Shown: positions 1-64,000, counted from the stretch's first letter. The stretch is DNA of 64,000 nt from an uncultured Alphaproteobacteria bacterium (GCA_963771845.1 CAVYVC010000043.1:19693-83692), one strand, 5' to 3'. Notes: generated from the sequence alone by a model not told the origin. Numbers and translations: made by a program.

Positions 1-4
1 TACA

Positions 5-514
5 GTGCACGCGCCACCTGCGAAGGTGGATCAATCCGCGCCGGATCCGGAGCGGTTTGTCTTCGTTCGCGACGGCTTTTCCTTCTGGGCCTTTCTGCTG
101 GGACCACTGTGGATGCTGTGGCACGGACTGTGGCTCGTCCTCGTAGGCTATCTCGTTCTCGCCGCCGCGCTGCAATTCGTCTTGCGCGCGGCCGGCGCGC
201 AATCCGGCTTGGCCTTTGCGGCTGGCGCGTTTCTGGCGCTACTGGTCGGGTTCGAGGCCGCCACGCTACGGCGGCTGCCGCTCGCGCGGCGCCGCTGGAA
301 GAATGTCGGGATCGTGGTCGGTGACGATCTTGAATCGGCGGAGCGGCGGTTTTTCGATGCCTGGGCGCACGGGGAGCAGCGCGCGCCGGCACCGCCCAGG
401 TCTTCATTCGCCAAGTCGGTACCGGCCGCTTCAACACCGCCAGCCTCCAACGTGAAGGGTACGGCGGGACCGGAGATCATCGGGTTGTTTCCGCAACCTG
501 GAGCTTCACGGTGA
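5..514 (+). CDS. DUF2628-like small membrane protein (may be 5'-partial at window edge)
   Basis: 169-aa ORF with hydrophobic helices ([30 protein letters not shown]). GTGA stop/start overlap with hisH. From memory, this family sits between hisB and hisH in Rhizobiales. Confidence 0.6.
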
Positions 515-1161
515 CGGTTGCAATCGTCGATTACGGCTCGGGTAATCTGCATTCGGCTGCCAAAGCGTTCGAGCGCGCCGGACGCGAAGCGCAATGCGCC
601 GCGGCCATTATGGTCACGCGCGACCCCGATCTCGTGCGGCGCGCGGACCACATTGTGCTGCCGGGGGTGGGTGCCTTCGCCGACTGCCGGCGCGGGTTGG
701 ATGCCGTCGGCGGAATGGTGGAAGCCCTCAACGAGAGCGTGCGTCAACGCGGCCGGCCCTTCCTTGGCATCTGCGTTGGCATGCAGTTGATGGCGCAACG
801 CGGCCGGGAATACGAGGTGACCGAAGGTCTGGGTTGGATTGCGGGCGAGGTCGATCGGATCACGCCGGCGGATCCTGATCTCAAAATCCCGCACATGGGT
901 TGGAACACGCTCAATCCGCAGCGGGCGCATCCGCTTCTTGCGGACATCCCGCTTGGAGCCGGCGGCCTGCATGCTTATTTCGTGCATTCGTTTGAGCTGC
1001 GGCCATCGCAGGATTGCGACCTTGTGGCGCAAGCCGATTATGGCGGACCCGTTACTGCCGTTGTTGCCCATGAGACTGCGGTGGGCACGCAATTCCATCC
1101 GGAAAAAAGCCAGCGCTTGGGTCTGCGGCTGATTGCCAATTTCCTGAACTGGAAACCGTGA
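511..1161 (+). CDS. hisH: imidazole glycerol phosphate synthase, glutamine amidotransferase subunit
   Basis: 216 aa with [33 protein letters not shown] and the FHPEKS triad motifs. Lies in the his operon. Confidence 0.95.
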
Positions 1162-1179
1162 TGGCCTGTTCAGGCTGAA

Positions 1180-1917
1180 ATGATCTTGTTTCCCGCGATA
1201 GATCTCAAAGGCGGCCTGTGCGTGCGGCTCGAACAGGGCGATATGTCCCGCGCCACGGTCTTCCACACTGATCCGTCGGCGCAGGCGCGCGTTTTCGCGG
1301 AGCAGGGTTTCGAATATCTCCACATCGTCGACCTCGACGGCGCAATCGAAGGCCAGCCAGTCAACCGGGCGGCCGTTGAGCGCATCCGCGCAGCGGTGAG
1401 CATGCCCATCCAGCTCGGCGGCGGAATTCGCGACGCAGCCACCCTCGAAGCGTGGCTCGGCAAGGGGGTGGACCGCGTGGTCATTGGGACGGCTGCGGTA
1501 CGCGATCCTGATCTGGTGAAGTCCGCCGCGCGAACGTTTCCGCAGAGAATCGCTGTTGCCCTCGATGCCCGTGATGGCAGGGTCGCGGTGGAAGGGTGGT
1601 CAAAGACATCGGACCTCGCCGCCGTCGATCTCGCCAAACGGTTCGAGGACGCGGGCGTCGCCGCGATTATCTACACCGACATCGCGCGCGACGGGCTGCT
1701 CACGGGACTCAATCTCGACGCTGCGCTTCTCCTTGCGCAAGCGGTGAAGACACCGGTCATCGTGTCCGGAGGGCTTGCTTCCATCGAGGATATCAAGTCG
1801 TTGCTCGAGCCGCGTGCAAGCAAGCTTGCCGGCGCAATCGCCGGCCGCGCGCTCTACGATGGCCGCCTTGATGGACGGGAAGCGTTGCGGCTGATCCGCT
1901 CCGCCCGTGCGGCCTGA
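1180..1917 (+). CDS. hisA: ProFAR isomerase
   Basis: 245 aa with N-terminal [17 protein letters not shown] and a (beta/alpha)8 HisA pattern. Located between hisH and hisF. Confidence 0.95.
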
Positions 1918-1922
1918 ACTGC

Positions 1923-2699
<777 letters not shown>

Positions 2700-2701
2700 G
2701 G

Positions 2702-2731
2702 GGCGAGTAGCGATTGGCGAATAGCGATTTG
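2702..2731. repeat. short tandem CGAATAG/CGATTGG-type repeat (REP-like)
   Basis: Sequence gcgagtagcgattggcgaatagcgattt sits directly after the hisF stop. A related copy in reverse orientation lies at 15183-15215 (attcgctactcgccattcgcaattcgcc). Confidence 0.4.
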
Positions 2732-2762
2732 GGGGTTGGACGACCCTTAATCAACCCAAAAA

Positions 2763-2795
2763 TTGACTGCCGAAAGGAACTTCCTTACTGTAAGG
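2763..2795 (+). promoter_or_regulatory. putative promoter/operator of the TA module
   Basis: TTGACT (2763-2768) is followed about 18 nt later by ACTGTA. The perfect palindrome CCTTACtGTAAGG (2783-2795) overlaps the -10 region, about 30 nt upstream of the antitoxin ATG. Confidence 0.4.
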
Positions 2796-2823
2796 ATTAT
2801 TCTTACCACAGCGTGTCGCAGCA

Positions 2824-3039
2824 ATGATCACCAGTAAGATTACCAGCAAGGCGCAAACCACTATCCCGCAGGCCGTGCGTAAAGCGCTGCGGGTACGAAA
2901 GGGGGATGAGCTCGCATACGAGATTGAGAGGGGTCGCGTCATTGTAACCAAAGCGACTCGCAAACCGTCCGATGATCCGTTTGCGACGTTCGTCGAATGG
3001 GCTTCGGAGAATGACGGCCGCGCCTATGGCGACCTTTGA
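2824..3039 (+). CDS. AbrB/MazE/SpoVT-type antitoxin
   Basis: 71 aa. The N-terminal ITSKAQTTIPQAVRKALRVRKGDELAYEI looks like a looped-hinge (swapped-hairpin) DNA-binding motif. The gene overlaps the downstream toxin gene. Confidence 0.8.
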   Translation: MITSKITSKAQTTIPQAVRKALRVRKGDELAYEIERGRVIVTKATRKPSDDPFATFVEWASENDGRAYGDL

Positions 3040-3382
3040 TCCGTGGGATGTTGTCAAAGTTCCGTTCCCCTATACGGATCGTCCGGCGCGACAGCACCGG
3101 CCGGCGTTGGTCGTTGCCGCCGGATCGATTCAGGCCGGCCATGGACTGCTGTGGGTTTTGATGATCACCAGCGCAGAAAATCGCAGGTGGGCGGATGATG
3201 TCCTGGTGGCTAATCTCAACCTCGCAGGACTGCCTGCACCTTCCGTGATCCGCTGCGCCAAGATCGCAACAATCGAAGCTCGTGACGCCGAGCGGATAGG
3301 TGCGGTTGCGCAGCGCGAGCGAAGGAGAGTCACTGCCCATCTCGCGCGCATCTTGGGCGGCGTGGCCGCCATCAGACGCTAG
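3026..3382 (+). CDS. PemK/MazF-family toxin (endoribonuclease)
   Basis: FDPWDVVKVPFPYTD...RPALVV...ITS pattern of MazF/PemK. The ATG at 3026 overlaps the antitoxin by 14 nt. An alternative ATG lies at 3011. Confidence 0.8.
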   Translation: MATFDPWDVVKVPFPYTDRPARQHRPALVVAAGSIQAGHGLLWVLMITSAENRRWADDVLVANLNLAGLPAPSVIRCAKIATIEARDAERIGAVAQRERRRVTAHLARILGGVAAIRR

Positions 3383-3504
3383 ATGACCTTTGCATGCATT
3401 GATGAACTCGCGCTTGAAATAACGAGTGCCATCAAAATCCCTCAACGCGGCCTCCTGCTCCACGGGCTCAAGCACTGGTTGGCGTGCGGGATATTCGCTA
3501 CCGC

Positions 3505-4488
3505 TCACTCCAGCATGATATTGTTTACGCGTATCACCTCGCCCCAGCGCCGGACTTCGTCTTTAATGAAGGCAGCCGTTTCGGCCGGCGTCCTGCCGTC
3601 CGGCTCGACATGGAGCGCGCGGAAGCGCTGCTGCACGTCGGGCATCTTGAGCGCCTCGATGGTAGCCTTGGCGATCTGATCCTGCAGTTCCGGCTTGAGC
3701 TTGGGCGGTCCGACCATCGCGTACCAGACGCCCGAGAGAAGGTCGGGGAGCCCGACCTCGGCGCTGGTCGGCACATCCGGTATCGCCGCGGCGCGCGCCT
3801 TGTCGGTCACGGCTAAGACTTTGAGCTTGCCGTCCCGATAAAGAGCGAACGCCCCCGCTATGTTGCCGAAGAAGACATCGACGCGCTCCCCCAGCATATC
3901 GTTGTAGACCAGTGTCTCGCCGCGATATGGTACATGCACCATGCTGGTGCCGGTCATGTTCATGAACATGTTGGCGGTAAGGTGGGGAGTGTTGCCGGCC
4001 CCTTGGCTGCCATACACGAGCCTGCCCGGATTCGCCTTTGCGTGCGCAATCAGCTCGCTCACCGAATTCACCGGCAGCCCTTTGCGCACGATCACGAGGT
4101 TGGGCACTGATCCGAAATTTGTGATCGGCACGAATTCTTCCGGCTTGTAGGACAACTCCTTGTAGAGGCTCTGGTTGGTGGCGAGCGGCGGCGTTGCCGA
4201 GACCAGCAGGGTGTAGCCATCGGGCTCCGCCTGCGCCACCGCAGCAGCACCGATGTTGCCGCTGCCGCCGCTGCGGTTCTCTACGATGACCGGCTGGCCC
4301 CACTTCGCCTGCAACTTGTCGCCCACGATTCGGGCAAGCACGTCATTGGTGCCACCGCCGGGATACGGAATGAGAAATTTTACAGGCCTTGTTGGATACC
4401 CGTCCTGCGCAAACGTCTTGTCGAAGCCTGGCGCAGGAACCATCGACAGGATGAAGATGAAGGCGAAGGCGGCAAACCATCGGGGCAT
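3505..4488 (-). CDS. Bug-family (TctC-like) tripartite tricarboxylate transporter substrate-binding protein
   Basis: Signal peptide MPRWFAAFAFIFILSMVPAPG followed by YPTRPVKFLIPYPGGGTNDV, the Bug family signature. The long ORF was trimmed to the internal Met. Confidence 0.85.
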   Translation of the reverse strand: MPRWFAAFAFIFILSMVPAPGFDKTFAQDGYPTRPVKFLIPYPGGGTNDVLARIVGDKLQAKWGQPVIVENRSGGSGNIGAAAVAQAEPDGYTLLVSATPPLATNQSLYKELSYKPEEFVPITNFGSVPNLVIVRKGLPVNSVSELIAHAKANPGRLVYGSQGAGNTPHLTANMFMNMTGTSMVHVPYRGETLVYNDMLGERVDVFFGNIAGAFALYRDGKLKVLAVTDKARAAAIPDVPTSAEVGLPDLLSGVWYAMVGPPKLKPELQDQIAKATIEALKMPDVQQRFRALHVEPDGRTPAETAAFIKDEVRRWGEVIRVNNIMLE

Positions 4489-4680
4489 GGGGATCTCCCG
4501 TCGTGCGAGGTCCGAGAGTATAGGTGACAAGGATGCCAAGGCCACATCAATCGCGGTCGCGGGCCAAGTGGCGCTGCACACGGGGCTGGCGGCGATTTCG
4601 GAAAATTCATCGCGCAGGATCGCGCAATCGCCCAGCGGATCGTCAAGGAAGCTGCGCCGACATGATTGGAGGAGATGCTA

Positions 4681-5745
4681 ATGATATTCCGACCACCGTA
4701 TCATTCGAGTGGAAGGTCCGTCTGGCTTGGCAAGGAGCTCGTCCAGACCGAGGACTGGATCGTCCGGTTGTCGCCGGCGGCACTCGCGGAGATCGACGCC
4801 TCGGTGAGCCGCTTCCGTGGCCGCAACGCCTATGACACGCCGGTTACGCGGGACGAATTCCCGCTCACCACGATGGCCGACGACCTCGCGCGGATGCGGC
4901 GGGAGATCGCGACCGGCCGCGGGTTCTTCGTGTTCCGCGGTCTCGACAGGGACCGCTATTCTGACAATGAGCTTGGCCTCATCTTCCGCGGATTTGGCGC
5001 CCATTTTGGCCTCGAGCTGACGCAAAGCGCGTTCGGCGACCGCCTGGGCGACATCCGCGACATCAGCGATATTCTGGTCGACCGCAGCAGGCGGCGCGGC
5101 TATCAGTCAGGCGGCTTCCAGACCGCGCACACCGACCCGAGCGGGGAGGTAGGCATCGTCGCCATGCTCAGCCTGAAGATGGCGATGTCGGGCGGCGAAA
5201 GCCTGATCGCCAGCGCCCACACCGTCCATAACATGCTGCTGGACTGGTGCCCCGATCTGCTCGAGGAGTTCTACAAGGGCTTCGTCTTGCGCCGTCCCGA
5301 CTCCGACGCCGAGCGCATGGGCCGGCCGGCGCTGATCGGCAACGTCCCGAGCTTCTGCTACGAAAACGGCTGGCTCAACTGCGACTTCCAGCATGCCTAT
5401 ATGCGCCGCGCCGCTGAGCTCGGCGACACGGCCATCAGTCCGAAACAGGAAGCCGCGCTCGGTGCCTTCATGGCCATCTCTAACCATCCCGACGTTATGC
5501 TGAAGATGATGCTCAAGCCGGGCGACTTCCAGTTCATCAACAACCGCACGATCCTGCACGGCCGAGCCGACTTCGAGGATCATGGGGCGAAGGATCAGCG
5601 GCGTCATCTCTACCGGCTATGGATCAACGTGCCGGAGTGGCCGCGCATGCCGGCGTCGCAAAGCACGCTGGTGGCTGCCGACATGGCGCGCTGGGATGCA
5701 CTGGCGGCGCAGCATCGCGCCGCGACACCGGGCTGGGCGTCCTAA
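4681..5745 (+). CDS. TauD/TfdA-family Fe(II)/2-oxoglutarate dioxygenase
   Basis: HTD facial-triad region (QTAHTDPSGE) and distal NNRTILHGR. GGAGGA RBS lies 7 nt upstream of the ATG at 4681. Confidence 0.8.
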   Translation: MIFRPPYHSSGRSVWLGKELVQTEDWIVRLSPAALAEIDASVSRFRGRNAYDTPVTRDEFPLTTMADDLARMRREIATGRGFFVFRGLDRDRYSDNELGLIFRGFGAHFGLELTQSAFGDRLGDIRDISDILVDRSRRRGYQSGGFQTAHTDPSGEVGIVAMLSLKMAMSGGESLIASAHTVHNMLLDWCPDLLEEFYKGFVLRRPDSDAERMGRPALIGNVPSFCYENGWLNCDFQHAYMRRAAELGDTAISPKQEAALGAFMAISNHPDVMLKMMLKPGDFQFINNRTILHGRADFEDHGAKDQRRHLYRLWINVPEWPRMPASQSTLVAADMARWDALAAQHRAATPGWAS

Positions 5746-5777
5746 CCTAGCGGGACCTAACGGGCATGTTATGCCAC

Positions 5778-5819
5778 GTCATTCCCGGGACCGAGCGCAG
5801 CGAGGGAACCCGGAATGAC
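5778..5819. repeat. REP-type palindromic element
   Basis: gtcattcccggg-N18-cccggaatgac palindrome in an intergenic position. From memory, this motif type is abundant in Bradyrhizobiaceae. Confidence 0.5.
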
Positions 5820-5905
5820 GAAGTCATTTGATGATGTGATCACTTTCCAAGGAATAAGGAACGTCAGACTTCGTAGCACTGTGGAAGCGGTGCCGCAGGC
5901 GCTTC

Positions 5906-6874
5906 CTACTTCCTCAGTCCGGCGGCTTCGGCAGCGGCCGCCCATGTGATCATTCCGCGCGCAATCAATTGGGCAAACTCCTCGGGCGAGCCGTCGAGCG
6001 GCTCGAACCCCGACACCGCGAGCTTGGCGACCACGTTCTCTGACTTGAGCGCAGCGTTGGCGGCGACAGCGAGCGTCTCGATCACTGCGCGCGGTGTGCC
6101 GGCGGGTGCCATCAGGCCGAACCAGACCGTGCACTCGAAACCGGGCAGTAAGACCTCCGCGATGGTCGGGATATTCGGCGCAATGCGCGGGCGCTTGGCC
6201 GAACACGAGGCAAGCGCTGTGAGGCGGCCGACTTCGACGTGCGGCATGACCGTCGAAGCTACGGCCAACACCATTGACAGTCGGCCAGCAACCAGGTCGG
6301 TGACCTGCGGCGGGCTGCCCGGATACGGCACGTGAACGAGCTTGATGTTCGTGCGCACGCTGATCAATTCCATGGCGAGATGCCCGACCGTGCCTGGCCC
6401 AACCGACCCGTAGGTAAGTTCACCAGGCTTGGATTTCGCGAGCGCGATGAGTTCATCGACGCTCGACACGCCGAGCGAAGGATGTACCGCAAGGATGAGC
6501 GGCAGGCCGGTGAGCGGCGCGATCGGGGCGAAATCCCTGGCGAAGTCAAAGTGCAGATTGGAGCTGGTGACGGCATTGGTGACGTTCGATAACGTGCCAA
6601 TGAACAGGGTGTAGCCGTCCGCCGGGGAACGCGCGACGAATTCGGCGGCGATGCTTGAGCCGGCGCCCGGCCTCGCTTCCACGACCACCTGCTGGCCGAG
6701 CGTCCTGCTCATGGCATCGCCGACCAGCCGTGCGGTGATGTCGGCCGCCGACCCCGGCGGGAAGCCGATGATCAGTCGAATAGGCCGCGATGGATAGTTG
6801 TCGGCGTTCCCCTTCGGGACGGCGGCAAAAGTGGTCATCGCCAGGGTCAAGGCCAAAAAGGCAAAACGTTGCAC
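5906..6874 (-). CDS. Bug-family (TctC-like) substrate-binding protein
   Basis: GTG start at 6874 preceded by GGGAGG. Signal peptide QRFAFLALTLAMTTFAAV followed by YPSRPIRLIIGFPPGSAADI. Confidence 0.85.
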   Translation of the reverse strand: MQRFAFLALTLAMTTFAAVPKGNADNYPSRPIRLIIGFPPGSAADITARLVGDAMSRTLGQQVVVEARPGAGSSIAAEFVARSPADGYTLFIGTLSNVTNAVTSSNLHFDFARDFAPIAPLTGLPLILAVHPSLGVSSVDELIALAKSKPGELTYGSVGPGTVGHLAMELISVRTNIKLVHVPYPGSPPQVTDLVAGRLSMVLAVASTVMPHVEVGRLTALASCSAKRPRIAPNIPTIAEVLLPGFECTVWFGLMAPAGTPRAVIETLAVAANAALKSENVVAKLAVSGFEPLDGSPEEFAQLIARGMITWAAAAEAAGLRK

Positions 6875-7273
6875 GGCGGTCCTCCCTTGGATGCGGCTTT
6901 TGTTGTCCAACAAACCGGTTGCCGCAAACCAGTTGCGTTCGCTTCGCCAGTCTAGCTTACGATGAGGCTGAAGTGATTGCGCTGCCTTGCCGCACCGGGC
7001 GAAATGACACGACGGTATGTCTGCAATGCGAGGAGTAGCGGCCGACGGTTTTGCAGTGCGGTAATCTCGGGTATTGACCCAACTCGGACATAAGCAGCGC
7101 AAAATGGTGCATTGCGCTCTCGCCTGCACGCCTTCTGACCCCGGTCCAAGCCCCCTCTCAACGTCGGGACGGGTGTGGTACCCTTTCGCTGCGCTGGCAC
7201 GGTTCTGAGCGTCGTGGGATGGCTTCATGAGAGGGCGGTCACTCGTCACGTCGATTGCGCTGGTGGCGTGGCA

Positions 7274-10200
7274 ATGAAAGCTCGGCACCCCAGGACGACG
7301 AAGCCGAAACGCCGCAAGGAGCCGACGGCTGCGCGTCGCTACGCTCCCTCGGCGGTCAATCTCCAAAAGCAACTCGACCAGCGAACCCGCGAGCTTGCCG
7401 AGGCGCAAAAGAACCTGGCTGAGGCGCACGAGCAGCAGACGGCAACCTCCGAGGTGCTGCACGTAATTTCAAGCTCGCCCAGCGAGCTAGAACCGATCTT
7501 CCGGGCCGTGCTGGAGAACGCGACGCGCCTCTGCGAGGCCAAGTTCGGCACGCTGTACCTCCGCGACGCAGATGGCTTCCGCGCGGTTGCTACGCACAAT
7601 GCCCCGCCCGCCTATGTCGAGGCACGACGCGACCCACTGCTCCGACCGCCGCCGGACGCGCCCCTCGGACGTGTGGCCATTACGAAGCAGGTGGTCCACA
7701 TCGTCGATATCAAAACGACACGATCCTATATTGAGCGCCATCCATGGCTCCTCGCCGACGACCTTGCTGGCTATCGGACCATCCTCGCTGTGCCGATGCT
7801 CAAGGAAAGCGAGCTGATCGGCGCCATCATCATCTTTCGCCAGGAGGTTCGCCCGTTCAGCGACAAGCAGATCGAACTGGTCCAAAAACTTCGCCGCCCA
7901 GGCAGTGATCGCCATAGAGAACGCGCGCCTGCTCAACGAGCTGCGCCAGCGCACGGCCGATCTGACCGAGGCGTTGGAACAGCAGACGGCGACCTCCGAG
8001 GTGCTGCAGGTGATCTCCAGCTCGCCGGGCGAGCTTGCGCCGGTGTTCGAAGCCATGCTGGCGAATGCAGTGCGGCTCTGCGAGGCCAAATTCGGCGTAT
8101 TGAACTTGCATGAGGATGGGACCCTGCGCATGGGTGCCATGCACAACGTACCACCGGCCTTTGCCCAATTTCTGCAAGCCCGAGCTGGCGGATATCAACC
8201 AATTCCAGGCAGCCTGATCGATCGCGTTATACGAGCAAAGCAAGTGGGCCACACGGCCGATGAATCCGGCGGCAGAGCGGCAACACTCGGTGGGGCGCGA
8301 TCTATCGTTTCTGTGCCAATGCTCAAAGACGATGCGCTGATTGGCACGATCACAGTCTACCGGCAGGAAGTCCGTCCGTTCACCGACAAGCAGGTCGAGC
8401 TGGTCAAGAACTTCGCTGCCCAAGCGGTCATCGCCATCGAGAATACGCGCCTGCTCAATGAACTGCGCCAGCGCACCGACGATCTATCGAATCCCTGCAG
8501 CAGCAGACCGCCACCGCTGACGTGCTCAAGGTCATCAGCCGCTCGACCTTCGATCTGCAGGCCGTGCTCGATACGCTGGTGCAATCGGCGGCGCGGCTGT
8601 GCGAGGCCGATAGCGCGGCCATCCACCGCCCGCGCGGCGATGCCTATCCTTATGTGGCGAGCTACGGATACTCGGCCGAATACGACCAGTACATGCGCGA
8701 CCATCCGATGAAGCCGAGCCGGGGGTCCGTGCTTTGGCGTACAGCACAACAAGGCAGAATTGTCCATGTTGCCGATGTGCAGACCGATCCCGATTTTGCC
8801 GATTCGGATCTCGCCGAGCAGAGGAAAATAGGAGGCGCTGTTACGGTGCTCGGCGTCCCATTGCTGCGGGAAGGCATGCCGATCGGCGTGATTATACTGT
8901 CGCGATTCCAAGCGCGCCCATTCACCGATAAGCAGATCGAGCTCGCCACCACCTTCGCCGACCAGGCGGTGATCGCGATCGAGAACGTGCGGCTGTTCGA
9001 AGCCGAGCAGCAACGCACGCGTGAGCTGACCAAATCGCTGGAACAGCAGACTGCGACCGCCGAGGTCCTGCGCGTCATCTCAAGCTCGCCCGGTGAGTTG
9101 GAGCCGGTGTTCTCCGCAATGCTGCAGAACGCCCTGCGGCTTTGCGAGGCCGAATTCGGGAATTTGCTCCGATATGCGAATAAAGCCTTCCACGCCGCTT
9201 CATTCGTCAACACACCGACAGCCTTCGAGGCTTTTATCCGACAGGGTCCGGTTCAGCCAGCCCCCGGAAGCGGTCTCGCACGCATTGTCCGAACTAAGCA
9301 AACCGCGCATGTCCATGATGTCAGAGAGCTAGAAGCCTATGCAAATCGCGATCCATTCGTGGTCGCTGGCGCTGAGGCAGGCATCCGAACTCTCTTGCTC
9401 GTCCCGATGCTCAAGGAGAATGAGCTGGTCGGCATCATCGGCATCTACCGCCTCGAGGTTCGTCCCTTCACGAACAAGCAGATCGAGCTGGTCACTAACT
9501 TCGCCGCGCAGGCCGTGATCGCCATCGAGAACACACGACTGCTCAATGAGCTGCGCGAATCGCTGCGGCAGCAGACCGCGACCTCGGAGGTCCTGCAGGT
9601 CATCAGCTCGTCGCCGGGCGAATTGGAGCCGGTATTCCAGGCGATGCTGAGGAACGCAACCCGCATCTGCGACGCCAAGTTCGGCACGCTGCATCGATAC
9701 GACGGCGAATTGTTCCACCGCGTCGCCCGCACCGGTACGCCGGCTGCACTTGTTGAATTCCAGAAGGAGCGCGGCCCCTTCAAGCCGGATGCGACCGGGC
9801 TCCTCGGTCGCGTCTTGCGGGATCGAGCAGTAGTCCACGTCGCCGATGAGTTGGCAGAACCAAACCCGGGCCCTGCTGCCAAGTATGGTGGCGCGCGTAC
9901 CGTTATCGCGGTTCCGATGCTGAAGGAGCAAGAACTGGTCGGCGCTATCGTGATCTACCGTCAGGAAGTGCGACCGTTCACCGACAAGCAGATCGAGCTG
10001 GTACAGAACTTCGCGGCGCCGGCCGTCATCGCCGTGGAGAACACTCGCCTGCTCAACGAATTGCGCGAATCGCTGCAGCAGCAAACCGCGACTGCCGACG
10101 TGCTCAAGGTCATCAGCCGCTCAACCTTCGATCTGCGAGCAGTGCTTACTACTCTCGTCGAGTCGGCAGGGCGGCTCTGCCAAGCAGACAGAGCAGCAAT

Positions 10201-11361
10201 CAGGCTCGCGAGGGGTGGTTCCTACTACCAACTCGGAAGCTACGGTTTCTCGGCTGAACAAGATGAGTTCATGGAACGTCATCCGTTACAGCCGGATCGC
10301 GGATCGGCCACCGGGCGCGTGCTCGAGGGCAAGACTGTTCACGTCGTGGATACGCAGAGCGATCCGGAATACACACTTACACACAGAACCGAGTTCGCGG
10401 ATGTACGCACTGTCCTCGGCGTGCCGTTGCTGCGTGAAGGGATTCCCATTGGTGTACTAATCCTAACTCGGCAGACCGTGCGGCCGTTCACCGACAAGCA
10501 GATCGAGCTGGTCCAGACTTTGCCGACCAGGCGGTGATCGCCATCGAGAACGTCCGCCTGTTCGACGAAATCCAGGACAAGAGCCGCCAGTTGGCAGCGG
10601 CGAGCCAGCACAAGTCGCAGTTCCTTGCCAACATGAGCCACGAGCTGCGCACGCCCCTCAACGCCATCATCGGGGTGAGCGAGATGCTGCGGGAGGATGC
10701 GGAAGCATTGCAGCAGGACGTGGAGCCGCTCGATCGCGTGCTCGGCGCCGGCCGGCATCTGCTGGCCTTGATCAACGACATTCTCGACCTGTCCAAGATC
10801 GAGGCCGGGCGGATGGAGCTGCAGCTCGATTCCTTCGCTCTTGCACCGCTGATCGACGGTGTCATCAAGACGATCGAACCGCTGGCGGCGAAGAATGGGA
10901 ACCAGGTTGTGGCCCATTGCGACGCCGCGATCGGGACGATGCATGCTGACCAGATGCGTCTGCGGCAGGCCCTGCTCAATCTCATGAGCAATGCCAACAA
11001 ATTCACTGAGAAAGGCACCATCACCATCGCCGCTCTGCAAGCACAGGAGAACGGTCGCGATTGGGTCACGCTCGCCGTGACCGACACTGGCATCGGCATG
11101 ACACCGGAGCAGATGGGCAAACTGTTCCAGGAGTTTTCGCAGGCCTCCTCCACCACGGCGAGCAAATACGGCGGCACCGGCCTTGGTCTCGTGATCAGCC
11201 GCCGATTTTGTCAGATGATGGGTGGCGACATCACCGTCGAGAGCGAGGTCGATCGCGGCTCGACCTTCACGATCCGACTCCCGAGAATTGTGGACGCTCC
11301 GAAGGATGTGGTTGCTACCGATCCCGCCCACACAGTGGAGGCGACGCTAAAACACCACTAG
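7274..11361 (+). pseudogene. cytoplasmic sensor histidine kinase with six tandem GAF modules, interrupted by three 1-nt frameshifts
   Basis: Four overlapping ORFs (frames 2,0,2,1) read through one continuous protein. Six ~175-aa modules each start at QQTAT[SA][ED]VL.VIS and end at [16 protein letters not shown]. HisKA ([12 protein letters not shown]) and HATPase_c (GTGLGL) follow. Frame breaks occur near 7884-7888, 8486-8492 and 10516-10522. Confidence 0.8.
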
Positions 11362-11559
11362 GATTTTTGCTGCACTGCATGAGTCCGGAAGTGGCAGATT
11401 TTGTTGCAAAAGTCTTTTTGCACTGGTGATGAAAAATTCTCCGGGCCGTGGGCGCGACTTTCGTGTAAAGATGTGGGGGGCCTCATCGCCTGACGATAAA
11501 CTCACGGGCGACCTCGGTAACGTGATTGAGGCCACACAGATCGCCTGTCGTCGGTCGGA

Positions 11560-11886
11560 TTGTCTTATGGCGAGAAAAATATCACCGGGCAATTTTGGAC
11601 TTTTGCAACAATATCGGCACATAGCAGCAGTGGTTTGGGGTCAGCTTTACGGCCGGTATTGGAGGTGCTGCGGATATACCGTGAGACGATCGAGCGAGTC
11701 AAATACGCGACAGCGGAAGATTATATAAGTGCCATCCAGATCGCACTTGGCGCCGCTATCGGCGCGGTTATTGGTGTTGTGATTGGCGATGTAACACACC
11801 TCACCGGTTACTGGCCGCATATTGTGGTTGCGCTCTGCGCGGCGGCCGGGGTGTTCGTCGCGCACACGATATGGCCGCGCAAATAG
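11560..11886 (+). CDS. hypothetical small membrane protein (start uncertain)
   Basis: The C-terminal half is hydrophobic and glycine-zipper-like (IALGAAIGAVIGVVIGDV...VVALCAAAGVFVAH). The N-terminal part overlaps repeat-like sequence. Confidence 0.3.
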   Translation: MSYGEKNITGQFWTFATISAHSSSGLGSALRPVLEVLRIYRETIERVKYATAEDYISAIQIALGAAIGAVIGVVIGDVTHLTGYWPHIVVALCAAAGVFVAHTIWPRK

Positions 11887-11985
11887 GCCGCAGGCGTGGT
11901 TCCTAAGCTTCAGCGGCGCTTACTCGTTGCCTTTTGGCCTATCCATAACTTGGCCCGCAGTCTGCGCCTCGCCTAGAAATAGGGG

Positions 11986-12414
11986 ATGGATGACCCCGGC
12001 TCTTCCGATCCCCGTGCGTGGCGCAACCTCAGGGCGCCGTCGCTTGCTGAATTTGAGCTGCTCGCGGATTTCGCATTCAGGCGGCTGCCGCAGAAATTCC
12101 GGGCCCTCTGTGAGGGCTTGGTTATTCGGGTCGAGGATTTTCCCGAGGAGAAGGTGCTGGACGAGTTGGGAGCGGAAAGCGAGTTCGACCTGCTGGGACT
12201 GTTCCAGGGTGTTGGCCTGCCGTTTCGGTCCGAAGGCGCGCCTTTGCAAATGCCCAACATGATCTGGCTCTATCGCCGTCCGATTCTCGACTATTGGGCC
12301 GAGCACGAGGAGACCCTGGGAGCAATCATAACCCACGTGCTGGTGCATGAGATCGGTCATCATTTCGGCTTGTCCGACGAGGACATGAGAGCGATTGAGG
12401 CGAGCGCTGGTTGA
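11986..12414 (+). CDS. zincin-like metallopeptidase family protein (DUF1025/Zincin_1-like)
   Basis: 142 aa with the HEIGHHFG zinc-binding motif near the C-terminus. Confidence 0.8.
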   Translation: MDDPGSSDPRAWRNLRAPSLAEFELLADFAFRRLPQKFRALCEGLVIRVEDFPEEKVLDELGAESEFDLLGLFQGVGLPFRSEGAPLQMPNMIWLYRRPILDYWAEHEETLGAIITHVLVHEIGHHFGLSDEDMRAIEASAG

Positions 12415-12615
12415 GACCGGCACAATCCTAACGCAGGCTTTTCTGATCCGTCACTAACCGGCATCGCCGACGGTCACAAGCGGCGGTGGGTTCCGATGGA
12501 GCGCCCTTTTCAGTCAGCGCGCGCTATCAGCCGCATTTCAAGACACACGGTTCAAAGGGCAATCCCGGCGGCTTGCGGAACTCGAGAACCATCGTGCGGG
12601 TTATTGGGGCACGAA

Positions 12616-12948
12616 ATGGGAGACCGTGCCATGACAGACCCCCGCGATTTTGACCGGAAATTGGACCGGCAGATGGAAATGGATGCAAGGACAGGCACTC
12701 CAACCCCTTGGGGATGGATCGCTGGCGCCCTGTTCATTATTGGGGTGTTGGTGCTCGTCTTCAGCACTGGAAACAACACGAGAATCGCGAGCAACGAGAC
12801 TGTTCCACCCGCCACGACCGGTATGGCTCCAGGCGGCACGGCGCCGCTTACCACAGAACCACCGATTGTTTGTGCCCCTTTCTGTGGAACCATTTCAAGG
12901 TCCGTGCCTCCGGCCCAGGCGCCCTCGACGACCGGACAAGGTAGATAG
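12616..12948 (+). CDS. hypothetical membrane protein
   Basis: One TM helix (WGWIAGALFIIGVLVLVF) followed by a Pro/Thr-rich tail. The start was chosen at an internal ATG. Confidence 0.4.
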   Translation: MGDRAMTDPRDFDRKLDRQMEMDARTGTPTPWGWIAGALFIIGVLVLVFSTGNNTRIASNETVPPATTGMAPGGTAPLTTEPPIVCAPFCGTISRSVPPAQAPSTTGQGR

Positions 12949-13113
12949 ATCTGTTTGCTGATCGAAATCCTGCATTGCAACAAGTGACTGACTTGATCCT
13001 CGCCATCGGGTAGGCTGCAGCCGTGCGGCTCGCGGAAGTGTGAACTCAACTGCGCAGACGCGAACCTGCAGTTATCGACACTGGCCCTGTGTCGGCACCA
13101 TTTGGGAGGACAT

Positions 13114-13728
13114 ATGTACAAGATGAAGATAACGCGGGCAGTCGCCGCCGCGGCTGTTGCGTTGAATTTCGCCACTGCTGGCTTCGCACAGCAGCCGGGA
13201 CGTATACGCGGTCAAATCGACAAGATCGACGGCACCAGACTCTCCGTCAAGACGCGCGACGGCGCCACGGTTAGCGTGAAAGTAGCCGACGACGCTCGAA
13301 TTTCAGCCTTGGTCAAGGCTTCGCTTGCCGACATCAAGAACGACTCATTTATCGGTATCGCCGGCATGCCGCAGCCGGATGGCAGCATCCAGGCATTCTC
13401 GATACACATTTTCCTGCCGGCGCAACGCGGCGTAGTTCCCGATCGGCATGGCCCTTGGGATGCGCGACCGGACAGCACCATGACTAACGCTTATGTGCAA
13501 AACATCGTTACTGGCAAGGATGGCGAGACATTGACAGTGAAATACAAGGATGGCGATAAAAAAATCATCGTGACGCCGCAGACGGTGATCGCCGCCGTTG
13601 CGCCGGGTGCGAAAGAGGATCTCAAAATCGGGGCTCAGATCATTATTTTCGGCTGGGACAAGCAACCTGACGGCTCAGTGCTGGCGAAGGTGATGTACGT
13701 CGGCCGCGACGTGACGCCAGCGATGTGA
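13114..13728 (+). CDS. secreted hypothetical protein
   Basis: GGGAGGA RBS, then MYKMKITRAVAAAAVALNFATAGFA signal peptide. The mature part is beta-rich. Confidence 0.6.
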   Translation: MYKMKITRAVAAAAVALNFATAGFAQQPGRIRGQIDKIDGTRLSVKTRDGATVSVKVADDARISALVKASLADIKNDSFIGIAGMPQPDGSIQAFSIHIFLPAQRGVVPDRHGPWDARPDSTMTNAYVQNIVTGKDGETLTVKYKDGDKKIIVTPQTVIAAVAPGAKEDLKIGAQIIIFGWDKQPDGSVLAKVMYVGRDVTPAM

Positions 13729-13853
13729 CATCTGTTTGTTGAGGTAAAGCTGACTTAATCTTAGCAACGGCCGCGCGGGTTCCGACACCCGTTTGGGAAC
13801 GCAACCTGCTCAAAACTTCCAGGACCTCCAAAATCATTTGTGGAGAGGAAGCT

Positions 13854-14822
13854 ATGATCTGGCATTCCTTGATCTGGTACGGCCTCGCGGTCGCCCTAAC
13901 TGTGTCCGGCTCCGCTTGGGCGCAGGACTACCCGAACCGTCAAATTACCATCATGGTCGGTATTGCAGCCGGCGGTATCACCGACGTCACCACGCGGCAA
14001 TACGCGGCGGTGGTGTCAAAAAATATGAACCAGAACATAATCGTCGAAAATCGGCCGGTCGCCGGCGGCGCGGTTGCCGCTGCTGCCGTTCAGAATGCAG
14101 CTCCGGACGGATATACACTGCTGTCGGTCGTCGGCTCGCAGTTTTGCTCGGTCCCGGCCATCGGGCCTGCTCCCTACGATCCGGTGAATGGCTTTGCTCC
14201 GATTAGCTTGACGTTTCGTCTTCCGACTCTCCTCGTCGTGCCCATGGATAGCCCAGCAAAGACCATGGCCGAATTGCTCGCCTGGGGAAAAACAAAGCCT
14301 GGCGGCCTGCTGCTTGGTTCTCCTGGTGTCGGCACCCCCGGCCATCTGCTTGCCGCCAAAATTGCGCTCGCCACCAATACGCCGATTCAATACATCCACT
14401 ATCGTGGCGGCGCGCCACTGATGGCCGATCTCATTGCCGGACGGGTGGATTTCAGCCTCGCCTCCTTCAACAGCGCCCGCTCGAATATGGACGCCAACAA
14501 GCTTCGAGCGCTCGCGGTCGATGCCGAGAAGCGGCTTCCCGCGCTGCCCGGCATTCCGACCTTGATCGAGGCTGGGCTCGGCGCGCAAAGGGTCGCCGAC
14601 TGGGCCGGTGTCTTGGCGCCGGCAGCAACACCCACCGCCATCGTTGACAGGCTAAATCGGGAATTTGTGATTGCCGCCCACACTCCCGAGTTGATCGCGA
14701 AGTTGACCGAAAACGGAAACATTGTAGCCAGCAGCACACCGCAAGAGATGGGTAGGCTTGTGGCTGACGCGGTCAAGGACATGGAGCAATTGATTAGGAC
14801 CCTTGGCCTCAAGGTTAATTGA
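13854..14822 (+). CDS. Bug-family (TctC-like) substrate-binding protein
   Basis: Signal peptide, then DYPNRQITIMVGIAAGGITD. Full-length, 322 aa. Confidence 0.85.
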   Translation: MIWHSLIWYGLAVALTVSGSAWAQDYPNRQITIMVGIAAGGITDVTTRQYAAVVSKNMNQNIIVENRPVAGGAVAAAAVQNAAPDGYTLLSVVGSQFCSVPAIGPAPYDPVNGFAPISLTFRLPTLLVVPMDSPAKTMAELLAWGKTKPGGLLLGSPGVGTPGHLLAAKIALATNTPIQYIHYRGGAPLMADLIAGRVDFSLASFNSARSNMDANKLRALAVDAEKRLPALPGIPTLIEAGLGAQRVADWAGVLAPAATPTAIVDRLNREFVIAAHTPELIAKLTENGNIVASSTPQEMGRLVADAVKDMEQLIRTLGLKVN

Positions 14823-15064
14823 TTTGCTGCGTTCTCGGTTGCAGACGGTCTTCTGACCCGCGGCCCACCGCCGTCGATGACAGGCAAACGTGGGCCGCGC
14901 GCCACACCGCGGAGCCGAAAGATGTACGAGCGTTGCCGGCTGCGTGGGCGCGATCCATCAGCGCGCATTTTCTGCTTGTAATCGCCAGGCCAGCTGTGAT
15001 AAAACAAAAAGGGAACATAGACTGAGCATTTGCGCCCCGTGGAAACTCAGTTCGTAGTTCGTAG

Positions 15065-15090
15065 CCCGCATGAGCGAAGCGACATGCGGG
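15065..15090. repeat. REP-type palindrome
   Basis: cccgcatg-agcgaagcga-catgcggg in an intergenic position. Confidence 0.5.
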
Positions 15091-15169
15091 AACGGCTCCC
15101 CGGACGGCTCCCGGATGCAAGTTAAGGCTGTGTTTTTGCAAATTGAAAATGGGCGCCGGGCGCGATGTG

Positions 15170-16048
15170 CTATGGGGGTAACCCCCATTCGCTACTCGCC
15201 ATTCGCAATTCGCCTGCGCAGAGCGAGGCCTTGTCGTCCAGCAACCGCAGGACCTCGTCGCGGCCGCGATCCGGCACTTCGATGAGCACGCGGGTAATGC
15301 CGGCGTCGCGGTAAGGCGCGAGCGCCGCCTTGTCCGCGGGCGCATTAAACACGGTGATCGAGAGGGTAGATGGATCGCGCCCGGCCGCGCCGGCGGCCCG
15401 GCGGAGCCGTTCCGCCGCGCTTTTTGGCTCGAACGCGCCGCGGGCGCGCGGGAACCAGCCGTCGCAAAACTCGATCACCCTGCGCACCGTATGATCGCTT
15501 TCGCCTCCGAGCAGCACGGGCGGATGCGGCTTCTGCTTCGGTTTGGGATAGAGCCATACCGGATCGAAGTTGACGAACTGACCGTGGAATTGCGCTTCCT
15601 CCTGCGTCCATAGCGCCTTCATGGCGAGCACGCGCTCGCGCAGCAGCTTGAAACGCGTGTCGTAGCGCGCGCCATGATTCTCCATTTCCTCGACGTTCCA
15701 GCCCCCGCCGACGGCGAACATGAACCGTCCGCCGCAAAGCTGATCGAGGCTCGCCACGGACTTGGCGGTGATGATCGGGTCGCGCTGAGGAAGGAGCGCA
15801 ATGCCGGTGCCGAGTTTGAGGTTACGCGTTGTTGTGGCCGCGAACGACAGCGCGACGAACGGGTCATGGGTATGGGAGTAGCGCTTGGGCAGCTCACCGC
15901 CGCTTGGAAAGGGCGTGCGCCGGCTGACCGGTATATGGGTATGCTCGCACACGAACAGCGACTCGAAGCCGCGCGCTTCGAGCGCGCGCGCAAGCTCTCC
16001 GATCTCGATGCCGTAATCGGTCGGGAAATGGAATGCGCCGACGAGCAT
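15170..16048 (-). CDS. LLM-class (luciferase-like) oxidoreductase, F420-dependent subtype by sequence pattern
   Basis: FPTDYGI...FESLFVCEHTHIP...DPFVALSFAA...GGGWNVEEMENHG matches the pattern I recall for the F420-type LLM family. The last ~12 codons run into a tandem repeat. Confidence 0.8.
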   Translation of the reverse strand: MLVGAFHFPTDYGIEIGELARALEARGFESLFVCEHTHIPVSRRTPFPSGGELPKRYSHTHDPFVALSFAATTTRNLKLGTGIALLPQRDPIITAKSVASLDQLCGGRFMFAVGGGWNVEEMENHGARYDTRFKLLRERVLAMKALWTQEEAQFHGQFVNFDPVWLYPKPKQKPHPPVLLGGESDHTVRRVIEFCDGWFPRARGAFEPKSAAERLRRAAGAAGRDPSTLSITVFNAPADKAALAPYRDAGITRVLIEVPDRGRDEVLRLLDDKASLCAGELRMASSEWGLPP

Positions 16049-16135
16049 GGGTTTCCCTGATCAGCTTGTTTTCACGCGCGGAGAGCTAAGCACAATTTGG
16101 CGGATTGCCCAACCGATGCGTTGCCCGCCTCCTTA

Positions 16136-16570
16136 TCATGTGCCCCGCGCCGACAGGTGGCCCCAGCTGCTGGTTCGCTCGATCCGAACCGCGATCACAG
16201 GATAGTGTGCGATTTGCATGGCTTTGAGCTGCGGGTAACGTGAGCGCAGCAGCGACTGGGCATGGCCGTGCTCCTCGCCACCGGTAAGGATTTCAGCGCG
16301 CCCGCGGATGAGGACCCAGCCGAGACGCGACCAATCCTCATCATACTGGTCGACCACAACCGCGACGGCAGGATTCACCGCAATATTTCTCAGCCGCTTG
16401 AGCGCCGTCGGCGAGCGGGCTTTGGGTTTTTCGTCGATGGTGATGTAGAGCGTTACGCTTTCGATGGCGAAACATACCGGTATGACATGCGGGTGGGCGA
16501 GAGCATCGGCCGTGGCGAGATGGGCGACACGCTGCTGCGCCAGGAATTTCCGCTCGGCATCGGACAACAT
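16136..16570 (-). CDS. PPOX-class (pyridoxamine 5'-phosphate oxidase-like) putative F420-dependent enzyme
   Basis: 144 aa with FLAQQRVAHLATADALAHPHVIPVCF...IDEKPK, a split-barrel flavin/deazaflavin family pattern. Confidence 0.75.
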   Translation of the reverse strand: MLSDAERKFLAQQRVAHLATADALAHPHVIPVCFAIESVTLYITIDEKPKARSPTALKRLRNIAVNPAVAVVVDQYDEDWSRLGWVLIRGRAEILTGGEEHGHAQSLLRSRYPQLKAMQIAHYPVIAVRIERTSSWGHLSARGT

Positions 16571-16577
16571 GGCTGGT

Positions 16578-17978
16578 TCAAATCGCCGGCAGCGTTATCG
16601 GGCAAAGCTCCTCGAAGGCGCGCGCGACGCGCAGCACAATATCCTCCTGATACTTTGCGGCGACGACCTGCATCCCGACCGGCAGGCCGGCGGACGTGAA
16701 GCCACAAGGAATTGAGGCTGCGGGCTGTTGGGTGAGATTGAATGGGAAGCTGAAAGGCGTCCAGTGCGTCCAGTTTGTTTGATCGGTTCCTTGCGGCGCC
16801 AAATGGCCCGTTTCGAACGCCGGTATCGGCAACGTCGGAGTGAGCAGAACATCGAATTCACCGTAAAAACGGGCCATGCGCAGCCCGAGATCGGCCCGCG
16901 CGTTCACGCAGCGAACGTATTCCATGTGGTCGATGGCCTCGCCGAGCGATGCGATCCGATCGAAGCCCGGATCGAGCAGAGCCCATTTCTCGCGCGCTAT
17001 TGCAGAACGAATGCTTGCCGCGCCGCTAAACCAAAGCACATTGAATAGTTCAATCGGGTCGGCAAAGCCCGGATCACGCCGCTGCACGATCGCGCCCGCC
17101 TCCACGAGCTTTTCCGCTGCCGATTCGACGAGCGCGCGAATTTCCGGATCAACGCTTGCGTAGCCGAGATCAAGGCTCAGCGCCATGCGTAAACCGCGCA
17201 CGCCTTGTTTGATCCCGATCGTAAAATCACGCGGCTGGTGCGGGAGCGAATACCAATCGCGATGGTCCGGTCGCGCGATCACGGTGAGCATGCGCGCGGC
17301 GTCCTCGACCGATGCCGTTATAGGACCGAGATGGGCGATGGTTCCAAACGGGCTCAGTGGATAAGCCGGCACCAGGCCGAACGTCGGCTTTATTCCGAAT
17401 ACGCCGGTAAAACCGCAAGGAATGCGGATAGAACCGCCACCGTCGGTTCCAAGATGCAGGCAGCCCATGCGCAAGGCCGCTGCAACCGCTGCGCCCCCGC
17501 TCGAACCGCCCGAGGTCCGGCGTTCGTCCCACGGGTTGCGGGTGATACCAGTCAACGGCGAATCGCAGATCGCCTTCCATCCGAATTCGGGCGTCGTCGT
17601 CTTGCCGAGCAGCACGGCGCCTGCTTCTCGCAGGCGCGCGACCGCAGGCGCATCCTCGCTCCAATCGTGCGCGGGATCGATTGTCTGCGAACCACGCAGT
17701 GTCGGCCAGCTATTGGTGAGAATGACGTCCTTGATGGTGGTGGAGACACCGTCGATATAGCTCAGGGGTTCTCCCTTGCGCCAACGCATCTCCGCCCCGC
17801 GCGCGGCATCCATGGCGCGTTCATCGTCGATCAGGCAAAACGCGTTATAGCGGGAGTTCAATTTGTCGATCCGGTCGAGCGCTGCGCGCGCCGCTTCAAC
17901 CGGAGAGGCCGCGCCAGTGCGGAAGAGGTGCACGAGCTCGCTTGCCGTCATCGATCCCAGATCATGCGCCACCGGCAT
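16578..17978 (-). CDS. amidase-signature family amidase
   Basis: 466 aa with the GGSSGGAAVAAA amidase signature. ATGA overlap with the upstream dehydrogenase gene. Confidence 0.9.
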   Translation of the reverse strand: MPVAHDLGSMTASELVHLFRTGAASPVEAARAALDRIDKLNSRYNAFCLIDDERAMDAARGAEMRWRKGEPLSYIDGVSTTIKDVILTNSWPTLRGSQTIDPAHDWSEDAPAVARLREAGAVLLGKTTTPEFGWKAICDSPLTGITRNPWDERRTSGGSSGGAAVAAALRMGCLHLGTDGGGSIRIPCGFTGVFGIKPTFGLVPAYPLSPFGTIAHLGPITASVEDAARMLTVIARPDHRDWYSLPHQPRDFTIGIKQGVRGLRMALSLDLGYASVDPEIRALVESAAEKLVEAGAIVQRRDPGFADPIELFNVLWFSGAASIRSAIAREKWALLDPGFDRIASLGEAIDHMEYVRCVNARADLGLRMARFYGEFDVLLTPTLPIPAFETGHLAPQGTDQTNWTHWTPFSFPFNLTQQPAASIPCGFTSAGLPVGMQVVAAKYQEDIVLRVARAFEELCPITLPAI

Positions 17979-18937
17979 CAGTATTGCTTCTCCAGATCGA
18001 CGACGTTTTTGAGCGGCTGTCCGCGAGAAAAGGCTTCATAATTGGCGATAAAATGCGGAACGACTTCCTCCGCCACTAACGGTCCGCAAACATGCGGAGT
18101 GATGGTGACATGGGGATTGGACCAGAAAGGGTGATCGGCCGGCAGCGGCTCGGTCGTGAACACATCCAGCGTGGCATGGGCAACGACGTTTGCGCCAATG
18201 GCGCTCAGGAGGGCATGCTCATCGATGAGGGCGCCCCTGCCGATATTGATGAGGTGCATTCCGCGCCGGCAGTGGGTGAAGATATCCGCCCCAAACAGAC
18301 GCTTGGTCTCCTTTGTCAACGGCAATACCAGAACGAGCACGTCGCAGAGGCCGACAAATTGCGGCAACGCATCCTCGCCGGTGAATAGCTCATCAACAGC
18401 AGATGAAGGAGCCGGTGATCGGCGCCAGCCAAGCGTACGAGCGGCGCGACTGCGCAGCGTATCGGCCACGACGGAGCCGATCTCGCCCAGACCAGCGATG
18501 CCAATGGTGAGATTTCTGATCGTGTCGATCTCAAAGAACTCCCAAATGCGTTGCTGTTGCTGTCTTCGCGCTCTATCAAACCGCAATGTTTTATCGAGAA
18601 TGGCGCCGAGCACATATTCGGCCATGCGGGGCGCGATCAATCTGCCGTCGGTACGGGTCAAAAGGACATCGCGGCCGAACGGCCATCTTTCGATGATCTC
18701 ATCGACGCCTGCTCCGATCTTCTGTACCCACCGCAGGCTCGGCATCTGCTCCAGCATTTCCGGCGGGAAACCCCATCCATAAAGAACGGCAGTGCTCTCG
18801 AAATAGCGCGCCGCCTCCTCGGGAGTGCTCGCAGAATAGATTGGGATATCGGGCAGCGCGCGAACGAGCAGGCGCTCGAATCGAGGAAGATCTGAATCAT
18901 AGATCGAATAAAGCAGGATCGGGCCCGGTGGTGTCAT
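17978..18937 (-). CDS. D-2-hydroxyacid dehydrogenase family (glyoxylate/hydroxypyruvate reductase-like)
   Basis: Rossmann motif IGIAGLGEIGSVVA and catalytic-region pattern (NIGRG...D). 319 aa. Confidence 0.85.
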   Translation of the reverse strand: MTPPGPILLYSIYDSDLPRFERLLVRALPDIPIYSASTPEEAARYFESTAVLYGWGFPPEMLEQMPSLRWVQKIGAGVDEIIERWPFGRDVLLTRTDGRLIAPRMAEYVLGAILDKTLRFDRARRQQQQRIWEFFEIDTIRNLTIGIAGLGEIGSVVADTLRSRAARTLGWRRSPAPSSAVDELFTGEDALPQFVGLCDVLVLVLPLTKETKRLFGADIFTHCRRGMHLINIGRGALIDEHALLSAIGANVVAHATLDVFTTEPLPADHPFWSNPHVTITPHVCGPLVAEEVVPHFIANYEAFSRGQPLKNVVDLEKQY

Positions 18938-19151
18938 ACCAGGACTTTGCGAGTGCTAGGAAAGGCCGATCCTTCGCACCACGGTGAGCAGGCGATCCGT
19001 GTCCGCGATGAGAAACGCGCACCTGGCCCAGATGGGCGTGAGCATTTGCCCCAACTGTACCATGAACGCGGGCCGCGGTTCTTGCGCGAAGCACGAAAAA
19101 GGGTACGAAAAAGGGTATTGACTACGAAACGAAGCTGTGGTAAGAAAGCCT

Positions 19152-19198
19152 ATCCTCTACAACTACGTGGCCCGGCTGGTGCACCGCGCCGGGTTTTT
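19152..19198 (+). ncRNA. candidate small RNA, copy A (CUAUCCUC seed plus intrinsic terminator)
   Basis: TTGACT (19118-19123), 17-nt spacer, TAAGAA (19141-19146). Then ~20 nt unpaired (cctatcctctacaactacgtgg), a GC hairpin cccggc...gccggg (19171-19193) and TTTTT. A paralogous copy lies at 48354-48408 on the minus strand. Confidence 0.4.
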
Positions 19199-19256
19199 CG
19201 TTGGGACGGGCGCAGGCGTGACCGCGTCATGACGTGTGATCACACGTTCCGCGCAC

Positions 19257-19392
19257 CTCCTGTTCTTGTCTGTTGTTCTCCTGATATGGCCCTGTTATTC
19301 CCCCTGTTCTCGTTCTGATAGCTTCTTGGCGACTCCGTATTTTACGGGCACTTCTTACGCGCCGGCCTGTATTTTCCCTGTTATTTACAATG
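19257..19392 (+). repeat. CTGTT-phased repeat element, copy A
   Basis: CTGTT/CTGAT/CTGTA occur at 19260, 19270, 19281, 19292, 19304, 19367 and 19378, with 10-12 bp spacing inside each cluster. The element aligns with the reverse complement of 47925-48058, including a perfect 24-nt match tattttccctgttatttacaatg. Confidence 0.65.
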
Positions 19393-19397
19393 GAGTG

Positions 19398-19473
19398 CAT
19401 GTTGGAGTGCACCCCGAAAATGAGACACAAAAACAAGAAAGGGGTGCACTCCAGCAGTGGTCGCTGGGGTTTT
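19398..19473 (+). ncRNA. candidate structured RNA downstream of the TACAAT box
   Basis: TACAAT at 19386-19391. Perfect 12-bp stem ggagtgcacccc/ggggtgcactcc (19404-19415 / 19441-19452) with a 25-nt A-rich loop. A second hairpin ccagc...gctgg and a T-run end at 19473. Confidence 0.25.
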
Positions 19474-19598
19474 CCCGGCAAACGCACTCGAATAGAGCGC
19501 ATGGCAGGCCCCCGCGCGGAAGCGAAGCCGCGGCGAGATCGGCCGGAATGCTTGGGAGGAGGGCTCGACAGCCGCGATGTGCGGGCTATGAGCCGTTG

Positions 19599-19814
19599 CT
19601 ATTCGAGATGACCTAGGTTCGACGCAGCTCGTCGGTTGCGTCGGGCCGGCGTGCTCAAACGGAGCGCCGAGCTTTGAACCTTAGCGATGTCGGCACACTG
19701 CACCCATCTCTCCGCCATTTGACTCCATGTGGCCCGGCTCGCCGGATCGCGGGTCAGCTTTGCCATTTGCTTGCATTCGGCTGCATGCTTTAGGAATTCC
19801 TCGGGCGGATACAT
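19599..19814 (-). CDS. small conserved hypothetical protein
   Basis: 71 aa starting MYPPEEFLKHAAECKQMAK...WSQMAERW. From memory, this resembles a small-protein family common in Rhizobiales. Confidence 0.55.
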   Translation of the reverse strand: MYPPEEFLKHAAECKQMAKLTRDPASRATWSQMAERWVQCADIAKVQSSALRLSTPARRNRRAASNLGHLE

Positions 19815-19954
19815 CGAGAATGCTCTCCATGGACTTCGTACCCCGATCCCCGTCAGGCAACACTACAACGGCTTTTGAGAAATGCAAAACATGGCAGAAC
19901 CGACGAACATAGCTGGAACCGGCGTGAGACCCTATGCCGCAGCGCGCTAAAGCC

Positions 19955-20272
19955 ATGGCCGATTTCAGCCTGTACGACCTGGAAAAGCGCATTGCGGAGC
20001 GAGCTCAGGCGAGCGCCGAGGTCTCCTATACGCGCCAGCTCCTGGACCGGGGGGCCGAACACTGCGCCAGAAAGCTCGGCGAGGAGGCGATTGAGACCGT
20101 GATCGCCGCCGGCAACGAGGATCGCGAGCGGTTGATCGCGGAAGCCGCTGATCTCATTTACCATTTATTGGTGCTGCTCAAGGCGCGCGGCATCGCCCTT
20201 GCGGAGGTGGAGAAAGCGCTCGCCGGGCGGACTGGGCAAACGGGCCTCCAGGAAAAAATGTCGCGCAGTTGA
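19955..20272 (+). CDS. hisE: phosphoribosyl-ATP pyrophosphatase
   Basis: [25 protein letters not shown]...[10 protein letters not shown]...[13 protein letters not shown], the HisE pattern. Start taken at the internal ATG (MADFSLYDL). Confidence 0.9.
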
Positions 20273-20280
20273 GCAAGCTT

Positions 20281-21234
20281 ATGGAGCAAAGAACGCAGGA
20301 CGGTCTGTCTCCCTACCGCGTCTTCTCGCGGGCGGAATGGGCGGAACGGCGCGCGGATACACCCATGACGCTCACCCAGGACGAGGTGAGCCGCCTGCGA
20401 TCGCTGCACGATCGCCTCGACATCCGGGAGGTCGAGGACATCTACCTCCCGCTCTCCCGCCTGCTCTCCATGTATGTGGCGGCGACCCAGCGCCTGTTCC
20501 GGGCCCAGCAGAGCTTCCTGGGCACTGAAGACAGCAAGATGCCCTACACCATCGGAATCGGCGGCTCGGTCGCGGTGGGCAAGTCGACGACAGCCCGTGT
20601 ATTGCAAGCCCTTTTGGCGCGCTGGCCGAACGTTCCCAAGGTTGATCTCGTCACCACCGACGGGTTCCTTTATCCCAATGCCGTTCTCGCGCGCGAAGGC
20701 CTCATGGAGAGGAAGGGTTTCCCTGAAAGCTATGATCTTCCGGCCTTGCTGCGGTTTCTTTCCGGCGTGAAGGCCGGCCGGCGGCCGACCCGCGCGCCCG
20801 TCTACTCTCACCTGGTCTATGACGTCATCGCGAACCAGTGGGTGGAGATCGATCGTCCGGATATTCTCATCGTCGAGGGGCTCAACGTCCTGCAGACGGG
20901 GCATCCTCCCAAAGGCGGCAAGATGATCCCCTACGTCTCGGACTTCTTCGATTTCTCGGTCTATCTCGATGCAGACGACAACGTGCTGCTCAACTGGTAC
21001 GTGGACAGGTTTCTTACGCTCCGCGGCACGGCATTCAGCGATCCCAAGTCATTCTTCCATCGCTACGCGACGCTGAGCGACGAGGACGCGGTGGAGACGG
21101 CGACCTCCATCTGGCGTCGGATCAATCTCCTCAATCTGCACGAGAACATTCTGCCGACCCGCCAGCGCGCTGACCTCATCTTGAAGAAAGCCGAAAGTCA
21201 TCTGGTGGAGGAGGTCGCGCTGCGAAAGCTATAA
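20281..21234 (+). CDS. coaA: type I pantothenate kinase
   Basis: P-loop [18 protein letters not shown] and the C-terminal CoaA pattern. Follows hisE, as I recall for related genomes. Confidence 0.9.
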
Positions 21235-21238
21235 CCGA

Positions 21239-23477
21239 TTACGCCGCGAGCTCGGCTTGTTCGGAAACCCTCGCCAGAATCTCCATCAGCTGCCGCCGCT
21301 CGAGCGGCTTGGTGAGGAACCCATCCATTCCGGCGGCGAGACTTGTTGCGCGGTCTTCCTCGAACGCGTTGGCAGTCAGCGCAAATATGGGAACGCGGCC
21401 TGCGCCGTGCTCCGCCTCCAAGGCGCGAATTGCTCGTGTCGCCTCAATCCCGTTCTTGCCGGGCATATGCAGATCCATGAGCAGAAGATCGTAATGAGCG
21501 CCGGCCGCCTCGCATGTATGCCATGCCTCGACGGTCGCATCGCCGCTCGCCACCACGGTGGGCCGATGGCCGAGCCTGATCAGCAGCGCTCTCGCAAGCA
21601 GCGCGTTGATCTCGTTGTCCTCGGCGACCAGGATTGCAAGCCCCTGCGGCGCGTCGGCTGTTCCTTTTTGTGACGTCGAAAGATGCGTCGCTTCGTGCTC
21701 GGCGCATTCGAAGCCGCTTTCCCCGGCCGTCATCTGCGCCGCGAGTGAGGCCGTGCGGATCGGCTTTACGAGATATCCGGTGAAGCCCGCCTGCTTGAGA
21801 GGCGCAAGATCGCGACGCTCCGCGGGCCTGATCAAGACCAATCGGCGGTCGCATCGAAATCACGTGCCCCAGCCGCGTGCAGGTATCCCTGCCGAGCGCA
21901 TAATCGAGGAGGACGGCGCTCCAGGTGCGCTCGGAGAGGAGCGAACGCGCACTCACCTCGTCGGGAGCAACACATGTGCGGGCGCCCCAATCGCACAGCC
22001 GGCGCGCAATGAGCGAGGCGTTCAACACCCAAGGGGAGACGATCAGCACGTCCACGCCCGATAGGTCGGGACGCTGCAGCGACACTTGCTCTTGCTCCGC
22101 CGCAGCCGGCAACGGCAGCGAAATATGAAAAGTCGAACCGGCGCCTGGCATGCTCTCGACGCCGATCTTGCCGCCCATGTGCTCAACGACGCGCTTGGAG
22201 ATTGCAAGACCGAGGCCGGTTCCCCCGAACTTGCGGCTCGCGACCGCGTCGGCTTGCTCGAATTCCAGAAAAATCCGGCTCTGTTCTTGCGCCGGAATGC
22301 CGATGCCGGTATCGCGCACAGCAAATCGGACCTGCTCAAGCTCTCCTTGTTCAACCGTGAGCGTGATGCCGCCCGTGTCAGTGAACTTGATCGCATTGCC
22401 GGCAAGATTGAGCAAAATCTGACGCAGTCGAGCTGCGTCACCGAGGACGTTCGCCGGCAGGCTGTCCTCCACATACGAGCCGATCTCGAGATTCTTCTCA
22501 TGTGCCCTGGGCGCGATAAGCTCGACGGTTTCCTCGACCATGGCACGCAGGTCGAATGGACGCATCTGCGTCACAAGGCGTCCAGCCTCGACTTTGGAAA
22601 AATCGAGAATCTCGTCGATCAATGAAAGCAGCAGCTCTCCGCAATCCTTCACCGCCCTGGCATACGTGGTCTGCTCAGGCGTGAGACCGGTGTCGAGCAG
22701 AAGGTCGGACATCCCCAGAATGCCGTTGAGTGGTGTTCTGATCTCGTGCGAGATCATCGCGAGGAAGCGCGACTTCGCGCGATTGGCTGCTTCCGCCTGA
22801 TTGCGCGCCTGGGACAAAGCGCGCTCCGCTTCCACCCGCTCGGTGATATCGCGTCCCACGCTTTGCACCTGCGCCGATTGACCCGCCCGAACGATGACTT
22901 CACGCCAGGCGATCCATCGCTCGCCTTCGGGCGTCGCGATCTTCTGATCATGGATGCGCGTGCCATCGCAGAGCAGCCTCGGCTCGCCTTGCGCGATGAC
23001 GGGTAGGGCGAACGCGCTGCCCACAAGCTCCTCGCGAGCACGCCCGCTGGCCCGGCAAAAGGTATCGTTGGCGTAGCTCACGATGTTTGCATCGTCCCTC
23101 CTGACAATCAGATCGCCTTGCGCCTCCAGCAGGCTGCGCGCGCGCTCCTCGCCTTCCTTGAGTTCCCAATTCTGGTCACAGAGGTCTTCCACGCGGCGCG
23201 ACAGACCACGCATCCGCACGCGCATCGAGCGCAAGCTGGAAGCAAGCAGTCCGATGACGCCGCAGGCGGCGCCGAAGAGTGCCGCCGCCCCAACCGCAAA
23301 GGTATGCGGATTGTAATGCAATTGCGGGTTTTTGATCGCGGCCAGAAACCCGAACCCTGCTGCAAACGACATGGAAAGGAGAGCAAGCGCGCGCAGCAGG
23401 GTCGAAACCGCGCGCACGACGGCCAGCCGCTGGGGCTTGCCCCCCCTGTTGAAGAACTGCCGCATTTCGCTCGCCAT
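21239..23477 (-). pseudogene. hybrid sensor histidine kinase/response regulator, frameshifted
   Basis: The 677-aa ORF has TM helices, a PAS-like region, HisKA (ISHEIRTPLNGI), HATPase_c (GTGLGLAI) and a degenerate receiver, then runs into nonsense. The 200-aa ORF in another frame continues VLIRPAERRDL... into a complete receiver (LLLMDLHMPGKNG...TKP). The frame break lies near 21842-21865. Confidence 0.75.
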
Positions 23478-23623
23478 CCCCGCGGCGCCGTTTTTTGGCG
23501 CCTGGTCGCGGTCTTCCCGCTGTTCTTAGCGAGCGACTCTCGGCTTGGAGTGTTTGCAATTCCCTTGCGTGTGGCGCCACGCCAGAGCGGCTCTCGCCGA
23601 CAATGTTAATGCAAGGCTAACGA

Positions 23624-24112
23624 TTACCAGGAATCGGCGACTTCGCCGCCGCGGAGTAGAGCCTTGCCCTCGTCGTGCTTCACCGCCGCGAACAGCGCCG
23701 CCGCATCGCGATGGCCAAATCGCGCCGAATGCACGTAGAGTTTCAAATCGCCGGCGCTTGGTTCGTTGGATAAAGCAATGGTGATGTCGGAGGGCTGGGT
23801 ATCGGCTACCACGCGTACCCTCTTGATCGCGCCCGCCGATGCGCAGGCATTTCCATCGCCGGCTCCGAAATCATCAACCACGGCAAAATCCGCGTTCTGC
23901 ACGTCTGGGATGACTTGAATGCGCAGATCAGGATTGGCGAGAGGTGCCACGATCTTCACGCGCAGATCTGCGGCTACGAGGCCGGGCGCCACCTGATACG
24001 TTATTGCTCCGGCGGTGAAGCATAGAGGTGGCGCGGAAGCGGTGAAGGGCGGTGCTGCTGCCGGGATGCCAGCGACCAGGAGCAGAATCAAAACCTTTTG
24101 CAGATGATCCAT
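23624..24112 (-). CDS. secreted hypothetical protein
   Basis: 162 aa with signal peptide MDHLQKVLILLLVAGIPAAA. No recognisable domain. Confidence 0.5.
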   Translation of the reverse strand: MDHLQKVLILLLVAGIPAAAPPFTASAPPLCFTAGAITYQVAPGLVAADLRVKIVAPLANPDLRIQVIPDVQNADFAVVDDFGAGDGNACASAGAIKRVRVVADTQPSDITIALSNEPSAGDLKLYVHSARFGHRDAAALFAAVKHDEGKALLRGGEVADSW

Positions 24113-24206
24113 GCGGGTGCCTGCAGTCGAGACCGACCGCAGGAGAGGTTAGCGACAAGTGCTTACGGAAATATTAACCTTAATAAAGGGTGCATGCGTT
24201 TTAAGG

Positions 24207-25745
24207 TCACGCCGCCCGCCTGATCTCGTCAGCAAGGGTGCGGTACGAGATCGCCTCGGCGAGGTGCACGCGGCCGACCTTATCGACGCCATCGAGGTCG
24301 GCAAGCGTGCGTGCCACCCGCAGAACGCGATGATAGCCGCGAGCGGAGAGCCGCATGGCATCGGTTGCGTCGCGCAGCAGCGCCAAGCCTGCGGCATCGG
24401 GTCGTGCGACGTCCTCCAGGATGGAGCCCTGTACCACTGCGTTGGTGCGGATGTGGGGGAGCCCGATTGCCGCATAACGCGCAGCCTGCCGCTCGCGAGC
24501 GCGGGCAACGCGGTCTGCCACTTCGCGGCTTCCTTCCGCGGGCGGTGGCAAGATCAGGTCGGCCGCCGTCACCGCCGGCACTTCGATGTTGAGATCGATG
24601 CGGTCGAGCAATGGACCGGAGAGCCGCATCTGATACTCGGCCGCGCAGCGTGCGCTCGGACCGCGCTTGCAGGCGAAGCCCGGTTCGTTCGCCCGCCCGC
24701 AGCGGCACGGGTTCATGGCGGCAACCAGCATGAACCGCGCGGGATAGGTCACGCGATGATTTGCCCGCGCGATTGCGACCTCTCCGTTCTCAAGCGGCTG
24801 CCGCAGCGAGTCGAGTGCGTGCGGGTGGAATTCCGGCAGTTCGTCCAGGAAGAGGACCCCATGATGAGCAAGCGACGCTTCGCCGGGCCGGGCGCGCAGG
24901 CCGCCACCCACCAATGCCGCCATGCTGGCGGAATGGTGAGGCGCTCGAAACGGCCGTCGATTGGTGAGCGCTCCACCCTCGATCTCACCCGCGACCGAAG
25001 CAATCATTGACACTTCGAGCAACTCTGCCGGTGTGAGTGGCGGAAGAATGCCGGGAAGGCGCGCGGCCAGCATCGACTTGCCGGCCCCGGGCGGGCCGAC
25101 CATGAGCAGGTTGTGGCCTCCGGCCGCTGCCAGTTCGAGAGCGCGCTTGGCGCTTTCCTGGCCCTTGATGTCCTTGAGGTCTACGAGCCGCTCTTCGAAT
25201 TCGCGGATTTTCGGCTGGGGACGGGAGAGCACCTGCGTGCCGCGAAAGTGGTTGGCGAGCTGGATGAGGGAAGCGGCCGCGGTGATCTCCATCTCCGGGC
25301 TTGCCCAAGCGGCCTCGGGCCCACAGGCAGACGGGCAAATGAGGCCCTCGCTTCTGCCGTTGGCTGCAATTGCCGCCGGCAGCACGCCGGCAACCGCGGT
25401 GATGGAGCCGTCGAGACCCAACTCCCCCAGCACGGTGAAACCGGAAAGCGCGTCGGCGGGAATCGCCCCCATCGCCGCCATCAATCCGAGCGCGATGGGC
25501 AAATCGTAGTGGCTGCCCTCCTTGGGCAGGTCCGCCGGCGCGAGATTGACGGTAATTCGCCGCGCCGGAAGGGCAAGCCCCGAAGCAACCAACGCAGCGC
25601 GGACCCGCTCGCGCGCCTCGGACACCGCCTTGTCCGGTAACCCGACCACATTGAAGCGCGGCAGCCCCGGAGCGATCTGGACCTGGACGTCAACGGCGCG
25701 GGCTTCGATGCCCTCGAACGCAACCGTTGCAACTCGCTGTACCAT
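24207..25745 (-). CDS. comM: YifB/ComM-family Mg-chelatase-like AAA+ ATPase
   Basis: N-terminal Lon-protease-like domain, Walker A GPPGAGKS, and VLFLDELPEF. Trimmed to Met (MVQRVATVAFEG). Confidence 0.9.
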   Translation of the reverse strand: MVQRVATVAFEGIEARAVDVQVQIAPGLPRFNVVGLPDKAVSEARERVRAALVASGLALPARRITVNLAPADLPKEGSHYDLPIALGLMAAMGAIPADALSGFTVLGELGLDGSITAVAGVLPAAIAANGRSEGLICPSACGPEAAWASPEMEITAAASLIQLANHFRGTQVLSRPQPKIREFEERLVDLKDIKGQESAKRALELAAAGGHNLLMVGPPGAGKSMLAARLPGILPPLTPAELLEVSMIASVAGEIEGGALTNRRPFRAPHHSASMAALVGGGLRARPGEASLAHHGVLFLDELPEFHPHALDSLRQPLENGEVAIARANHRVTYPARFMLVAAMNPCRCGRANEPGFACKRGPSARCAAEYQMRLSGPLLDRIDLNIEVPAVTAADLILPPPAEGSREVADRVARARERQAARYAAIGLPHIRTNAVVQGSILEDVARPDAAGLALLRDATDAMRLSARGYHRVLRVARTLADLDGVDKVGRVHLAEAISYRTLADEIRRAA

Positions 25746-25841
25746 GGCTGCCCCTGCCTCGCCGCACGAGATTAGCGCAGTCCCGCACTGCGCGCAAGAA
25801 CAATACGAGAACAAGAGGTCGCGGGCGCGATCGGAGGTTCG

Positions 25842-26783
25842 CTACCGCCGCTTTGCCTCAATGCAATCCCAGATCATGGCCGCGATGTCAGGGCCGTCGA
25901 AGTTCTTCACCGCCCGGATACCTGTGGGCGAGGTCACGTTGATTTCGGTCAGATAGCCGTCGATGACATCAATGCCCGCGAAAAGCAGCCCGCGCTCGCG
26001 CAGTGGCGGCCCAATCACCTCACAAATTGTGCGCTCCCGGTCCGTAAGATCGGTCTTTGTGGGCGTGCCCCCGCGCACCATGTTTGAGCGCAAATCATCG
26101 GGTGCAGGGACGCGGTTGACGGCGCCCGCAAATTCCCCATCCACCAAAATGATGCGTTTATCGCCGTTCTTCACCGCGGGAAGGAATTTCTGCACCACCC
26201 ATTGTTCGCGAAACGTGACGGTGAAGAGATCGTAAAGGGACCCGAAGTTGAGGTCCTCCCGGCCGAGGTGAAAGACCGCCTCGCCGCCCTTCCCGTAAAG
26301 CGGCTTCATGACGATGTCGCCATGCTCGGCCCGAAACGCCTTGATCTCCGCAAGGTCGCGGGTGATCAGAGTGGGCGGCATCAGGTCGGGAAACTCCATC
26401 ACCAGCATCTTTTCCGGGGCGTTGCGTACCGCCGAGGGCTCGTTCACCACGAGTGTCCTCGGATGCAGGCGCTCAAGCAAATAGGTGGTGGTGATATAAG
26501 CGAGGTCGAATGGGGGGTCCTGACGCAACAGGACGACGTCGAACTCATCAAGGCTTACGCTTGCAGGCCCGCCCAGGTTGAAATGGTCCCCTTCCTTGTC
26601 GCGCACGTGCAGCGCCTGCACCGCCGCAAACAGACGCGCCCCGCGCAACGCCAGGCGATCGGGCGTGTAATACGAGATTTCGTGATTTCTCCTCTGCGCC
26701 TCCAGCAGGAGGGCAAACGTGGAATCGCCGCGAATGTTGATCCGTTCGATCGGATCCATCTGAACGGCGACTCTCAGGCGCAT
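25842..26783 (-). CDS. gshB: glutathione synthetase
   Basis: 313 aa with [24 protein letters not shown] at the N-terminus and an ATP-grasp C-terminal domain typical of GshB. Confidence 0.92.
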
Positions 26784-26871
26784 TTACACCCCGCAACGGT
26801 TCGGTAACGCAAATGGGACATTAAGAACTTATCCCCCAAGCTCATGCGTACTTTCAGGGCGGAGAAACGAC

Positions 26872-28554
26872 GTGAAACTGCCGAATTTATCGATTGCGAA
26901 GAAGCTCTACCTGATCTTCACGCTGCTCGCCACTGTGACGGTCGCGCTTGCCGCCGTAGCCGTCTCGAACGCGCGCCGTCACGCCGCCCTTACGGATGAA
27001 TTTCGATCGTCATTCATCGGCGCGATGAATGTCGAGCTGGTGAATGGCCTCATCTACGCGGTGGTGATGGAGTCGCGCGGCATCTACATGTCCTCCGATA
27101 TTCCCACCGCCAAGGTGTATGGCGAAGGGCTACTGGTGTTCAATGAGCGCATCGGCGAGGTCGTGCGCGAGTGGCAGCGCTCCGTGCGCCCGGAGGATCA
27201 GGCGTTGTTCGACGCCTTCGCAAAGCGCATCCACCAGTTTCAGGAGTTCCGGCGCGAGCTGGTGCGCCGCGGCGTGGAGATTTCCCCGGCGGCAGGTCGC
27301 GAATGGGGGGACAACGATGCCAACCGGAGCGTGCGCAAGGCGCTCAACAGGGACCTCACCAAGCTCGGCGAACTTTATGCCAAGCGCTCTGAGCGCGTCT
27401 ATAACGAGATCGATGATGGCATCTCCGCGACCGCTTGGCTGATCGGAATCATTGCGGGCTTCGCGGTGCTATTGGCGGCGCTCGGAGCCGTCATCATCAG
27501 CCGGGCGGTTGCGCGCCCGCTGGCCAAGATAACCGCGCTGACCCAAGCTGTAGCCGCGGGCGATCTCGATGGTGCCGTGGTTCATCGCGAGCGCAGCGAC
27601 GAGATCGGTGCGCTCGCCCGCTCGATCGGGGTGTTCCAGGAGACCATGCGCAAGAATAAGGACCTCAACCGCACGGTCCTTGCCGATGCCGAGGCGCGCG
27701 CGCGCCGCCAGGAGGAAATGTCGCGTGAGATCAGCCGCTTCGGCGCGGAGGTCGAAGCGACACTCGCCGAGCTCGGCCGCATTTCCGATCAGATGCTCGC
27801 AGCCTCGGGCCGCCTGACCGGAGCCGCGGACAATGCCTCAACGCGGACGAATAGCGCGGCCTCGGCCTCCGCGGACGCATCGGCTAATGTTCGCGATATC
27901 GCTTCAGCAGCCGATGAGCTTGCCGCGTCGGTGACGGAGATCGACCGCCAGGTCGCGCAATCAAACTCGATCGCCGGTAAAGCAGTCAGCGAGGCCGAGT
28001 GGACAAATGCGATGGTCAAGGAGCTCGATGAAGCCGCTGGGCGGATCAGCCATGTCGTCCGTCTGATCAACGATATTGCCGAGCAGACCAACCTGCTTGC
28101 GCTCAACGCCACAATAGAAGCGGCGCGTGCCGGCGAGGCTGGTCGCGGCTTTGCTGTCGTGGCGAGCGAGGTCAAAGCGCTCGCCGGGCAAACCGCCAAA
28201 GCCACCGAAGAAATCAGTGGACAGATCTCAGGCATGCAGCAGGCAACCGCGCGCTCGATCGAAGCGCTCGGAGCCATTGAGCGCACAATCCGCAATATCG
28301 GCGACATCAGCGGCGCGATTGCCGCCGCCGTGACGGAGCAGGGCGCTGCCACCCAGGAAATTGCGCGCAGTGTGGAAACGGCGGCGAAGCGGACCATGGA
28401 GACTGCAGAAGAGGTCGTGCGGGTGGGTGAGGCGACCGCCGCGACGCGCGAAAGCGCCATGGCAGTCAAAACGGTGGCCGATGATCTTGGTGCGGTTGCC
28501 GGGAGAGTTCGTGCGCAGGTCGATCAGTTCTTTGCCAAGCTAAACGCCGCCTGA
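26872..28554 (+). CDS. methyl-accepting chemotaxis protein
   Basis: Two TM helices, a HAMP domain, and the highly conserved signalling hairpin ([37 protein letters not shown]). Confidence 0.9.
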
Positions 28555-28575
28555 CGCGATTTCACCAGCCTGCCG

Positions 28576-28989
28576 TCATCGGCCGGCTTCAAATGCCCCC
28601 GCGACGTGGCGCGGCATACGGCCGGGCGCGACCAACATGGCGTCGAAACGAATATCGCGGATGCGGTCGTCGCCATAGCGGGCAAGCCAGGCCTCGGCCG
28701 CCCCGACAATGCGAGCGCGCTGGTGTTCGGTTACGGACCACGCTGCTTCCTCAAGGCTTGGACGCGCCTTGACTTCAACGAAGACCAGCAGCGCTCGCCG
28801 CCTTGCGATGATATCGATCTCGCCGAGGGGGCACTTCCAGCGGCGTGCCACGATCCGGAATCCCTTCGCGATCAGAAAAACCGCCGCCCGGCTCTCGGCC
28901 GAGATGCCGGTACGAAATGCAACCTGTTGGCGCGCTCGCGCATCGGTTTCTGTCGGACGCGCGCGGGTGCGCGGAAATTCATCGTCCAT
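28576..28989 (-). CDS. yraN: YraN-family (UPF0102) endonuclease-like protein
   Basis: GEIDIIARR...LVFVEVKAR motif. Overlaps the rsmI 3' end by 11 nt. Confidence 0.8.
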
Positions 28990-29908
28990 GCTGGCGCTCC
29001 TGTTGTAGCGCGAGCGCGCGCTGGTAGATCATGCGTCTCGGCGCTCCGGTACGGGCGGCGATCTCGGCAACAGCGTCCTTGAGGGACAGCCGCCGCAGAG
29101 CGTCATGTAACAGCGCATCGTGATCCACCATCGAGGTCTCATCCTCTTGCGGCGGTGAGATGACAATCACGATTTCACCACGCGCCGTGGCGCCGCCGGC
29201 GTAATCGCCGGCCAGAGTTGGAAGCTCCCCACGCCGAACCTCTTCGTGCAACTTGGTCAGCTCGCGGCATATGGCCGCCTCGCGCCGGCCAAGCTCAGCG
29301 GCAAGATCATTGAGGGTCGCGCTGATGCGAGGACCGGACTCAAACACGATCAAGCTCGCCGGAATGGACTTGATCTCTTTGATCCGGGCCTGCCGCTGGT
29401 TTTCTTTGGGCGGCAGGAAGCCTTGGAAGAAAAAACGGTCGGTCGCTATGCCGCTTACCGACAACGCTGCGAGCACCGCAGAAGGTCCGGGCACTGCCGT
29501 CACGCTGCGCCCCGCAATGACGGTCTCGCGCACGAGCTTGAAGCCCGGATCGGAAATCAACGGAGTTCCGGCATCGCTGATGACGGCGATTGTGGCTCCT
29601 TTCGCGAGGCGAGCGATGAGCTTGGGGCGGGCGAGGGCAGCATTATGTTCATGATAGGGGGTGGTGGGCGTCGAAATCCCGTAATGGTCGAGCAGCGTGC
29701 GGCTCCTGCGGGTGTCCTCGCAGGCAATCAGATCCGCCGCGGCCAAGACCTCCAGCGCGCGCAACGTTATATCGCGCAAATTGCCGATCGGGGTGGCCAC
29801 GAGGTGCAGACCGGAAGCAAGAGGCGGCGCAAGGAAAGCCTGCCCATTGACCACGTATTGCCGTGCGGCGCGCTCCCGACGAGAACTCGCTGGCCGTTCT
29901 GTTGCCAT
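28979..29908 (-). CDS. rsmI: 16S rRNA (cytidine1402-2'-O)-methyltransferase
   Basis: [22 protein letters not shown]...CEDTR and the tetrapyrrole-methylase-like fold pattern of RsmI. Confidence 0.9.
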
Positions 29909-30102
29909 ACCCGGATACTCTATTGGCGCTCTGTGCGGAGGTTAAGGGCCCCGCAACAGAGCTCGTCCGGTCGAGGGATCAGCCTGGCCGGCTGAAATCA
30001 TTATCCTTTTCACTTGGTTAAGCTTTTGCGGGCAAAATGCCGGTTGCAGGCGCGGACTGACGGTGACATCGTGGGGGGCTGCCGTAGAGGAGACCGGCAC
30101 TG

Positions 30103-31305
30103 ATGTTGCGAGTATTGCAGGCCTCTCCCCTGTCGCGCGCCTTGCGCTCGCTCGTCTTGGTGGGATGGGCGGTGCTGCTGGCCGGTTGCTCGGGCAACTT
30201 CTCGCTTGGCGACCTGTTGCCGAACTCTTCGCCCACTGCGCCATCGCAACCCACGACCAGCATTGGCACTGGCCAAGTGAAGGTTGGTCTCATCTTGCCG
30301 CTATCGGGCAGCGGGAACGCAGGCGTGGCGGCGCAGTCCATGCGCAATGCAGCCGAGATGGCGCTGTCGGAGTTCAACAGTCCCGATATCCAGCTCCTGG
30401 TCAAGGATGACGGCGGCCGGGCGCCAGGAGCACAGCAAGCCGCGCAACAGGTCCTCGACGAAGGCGCGGAGATCATCCTGGGACCGCTATTTGCGCTCAC
30501 GGTTACGCCGGTGGGCCAGATTGCCCGCGCGCGCAACGTGCCTGTCATTGCATTCTCGACCGACGCGAACGTGGCGGCCCACGGCGTCTATCTCTTGAGC
30601 TTCCTTCCGGAATCGGACGTGGATCGGATCATTACCTATGCTGCGAGCCAAGGCCGTCGCTCGTATGCGGCGCTCGTGCCGGACAACGCGTATGGCACCG
30701 TGATCGAAGCGGCGTTCAAACAAGTCGTGCCGCGGCGCGGCGGCCAGATCGTGGCGCTCGAGCGCTATCCCCTCGACAAGGCGCAGATGCAGGGACCGAT
30801 ACGCAACGTGGCGCAAGCGGCGGCTCGCGCGGACGCCATTTTCATCCCGGACGGTGCCGAGGCGGTCGGGACCGCCGTGCAGACGCTGATTGCAGGCGGC
30901 GTCGATACCAAGCGCGTGCAGCTTCTCGGTACCGGACTGTGGGAAGACGCCCAGGTTTTCTCCAATCCACAGCTCAATGGCGGCTGGTATGCAGGGCCGG
31001 ACTCCTCGGGCTTCCGCAATTTTTCCGCGCGCTACCGCTCCCGTTATGGGCAGGACCCCGTGCGGACGGCTTCGCTTTCCTATGACGCCGTGGCGCTTGT
31101 TGCCGCTCTGGTGAAAACCCAGGGCAAGCAGCGCTTCACCGATGAGGTGTTGACGAATGCGTCCGGGTTTGCCGGAATCGACGGCCTGTTTCGGTTCCGG
31201 CCGGATGGCACCAATCAACGCGGACTTGCCGTGCTGCGCGTCTCGCCGACAGGTGGCCAAATCGTCAGTCCCCCGCCCAAGGCTTTCGGCGGCTCTGGGA
31301 CGTAA
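30103..31305 (+). CDS. periplasmic-binding-fold lipoprotein (LpoA-like / Peripla_BP_6)
   Basis: Lipobox LLAGC, then VKVGLILPLSGSGNAG and a type-1 PBP fold pattern. Divergent from rsmI. Confidence 0.7.
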   Translation: MLRVLQASPLSRALRSLVLVGWAVLLAGCSGNFSLGDLLPNSSPTAPSQPTTSIGTGQVKVGLILPLSGSGNAGVAAQSMRNAAEMALSEFNSPDIQLLVKDDGGRAPGAQQAAQQVLDEGAEIILGPLFALTVTPVGQIARARNVPVIAFSTDANVAAHGVYLLSFLPESDVDRIITYAASQGRRSYAALVPDNAYGTVIEAAFKQVVPRRGGQIVALERYPLDKAQMQGPIRNVAQAAARADAIFIPDGAEAVGTAVQTLIAGGVDTKRVQLLGTGLWEDAQVFSNPQLNGGWYAGPDSSGFRNFSARYRSRYGQDPVRTASLSYDAVALVAALVKTQGKQRFTDEVLTNASGFAGIDGLFRFRPDGTNQRGLAVLRVSPTGGQIVSPPPKAFGGSGT

Positions 31306-31333
31306 CGCTTCCCCCTCCTCCGTCGCGGCCCGA

Positions 31334-32659
31334 TTAAACAAGGAATCGGTTCTTCGGGCGCGGCAGTCCGAGATTCTCGCGCAGCGTCTTGCCCTCATAT
31401 TGGCGCCGGAAAATTCCGCGCCGCCACAACTCCGGGATCACCCGTTCAACAAAATCATCGAGGCCGCCGGGAAGATAGGGAAACTGGATGGTGAAGCCGT
31501 CCGAGCCCTCGCTCGTCAGCCATTCTTCCATCTCGTCCGCAATGCTCGCGGGCGTGCCAACCATGGCGAGCCCGGCATGACCGCCGAGCCGTTGCGCGAG
31601 CTGCCGCACGGTGAGGTTCTCGCTTCTGGCGAGATCGATCGCCCGCTGCCGGCCACTCTTTGACGCATTGCTTTCGGGAATCTCGGGCAATGGCCCATCC
31701 GGATCGAATTTCGATGCGTCGTGGCCAAGTGCGATCGAGAGCGAGCCGATGGCATTGGCGTAATGCACGAGGCTGTCGAGCTTGGCGCGTTTCGCGCGCG
31801 CCTCCTCGATTGTATCCCCGACCACCACGAAGCAACCGGGGAGGATCTTCAGATGGTCGCGCGAGCGGCCAACCTTTTCCGCCCGGCTTTTCACATCGGC
31901 ATAGAACTCGCGGCCTGCGGCCAGGTTCGCCTGCGCCGTGAAAACAGCCTCGGCCGTCTCGGCGGCAAGCTGGCGTCCGGCATCGGAGGCGCCAGCCTGG
32001 ACGATCACCGGCCAGCCCTGGACTGGGCGCGCGATGTTGAGAGGGCCGCGGACGGAGAGATACTTGCCCTCGTGGTTGAGCACGTGCAGCTTGTCCGGAT
32101 CGAAATAAATCCCATTGTCGACGTCGCGAACGAAGGCATCATCTGCCCAGCTGTCCCACAGACCCGTGACCACGTCGTAGAATTCACGCGCGCGAGTATA
32201 ACGATCGCCGTGCTCCATATGCTCTTCCATGCCGAAATTGAGCGCTGCGTCGGGGTTGGACGTGGTCACGATGTTCCAGCCGGCGCGCCCGGCGCTGAGG
32301 TGATCCAGCGAGGCGAAGCGCCGCGCGATGTGGTAAGGCGCATCGAAGGTCGTTGAGCCCGTGGCCACAAGGCCGATGCGCTCGGTGACCTGAGACAACG
32401 CGGAGAGCAGGGTGAAGGGCTCGAACGAGGTCACCGTGTGGCTGCGCTTCAATGCGTCGATCGGCATATTGAGCACTGCCATATGGTCGGCCATGAAGAA
32501 CGCGTCGAATTTGGCGCGCTCCAGCGTCTGCGCAAAGCGCTTGAGGTGAGCGAAATTGAAATTCGCGTCTGGAAAAGCGCCAGGGTAACGCCAGGCTCCG
32601 GTATGGATGCTTGCTGGCCGCATGAAAGCAGCAAGCCGCAATTGGCGTGGTTCGCTCAT
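31334..32659 (-). CDS. LLM-class flavin-dependent monooxygenase (NtaA/SnaA/DszA family)
   Basis: LRLAAFMRPASIHTGAWRYPGA...FDAFFMADH and ~440 aa length. Trimmed to Met (MSEPRQL). Confidence 0.85.
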   Translation of the reverse strand: MSEPRQLRLAAFMRPASIHTGAWRYPGAFPDANFNFAHLKRFAQTLERAKFDAFFMADHMAVLNMPIDALKRSHTVTSFEPFTLLSALSQVTERIGLVATGSTTFDAPYHIARRFASLDHLSAGRAGWNIVTTSNPDAALNFGMEEHMEHGDRYTRAREFYDVVTGLWDSWADDAFVRDVDNGIYFDPDKLHVLNHEGKYLSVRGPLNIARPVQGWPVIVQAGASDAGRQLAAETAEAVFTAQANLAAGREFYADVKSRAEKVGRSRDHLKILPGCFVVVGDTIEEARAKRAKLDSLVHYANAIGSLSIALGHDASKFDPDGPLPEIPESNASKSGRQRAIDLARSENLTVRQLAQRLGGHAGLAMVGTPASIADEMEEWLTSEGSDGFTIQFPYLPGGLDDFVERVIPELWRRGIFRRQYEGKTLRENLGLPRPKNRFLV

Positions 32660-32747
32660 TGGAGAACCCCTTGCAAAGTCAGCGCCGGAAACAGCGCGAA
32701 ACGATATCGAGCAGGCAATCGAGCGGCAATGCGTGTGCAATTCGCGG

Positions 32748-33914
32748 CTAGGCGGCGAGATCAGCTACGACCGCATCGAGAATAGGAAAGCCCGCCTGGG
32801 TGGCGCGCAATCTCCCGCGCGGAGTCAATTCCACCGCCCCTTGGTCGCGCAACAGCTTGATCCGGCGCGAATCGAGAGGCCGGCCGGAAATCCGCGCAAA
32901 GCGCAGCGGATCGACACCCTCGGTGAGGCGAAGGCCCATGAGCAGAAACTCATCGCCAATCTCCTCCTGCGTGAGCGTTTCATCGCTGGTCATTCCATGC
33001 CCGCGTTCTTCGACTCGCGTGAGCCAGGCCTGCGGCTCCCGTTCCGTCGCGGTCGCATGCCGGGCGCCGCCGATGACGAGACGGCCATGCGCGCCCGGAC
33101 CGATACCGGCATATTCATGGCCTCTCCAATAGATGAGGTTGTGGCGGCATTGCGCGCCTGGACGAGCGTGATTGGAGACTTCGTAGGCGGGTAGCCCGGC
33201 ATCCGCGCACAAGCATTGCGTGATGTCGAAGAGCGCGCGCGCGGTATCCTCGTCGGGCGTCGTCAGCTTGCCCGACCTATGCAGCAGATGAAAAGGCGTG
33301 CCTTCCTCAATTGTGAGCTGGTATAGCGACAGGTGCTCGCCTGCTTCCGAAAGCGCACGTTTAAGCTCGCTGGCCCAAGCTTCGACAGCTTGCCCCGGAC
33401 GGGCGTAGATGAGATCGAACGAGTATCGATCGAATACCGAGCGTGCGACGGCCACAGCATCGAGTGCCTCGCGCGCGGAATGCAAACGGCCAAGCTCGCG
33501 AAGCGCGGCATCGTCCAGTGCCTGCAAGCCGATGGAGACGCGATTGACGCCGGCGAGCCGGTATCCGCGGAAGCAACTCGCTTCGACACTGGTTGGATTG
33601 GCTTCGAGTGTGACTTCCGCATCGGCTGCCATCGGCCAGTGCTGCGCAATGGCATCAAGAATTGCCTCAACTGTTGCGGGCTGCATGAGCGACGGCGTGC
33701 CGCCGCCGAAAAAGATGGTGGAGACGATTCGATCAGGAACGCGCGCCGCCGTCGCCGCGATCTCGGACGTGAAAGCGCGCACGAAACGCAACTCATCCGG
33801 TCCGGCATGGCGCACATGGCTGTTGAAATCGCAATAGGGGCACTTCGAGAGGCAGAACGGCCAATGAATGTAGACGCCGAAGGCCGCGGTATCGATGCGA
33901 TCAGTGTTTTCCAA
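32748..33914 (-). CDS. hemW: radical SAM heme chaperone HemW (HemN-like)
   Basis: CxxxCxxC radical-SAM motif (FCLSKCPYCDF). A TTG start at 33914 would overlap the rdgB stop. The longer 33986 start is less likely. Confidence 0.85.
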   Translation of the reverse strand: MENTDRIDTAAFGVYIHWPFCLSKCPYCDFNSHVRHAGPDELRFVRAFTSEIAATAARVPDRIVSTIFFGGGTPSLMQPATVEAILDAIAQHWPMAADAEVTLEANPTSVEASCFRGYRLAGVNRVSIGLQALDDAALRELGRLHSAREALDAVAVARSVFDRYSFDLIYARPGQAVEAWASELKRALSEAGEHLSLYQLTIEEGTPFHLLHRSGKLTTPDEDTARALFDITQCLCADAGLPAYEVSNHARPGAQCRHNLIYWRGHEYAGIGPGAHGRLVIGGARHATATEREPQAWLTRVEERGHGMTSDETLTQEEIGDEFLLMGLRLTEGVDPLRFARISGRPLDSRRIKLLRDQGAVELTPRGRLRATQAGFPILDAVVADLAA

Positions 33915-34575
33915 AGCAGGCCTCCGCCAGCTTGAGAAAGGCACGGGCACGATGGGACAAGCCTTGCCCGCGCGGCGGCAGAGCATGCTTTTCCTCGCTC
34001 GTCATCTCGCCGAACGTCCTGGTATGGCCGTCCGGCAGAAATATGGAATCGTAACCGAATCCCTGATCGCCGCGCGGAGGCCAGAGCAGGGTGCCATCGA
34101 CACTTGCTTCGAATTCTTCCGTATGCCTATCGGGCCACGCCAGGCATAGCGCGGAAATGAAATGCGCCCTGCGTTGAGCGGGCGCCAACGCGCCGCGCTG
34201 GCGCAGTTTTTCTTCCACCATTTCCATTGCGCGGCGGAAATCTTTTTCCGGTCCAGCCCAGCGCGCCGAATAGATTCCGGGCTCGCCGCCGAGCGCATCG
34301 ACCGCGAGCCCGGAATCATCGGCAAAGGCCGCCATTCCCGAGGCAATAGCCGCGCTCACCGCCTTGGCACGAGCATTCGCGGCAAATGTCGTCCCGCTTT
34401 CGTCCGGCTCGGTCAAGCCAAGTTCGCCCACTGATACCGTCTCGATACCGAAGGACACGAGCAATTCGCGCATCTCCCGCAGCTTTCCGGGATTGTGCGT
34501 GGCAAGCACAAGCCGGCCAGTGACCGTTCGATGACCGCAACCGGCCGATCTCGTCCTGGATGAAAGTGAACTCAC
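33901..34575 (-). CDS. rdgB: RdgB/HAM1 non-canonical purine NTP pyrophosphatase
   Basis: [18 protein letters not shown]...FGYDSIF pattern. GTGA overlap with the rph stop. Confidence 0.85.
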
Positions 34576-35285
34576 ATCACCGCCAGCTTCTGCAGATCGA
34601 CGAGCTTCATCAGCCCCTTCCTCGCCAGCGCCAGCAATTCGAGAAATTGTTCTTCGCTGAAGGGAATCTTCTCAGCGGTGCCTTGCACCTCGACGAGCCG
34701 GCCTTGGCCGGTCATCACAAAATTTGCATCAGTGTCGGCCGATGAATCCTCGGCGTAATCCAGATCGAGCACGCACGTGCCGGCGCAAATTCCGCATGAG
34801 ATTGCAGCAACATGGTCACGCAGCGGCTCTCCCTTGAGCATATCGCGAGCCTTCATCCAGCTCACGCAGTCGTAGAGCGCAACCCAGGCGCCGGTGATCG
34901 CCGCCGTCCGAGTCCCGCCGTCGGCTTGAATGACGTCGCAATCGAGCGTGATCTGCCGCTCCCCGAGCGCCGGCAAATCGAGCACCGCACGCAGGCTGCG
35001 CCCGATCAGACGCTGGATCTCGATGGTGCGGCCGGTCTGCTTGCCGGTTGACGCCTCACGCCGTGTGCGCTCCGAGGTTGCCCTCGGCAGCATGCCATAT
35101 TCAGCGGTCACCCAGCCGCGCGCTTGCCCTTTGAGCCAGGGCGGAAGCCGATCTTCGAGGCTCGCCGTGACCAGCACGTGGGTGTCGCCGAATTTCACGA
35201 AGCAGGATCCCTCCGCATATTTCACCACGCCGCGTTCGAGCGAGACGGCACGCAGCTCGTCGGGTTGTCGGCGGCTCGGCCGCAT
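34572..35285 (-). CDS. rph: ribonuclease PH
   Basis: [38 protein letters not shown]...[15 protein letters not shown]. 238 aa after trimming. Confidence 0.92.
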
Positions 35286-35492
35286 CGTGTTCTCCCGCAG
35301 CGGAAGGATTTGCAAGCGCAAGCTTTTAGGTGTCCCCGCGGGCGGCGACAAGAGGCGGCGGCAGCTTGGAACCCGGCAGGTCGCGTGCCGGACTTTGCGG
35401 TGTGTTAAAACCGGCGCGCGCCAGCACTGCGCATGTGTCTTGCGCTTGCCTGCCCGAATGGACAATTCTCAGGCGAGTTGATGGAGGCATGA

Positions 35493-36587
35493 TTGTCCCA
35501 CGACGTCCCGATTGGCACAACGCAAGTGAGTCTTGCTCAGCTCAATGAGCGCTCGCGCGACATTTTTCGACAAATCGTCGAGAGCTATCTTGCAACCGGA
35601 GAGCCGGTTGGCTCGCGCAACATCTCTCGCTTGATCACGACCCCGCTGTCGCCGGCCTCCGTTCGCAACGTCATGTCCGACCTCGAGCAACTCGGGCTGA
35701 TCTATGCTCCGCACATCTCCGCCGGCCGGCTGCCGACCGAGTTCGGGCTGCGGTTTTTTGTCGACGCGCTGATGGAAATTGGCGATCTCGGCGAAGCGGA
35801 TCGCCGCGAAATGGAGGCGAAGGTCGCTGCGGCCGGAAAATCTATTGACGCGGTCCTCAACGAAGCCTCCGGGATGCTCTCGGGCCTCACGCGAGCAGCC
35901 GGGGTCGTGTTGGCCGCCAAATCAAATGTACGATTGAAGCACATTGAGTTCGTGCGGCTCGAGCCCGAACGTGCCCTGGTCATTCTGGTCTCGGAGGATG
36001 GCCAGGTCGAGAACCGCGTCGTCGCCGTTCCCACGGGCTTGCCGCCATCCGCACTCACTGAGGCGTCGAACTTCCTCAACTCCCATGTCCGCGGGCGGAC
36101 CCTGGCCGAAGCCAGGGGCGAGCTCGAACAATCCCTGGCAGCGGGCCAGGCCGAACTCGATCAACTCACGCAGAAGATCGTTTCAGCCGGCCTTGCGAGT
36201 TGGTCGGGAGGGGGAAGCGAGGAACGCAAGCTGATCGTTCGCGGCGCTGCCCACCTGCTTGACGACCTCAAGGTGGCAGAGGATCTGGAGCGGGTGCGGC
36301 TTCTCTTCGATGATCTGGAGACCAAACGCGGCGTCGTCGATCTGCTGGGCCGGGCCGAGCAGGCGCAAGGCGCGCGCATCTTTATTGGGTCGGAGAACAA
36401 GCTTTTCTCGCTTTCGGGCTCTTCCACCATTGTCGCGCCCTATCGTGACGGCGCCGGGCGCATTATCGGCGTGATCGGGGTCATCGGCCCGACCCGGCTC
36501 AATTATGCCCGCGTAATTCCAATGGTCGACTACACCGCACAGGTCGTGAGCAAGGTGATCGGCTCCGATTTGCCTCGCGGCGCTTGA
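35493..36587 (+). CDS. hrcA: heat-inducible transcription repressor HrcA
   Basis: [30 protein letters not shown] winged-helix N-terminus. Located upstream of grpE. TTG start. Confidence 0.9.
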
Positions 36588-36648
36588 TTTTTTCGCTGCG
36601 AACGCTGATATCCGCAGAGGTTAGTGCGGCACTGCGAATGGGAAGCTG

Positions 36649-37266
36649 ATGGCGGATACCGACGACCGCAACGTCGATACGGCTGTTCCAACTGAGAGTG
36701 CGCCCGCGGCGGCATCGGAGACGATTGATCCTGCCGACCACGAGCGTGTTGCGGCCGAGTACAAGGACAAGCTCCTGCGCGTGCTTGCGGAAATGGAGAA
36801 CCTGCGGCGGCGAACAGAACGCGAGATCGCAGACGCGCGGACATACGGGGTTTCGTCTTTTGCGCGCGATATCCTTGCGGTTGCCGATAATATGGATCGG
36901 GCTCTGCAGGCGCTTGACGCAGAGATACGGGAGAATGCGGATGCCAGCGTCAAGGCGCTGCTGGACGGAGTTGAACTGACCGAACGTGAGCTGCACAAGG
37001 TGCTCGAGAAGCACGGCGTGAAAAAGTTCGCTCCGCTCGGAGAAAAGTTCGATCCGAACCTCCATCAAGCCATGTTCGAACTGCCGGATGAGTCGCGGCC
37101 GGCCGGAACCGTCGCTCAGGTGATACAGCCGGGCTACATGATCGGGGAGCGGATTTTGCGGCCCGCCCTGGTTGCGGTGGCGAAGGGCGGCCCAAAACCG
37201 GCCGCTGAAGCGCCGGCAAATGACAACGCGGGGGCGGTATCGGAAGATCCCCAGCGCTCGGCCTGA
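36649..37266 (+). CDS. grpE: nucleotide exchange factor GrpE
   Basis: [17 protein letters not shown]...DPNLHQAM pattern, 205 aa. Confidence 0.92.
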
Positions 37267-37284
37267 ACAGCAGATTATCCTCAC

Positions 37285-38430
37285 ATGATCCGCAGCACGG
37301 AGCGGTTTCTCACGACGCATACCGGCAGCCTGCCCCGCCCCGACGATCTCATCCGGATGATGTATGCCAAGGAAGAGGGCGTGCCGGTCGAAGGGCAAGC
37401 GCTCGCAGTGCGAGTACGCGCGGCAGTCGCCGAGGTCGTCAAAAAGCAGGTCGATGTCGGCATCGATATCGTCAACGACGGAGAGACCTCGAAGCCGAGC
37501 TACGCGACCTATGTCAAGGACCGGCTCGATGGCTTTGGCGGGACCGGAAACACCTTCGTCTATCAGGACCTGGTTGATTTTCCTGATCTCGCCAAGCGCG
37601 TGTTCGGCGATCCCGGGCGATCCCGACGCAAGACGCCCGCTTGCAACGCCCCGATTCGCGTGCGCGATGAAAACGCAGCGAAGGTCGATGTCGAAAACCT
37701 CAAGAGGGCGCTCGCTGCGGCGAACGCAACGCGTGCTTTCCTGAGCGCGGCGTCTCCCGGTGTCGTTTCACTATTCTTTCGCAATGATCATTACCCCAGC
37801 CAGGAGGCTTATCTGTTTGCGATCGCGGACGCCATGAGGCACGAGTACGAGGCCGTGGCGGCTGCCGGGATCGTGCTGCAGATCGATTGTCCCGATCTCG
37901 CCATGGGCCGGCACATTCAATATGCCGCGCTTAGTCTTTCTGAGTTTCGCAAGCGCGCCGCCATGCACATCGCGGCGCTCAACCATGCGGTTGCAAATAT
38001 CCCGCCCGAGCAGTTGCGAATGCATGTGTGCTGGGGAAACTACGAGGGGCCCCATCATTGCGACGTCCCGCTCGCCGATATCATCGATCTTGTTTTTACG
38101 GCTCGCCCCAGCGCCATCTCGTTCGAGGCCGCCAATCCCCGCCATGGACACGAGTGGACGCTCTTCGAACGGGTCAAGCTGCCGGCCGGCAAGGTGCTCA
38201 TTCCCGGAGTCATCGAGTCCAAATCGAATTTCATCGAGCATCCCGAGCTGGTTGCGCAGCGCCTTGGCCGATACGCCAAGCTCGTCGGCCGCGAGAACGT
38301 CATTGCCGGCAGTGACTGCGGCTACGGGACCTGGGTGGGACAGGCTGCGGTCGATCCTGACGTGGTGTGGGCCAAGCTTGGCGCGATGGTGGAAGGAGCG
38401 CGAATAGCCTCCCGGCGGTTCTGGCAGTAA
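37285..38430 (+). CDS. cobalamin-independent methionine synthase II (MetE C-terminal-like) family protein
   Basis: FLTTHTGSLPRP N-terminus, IVNDGE, and the Zn-ligand region H..C.G pattern (MHVCWGNY). 381 aa. Confidence 0.8.
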   Translation: MIRSTERFLTTHTGSLPRPDDLIRMMYAKEEGVPVEGQALAVRVRAAVAEVVKKQVDVGIDIVNDGETSKPSYATYVKDRLDGFGGTGNTFVYQDLVDFPDLAKRVFGDPGRSRRKTPACNAPIRVRDENAAKVDVENLKRALAAANATRAFLSAASPGVVSLFFRNDHYPSQEAYLFAIADAMRHEYEAVAAAGIVLQIDCPDLAMGRHIQYAALSLSEFRKRAAMHIAALNHAVANIPPEQLRMHVCWGNYEGPHHCDVPLADIIDLVFTARPSAISFEAANPRHGHEWTLFERVKLPAGKVLIPGVIESKSNFIEHPELVAQRLGRYAKLVGRENVIAGSDCGYGTWVGQAAVDPDVVWAKLGAMVEGARIASRRFWQ

Positions 38431-38448
38431 CTCCGCCCAGGAAAGCTT

Positions 38449-39390
38449 TCAGCGCGGTTCGATGCTGTCCCGGACGGCTCTAAAGCGAGGATAAGCCGCC
38501 TGCCAGGCATCCACGCGCGCGATTCCCACCACCTGCAGATAGCCGCCTCCCCCGAAGCGCAGCCATTGCACGACGGTCAAATCCATCATGCCGGCGGGAT
38601 CGCGTGCCTGCGCCATAATCTGATGACCGGGCTGACCGATGATGCGCAGCGGTTCAGAGCTGGTCACCCGGACATCCCGGACGTTGGGAATGGTCGCAAA
38701 TACGTCGCGCGCGAAGGCGTCGCGATCGCTGGTCTGTGACGGCCCGCCCGCACCGATGGAAACAAAAATGTGAGGCAGGGGCTGCGCCGTCGCTGGCACC
38801 GGCGGATCGCCGAGCACGACCGCTCGTCCCGGGAGGATGCCTCCAATCTCAAAACCGGCGAGATCGTTGATCTTGAACGGCAGCAAACCAAGCTGCTCGT
38901 CGACAGGAACGTTGGATCTGATCGCGAGCGTTGCGAGTGCCGCGCGGACCGCGCTGTCGGAATATACGATCCTCGCAGGATCGGGAATCTGGGCCGTCAC
39001 CAGCGCGGTGAGGGCAGGGGAGGAGGCGATCAAGATCCATTTGCGGATTTTTGTTTTTTCGACCTGCTGATGCCCAATGACGAGAAACGCTTTCCCCGAC
39101 GCAAGCGACATTGGTTCGCGCTTCTCGAAAAGGAGGCCCTGGGTTTTAAGCGCGTCCGCGGTCATGGTTCTTTCGAGCTCCGGGTAAGCCTCGGCGGGGA
39201 GCGCGGAGAGAATGATCGCGGCGCTCGCGTTGAAATCCTCAAAGCCGAAGAAATTCGTGCTGGTCGCCATGCCCGCTGGGGGTGCGAGCCCCAGGCGCGA
39301 CCCCGGGGGATAGACCACTTCGGCCGCCTGCGCGGGCGGCGCAGCAGCGGCGAGCGCAAGCACGACCAAAAGCGGGGGCAGGAAGGCCAT
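38449..39390 (-). CDS. secreted hypothetical protein
   Basis: Signal peptide MAFLPPLLVVLALAAAAPPAQA. No recognisable domain. An alternative start lies at 39420. Confidence 0.5.
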   Translation of the reverse strand: MAFLPPLLVVLALAAAAPPAQAAEVVYPPGSRLGLAPPAGMATSTNFFGFEDFNASAAIILSALPAEAYPELERTMTADALKTQGLLFEKREPMSLASGKAFLVIGHQQVEKTKIRKWILIASSPALTALVTAQIPDPARIVYSDSAVRAALATLAIRSNVPVDEQLGLLPFKINDLAGFEIGGILPGRAVVLGDPPVPATAQPLPHIFVSIGAGGPSQTSDRDAFARDVFATIPNVRDVRVTSSEPLRIIGQPGHQIMAQARDPAGMMDLTVVQWLRFGGGGYLQVVGIARVDAWQAAYPRFRAVRDSIEPR

Positions 39391-39574
39391 GAGGTACGAT
39401 CTTAGCGCAACAACGCGCAAAAATACGGCAGCCTCTCACGGCGGCCAGACCAGGAGCCGAGCCGCATGGGCCTGCACGGGAGAGCTCCCTCCGGTTGGAG
39501 TGCAAACTGCGGTCGCCAAGGTGCGCGGTGCCTTCCAAACCCGTGGCTTGGCTCGCGATTCCGCGATCACATGT

Positions 39575-39602
39575 CTTGCGGGCAAATCGCGCCCGCCTAT
39601 AT
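39575..39602 (+). promoter_or_regulatory. putative RpoH (sigma32)-type promoter of dnaKJ
   Basis: CTTG, 17-nt spacer, CCTATAT, about 135 nt upstream of the dnaK ATG. This matches the alphaproteobacterial CTTG-N17-CYTATNT consensus as I recall it. Confidence 0.45.
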
Positions 39603-39735
39603 GAGCGAGGAGCCGCCGGCTGGCGGCACCGGATGTAAAAAAGGGGGTTGGCAGAGGGGCGCCAAGAACCGGGATCTCCGTCGGGGATGCCGAGAGGGCC
39701 CAGCCGACCTGCCGCAGAGAGAGGATGTGAAAACA

Positions 39736-41670
<1,935 letters not shown>

Positions 41671-41715
41671 CGCCGTGAGCGGCGGGTGTTTGCATGCCTG
41701 CTTGCAGCAACTCGA

Positions 41716-41749
41716 CACCCCCGGAGTTCGAGCCGGGGGTTTACTTTTT
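41716..41749 (+). terminator. rho-independent terminator-like hairpin after dnaK
   Basis: acccccgg-agttcgag-ccgggggt stem followed by ttacttttt. Confidence 0.55.
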
Positions 41750-41818
41750 GAAGCGGGCAAGTGAACAGGTAGGATTGGGGACAACTCAGTGACGGACACG
41801 ATGAACATGGACGCGCGC

Positions 41819-42946
41819 ATGGCCAAGCGCTGCTATTACGAAGTTCTTGAGGTCGACCGCACTGCCGGTGAGGGGGAATTGAAATCGGCCTTTCGCAAGC
41901 TGGCCATGAAATGGCACCCCGATCGCAATCCCGGCGACAAAAGTTGCGAGCCGCGCTTCAAGGAAATCAACGAAGCCTACGAGGTCCTCAAAGATCCGGA
42001 CAAGCGCGCCGCGTATGATCGCTTTGGCCATGCCGCGTTCGAGAATCGCCCGGCGGGCGGGCCGGGCGGCTTTGGCCCGGATTTTACCTCCGCGTTTTCC
42101 GACCTGTTCGAAGGCATCTTCGGCATGGGCGGCGCGCGTGCCCGCTCCGGCCGCGAGCGCGGTGCGGACCTGCGCTACAACATGGAGATCCGGCTAGAGG
42201 AAGCCTATTCCGGCAAAACCGCACAAGTCCGTATTCCCACCTCGGTGACGTGCGAGGCATGCTCGGGTTCGGGCGCAAAGACCGGCACGCGACCGAAAAC
42301 CTGTCCAACCTGTGCCGGCCAAGGCCGCGTGCGTCATGCCCAGGGTTTTTTCACCCTGGAGAGGACCTGTCCGAACTGTCAGGGCCGCGGGCAGGTGATC
42401 GAAAGCCCCTGTCCATCCTGCTCGGGTTCGGGCAGAGTAACGCGCGAGCGCACTCTCTCGGTCAATATTCCTCCCGGGGTGGAGGACGGCACCCGCATTC
42501 GCCTCGCGGGCGAAGGGGAAGCCGGTGTACGCGGTGGTCCGGCGGGGGACCTCTACATTTTTCTTTCCATTGGAGCACACCCGTTTTTCCAGCGGGAAGG
42601 AGCCGATCTCCATTGCCGCGTGCCGATCTCGATGGTGACGGCCGCGCTGGGAGGCGAATTCGAGGTGCCGGCGATCGACGGGACTAATACGCGCGTGAAG
42701 GTGCCGGAGGGCACCCAGTCCGGCCGGCGCTTCCGCATTCACAGCAAGGGCATGCCGGTGCTGCGCAGCAAGCAGTGTGGCGATATGTACGTTCAGGTCG
42801 TCGTCGAAACACCGCAGAAGCTCACCAAGCGTCAGCGCGAGTTACTCGCCGAATTCGAGCGATTGTCGTCCAAGGATACGCAGCCGGAATCGGCTGGATT
42901 CTTCGGCAAGGTGAAGGACTTCCTGGCGCGCTCCGCCTCCTCCTGA
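41819..42946 (+). CDS. dnaJ: molecular chaperone DnaJ
   Basis: J-domain with HPD ([10 protein letters not shown]), a G/F region, and four CxxCxGxG zinc-finger repeats. Confidence 0.95.
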
Positions 42947-43024
42947 CAACTTGCCGCTTGACCCCTGCGTCGGCGCGTCTTACCGGTTAGCTCAGGCTTG
43001 TATTTCTCAGTATCGCCCGCGCCA

Positions 43025-43780
43025 ATGGCACTCCCAGCGTTGCAACTTCTTGAAATAAAATTTGAACAGCAGAAACGCATGTTCGAGCTGAAGAAGGGTG
43101 CGCTGGAGCGGAAGATCGAGCAGCACATTGCGTTGTTCGAGGAGCGAAAGGACGCCTTCGAAAGAAAAATCGAGCGGCAAATTAAGAATCGCAAACGGAA
43201 GTTCGAAGAGAGTTTCGAATCTCTGGATGACGACATGCGCTTTTTCCGCACATGGTTCGAGAAGCCGTTGCGGGTGGGCGCGGTCACGCCTTCGAGCAAG
43301 GCGCTCGCGCGCACCATGGCTGCCTATATCGATCCCGCGGCGCCCGGACCGATCATTGAGCTCGGGCCGGGCACTGGTCCCATCACGGAAGCTCTGGTCG
43401 CACAGGGGATTGATCCTGGGCGGCTCGTGCTGGTCGAATTCGACGCAACGTTCTGCCGAATGTTGCGGGCGCGCTATCCGTCTGCGACCGTGGTTCAGGG
43501 CGATGCTTATGGGCTCAAACGCATTCTCGGAAATTTTCTCCGTGAGCCGGCAGCGGCGGTAGTGTCCGGGCTTCCGCTCTTCACCAAGCCGCTGCGGGTG
43601 CGTTTGCGGCTGCTGTTTGAGGCCTTCGGCCTGATGTTGCCGGGCGCGCCGTTCGTGCAGTTCACGTACAATGCCGTCGCGCCAATCCCGACCAGACTCG
43701 ATCGCGTTCGAGTGCAGGCCTCGGAGCGGGTATGGATGAATATTCCGCCAGCGCGGGTGTGGGTCTACCGCAGAGATTGA
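43025..43780 (+). CDS. class I SAM-dependent methyltransferase (phospholipid N-methyltransferase-like)
   Basis: SAM motif IIELGPGTGPITEAL preceded by VGAVTPSSKALARTM. The N-terminal extension is a charged coiled-coil. Start uncertain (TTG at 42998 is possible). Confidence 0.65.
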   Translation: MALPALQLLEIKFEQQKRMFELKKGALERKIEQHIALFEERKDAFERKIERQIKNRKRKFEESFESLDDDMRFFRTWFEKPLRVGAVTPSSKALARTMAAYIDPAAPGPIIELGPGTGPITEALVAQGIDPGRLVLVEFDATFCRMLRARYPSATVVQGDAYGLKRILGNFLREPAAAVVSGLPLFTKPLRVRLRLLFEAFGLMLPGAPFVQFTYNAVAPIPTRLDRVRVQASERVWMNIPPARVWVYRRD

Positions 43781-43861
43781 CGACGGAGGACGGAAGACGG
43801 AAGGACAGCGGCGGAATATGCTCTTGTCGTCTGTCGTGGGTCCTCTGTCGTCTAGACTTTC

Positions 43862-44449
43862 ATGCCTGCCCCGAAAATCTTGGTCATCCCGGGCTCGTTC
43901 GGCGCACAATCCTACAATGTGCGGCTTGCCGCGTTGGCGACCAAGGAACTGACAATAGTGGATGCCGACGTCACGCGCATCTCGCTGATTGATTATCCAT
44001 TGCCGATCTATGACGCCGATTTCGCAGCGCAATCCGAACCGCCGCAGAATGCGGTGCGGCTCAAGCAATTGATGTGTGCCCATCACGGCGTCTTCCTGGC
44101 GAGTCCTGAATACAACGCCTCCATCGCGCCGCTGATGAAGAATACGATCGACTGGATCTCGATCGTGCGCGAGCACGGAGAGCCGCCGCTGGCTGCCTTT
44201 GCGAATCGTGTTTTTGCCTTAGCTGGAGCATCAGCTGGACGCTCCGGGGCGACGGCGTCATTATTGTCGTTGCGCCAGGTGCTCTCGGTCGGCTGCCGGG
44301 CACTTGTTTTGGCAGAACAGGTGAGCGTGCCGAATGCCGCTCAGGCTTTCGACGAGATGGACGAACTCAAGGATTCGCAAGCGGTCGACGAGCTTCGCCT
44401 CGTGGTGCGAAGATTGGTCGAGGCGGCGAGCCTTTTGGCCGGCGAGTGA
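43862..44449 (+). CDS. NAD(P)H-dependent FMN reductase family oxidoreductase
   Basis: KILVIPGSFGAQSYN...SPEYNASI flavodoxin-like pattern. Confidence 0.8.
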   Translation: MPAPKILVIPGSFGAQSYNVRLAALATKELTIVDADVTRISLIDYPLPIYDADFAAQSEPPQNAVRLKQLMCAHHGVFLASPEYNASIAPLMKNTIDWISIVREHGEPPLAAFANRVFALAGASAGRSGATASLLSLRQVLSVGCRALVLAEQVSVPNAAQAFDEMDELKDSQAVDELRLVVRRLVEAASLLAGE

Positions 44450-45187
44450 ATGAGGGAGCCGCACGCGGCGAGGATGCATGTGAAACCTGAGCCCCGGGAC
44501 CGGTTGATCGTGGCGCTGGACGTGCCTTCAGTCGCCGCCGCCGAGGCGCTCGTTGCGCGGCTCGGCGAGACCGTGTCCTTCTACAAAATCGGTTACCAGT
44601 TGGCGTTCGCGGGCGGCATCGACTTTGCGCGCGCGCTCGCCGGGGCAGGCAAGCGCATCTTTCTTGATCTTAAGCTGCATGATATCGGCCGCACCGTGGC
44701 AAGCGGAATCGAGAGCCTGGCGCGGCTCGGAGCCTCCTTCGTTACGGTCCACGCCTACCCTCAGACCATGCATGCGGCAGTCGACGCCCGCGCCGGATCC
44801 GATCTTCGGCTTCTCGCCGTGACCGTGCTGACGTCCTATGATGATGCGGATCTGGCGGCGGCCGGCTACGATTTCACGGTGCCGGAGCTCGCGCGCGAGC
44901 GCGCCGCACAGGCGCGCGACATCGGCATCGACGGGCTCGTGTGCTCAGGACAGGAATCGGCGATGCTGCGCCCCATCGTGGGCCCGGATATGCTGCTCGT
45001 CACGCCTGGCATTCGGCCCGCCGGCGCGCAAGCAGGCGACCAGAAGCGTGTGGTCACCCCCGCGCTCGCCATCGCCGCGGGTGCCGACTACCTGGTCGTC
45101 GGACGGCCGATTATCGCGGCGCCCAATCCGAGCGCTGCTGCCGATGCAATCGTCGCCGAGATCGCCGCGGCATCGACCGCGGCATAA
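44450..45187 (+). CDS. pyrF: orotidine-5'-phosphate decarboxylase
   Basis: LIVALDV...FYKIG...FLDLKLHDI...PGIR pattern. The start could instead be at 44474. Confidence 0.9.
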
Positions 45188-45210
45188 ACGACCGCCACCG
45201 GGATGAGAAC

Positions 45211-45513
45211 ATGGCAAAAGGATATTGGATCGCGAATGTCGATATCACGGATCCGGAAGGCTACAAGGCTTATGTGGCTGCGAACGCGGAACCATTACGC
45301 AAATACGGCGGACGATTTCTGATCCGCGGCGGAAAGTCGGAAAGCGTCGAAGGTAAGCTTCGCTCCCGGATCGTGGTCATTGAGTTTCCCGATTTTGCGA
45401 CCGCCGTCGAATGCTATCGCTCTCCGGAATATCAGAAGGCACTCAAGCTGCGCGTCGGCAAGTCGGATGCCGACCTCGTGATCATCGAGGGCTACGACGG
45501 GGTCCAACCGTGA
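45211..45513 (+). CDS. DUF1330 domain protein
   Basis: 100 aa with MAKGYWIANVDITDPEGYKAYVAA...FPDFATAVECYRSPEYQ. Confidence 0.8.
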   Translation: MAKGYWIANVDITDPEGYKAYVAANAEPLRKYGGRFLIRGGKSESVEGKLRSRIVVIEFPDFATAVECYRSPEYQKALKLRVGKSDADLVIIEGYDGVQP

Positions 45514-45566
45514 GCCTGACACTGCTCCCTTGCAGACATGCCTTTCGCGCAGCGAGCCTCTGAGCA

Positions 45567-47702
45567 TTGAGCGAAGCAAGTTCTCGCGCGGCAAAGCCGC
45601 CGGAGCACTGCTCGTGGGCAAAGCTCGGCACTCTTTTTCTGGTGCTGGCCGCCCTCGGCCTGCCCATCAATGGTCTTGTTAATTACGCGCTCCTCGTCTT
45701 CGCCACCGTCATTGTTTGCTTTGGCTCAATTTCGCGGCGCCGGCTTGCATGGTTCGCGGCCGTGCTGGCAGTTGTGGTCTGCGCCATTGGGCAAACCTAC
45801 TTGCGCGCTCCCCGGATCGAGGAAGGCCATAATATCTTTCTGGTAGACGGCCCCGGCGGTGCGCTCGAAGCCGGATTGCCGCACGCGGCTTTCCAGGCCA
45901 TGGCCGCGGAGTTCGATGCCAGGTATCCCCCGCAACGCCGCTGCAGCCCCGCCGTCTACGGTTGCTGGCGTGGTGACGGTTTTCCGCGCGAGCCGTACGC
46001 TTTCTCTGCCGACGGCATCTTCGAATGGCCCGCGCAATCGCGGCGCGTAAGCGACATAGCATTCGCCGATCCAATGTGGCTTCGCCTCGGTTTCATTAAC
46101 GAGATTGGATACAACTGGAATTCCCTCGTCAGCGATGTCGAGCGTGCCGCACGCAACAGTGGTTTTTGGGCATTCCAGCACCGCTGGCGCCTCGAAATGC
46201 CGTGGTTCGTCATGTATCGCTTTCCCGCAGATTACGCCGGCAGCGAGCTCTGTTGGCGTGGCGAGGTGCTGTGGGAACACGCGAGCGAGCAGTTCGAGCT
46301 TGTCTCGCATTCTTCCATGCAATGTCGGGTGCTGAGAGATGAAGATGCCGGGCGGCGAATCTTCGGCGTCGCCATCAGGCAGGAGCCGCCGCTCGCCATG
46401 GAGCTTCGGCCGACCGGCAAGATCAGGACTGCTCAACTGTTGGAGCGGGCAACAGGTATTGTCGCCGTCGGGGTGGTGCTGGCTGCGCTTGCGCGCTGGC
46501 GAGCGCGCCGTACTGCAATCGCGCTCGGACTCATTTCGCTCACGCTCATCGTTGTCTTCCTCAATGATGCGAGCTTCATCGGCGGAGTACGGCCGTTCAA
46601 TTCCGGCGATGACGGCCTCGTTTATGACGGTTTGGCCCGCGAGATGTTGCGGCAACTCGTGCAGGGCAACATCAGCGCGGCGTTGGAGGGCGGAGAGAAG
46701 GTGTTCTATTTCACGCCCGGCATGCGATATCTGCGTGTGGCCGAGCACGTGGTCTTTGGCGAGACTTATCTCGGTTATCTCTCCTTGATCCTCCTGCTGC
46801 CCTTCCTGGTGCTCGCGATGTTCCGGCGCTTTTTGCCGGCGGAATTGGCGCTCGCGCTGACGTTCGTGTTCGTTGCCATACCCGTGGGCGTGCTGTTCGG
46901 GTCGAGCCTCGTGCAATACGTCAAATGGGCGTCCCGCGGCTTCGCTGATCCCGCTGCCTATATTCTCTTTCTCGCAGGTTTTGTTCTGCTTGTCGGCCGC
47001 AATGCAGACGGTCCGCAGAACGGCTTCGCGGTAGCAAGCGCCGCGGGGCTGTTGTTTGCGCTTGCGCTGTTCGTGCGGCCGAACATTGCTCCGGCCGCGG
47101 GCGTCCTTCTCGGCGCAAGCGGTGTAGCGGCGCTATGGCAACGGCAATATCGGCGTGTGGCAGGTCTGATGATCGGTTTTGTGCCGGTGCTGGGAATGGC
47201 ATTCCATAACTGGTTCTATGGCGGTGCTTTTGTGCTGTTCACCGCAACCGCCGCGCATCCTGGCGCGCTGGTCATGCCGCCGTCAGCTTATCTCGCCGCC
47301 GCAGGCGAGCTCGCCCATTTCCATCTTCACGGTGAGCATGTCGTCGCGGCGCTGCATCAGCTCGGCGGCTGGCTCGCCGGGCCATCGGAATCCGTTTTCA
47401 TGGCGCCGCTCAATGCCGCGGCACTCGTGATCGTGGCGCGGATGGCGTTATGGAACAGGATCGACCCGTGGCTGCGCCTGACCGCATGGGCAACGCTCGC
47501 CCAGCAATGTGTGGGCATCTTCTACGCGACCGCGGGGCGTTATTATTACCTCACCTGGCTGCTCACATTGCTGGTGACGGCGGTCTGGGTCGAGCGCGAA
47601 GGGCTCGAACTCATGCGGCGCCGCTATCCGAGGGTTGCCCATCGGTTCGCGAACTATCCCGGACGCCGGATGGTTGGCCGGATATTGCAGCAGATCGGGT
47701 AG
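45567..47702 (+). CDS. large polytopic membrane protein, possibly a GT-C-fold glycosyltransferase
   Basis: 711 aa with more than 10 predicted TM helices and a ~270-aa soluble loop. The SGDDG motif after a TM helix resembles GT-C first-loop acidic motifs. The functional call is weak. Confidence 0.55.
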   Translation: MSEASSRAAKPPEHCSWAKLGTLFLVLAALGLPINGLVNYALLVFATVIVCFGSISRRRLAWFAAVLAVVVCAIGQTYLRAPRIEEGHNIFLVDGPGGALEAGLPHAAFQAMAAEFDARYPPQRRCSPAVYGCWRGDGFPREPYAFSADGIFEWPAQSRRVSDIAFADPMWLRLGFINEIGYNWNSLVSDVERAARNSGFWAFQHRWRLEMPWFVMYRFPADYAGSELCWRGEVLWEHASEQFELVSHSSMQCRVLRDEDAGRRIFGVAIRQEPPLAMELRPTGKIRTAQLLERATGIVAVGVVLAALARWRARRTAIALGLISLTLIVVFLNDASFIGGVRPFNSGDDGLVYDGLAREMLRQLVQGNISAALEGGEKVFYFTPGMRYLRVAEHVVFGETYLGYLSLILLLPFLVLAMFRRFLPAELALALTFVFVAIPVGVLFGSSLVQYVKWASRGFADPAAYILFLAGFVLLVGRNADGPQNGFAVASAAGLLFALALFVRPNIAPAAGVLLGASGVAALWQRQYRRVAGLMIGFVPVLGMAFHNWFYGGAFVLFTATAAHPGALVMPPSAYLAAAGELAHFHLHGEHVVAALHQLGGWLAGPSESVFMAPLNAAALVIVARMALWNRIDPWLRLTAWATLAQQCVGIFYATAGRYYYLTWLLTLLVTAVWVEREGLELMRRRYPRVAHRFANYPGRRMVGRILQQIG

Positions 47703-47924
47703 CAGACGACGGCGTACGAATTCGCGGCCGGGAGGCCGGCGCGCAATTCTTGGCGTTAGCCAATCCTTCGGAATGACAACCTAATCACCCGTTGGGTTCG
47801 TTTTGCCGGTTGGCAAACGCCAAAGATGATTGCGTTGCTATTGTTTGACATTGCGCAGTTGTCGAAAGCTATGCATTCGGTGCAGGGCGCAAACGCTCCG
47901 TGTGGCCATGCCGACGCCTCGTTC

Positions 47925-48058
47925 ATTGTAAATAACAGGGAAAATACAATGGGGCGCGCAAGAAGCGCCCGTAAAACGCGGACTTGCCAAAAAAAGAACA
48001 GAGGCGGGAACAGCGCGATTGCGGCAATAACAGAGGAATAACAGGCAAGCCACAGGAG
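47925..48058 (-). repeat. CTGTT-phased repeat element, copy B (inverted relative to copy A)
   Basis: The reverse complement aligns with 19257-19392. AACAG (= CTGTT on the minus strand) occurs at 47934, 47997, 48009, 48029, 48040 and 48051, with spacings of 11-12 or ~20 bp. Confidence 0.65.
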
Positions 48059-48353
48059 ATTCCAAGCCGGCCCGCTGCCATTTTGATCTCCAAAAATTGC
48101 ATGGCTTGCTTCCAGTGTTTGGAGACTGCGACGCTGCGACGATAGCGTAATCTTCTGACCATACGTGTCGCGCAAGCGCTATGTGCAGGAGCCTCACAGA
48201 TAACTCGTTAATTGACAAGGCATTTCACCTGTTGGGTTCGTTTGGTAGTTTGGTAAGTTTGGTAAAATCGGCCCTCGCGGAGTTGTGTTCCTTCATTGAA
48301 ACAACGCGCAGATGCAAGCTCGCAACTGCGACGCAGGCTGAGATGCGCGCATG

Positions 48354-48408
48354 AAAAAACCCGGCACGCTGTGCGTCCGGGCCTCACATACTTTTGGAGG
48401 ATAGTATT
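48354..48408 (-). ncRNA. candidate small RNA, copy B
   Basis: The minus strand reads actatcctccaaaagtatgtgagg, then hairpin cccggacgc-aca-gcgtgccggg, then TTTTTT. A possible promoter is CTTGCG-N18-TAGTAA. It shares CTATCCTC and the terminator architecture with 19152-19198. Confidence 0.4.
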
Positions 48409-48623
48409 TTTTACTATCAGAAATGTTTCCTAAACGCAAGTAACGTTTTGTTGCAGTGACGCTAGCGAGGCTTCGCAAGGAGCAGCGGAGCAGCGAAAGG
48501 ACACGCGACAACACCAGCTTATATCGTGAATGGAGTATTCGGTAAGGATAGACCTGTTGGCAGGAGGACCGGGCTTCCCCTATAGGTCTCTCCCGTAAAA
48601 TCCCACCCGAAGGAGAAACCCAA

Positions 48624-49142
48624 ATGGCATATTCGTTGTACGACGCGGCTGTAACCACCTGCGCCCAGCAGCTTGGCGCACTGGTCGGCATCATCGACAA
48701 GGCCGCCGCACATTGTGCCACCAACAAGATTGAGGAATCGGCTCTGCTGCAGGACCGATTGTATCCCGACATGTTCTGCCTCGCCCGCCAGATCCGTCAG
48801 TCAGCGGATTTCGCCATGAACACCGGCGGTCGCCTGGCTGGCGTTACTCCCCCCGCCATGCCGGCTGTGGACGACACCAGCTTCGCCGCCGCCAAAAGCC
48901 GCGTCGAAACCGCCCTAACCTTCGTGAAGTCCCTGACGCGCGCACAGGTCGACGGCGCGGAGGGCAAGGTTATCGCCTGGACCGGCGGCGGCAACGACCG
49001 GAAAATGAAGGGCAACGACTATCTGCAACAGTTCGCCTTGCCGAATTTCTTCTTCTTTGTAACGACGGCATACAACATCCTGCGTCATCGCGGCGTACCG
49101 CTCGGAAAGCGGGAATTCCTCGGCCCGGTCAACTGGCTCTAA
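48624..49142 (+). CDS. DUF1993 domain protein
   Basis: 172 aa with LPNFFFFVTTAYNILRHRGVPLGKREFLG at the C-terminus and SLYDAAV at the N-terminus, typical of DUF1993. GGAG RBS. Confidence 0.85.
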   Translation: MAYSLYDAAVTTCAQQLGALVGIIDKAAAHCATNKIEESALLQDRLYPDMFCLARQIRQSADFAMNTGGRLAGVTPPAMPAVDDTSFAAAKSRVETALTFVKSLTRAQVDGAEGKVIAWTGGGNDRKMKGNDYLQQFALPNFFFFVTTAYNILRHRGVPLGKREFLGPVNWL

Positions 49143-49351
49143 AGGCCCGTTAGGTGATACCGGCGGCGTCCCGGAAGTGGATCGTTGACCCATTCGCTGC
49201 GAAGTCGGCCATCGTGCTCCATTCGTGCGAGCGCGACATACAAAGGATCACTCCACAATCCCGTCGCCTTTGCCAACTCGGCACCCGACAGTCCGTCTTT
49301 AGGTGCAGCCTTGAGCGCGTCTAGGATCCTGTCCTCGTGCGCGGCGGTCAC
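49139..49351 (-). CDS. small PadR-like winged-helix protein
   Basis: 70 aa with LSGAELAKATG...LYVALARMEHDGRLRSEW...RRRYHLT, resembling the PadR recognition helix and wing. Confidence 0.55.
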   Translation of the reverse strand: MTAAHEDRILDALKAAPKDGLSGAELAKATGLWSDPLYVALARMEHDGRLRSEWVNDPLPGRRRYHLTGL

Positions 49352-49688
49352 GGCTCGGTTTCTCCCTTGTAAGCTGCTATGTAAGCGCGGCCCCTTTTAG
49401 TCAAAACGTAAAAGAACTCAGACTTCATGACCGCACTCCATGGCCCCGTGCCACGACTGGAGCTGTTTGAAACGAGATCGCTCGGCAACTGACAGCCGCC
49501 CGGCATCCGCGGCATTGATGAGGACGCGCGCAGCGGCGCATCATTGTTAGCGCCTGTGCATGCTGCAAGGCGTCCATGCACTGTGATCGGCCGACCCCGG
49601 GCCGAGCGCTGATAGATGACTGCATTCCCTCCAGTCCCTCTGGTACGAAGGGCCGAAAAGGTCAGCCGTCTACTACGTACGCGCGTTC

Positions 49689-50693
49689 TCATCGGTTGTC
49701 GCCGGAACGTGGGGCCGGAACGACGTCGCCATCCGGAGTCAGACCCTTCAGAAATTTGAAGAGATCACTGCCCGTGGAAAGGACAAGGGTCGTGTTTTCG
49801 GCGATGATGGACTTGTAGGACTGCATGGTCCGTGTGAATTCATAGAACGCCACCGCTTCAGGGCTCTGATTGTAAGCCCCCGCGTAGATTTCGGTGGCTT
49901 TCGCGTCCGCCGCGCCGCGGATCTCCTCGACCTGCCGGTAGGCTTCAGACTGGATCTTATTCAAGTCGCGCACACGATTGCCGCGGATTCTGGCGGCCTC
50001 GCCGTTACCTTCCGACAGAAAGCGTTCCGCGATCTGCCGCCGTTCGCTGATCATTCGATCGTAGATCTTCGGGCGCACGCTTTCATTGTAGTTGATCCGC
50101 TTGAACCGGATATCGAGCAATTCGATACCAAACACTCGAACCTTCTCGGCAGCCTCGGCAAAGATCTCTTGCTCAACCAGTTTGCGTCCCTTCTGGATCG
50201 GCACCAGTCTCCCCACATCCAGCTCCCGTCCCGCGTCCGTCACGAGAGTGTCGCGCAGCGGCACGCGATCCTTGGTGGTGCGGATGATCTCGATCAGCTC
50301 ATGCTTGGCGACGGCATTACGGGTCTCGCTGCCTAGAACATCGTCCAGGCGGGACTGAGCACTGCGTTCATCGTGCAGCCGCAGAAAGTACTGGAGAGGA
50401 TCTACGATCCGCCAGCGGGCGAAGAGGTCGACCGAGACGTAGAGCTTGTCCTTGGTTGGCATATCGGACGGACTGCCGTCCCACTCGAGAACTCGCTTGT
50501 CGATCAGGTTGACGTCCTGGATGAAGGGCACCTTGACCTTCAGACCGGCGGTAGTCACGGGAGCGCCGACAGGCTTGCCGAACTGAGTGATAATCGCTTG
50601 CTCGACTTCGCTCACCGTATAGATCGAACTCATCAAAACGTACGTCCCGATGCCCAAAACCGCTAAGATAGCTAGTAGCTTGATCCTATTCAT
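49689..50693 (-). CDS. hflC: protease modulator HflC (SPFH/band-7)
   Basis: N-terminal TM helix, then YTVSEVEQAIITQFGKPVG and an SPFH domain. 4-nt overlap with hflK. Confidence 0.9.
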   Translation of the reverse strand: MNRIKLLAILAVLGIGTYVLMSSIYTVSEVEQAIITQFGKPVGAPVTTAGLKVKVPFIQDVNLIDKRVLEWDGSPSDMPTKDKLYVSVDLFARWRIVDPLQYFLRLHDERSAQSRLDDVLGSETRNAVAKHELIEIIRTTKDRVPLRDTLVTDAGRELDVGRLVPIQKGRKLVEQEIFAEAAEKVRVFGIELLDIRFKRINYNESVRPKIYDRMISERRQIAERFLSEGNGEAARIRGNRVRDLNKIQSEAYRQVEEIRGAADAKATEIYAGAYNQSPEAVAFYEFTRTMQSYKSIIAENTTLVLSTGSDLFKFLKGLTPDGDVVPAPRSGDNR

Positions 50694-51748
50694 GGCCGTT
50701 CTCCCTTCTGGGAGTCGAGATTCAGTAATGGCAGAATGCTGCGCGTCTGTTCGTCGACAATGATCTTGGAGCGTATGCCCGGCATGACATCCTGCAGGGT
50801 CTCGATGTAGATGCGGCGGCGGGTAACCACTGGGGCCTTGATGTATTCCGCCAATAACGCGCTGAACCGAGCAACATCGCCTTCTGCTTCATTGATCCTC
50901 TTGAGCCGGTAGCCGTCGGCTTCCCGGATCCGCTGATCCTTCTCGCCCTCGGCCAGCGGGATCACCTTGTTGTAATCGCGCCGGGCTTCGTTGATCAGCT
51001 TCTCTTTCTCCTGCTGGGCCTGGTTGACCTCGTTGAATGACCCCTGCACCGGTTCGGGCGGATTGATGTTCTTCAATTGCACCTGATCGATGCTGATCCC
51101 CATGGCATATTTGGTCGAGAGCGCCTGCATCTTGGTCAGCGCTTCCGTTTCGATCTCCTGTCGGCCGATGGTAATCACCTCGTCCACGGTGCGATCACCG
51201 ACAACTTCCCGCATTACGGATTCCGAAACATCGCGGAGGGTTGCCCTCGGTTCCCGAACGTCGAAAAGGAATTTAACGGGATCCGAAATGCGGTATTGAA
51301 CCACCCATTCCACCAATGCGGCGTTCAGGTCACCCGTCACCATCTGCGTTTCCCGCTTTCCGTCGCGAGAAGTCTGATACGGATCGGTGGCGCCTGGAGT
51401 CGCGAACCCGAATTCCTGCTTCAACTGCCGTTTGTCGGGAACGATTGTCGCGACATCAATACCCAGCGGCAGCTTGAAATGCAGTCCCGGTGGAACGTCC
51501 TTGAGATACTTACCAAAACGTTGCACGACAGCAACAGAGTCGCTCGGCACAGTGAAATAGGCGGTCCATGCGCCTAGGCCGACCAGAGCGAGGGCGGCAA
51601 GGACGATTACTAGGCGCGGGCCACCGCTCGGCATGATCTGCTTGAGTCGATCCCGCCCCTGCTGGACCAGAACCTCAATATCGGAACCGGGTTTGACCCC
51701 GCTACCCCAGGGGCCGCTACGGCCGCCGTTGCCGTTCTGCGGTGGCAT
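50690..51748 (-). CDS. hflK: FtsH protease activity modulator HflK (SPFH/band-7)
   Basis: Gly-rich N-terminus, a TM helix, then FTVPSDSVAVVQRFGKY and an SPFH domain. Confidence 0.9.
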   Translation of the reverse strand: MPPQNGNGGRSGPWGSGVKPGSDIEVLVQQGRDRLKQIMPSGGPRLVIVLAALALVGLGAWTAYFTVPSDSVAVVQRFGKYLKDVPPGLHFKLPLGIDVATIVPDKRQLKQEFGFATPGATDPYQTSRDGKRETQMVTGDLNAALVEWVVQYRISDPVKFLFDVREPRATLRDVSESVMREVVGDRTVDEVITIGRQEIETEALTKMQALSTKYAMGISIDQVQLKNINPPEPVQGSFNEVNQAQQEKEKLINEARRDYNKVIPLAEGEKDQRIREADGYRLKRINEAEGDVARFSALLAEYIKAPVVTRRRIYIETLQDVMPGIRSKIIVDEQTRSILPLLNLDSQKGERP

Positions 51749-51954
51749 TTGAATGTCCTTTCTTGTGCACGCTTGAGGTCAGCTCAGTGTCTTTGCATCG
51801 CGCTGACTACCCTAACGCCCACGACGCAATCTTTTGCTCGCGCCGCGGGGCAGTTGTTTGCCCTGGACGAACTACCATCCCTTCGCCTTCCGTTCTTGCC
51901 CCCTGATTGCAGGATTGCAGATGGGCAGTTTTCCGTGAGAAGTGCTGCTACGCC

Positions 51955-51968
51955 TTGACGCAGATCAA
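51955..51968. promoter_or_regulatory. FNR/FixK-type box
   Basis: TTGACGCAGATCAA fits TTGA-N6-TCAA exactly. Its centre lies ~213 bp upstream of the hflK ATG. Confidence 0.45.
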
Positions 51969-52116
51969 TCCGGCGCTGTGCGGGTTGATGCCGGTCCCCG
52001 CCGGTCAGTTCATCTGTGAGTGCCTCACTACTGGCATCGAGAGCCGCTGCGCGCCCGCGCTGCGAGCGGCCACGCTGCAGCCGCGCCGCCAAGAAGCGTA
52101 ATGAACTCTCGCCTTC

Positions 52117-52606
52117 TCACTCGATCACCTCGTCGGCGCGCGCGAGCAGCGTCGGCGGCACCGTGAGGCCAAGCATGCGGGCGGTGCGATGGTTGATGAC
52201 GAACTCGAATTTCGCGGCCTGCACCACTGGCAAGTCTGCTGGCTTTTCACCCTTGAGGATGCGGCCGGCATAGACGCCGATTTGACGATACGCATCGGCA
52301 ATATTGGCACCGTAGCTCATCAGGCCGCCGACCGCGGCACATTCACGCAACGCATAGCTCGCGGGGACCCGGTGGAATGCGGCCAGCTGGGCCAATTGCA
52401 CGCGCCGGCCGTTCAGGTAGGGAGAGGCCTCGACGAACAAAGCATCGGGCCGATCGCGCCCGATCGTCTCGAACGCCGAATCGATCTCGTCTCCGGTGTC
52501 GGCGTTGAGAACCTGAACCTGTAGCCTCATGGCGCGGGCGCCGGTTTCCACGTTGCGCAATGTCGCCTCGGTATTTCTGGCATCGGTCGGATTGACGGTA
52601 CCTGCC
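52117..52606 (-). pseudogene. 5'-truncated ABC-transporter substrate-binding protein gene (PF04392-like)
   Basis: Only the C-terminal ~160 aa are present (...VNPTDARNTEAT...LQVQVLNADTGDEIDSAF...GLTVPPTLLARADEVIE). Homology stops at ~52606 next to a partial REP-like sequence. Confidence 0.7.
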
Positions 52607-52700
52607 TGCCCGGGTCATTCCAGGGGAACGCCTCAGTAACTTGCTGTCAGCAACACCAAGGTGCCGGAAAACTCCAGCATGATCATCCGAATGAAAGACA

Positions 52701-53417
52701 CTACGCGGGAGTGCTCTCATCCCCCGTTTTGATCGCAGGCTGGTCGTACAAAACCACGTTCAACAAGGAATTATGAACCTCGATTTTTCCGTTGTATTCG
52801 ATGAAACCCAATTTGCGGAATTTGTTCATGAAAAAGCTCACACGCGATCGGGTCGTGCCAATCATCTCCGCCAGCGTTTCCTGACTGAACGTTCCCACGA
52901 TCGGCTCCGGCTTGCCTTCCTTACCGAAATTTGCAAGCAAAAGGAGAAGTCGAGCAAGGCGCTTTTCGCTCGAATTAAATAATTGGTCGACTAAGTCCTC
53001 TTCTATTCGACTGTTACGAGACAACAGATACGACATGAACAGTTCAGAAAACTCTGGTTCATTATGAATGGTGGCGATCATGGTCACCTTCTCTATGCGG
53101 GTAACCACGCACTCATCCATCGTCTTCGTCGTAGCGATGCGCAGCGGATGGCCATTCAGACACCCTTCGCCAAAAAAATGCCCGGGGCCCAGGATTGCGA
53201 CTACGGCTTCCTTGCCTTGCTCGGAAACGACCGTGAGTTTGATCTTGCCGTGCTGGATGTAAAAAACCGCGTCCGCGACCTGTCCCTGTGAGAAGATAAT
53301 TTGATCCTTCCGATATTTGGATATTGTTTTTCCCTCGCCCACCTTGGCGAGAAACATTTTGGGATCAAACGAGGCTTTAACTCTCTTCCTCACTAAGGCT
53401 CCCTTTTGCTTTTTCAC
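52701..53417 (-). CDS. Crp/Fnr-family transcriptional regulator
   Basis: cNMP-binding beta-roll (IIFSQGQVADAVFYIQHGKIKLTVVSEQGKEAVVAILGPGHFFGEGCL) and C-terminal HTH (ETLAEMIGTTRSRVSFFMNKFRKLGFI). GTG start at 53417; an alternative ATG lies at 53357. Confidence 0.85.
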   Translation of the reverse strand: MKKQKGALVRKRVKASFDPKMFLAKVGEGKTISKYRKDQIIFSQGQVADAVFYIQHGKIKLTVVSEQGKEAVVAILGPGHFFGEGCLNGHPLRIATTKTMDECVVTRIEKVTMIATIHNEPEFSELFMSYLLSRNSRIEEDLVDQLFNSSEKRLARLLLLLANFGKEGKPEPIVGTFSQETLAEMIGTTRSRVSFFMNKFRKLGFIEYNGKIEVHNSLLNVVLYDQPAIKTGDESTPA

Positions 53418-53555
53418 AAGGGCTGCCCTTTCCCCCGACAAAGGCAGGGCGAGGCGGGGGATTATACCATTTCCACTGCGCAAATGAAGAACCGGCTTGT
53501 CCGTACCGTAGGTCACTACACAGCGGAAGATATTTCTCTCCGCCGAACGAGCGAA

Positions 53556-53780
53556 TTATCGCTTCTTTTTCTTCGCGAAAATCACGTTCCAGTTGTCCCT
53601 ATAAGCTTTAGAAACGGGTTTCTGGCCTTCGCCCCTACTATAGCCAGAAGGTGAGGCGGCAGCTAATTCTCCGCCGCCAGCCTTGGATGGCTCTGCGCCG
53701 GAAGTGCTGTTATTCTCCGGTGCGGCCTCATTTTCTGGAGCGGAGTTGGTTTTAATTTTCTTGTCGTCGCTGGCCATCAT
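53556..53780 (-). CDS. small hypothetical protein
   Basis: 74 aa with a low-complexity N-terminus and a basic tail KAYRDNWNVIFAKKKKR. Confidence 0.45.
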   Translation of the reverse strand: MMASDDKKIKTNSAPENEAAPENNSTSGAEPSKAGGGELAAASPSGYSRGEGQKPVSKAYRDNWNVIFAKKKKR

Positions 53781-53908
53781 CTTTCCTGACGCTTTGTCAA
53801 GACCGGGCTATCGCTGATCATCGTCGTACATATGTCCCCGCAACTTTGTGCCTAGCCAGAAGCGCCCCGGAAAACCGGGGCACTCCCAGATTTCAACCGG
53901 TCAGAAGG

Positions 53909-54380
53909 TCAGGCGGCGGCCTTGGCCGGCTGCACCTCCAGAACCTTGCCGGAGCTCGCGATCGGGATCGCCCGGGGCTTCATTGCCTCCGGGATTTCGC
54001 GTACGAGGTCAACGTGCAGGAGCCCGTTCTCCAGCCTTGCGCCCTTGACCACGACATGGTCGGCAAGCTGGAAAGCTACGTTCGAAGGTCCGCTCGGCGA
54101 TGCCCTTGTAGAGCACGTCGCCGGTCTTCTCCGCGTCGTTGGCCTGTTTCTCGCCACGGATCGTCAGCGTGTTTTCCTTCACTTCGATCGAAAGATCAGC
54201 GTCGGTGAACCCGGCGACTGCGACCGAGATGCGAAAAGCATTCTCGCCGCTCCGCTCAATATTGTAGGGCGGATAACTGGGCACTGAGCCCTCCGTGCCG
54301 CCGAGCTGGTCGAGCATGGAGAACATCCGGTCGAAGCCGACGGTTGAACGGTAGAGGGGAGCAAAATCGAATGTACGCAT
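53909..54380 (-). pseudogene. Hsp20/alpha-crystallin small heat-shock protein, frameshifted
   Basis: The 123-aa ORF carries the alpha-crystallin N-terminal half (PPYNIERSGENAFRISVAVAGF...LTIRGEK). The 82-aa ORF in another frame carries the rest ([23 protein letters not shown]). The break is at the agcTTTccag run, plus-strand 54072-54074. Confidence 0.8.
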
Positions 54381-54495
54381 AGCATGACCTCTTTCGTTTG
54401 AGCGACATGCGAACGGTCCGCCCTCAGGGCCGAACCTTCCGTATCACGCAGCCTCATGGCCTGCGCGTTTCGTATTTGGGCGTGCTTCGAGGCCT

Positions 54496-54509
54496 TTGCA
54501 ATAGATCAA
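54496..54509. promoter_or_regulatory. FixK2-type box candidate upstream of hsp20
   Basis: TTGCAATAGATCAA fits TTG(A/C)-N6-(T/G)CAA. Its centre lies ~122 bp upstream of the hsp20 ATG. Confidence 0.35.
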
Positions 54510-54747
54510 ACAGAATAGTTACCGGATATCGCTGGTTCCACGTTCCCATACGAGACAACGATATTGAAATATGCAGGGAGAAAACGTTGATCGGATACTG
54601 TCCTTTCGTAGGGGTGAGCAGTTTTATACAGACGCCTGACAATCGCTTTGACTACTGTGATCTGCTTCAGCGTAGCGTCATTCATCATGGGACAGACAAG
54701 GCCTCGGCGCGCTCGAACCCAGGCGCCAACAACCCATTAGATTCAGC

Positions 54748-54791
54748 CAAGTGAGCAATTTTGCTCAAACTCCGGACGGACAAAGGCGCAA
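54748..54791 (+). repeat. 44-bp repeat, left copy (contains palindrome TGAGCAAttTTGCTCA)
   Basis: caagtgagcaattttgctcaaactccggacggacaaaggcgcaa matches the reverse complement of 59257-59300 at 41 of 44 positions. Confidence 0.7.
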
Positions 54792-54908
54792 ATCCATAGT
54801 AATCGAACGTCATCGCAAAGCGTTCGGTCTTCAATTCAACTCAGGCACCGGAACCCATCCCGGTGTGCGCGGCCCTGCTCCGAAATATGTCTCGCGAAAG
54901 GAAATACC

Positions 54909-55286
54909 ATGCAAGTACCTTCAATTCTGCAAGGAGAATCTCTGAAGCGTCTGCTTCAAGGCGCCGCCGCCGGTGCCGTCGCAACGATGTTTATCGGATT
55001 TTACTGGGGCGGGTGGTCGCTCGGCAGCACCGCTGACAAGATAGCAAAAGAGCGGTCGGAGCTGGCGGTCGTCGCGGCGCTGGCACCCGTGTGCGCCGAC
55101 AAGTTCCGCGCACTGCCTGACGCCGACGCGAAGAAAGTCGTGCTTTCGAAGGTCAACTCGTGGACGCGCCGGGACGAATTCCCGAAGGAGTTCGTGACGC
55201 TCCCGGGGGAATCGTACCCGAGTTCCGCTCTTGTGGACGCGTGTTACACGCTGTTGTTTGCGCCAAAGTCAGCCGCGCTCAATTGA
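54909..55286 (+). CDS. hypothetical membrane protein
   Basis: 125 aa with one TM helix (AAAGAVATMFIGFYWGGW). The GC3 pattern is acceptable for coding. Confidence 0.45.
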   Translation: MQVPSILQGESLKRLLQGAAAGAVATMFIGFYWGGWSLGSTADKIAKERSELAVVAALAPVCADKFRALPDADAKKVVLSKVNSWTRRDEFPKEFVTLPGESYPSSALVDACYTLLFAPKSAALN

Positions 55287-55631
55287 GATACGGGAGCGCC
55301 AATGCGCACTCATCGGTTCGGACGAAAAATCAAGCTTCCTGCGACAATCGCCATCAAACATCAGATCAGAATGCGGATGACTGAATATGAGATCAAGAAA
55401 GTAGAAGCGGAAGCAAGGGCTGAAGCATGTCGTCAAGCTCGTGGTGCCGAACCCAAGCGATAGCGCGTTGGAGTTTCGTACCTACGTGTGTGCCGACTGT
55501 GGCCATAGTCAAACGTACAGTGTAGACGGCGGTGATGGCTAAAGGGCGAGTCGATTCAAATTAACATTACAGGCGATTAAGTGTTGTGGAGGTGGCGGCG
55601 GGCAGATGGAGCGGACAAGCGAAGACTGCGC

Positions 55632-55892
55632 TCAGTTAGGCTTGGAGGCGCGGTCAAGAGGGCGCTTGTCCTCCAATGTGAACGGTACAACTGTTTGCGT
55701 GTCCCATGTGAGTGGCATAACGGGCGCGCGCCACGTCATCGAGGGTAATATTGAGTACGGGTAATCTTGGCTAATCTGCGGCTGGACCTCGAATAACGGA
55801 TTAACTCTTACTGTCACGTGTTGGGCCATTGCTGTCGAAGCAAAAATGAGCATCGATCCGGCTGCGAGAGCAAATTGCAAAGATTTCGGCAT
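55632..55892 (-). CDS. small secreted hypothetical protein
   Basis: 86 aa with signal peptide MPKSLQFALAAGSMLIFASTAMA. Confidence 0.4.
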   Translation of the reverse strand: MPKSLQFALAAGSMLIFASTAMAQHVTVRVNPLFEVQPQISQDYPYSILPSMTWRAPVMPLTWDTQTVVPFTLEDKRPLDRASKPN

Positions 55893-55971
55893 TCGTTTCT
55901 CCGGACAACAGGCGGGCGAGAGGGTTGGTTCCGCAATCGAAAAGTGCAGCAGCCCGAACTCGACTGAAAGC

Positions 55972-56091
55972 TTAGAAATGAAGACCGGGCAACAATGTCA
56001 TCGCGACAAAGATAAATGCCGCTGCCGCCAGGAAAAAATAGGCTGATTTGGTTACTATATCACCGAGAACATAACCCGTAGGCATGGTCAT
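55972..56091 (-). CDS. 39-aa hydrophobic peptide (candidate)
   Basis: AGGAGA RBS followed by ATG. MTMPTGYVLGDIVTKSAYFFLAAAAFIFVAMTLLPGLHF has one TM helix. Lies directly upstream of the 55632-55892 ORF on the same strand. Confidence 0.3.
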   Translation of the reverse strand: MTMPTGYVLGDIVTKSAYFFLAAAAFIFVAMTLLPGLHF

Positions 56092-56121
56092 TCTCCTACA
56101 ATCGCTGCAAGATCAATTTTC

Positions 56122-56439
56122 TTGTATATGGGGTTGCAAGGGGCAATTTACGATGGCCGGGAAATAAAGAAGTTTGAGCGACTGACGCGCGGCGATTTCG
56201 GTGATTGGCGTCCGGTAGTGGGTTCTATTCACATGGACGCCAGTAGCCTAACAGTTCGAGCCCAACGGCGCGGGGATAAATACGCTTGGGAGCGTCACCG
56301 CGATGGCCATTTTCAGCCCGTGAAGTTTTCCGTGCCTGTTTACTTATCAGAAGAAGCGGCCAGAGCCTCCGGAAACGAAGCACGTACGATTCATTTGGAA
56401 CGTCTGGCAGATAGACGGCCGAGAAGAAAGTATGCTTAA
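56122..56439 (+). CDS. hypothetical protein
   Basis: 105-aa ORF with no recognisable domain. Start uncertain. Confidence 0.3.
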   Translation: MYMGLQGAIYDGREIKKFERLTRGDFGDWRPVVGSIHMDASSLTVRAQRRGDKYAWERHRDGHFQPVKFSVPVYLSEEAARASGNEARTIHLERLADRRPRRKYA

Positions 56440-56719
56440 ATCCCATGCAGCCACAACCAAATGACCGGCTACGGCGAAAGCGGCGTCCGCGGCAGGACAG
56501 GTCGGGATGAACTGTCGTCGTGCTGACATCGACCATTTCTCGCCCGTTGTTCCCGCTTGGAAGACTTCATCAATGCTCGTCAGACATTTTTGCAACAACA
56601 CGTCGAGATCCAGGGTAGACCGGCGCCCGAGATCCAATGCATGCGTCTCTAAAAAGACTTGCGCGCGCGGCGAGGTTCAAAAAGCAAACTGATGTAACGG
56701 CCAAAATCAGGGTGACGCG

Positions 56720-57106
56720 ATGGGCAAGTCGACTGACCACGACGAAGAAGAAGGAGAGTTCATCGATGCGGAGGAATACCTCCAACATGCTCTTATGAAT
56801 GAAACGAAAGCCTATTTCGATCGTGGTCGGCGTTTTGAAAAGCTCGATGTCACCCAACTAAACGAAAAATGGGTTGTGGTTTTCAAGGTCTACCTTGCTG
56901 ATCACACCCGACAGCAAGGACTCGAAATGGATGACCTTGCAGCGGAATTGCGGCTACGCGGGCTCGATCCGCCCTTCGAAGCAGTGAAAGCGGAGATCTC
57001 CAGGTTGCAGGGCGCTCTCAAGCGGATAGGTCCACATGCTTCGTCACCCGACTTCGAGCAGAAAGTTAGCGAATTCCTGGTGCAGCGAAGCAAGCCAAAA
57101 CACTGA
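56720..57106 (+). CDS. hypothetical protein
   Basis: 128-aa ORF with an acidic N-terminus and helical composition. No recognisable domain. Confidence 0.4.
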   Translation: MGKSTDHDEEEGEFIDAEEYLQHALMNETKAYFDRGRRFEKLDVTQLNEKWVVVFKVYLADHTRQQGLEMDDLAAELRLRGLDPPFEAVKAEISRLQGALKRIGPHASSPDFEQKVSEFLVQRSKPKH

Positions 57107-57714
57107 GGTCAGTCGACTTAGGTTGCGATAACCCCTTGCGATACTGACGCGGCCGATTGTCTGTTGATGCCGAGTAGGTCCGGGGAATTTCACCCCGGCC
57201 TCTCACAGAGCACGCGTAGTAGCGGTCGGCCTGGTCACGAGTTGGTGCCGGAAAATGTTCTTGTTCGCCGGCAACCTAGTCTTCCTGCCGGACGGAATCA
57301 TGATTCCTTTTCGCGCAGATTTGTTTCATCGGACTACCTTCGCTCGAACTCCCAGAGGGGCGCATGAAGGACAGTCACGCCAGTCCGAGTCTGCCAACCC
57401 TAGAATTCGGCTTACTGTGCTCTACCGCGAAACGGAAACCGGCAAGCGCCTCATGGACCGCGCGCTGGCGATCAGCATCATCGTCGATGTCCCCATCACT
57501 GATCTTCGATGAAATCGAATCGTGGCGTGTGATATAGCTGGAGGCTCTGCGTGAGAGTTGATCCGCTTTTTCAACAACATCATTGTTGTATTCGAGCAGG
57601 CACAAAATGTTCTCAATTCCACATTGCACATTGTGGAAGTGATGAATGCTCATAGAGCTGGTCCCGGTTGTCTGAACAGATTTTCCGCGTCGATAAGTGG
57701 AGCCTCTGCCGGGG

Positions 57715-58542
57715 TTAGGCTGCCAAGCGGAGTGGCAGCGGGATGAAGTAGGCTTGATCGGGCGTGCTGCCGTCAAGGCTCGAGTGTGGACGCCGGCCAT
57801 TATAAAAGTCCAAGTAGCGGCCGATCGAAGCGCGGGCCTCGGATACGCTTTCGTAGGCCCGCAGATACACCTCCTCGTATTTGACGCTGCGCCACAGGCG
57901 CTCGACGAACACATTGTCCCGCCAAGCGCCTTTACCGTCCATGCTGATCGCAATGCCGTTGGTGGCGAGCACGCCGGTGAAGGCCGAGCCAGTGAACTGC
58001 GAACCCTGGTCGGTATTGAAGATACCCGGCTTGCCGTGACGAGCCAAAGCATCCTCCAGCGTCTCGACGCAGAACGCCGCCTCCATGGTGATCGATACGC
58101 CCCACGACAGCACGCGACGGCTGAACCAGTCGAGCACAACGGCCAGATAGACAAAGCCGCGTGCCATCGGGATGTACGTGATGTCCATCGCCCACACCTG
58201 GTTCGGCCGGACAATCTCCATCCCACGCAGCAGATACGGGTAGATTTTGTGGCCCGGCTCCGGCTTCGTGGTGCGGGGACGGCGATAGAGCGCCTCTATC
58301 CCCATCCGCCGCATCAGCGTCTTCACGTGACGACGTCCGATCTTGCACCCCTCGGCCGCCAGCAGGCCTCGCAACATCCGCGAGCCGGCGAAAGGGAACT
58401 CCAGGTGCAGTCGGTCGAGACGCCGCATGATCGCAAGGTCGGCTTCCGGAACCGGCCGCGGCAGGTAGTAGACGCTGCCACGGCTGATACGCAGAACCTC
58501 CGCCTGCTTCGTGATCGGAAGATCGTGTTCGCGGTCGATCAT
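57715..58542 (-). CDS. IS3-family transposase OrfB (DDE integrase core)
   Basis: 275 aa with [17 protein letters not shown] and RPHSSL motifs of DDE/rve transposases. Probably expressed as an OrfAB fusion. Confidence 0.85.
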
Positions 58543-58850
58543 CGCCTTGCGCTCAGCAAACCCGCCTTGGTGAGCGCCCCCTCTAAAAAATCGTTCTCCA
58601 ACGTCAGTTCGCCGATCTTTGCGTGCAGTGACTTCACGTCAATGGCCGGCTGCGTCGCTCCATTATGGCCGCCGGGGCCAAATACATCGGCAGCCCCGCC
58701 CTCGAGCTGCGCTTTCCATGATGTGATCTGATTGGGGTGGACGTCGAACTGCTCCGCCAGCTGAGCCAGTGTGCGATCGCCTTTGATGGCTGCAAGCGCC
58801 ACCTTCGCCTTGAAGGCCGGTGTGTGGTTCCGGCGGGGTCGTCTGCTCAT
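58539..58850 (-). CDS. IS3-family transposase OrfA (HTH)
   Basis: MSRRPRRNHTPAFKAKVALAAIKGDRTLAQLAEQFDVHPNQITSWK. A TTTTTTA slippery heptamer lies near 58588-58594, before the orfB overlap. Confidence 0.85.
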   Translation of the reverse strand: MSRRPRRNHTPAFKAKVALAAIKGDRTLAQLAEQFDVHPNQITSWKAQLEGGAADVFGPGGHNGATQPAIDVKSLHAKIGELTLENDFLEGALTKAGLLSARR

Positions 58851-59256
58851 GGTCTCTCCTGATTCGGCAGGCACAGCGTGCCCGCTGTCAGGCAGAAACT
58901 CCACTTATCGCCCTGTGCAGATTTCTCGGACCAGCTCTCATTACCCCGCGAGCTGTCTCCTCAAGCTGAGCCCTGATGAGATTTAAAAAACTCGTGATAT
59001 GTGCGGACAGCATAGCAACTCTCCGATCACTGCTGACGGCTCGATCGCACTCCAGGCTTTGCTCGTTAGCCAATCGATTTATACATTGAACACGTCGATA
59101 AGAGACCGGCAAGCAAGATGAAAGCCCCAGCGACAGGTACGTGGCGGGGGCCTCATTTATTCCTACGCGAGTCGGGGGACGAGCGCGCGACATCAATCAA
59201 GAGCTAAACATGAAATTGCGAGAAGCAAGACAGCACCAATGACGTACTTGTTGTCA

Positions 59257-59300
59257 TTACGCTTTTGTCCGTCCGGAGTCTGAGCAAAATTGCTCACTTG
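59257..59300 (-). repeat. 44-bp repeat, right copy (inverted)
   Basis: The reverse complement caagtgagcaattttgctcagactccggacggacaaaagcgtaa matches 54748-54791. Confidence 0.7.
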
Positions 59301-59355
59301 CTAGGTCAATGGCTGGTGGCTGCATCCCTTTAACGTGTCGTTCAAGGACAGCAAA

Positions 59356-59385
59356 AAAACCCGGCGCGGGGCACCGGGTCCTTTG
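59356..59385 (-). terminator. rho-independent terminator (minus strand)
   Basis: The minus strand reads cccggtg-ccccg-cgccggg followed by TTTTTTT. Confidence 0.5.
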
Positions 59386-59580
59386 CTCCGACCAAGGGAT
59401 AGCGCCGAATCGCGCATTTGCTCGATCACGCATTTAGCCTCGGTCGCCGATTGCGGAATTACGGCGAACGCAATGAAGTTTGTCGGACACTTTCCCCCTT
59501 CCAGGAACTCGGATGCGGTAACCTGTTCTTCACAACAGCGGAATAGTCGGTGCGGTCAAAATACGATTTGCCCATAGCCA

Positions 59581-59850
59581 TCACGCCCGAGCGAGGAAAG
59601 AAAGGATGAATGTGCCTTTGGCAAGATTCTGAAGTTTTACATCGAGCTCGATTGCTCTTGCCATGAACACATTGCCTAGGGCGTTAAGCCTGACTCGCCC
59701 ATTAGAATCGGTTCGGGAGCGCTGAAAATACCGTTCTGCCTTTTCGAACAAATGGTCCGCAGTAGATTTGTTTGGGATGAATACCATGAGCTCATGCCTG
59801 AGGTTTTGAGTGTCCTGCGATGAATGACACGACGCCAACACAGATCGCAC
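59581..59850 (-). CDS. hypothetical small protein (start uncertain)
   Basis: 89-aa ORF, or 68 aa from MVFIPNK. Its TGA overlaps the ATG of a 40-aa downstream ORF (59459-59581). Confidence 0.35.
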   Translation of the reverse strand: MRSVLASCHSSQDTQNLRHELMVFIPNKSTADHLFEKAERYFQRSRTDSNGRVRLNALGNVFMARAIELDVKLQNLAKGTFILSFLARA

Positions 59851-60299
59851 TTGCTAACGCGACCGTGCATAAAGGGACCAACGTTTGGAGATAAGGCCAC
59901 ATCTTGCAGCCATTCTAAGTTAGCCCCAGAAGAAATATGGGCTTATCCGTTCCCCGCGTCTGTATAAAATAGCTCACCCTACGAAAAAACGGCATCTGAG
60001 CTATGACGGCTCCGATCAATATCGTTAGTCTGGCGGGCAACGTCCCCGCGCTATCCTTGGATGTCCCCGGCATCGCGCATCAGCCAAAGGCCAATAGCCA
60101 AAGGCCGCCCGGGAGCTATGCCGAGCGGCCCTTGGGACAAATTGCCGGAGCACTCCGGTTCCATTCATCACTTGAGGGAATAACGGATAAGGTCGCGTTT
60201 TGTTCCGAGAACTGCAGTGAGCAGTTTTATACAGACGCAGGGATATAAACGGCGCAGGCTAACTTGGAGGGTGCAATCCGAATCACGCGGGGCTTTCCC

Positions 60300-60443
60300 T
60301 TGGAACGGTTCTTCAGTCAGCTGAACATTCAACGTTACCGGAAGCTGCCCGATAAATCCACCGACGAACCGGAGCGTCGGCTGATATTCAAGTTGTTGGC
60401 CGAGGAACAGGATAAATTCAGACATGCACGCGAAGACTTGTAA
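60300..60443 (+). CDS. 47-aa small protein (NIxRYRKL...LLAEE family-like)
   Basis: ERFFSQLNIQRYRKLPDKSTDEPERRLIFKLLAEEQDKF resembles a small-protein family I recall from Bradyrhizobium. A TTG start is assumed. It lies on the strand opposite the 119-aa track ORF. Confidence 0.4.
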   Translation: MERFFSQLNIQRYRKLPDKSTDEPERRLIFKLLAEEQDKFRHAREDL

Positions 60444-60870
60444 CTTACCTTCGACGCCATGCAAAAAGTGATGTCGAATAAGGCTGACATTTTTCGTTAC
60501 CGCTCCGCTCCCGCTGAACAACCCCACTCGGATCTCCTCATCTGTTTATGTTCGCTGCATCGGATGCAACACCCGCACGGGCATATCACGTTGGAATGTA
60601 TCATTGATATGAGGAATTCACCGAGCAGCGCCCATCAGTCGCACAGGAGCGATGGCTCGGTTCGTGGCATGTCGCCTGAGATCAGGGGCAGAAAGTCTCA
60701 CAGCACTCGTCCGCAGTTCATTTGGAAGCAGCCATAGTCGAGACGAGGCGGCACTCACACTTTGTGCCAGGAGGAGACATCGACGGCAAAACAAGCCTGC
60801 CGGCCGGTGTGGGCCAATTTATTCCGCCTTGACGTTCGGCGGGCTCACCCGAGCCCCTCCGTAGTGAGGA

Positions 60871-61158
60871 TCATCGCTTTGGACGCACGCTCATACTCGA
60901 AAGCTGGCGCAGGTCTTTCGCAGTTAGCTTCCAATTTTGACTTTGAGATGCGAGTTCAACAAACATCCGATGTAGGGCACTTCGTGCTGCTCGAATCATT
61001 TCGGTATCATCGAAGTCCTTGATGCTCAGATGCATCGTGACCCGAAAATTGATGGGCGCCCGGTCAATCTTAAACGTGATACAAACTTGTCCATCCTGCT
61101 TGCCTCGCCGGGCTGCCTCGATGCGTGCTACTTTGATCTTAAATTTGCTCATTGCCAC
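60871..61158 (-). CDS. hypothetical protein
   Basis: 95-aa ORF with no recognisable domain. Confidence 0.4.
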   Translation of the reverse strand: MAMSKFKIKVARIEAARRGKQDGQVCITFKIDRAPINFRVTMHLSIKDFDDTEMIRAARSALHRMFVELASQSQNWKLTAKDLRQLSSMSVRPKR

Positions 61159-61200
61159 ACTCGGATTATGGCCGCACGGAAGTGGTGGTCTTACTCGCTC

Positions 61201-61284
61201 ACCTCGTCGGCGCGGGCAAGCACTGTCACCGGGACCGTCAGCCCAAGCGCCTTGGCGGTGGTGAGATTGATGGCTGTTTATGGG
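61201..61284 (-). pseudogene. 27-codon C-terminal remnant of a PF04392-like substrate-binding protein gene
   Basis: The minus strand translates to AINLTTAKALGLTVPVTVLARADEVSE*. Compare ...GLTVPPTLLARADEVIE* at 52117. Confidence 0.6.
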
Positions 61285-61300
61285 CCCCGCCGTAAAAAGA

Positions 61301-61516
61301 TTAGCGGCGACCCGCTTTCACCGCTTCCTTCGTGTTCGTGTATTGCTTGTTCTCGGCTTCTCTTGCCAATCGGAGGGCTCGAAGTCGTGCGGTATTGGTG
61401 CGAACGGCAAGCTTTTCAGCCTCGTACTCTTGCATAGCCAGTACCGCATCACGCGCGCGTTCCTCCTTCGCGGTCATTGCCGCCCGTTGTTGGGCAGTCT
61501 TCAACATTGTCGCCAT
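61301..61516 (-). CDS. small helical hypothetical protein
   Basis: 71 aa, MATMLKTAQQRAAMTAKEE...TARLRALRLAREA, with coiled-coil-like composition. Confidence 0.5.
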   Translation of the reverse strand: MATMLKTAQQRAAMTAKEERARDAVLAMQEYEAEKLAVRTNTARLRALRLAREAENKQYTNTKEAVKAGRR

Positions 61517-61701
61517 GGAGAATTCCTCAGTTTACGGATGCGTCAGTGCGGTCTTGCGCGCGTCGGCCGACACAATTCATTCCCTTCCAATGAAATTGCG
61601 TGGCAAAAACCCCCGACTGGCGAACCAGACGCGGGGACCGTAACCCACAAGCTTTGCCAGTACATCCGTGGTCAAAGCGGTATGGCCATCGGTGCTGTCA
61701 G

Positions 61702-61911
61702 TTAGACGGTGCGCAGATTCTCAGCGGCAGACTTGCCGTTCCGGCGGTCTGCGACGACGTCGAAAGAGACCTTCTGCCCCTCATTGAGGCCACTCATGCC
61801 GGAGCGTTCGACCGCGCTGATATGAACGAAGACGTCTTTGCCACCGCTCTCCAGCTCGATGAAGCCGAAGCCTTTTTGGCTGTTAAACCACTTTACAGTT
61901 CCCTTGTTCAT
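61702..61911 (-). CDS. cspA: cold-shock protein (CspA family)
   Basis: [15 protein letters not shown] and VFVHISA RNP motifs. 69 aa. Confidence 0.95.
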
Positions 61912-62309
61912 GGGAGTTATTCCTTTAGGTACGTGTGTAATGAAGCCGCGCCGTAACGCAGCCAGTTAGTTCGAGATTTGGGGGAGAAGGTCGTCAGTCA
62001 AGCGCGCTATTCGCGGCGAGGCCAAGTCGTTCGGCCGAAGCTCGATGTTACTAAATAATCATCACACCCTGATTCTGGCAAGGTCAACGCACACGCCAGC
62101 CAATCACGGTTGCTTCGATGCGGCTGCCCGTATCCACGCTTTGCCAAACCCCGCTACTCAATCGACATAGGAATGGAATTACATAAGTGCCGATATGATC
62201 CTCGCAAAGGAGCTCAAGTGGCTGGTCGGCCGGTGGATCGCCTCCATGAATGAAAGCGCTGATGCGCTGCTGCCACGTGCCATTGCCGTGCCGATTACCA
62301 GCGCCGTCA

Positions 62310-62582
62310 TCAATTCGATGCTGAAGCGGACCGCAGCAATCGCATCGCTTCGTCGGCCTTTTTGGCGCCGGATCGATATATGCTTTTCACGGCTAGGGTA
62401 GGACTACCTGACTTCTCGGCGATCAGCCGATCCTGTTCTTCAATCACGGCGCGCGCGGGGGCGTCACCGTCAGGGCCACCGAGGACTCCACTTGGTACTC
62501 TGCGATTGGAGCGTTGAGAGCCGTCTTCGTAGACCACGTCGAATAGGGTGAATTCAGCTCGCGTTGCCGGTTTTCGAGCCAT
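62310..62582 (-). CDS. conserved hypothetical protein
   Basis: GGAGA RBS followed by ATG. MARKPATRAEFTLFDVVYEDGSQRSNRRVP... 90 aa after trimming the long ORF. Confidence 0.55.
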   Translation of the reverse strand: MARKPATRAEFTLFDVVYEDGSQRSNRRVPSGVLGGPDGDAPARAVIEEQDRLIAEKSGSPTLAVKSIYRSGAKKADEAMRLLRSASASN

Positions 62583-63337
62583 TGTCCGTCTCCTGTTTTT
62601 GTTCAACGATCGATAAGCCGCACATCGAGAGCAGCGCAGCCTTGCGTCCGAATTCAGCGGTGTCTTGCAAAGCCCTAGCGCGCCAATAACAAGGACACGT
62701 ACGAAACCTCGAACATATACATATGTAGGAGTGTTAAGTACGAAATCAATCAACCGCATTATGAGGATGCAATGGTATTCAAGCCAAATTGGAAGAGGGC
62801 GGCACGCGCACACGCTGGAACAGCCGCTTTGAGCGGCTCACATTCTAAGTGGAGAAGGTAATCCTGGCGCAGCAAACATCAGGCTGCAGTGACCATGATC
62901 GGACAAGAATGCTGATCAATCATCAGTTCGGACCATCCAAAGAGAATTTCGTTTCGTTGGGCGCACAGCCACTTCACCTCAAACTGCGGACTTGCCAAAT
63001 GCTGATGCCGGCACGGCCGAAGGTTCAGCTCGTCAATCCGAAATCGGCAAGGCTATTTGGGGTCACCGAAGATAGGCCGGCTGCATAGTTTGGTCGTTTT
63101 CCCTCGACTCTTGCGGATAATAGGCGCATGACTGTACGCGATCGAGCCGCTGTCGCAAAGCGACCCGGCCAATTTTCAAACTCCTGCCTTTCAGACTGCT
63201 AGGCACCCGAGCCAGGGTGAACCTGTTTTGCTGGCCCGTTGTCGGGCGAAAGGAACCATCATCCCAGACCGCGGGGACCCTGGCGTGCTATCGTTTCAAA
63301 TATTGAAAATATGGGCTTTAGCGCGCGAGGAGTTGGC

Positions 63338-64000
63338 ATGAAGCGACGCACGTTCATCACCCTTCTCGGCGGCGCACGGCATGGCCGGTCGCGGCGCGCG
63401 CGCAGCAGCCGGCGATGCCGGTGATCGGGTTTCTCGGCAGCAGGGCACCCGGGATGACCTACATCTTGTGGCCGCGTTCCGTCAGGGCCTGAAAGAAGCC
63501 GGCTATATCGAGGGCCAGAACGTGACGATCGAATACCGCTTCGCGGAGAATCAATACGATCGGCTGCCAGCGCTGGCAGCCGATCTCGTTCGGCGTCAGG
63601 TGGCCGTGATTGCCGCGAATGGCCCTGCGGCACAGGCGGCGAAAGCAGCAACCGCGACGATCCCGATCGTCTTCGCGGCAGGGTTTGACCCGGTCGAGGT
63701 TGGACTTGTCGCCAGCCTGAACCAGCCAGGCGGCAACATTACTGGCATAGCATCTTGGACGTGGAGCTAGGGCCGAAGCGGCTGGAGCTGCTGCATGAGC
63801 TGGTCCCCACGGTGACCGTGATTGCCGTCCTCGTCAATCCGACCGATCCCGCTCGTGCCGAGACCACATCGAAAGGACTGCAGGCGGCGGCTCACAGCCT
63901 CGGACTGCAGCAGCTCCATATCCTGCACGCCAGCACTGAGCGTGACTTTGACACGGTCTTTGCAAGCTTGGTCCAACTGCGAGCAGGCGGGCTCGTGATC
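63338..64000 (+). pseudogene. PF04392-like ABC substrate-binding protein gene with at least three frameshifts (3'-partial at window end)
   Basis: [12 protein letters not shown] | [25 protein letters not shown] | [33 protein letters not shown]...NITGIA | [19 protein letters not shown]... is read in three alternating frames. Breaks occur near 63374-63380, 63451-63454 and 63750-63752. Confidence 0.75.

Follow-up and report, generated by a model that had tools for sequence, protein, structure and literature searches.

A chromosomal stretch from an uncultured Alphaproteobacteria bacterium (GCA_963771845.1, CAVYVC010000043.1:19693-83692) carries, twice and in inverted orientation, an element of about 135 bp in which the pentamer CTGTT recurs about once per helical turn of DNA. 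This raises the question of what the element is: an array of protein-binding sites on duplex DNA, a transcribed RNA, or a repeat with no dedicated function in its host. We addressed it by computational analysis of the window, which is the whole stretch of 64,000 nucleotides, and of related loci from other organisms (L numbers). Positions are counted from the first letter of the window.

Two inverted copies of a phased element

Copy A (19257-19392, plus strand) aligns with the reverse complement of approximately 47924-48060, which is copy B (minus strand). The similarity starts at CTCCTGT and ends abruptly right after a perfect block, TGTATTTTCCCTGTTATTTACAATG, which a previous sequence-only reading had recognized correctly but given as 24 nt and which measures 25 nt. 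The repeat finder returned arms at 19314-19392 and 47924-48002 (79 nt, 81% complementary), so that alignment and repeat finder both bear out the proposal of a ~135-bp element present twice and inverted. The second conserved block proposed in that reading, TTTACGGGC[AG]CTTCTT[AG]CGCGCC, is common to copies A and B, and the strong pyrimidine asymmetry of the strands it described was found in both, with 69 to 70% pyrimidine and 10 to 11% A on one strand. The 18-mer TTCCCTGTTATTTACAAT occurs in the window only in copies A and B (0.02 occurrences expected), and a search of the window with a profile of 14 family members also gave these two places and no other. The two 135-bp copies are a real, nonrandom element. 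Their parts and flanking modules are listed in Table 1.

Table 1. Parts of the two window copies and of the modules beside them
Feature	Position	Strand	Details
U1 of copy A	19118..19199	+	TTGACT 19118-19123, 17 nt, TAAGAA 19141-19146
U1 of copy A, candidate small RNA		+	~50 nt, CUAUCCUC...; terminator stem 19176-19192, T-run to 19198
Box array, copy A	19257..19320	+	CTGTT 19260, 19270, 19292, 19304; CTGAT 19281, 19315; period 10-12 nt
Linker block, copy A, ATTTTACGGGCACTTCTTACGCGCC	19337..19363	+	conserved as sequence, not as hairpin
Core, copy A	19366..19392	+	CC + TGTATTTTCCCTGTTATTTACA (19368-19389) + ATG
M4 by copy A	19404..19452	+	GGAGTGCACCCC-N5-TGAGACAC..., hairpin closed by GGGGTGCACTCC (19441-19452)
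U1 of copy B	48353..48439	-	TTGCGT 48439-48434, 17 nt, TAGTAA 48416-48411 (z = -2.7)
U1 of copy B, candidate small RNA		-	~50 nt; CCUCC loop and intrinsic terminator
M6, upstream copy (..AAACGAACCCAACAGGTGA)	48225..48256	-	
Pre-array block, copy B (AAAATGGCAGCGGGC..GGAATCTCC)	48085-48055	-	
Pre-array block and box array, copy B	47995..48085	-	CTGTT starts 48044, 48033, 48013, 48001
Linker block, copy B, GTTTTACGGGCGCTTCTTGCGCGCC	47953..47979	-	with the following TGTATTTT terminator-like, in copy B only
Core, copy B	47924..47950	-	CAT + TGTATTTTCCCTGTTATTTACA (47948-47927) + ATG
M5 and M6, downstream copy	47758..47923	-	3' of copy B; M6 at 47816-47785

Exact CTGTT occurs five times in copy A, at the four array positions in Table 1 and at 19378, with the variant CTGAT at the two further array positions and CTGTA at 19367. 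Copy B has five exact AACAG, at 47934, 47997, 48009, 48029, and 48040. All pentamer positions given in the sequence-only reading were confirmed except 48051, where the sequence is CACAG rather than AACAG. Successive boxes in copy A, variants counted, are 10, 11, 11, 12, and 11 nt apart, and those in copy B are 11, 20, and 12 nt apart. Five CTGTT in 136 nt were reached in none of 5,000 dinucleotide-preserving shuffles of either copy (mean, 0.5 to 0.6), and across the window CTGTT averages 0.11 per strand in 135 nt. The ~11-nt phasing is kept in 11 nonredundant related array copies from other organisms; the claim of a spacing of about one helical turn, 10 to 12 nt in the window copies, therefore survived a search for its loss in other copies, the observation named beforehand as speaking against it. 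Successive exact CTGTT in the array family are 10 to 12 nt apart in 20 cases, 20 to 23 nt in 5, and 29 to 33 nt in 4. A single gap of 43 nt, in L042, is due to an extra CTGTT that is probably a chance occurrence. From the last array box to the core box the distance is 62 to 64 or 72 to 74 nt, across differing linkers. As box spacings and box-to-core distances recur among relatives, the phasing is a property of the family.

Each copy occupies a long intergenic region within ordinary chromosomal DNA. Copy A is found between a 2-hydroxyacid dehydrogenase gene (17978-18937, minus strand) and a 71-codon gene (19599-19814, minus strand), beyond which are hisE and coaA. Copy B is found between a gene for a 711-codon membrane protein (45567-47702, plus strand) and a DUF1993 gene (48624-49142, plus strand). 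The source is a Xanthobacteraceae-like bacterium: its CoaA matches a protein of an NCBI/ENA MAG with 100% identity, and the named relatives are Xanthobacteraceae MAGs. Three explanations from the setting were rejected: an association with 2-hydroxyacid dehydrogenases, which involved paralogues only 30% identical; a role in origin or terminus polarity, with no GC-skew switch present; and a pair of transposon ends, for which the sharp ends of A and B do face each other but enclose 28.5 kb of housekeeping genes. A coding reading was also rejected. Open reading frames of 126 codons run across both copies, but they share only the 29 residues specified by the conserved DNA and have no Pfam match, and the copies differ by single-base, non-triplet indels, so the element is not coding. 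A peptide encoded by M4 was discarded because of early stops and the lack of start codons.

The central hairpin GGGCGC-N7-GCGCCC has the geometry ascribed to it from the sequence alone, being perfect in copy B and having an A.C pair in copy A that becomes G.U on the opposite strand. It had also been taken as a hint of RNA-level constraint, which did not stand: the hairpin is not conserved, as 55% of the cells are paired in seven family copies, without compensatory change, and this equals slid controls. Searches of Rfam 15 gave no match at the gathering threshold in the whole window, nothing relevant at an E value of ≤10 in the two intergenic regions, and, for 20 family loci, only a tRNA and a Mn riboswitch located elsewhere on those loci. 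With the published Br-REP1 and Br-REP2 repeats also different, the element can still be assigned to no known repeat or RNA family, as first supposed. Core and sequence strings are absent from the literature text searched, and the Bradyrhizobium repeat and small RNA papers describe other elements.

A modular family with an array form and a leader form

We scanned 241 million metagenome records with the core pattern TGTANNNNCCCTGTTATTTACA, in which 18 positions are fixed. The scan returned 110 loci, with 94 matches on contigs with a GC content of at least 0.5. These 94 reduce to 73 nonredundant matches and 67 unique 50-mers. The core was found in about 45 different contexts, on soil contigs of high GC content; the contexts fall into more than 20 unrelated clusters, none orthologous to the window loci. 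The four free positions read TTTT in 50 of the 67 unique copies and the flanks are CC..GG in 52 of them, compared with 0 and 1, respectively, of 17 low-GC chance matches. This conservation of free positions and flanks, not seen in the chance matches, indicates a nearly invariant core of 26 nt with the family consensus CC-TGTATTTTCCCTGTTATTTACA-GG, part of the invariance being due to ascertainment, since 18 positions were fixed in the scan. A GTDB genome scan with the window variant TTCCCTGTTATTTACAAT gave only 12 chance matches, in unrelated, mostly AT-rich genomes, and a metagenome scan with the 23-mer of the second block gave no match. The copy number is two per 64 kb in the window and usually one per contig of up to 15 kb elsewhere.

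The core reads CTGTATT-TTCC-CTGTTAT-TTAC. It is AT-rich, has a 14-nt loop, and is kept in contigs with GC contents of 0.53 to 0.70. The window copies have the variant ending in ..ACAATG, while the common family form ends in ..ACAGG. The CAT..ATG form is also found in L088 and L115, where both flanks change together, and in the core of copy B, CATTGTA...TACAATG can pair over 7 bp. Short core forms, CCTGTTATT(T/A)ACAGG, occur as extra copies in L103, L124, L034, and L059. The leader locus L073 comes from another alphaproteobacterium, closest among named relatives to Stellaceae MAGs. The element apparently represents an undescribed modular noncoding family in soil Alphaproteobacteria, built around this hairpin-forming core; there is good support for both the family and the core, and its mechanism we infer. 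The 26-nt core provides a precise, searchable handle with which to find all copies.

The array form comprises copies A and B and L031, L038, L039, L042, L045, L056, L057, L070, L080, L088, and L115. Its layout is three to six CCTGTTAT boxes followed by the linker and then the core. The boxes are tandem reiterations, at ~11 nt, of the core's central CCTGTTAT, and each unit consists of a conserved part of 7 to 9 nt and a variable spacer of 2 to 4 nt. Even with the boxes masked, array and linker contain 65% pyrimidine and 12% A, compared with 49% and 21% nearby. Copy A folds no better than its shuffles (z = +0.28), as is expected of an accessible single strand. Typically, an array copy is located 20 to 280 nt beyond the stop codon of a convergent gene, and these genes are functionally unrelated.

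At all array loci for which enough upstream sequence is available, a conserved promoter-like module precedes the boxes on the same strand. One type, U1, is a promoter-like TTGAC/TTGCG, 17 nt, TAnnAA, followed by ~50 nt with CCUC(C) and an intrinsic terminator. It is found on the same strand upstream of copies A and B, L070, L088, L038, and L119, and also in L111, ahead of a bare core. U2 (TTGACTCGTGTAACGAGAATCTT...UAUUCUCCAAA or TTGACTCGTGTAACGAGAATCTT...UAUUCUCCAAAUUUGCGC) enters the boxes without a terminator in L031, L042, L045, and L057. A colinear unit of ~700 nt is common to copy B, L070, L088, and L039. A sigma-70 scan of both window regions detected no promoter, and no terminator was detected there 3' of the core; a terminator-like score inside the element is seen only in copy B. 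No conserved -10 sequence was found after the array or core at the family loci.

The leader form is an 80-nt module of two hairpins, found at ~19 distinct loci. Hairpin 1 is of the UUCUCU..GGAGAG type, the linker contains AUACCACCGU, and hairpin 2 has a variable GC stem of 4 to 9 bp and UGUA/UACA around the invariant 14-nt loop UUUUCCCUGUUAUU. In 14 sequences, 82% of the cells are paired, compared with 35 to 55% in slid controls, and there are compensatory changes at seven pairs. The alignment scores 0.214 for covariation; shuffles score 0.155 ± 0.021, with 4 of 500 reaching 0.214. U.G pairs are frequent on the sense strand, where the opposite strand would give A.C. The structural signal proper is the hairpin around the 25-nt block in this sister form. 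Conserved patches of the leader form also recur every ~10 to 11 nt, and a motif of 8 to 9 nt is common to the leader hairpin loop and each array unit. At least eight independent leader copies are located 40 to 220 nt upstream of a gene on the same strand, and three loci are ambiguous or contrary in orientation. The genes behind leaders include phnW, an SBP gene, glpD, pccB, folD, cbiD, a helicase gene, and a molybdopterin oxidoreductase gene, which have no common functional theme. At the phnW and SBP loci, a strong promoter, CTTGAAA-N17-TATATAT, lies ~115 nt upstream of the leader.

Other modules come and go around the core. M4 (GGAGTGCACCCC-N5-TGAGACACGAAA) is found on either side of it, mirrored, and also stands alone; it follows the core in L038, L039, L045, L056, and L111 and precedes it, mirrored, in L025, L044, L102, and L123. 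M5 and M6 also follow the core in L044, to which the M5/M6 region after copy B is 80% identical over 211 nt. The element is modular, with at least two main forms, array and leader.

RNA, duplex DNA, or mobile repeat

Several lines of evidence point to a transcribed, strand-specific element. We tentatively favor, with a probability of roughly 0.4, a family of RNAs transcribed from the pyrimidine-rich strand, with CCUGUUAU as the recognition motif and the array as a multisite decoy or platform. According to this reading, the element would act as RNA, and CCUGUUAU would be the putative recognition site of one trans-acting factor, which may be a protein or an RNA. The leader form would present the motif in the 14-nt hairpin loop in the 5' regions of mRNAs, and the array form would present it several times in an A-poor, unstructured stretch. 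Several molecules of the factor could then occupy one array simultaneously, which would make the array a decoy or an assembly platform of the CsrB/RsmZ type. We favor the RNA reading because of the covarying stems and U.G pairs of the leader form, the orientation of leaders relative to promoters and genes, the same-strand promoter modules ahead of the array copies with enough upstream sequence, the strand-asymmetric, A-poor, and unstructured array, and the presence of one motif in both the loop and the array units.

However, at the U1 loci, including copies A and B, an intrinsic terminator stands between the promoter and the boxes, and neither a promoter belonging to the array itself nor a terminator 3' of the core was found. 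The genes behind the leader form have no functional theme, and there is no candidate for the binding factor. The strict ~11-nt period and the distances of 62 to 64 and 72 to 74 nt, corresponding to ~6 and ~7 helical turns, fit a DNA-binding array, whereas an RNA decoy needs neither, and presence or absence among close relatives would be equally expected of a repeat that is mobile or dispensable. If the RNA reading is true, the element is an uncatalogued regulatory RNA motif common to abundant, mostly uncultured soil Alphaproteobacteria, and its mRNA leader form and multisite titrating form would make up a type of circuit not described for soil Alphaproteobacteria. A bolder proposal, which we consider quite unlikely, is a Csr-like titration circuit built on a pyrimidine motif, in which CCUGUUAU would sit in the leader loops of assorted mRNAs and array RNAs with five to seven motif copies would sequester the factor, or else a site of single-strand hairpin and iterons for an unrecognized HUH-type enzyme.

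The strict period and the two box-to-core distances are best explained by phased CCTGTTAT boxes on duplex DNA, bound by a winged-helix regulator of the PhoB/ArcA/OmpR type or by an iteron- or HUH-Rep-type protein, with the core as a high-affinity site of two direct half-sites and one inverted half-site. As an account of the whole family, we consider this reading, whose winged-helix and iteron versions had been suggested from the sequence alone, possible but somewhat unlikely. The spacings of 10 to 12, 20 to 23, and 32 to 33 nt and both box-to-core distances are near multiples of 10.5, and the array units combine a short conserved part with a variable spacer. The core is laid out 7+4 as Pho boxes are, TGTTA spaced at 11 bp follows the pattern of ArcA direct repeats, and origins of the pMV158 type join a hairpin with distant 11-bp direct repeats. 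Even the conserved patches of the leader form keep the ~10- to 11-nt recurrence, and some neighbors are related to phosphorus (phnW, an SBP gene, and glpD). The distance classes may, however, reflect descent rather than selection, since the linkers may be diverged homologues. A duplex site gives no reason for variable, covarying GC stems around the core or for U.G pairs on one strand, and a strand-asymmetric composition outside the boxes would not be expected. No conserved -10 sequence follows the array, which in most cases is directed at the 3' end of a converging gene, and the neighbors are functionally unrelated: beside phnW, the SBP gene, and glpD, they include pccB, folD, cbiD, a helicase gene, fabI, kpsF, and others. 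A nearly invariant site of 26 nt is also far more constrained than ordinary regulator boxes. Plasmid iterons, which had been among the initial suggestions, found no support: there are core chromosomal genes around both copies and no rep gene nearby, the element is unmatched in the plasmid collection apart from weak, chance-level matches to the core, and the viral scan gave only two AT-rich chance matches. A link to IS630 was rejected; the match (21/23 upstream of the transposase start in Mesorhizobium plasmids, E = 3) appears to be an SD-sequestering hairpin unrelated to the element. If the DNA reading is true, the element discloses the recognition sequence and an unusual multisite architecture of a DNA-binding protein.

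The copies turn over quickly. Relatives with CoaA 97% identical keep the amidase, the dehydrogenase, the 71-codon gene, hisE, and coaA with flanks 92 to 98% identical, but the block 18984-19477, containing U1, boxes, core, and M4, is replaced by an unrelated segment of ~190 nt. Copy B is absent in relatives whose 711-codon protein is 82 to 85% identical, and a different gene begins there 60 bp after the stop. The phnW leader is present at 88 to 93% protein identity (L131 and L089) and absent at 83% and 74%. The element is gained or lost between close relatives, and its turnover is quick, since both window copies are missing at the same loci in close relatives. It marks intergenic regions that change rapidly and probably accounts for assembly breaks or rearrangements in the genomes that carry it. 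One locus, L106, joins one side of L065 to the other side of L038 with the junction inside the element, which is due either to recombination between copies or to chimeric assembly.

Such polymorphism is what a selfish or neutral repeat would show, be it a MITE- or REP-like nonautonomous element or a recombination-prone mosaic without a dedicated host function, whose hairpins would serve nothing beyond its own mobility or the stability of mRNA 3' ends. The several copies scattered over unrelated intergenic sites, frequently close behind the stop codon of a convergent gene, also agree with it, as do the mosaic flanks with M4 on either side of the core, the junction within L106, and the occurrence of REP-type repeats in the 3' untranslated regions of Bradyrhizobium (PMC5082802). 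A repeat of this kind is compatible with either an RNA or a DNA function. We regard it as unlikely to be the explanation. A comparison of filled and empty sites showed neither target-site duplication nor clear terminal repeats, inverted ones included, at the copy A boundaries; the ends of L038 carry GGGGTGCACCTC.../...GGAGTGCACCCTC, but those of the other copies do not. No transposase gene was seen nearby, the flanking genes being only partly annotated. The copy number is low, with 110 exact-core matches in the 241 million metagenome records, and the leader form is biased in orientation. That the 26-nt core is kept across GC contents of 0.53 to 0.70 speaks for a conserved partner exerting selection on it.

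Attachment or arm-type sites of an integrative element, with the inverted copies as island borders, would fit the common core with differing left and right flanks, as in attL/attR/attP mosaics, and the drop in GC content, from 0.62 to 0.56, immediately to the right of copy B, where synteny with relatives ends, but this origin, like the integrase/Xis arm sites suggested initially, is highly improbable because the copies are inverted rather than direct, the core chromosomal genes of the region (hisE, coaA, dnaK, dnaJ, and pyrF) are housekeeping genes enclosed by them, the tested ORFs include no integrase, a tRNA search of the window found none, no direct att repeats flank the copies, and the core occurs in dozens of contexts, including the 5' leaders of ordinary genes.

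Comparison with known systems

The element is of a repetitive or regulatory noncoding kind. Among described repeats, Br-REP1 (CCGGAATCTCGAGATTCCGG) and Br-REP2 (CGAGATTCCGGGTTCGGCTCTTCGAGCCGCCCCGGAATGA) of Bradyrhizobium japonicum are present in 50 to 200 copies per genome and have GC-rich stems and no tandem box array (Hahn et al. 2016, PMC5082802). Like them, the element contains palindromes, lies in intergenic regions or 3' untranslated regions between convergent genes, is found in the same bacterial family, is flanked by other palindromes, and varies in abundance between relatives (PMC5082802). The Br-REP consensus sequences have no resemblance to the core or the boxes, and core strings are absent from the supplements (PMC5082802). 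The core has no GTAG/CGTC head, and the element is not the GC-rich palindrome of 20 to 40 bp in tens to hundreds of copies that defines REP/RAYT repeats. With MITEs it shares presence/absence polymorphism and several dispersed copies.

Four other systems offer analogies, namely, pMV158, BOX/BIME, Pho/ArcA, and Csr/Rsm, and the element does not appear to be a member of any of them. It resembles the double-strand origin of the pMV158 family in combining a conserved-loop hairpin with 11-bp direct repeats tens of base pairs away. It differs from those rolling-circle origins in its chromosomal location, its many contexts, and the lack of a rep gene and of any match in the plasmid and viral collections. 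Pneumococcal BOX elements and enterobacterial BIMEs and RIPs are similarly built from few module types in variable number and order, intergenic, and hairpin forming, and these repeats sometimes carry protein-binding sites. They differ in having unrelated sequences and hosts, and the element has one nearly invariant module across organisms and a seemingly low copy number.

The Pho box consensus is CTGTCAT, in direct repeats of 7 bp with 4-bp spacers, and the ArcA direct repeat is TGTTA. The element contains at least two 7-bp direct repeats with 4-bp spacers, and its CTGTTAT agrees with the Pho consensus at six of seven positions. It shares with Pho and ArcA arrays the 11-bp period, a conserved part of 5 to 7 bp, a variable spacer, and a variable number of units. 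The arrangement of a Pho promoter, in which the boxes replace the -35 sequence ~10 bp before the -10 sequence of phosphate starvation genes, was not found. Unlike in those arrays, a -10 sequence at the appropriate distance and a coherent regulon are both missing, the copies are at the 3' ends of convergent genes, and a nearly invariant 26-nt core has covarying hairpin flanks.

CsrB, RsmY, and RsmZ are decoy small RNAs with the motif GGA in separate hairpins, and CsrA binds mRNA leaders. To our knowledge, CsrA is generally absent from this lineage. Unlike the motif of CsrB and RsmZ, CCUGUUAU is pyrimidine rich rather than GGA, its repeats are strictly ~11 nt apart rather than in separate hairpins, and the array has no demonstrated pair of promoter and terminator. 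The likeness lies in the architecture. The motif is multiple in a noncoding locus and single in the hairpin loops of leaders. As in CsrB, RsmY, and RsmZ, where a motif is repeated five to eight times in a stand-alone noncoding locus, the region bearing the repeats is little structured, and as in the leaders bound by CsrA, a single motif is placed in a hairpin loop in the 5' leaders of unrelated genes.

Candidate small RNAs and modules flanking the two copies

Upstream of both copies of the element (copies A and B, inverted relative to each other) we found a candidate small RNA with a sigma-70-like promoter and an intrinsic terminator. The two are homologous to each other, and each carries a CCUC(C) loop, which is anti-Shine-Dalgarno-like. 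Neither candidate matched an Rfam family. Similar modules were also found at five family members on other contigs (L070, L088, L038, L119, and L111). A palindrome beside copy A looks operator-like. On the other side, the adjoining module M4 forms a 12-bp hairpin; it is further seen at L074 (~676) and L108 (~113). Outside copy A, M4 is placed on either side of the core, the nearly invariant block of the family, in mirrored orientation, and it also stands alone, followed by a GTTCTC..GAGAAC hairpin.

Repeats and other features (window coordinates unless a locus is named)
Feature	Position	Strand	Remark
Candidate small RNA, ~50 nt	19118-19199	+	upstream of copy A
Candidate small RNA, ~50 nt	48439-48353	-	upstream of copy B
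Perfect 16-bp palindrome ACGTGTGATCACACGT	19232-19247		between small-RNA terminator and copy A box array
M4, GGAGTGCACCCC-N5-TGAGACACGAAA	19404-19452		adjoins copy A
32-nt direct repeat (..AAACGAACCCAACRGGTGA..)	47785-47816 and 48225-48256		
ABC_sub_bind gene fragments, repeated	52115-52198 / 61189-61272		
44-nt inverted repeat, 93%	54748-54791 / 59257-59300		4.5 kb apart
Second short repeat GGGTGAGCAGTTTTATACAGACGC	54612-54635, 59951-59977, 60217-60243		three places
Six tandem repeats, ~510-545 nt each	7335-10570		60-87% identical
Palindrome AGTCCGAA.AGGATAT...ATATCC.TATTGGA	L131 1160-1210, L089 2350-2400, L114		conserved; phnW promoter region

Copy B and the region to its right

Copy B lies inside a 440-nt unit flanked by the 32-nt direct repeat, and the motif of this repeat was also found close to the cores of L044, L056, L059, L070, and L102. 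Synteny of relatives with the window stops at 47702, and in 48000-64000 the GC content falls from ~0.62 to 0.55-0.58 and coding sequences are few. Copy B may mark the start of a region that was acquired or is decaying. Both the 44-nt inverted repeat and the second short repeat are within a gene-poor stretch. Elsewhere in the window, the six tandem repeats cover overlapping ORFs (7175-8113 and 8522-10537). They probably represent sensor domains repeated within a large signalling protein.

Surroundings of family members on other contigs

At two family members, a GC-rich repeat of another kind (..AGCCCGGATGAGCGAAGCGATATCCGGGAGCGAT..; L039 ~6130-6270 and L088 ~780-840) is inserted into the conserved unit that precedes the box array. 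At L031, L066, L068, L110, and L125, the genes for a kdpE-like response regulator of the OmpR family and for its kinase directly precede the array element, about 200 nt upstream of U2 (the upstream module that runs into the boxes); this is one locus family only and may be coincidence. The conserved palindrome of the phnW region overlaps a strong promoter and is probably the operator of a local phosphonate regulator.
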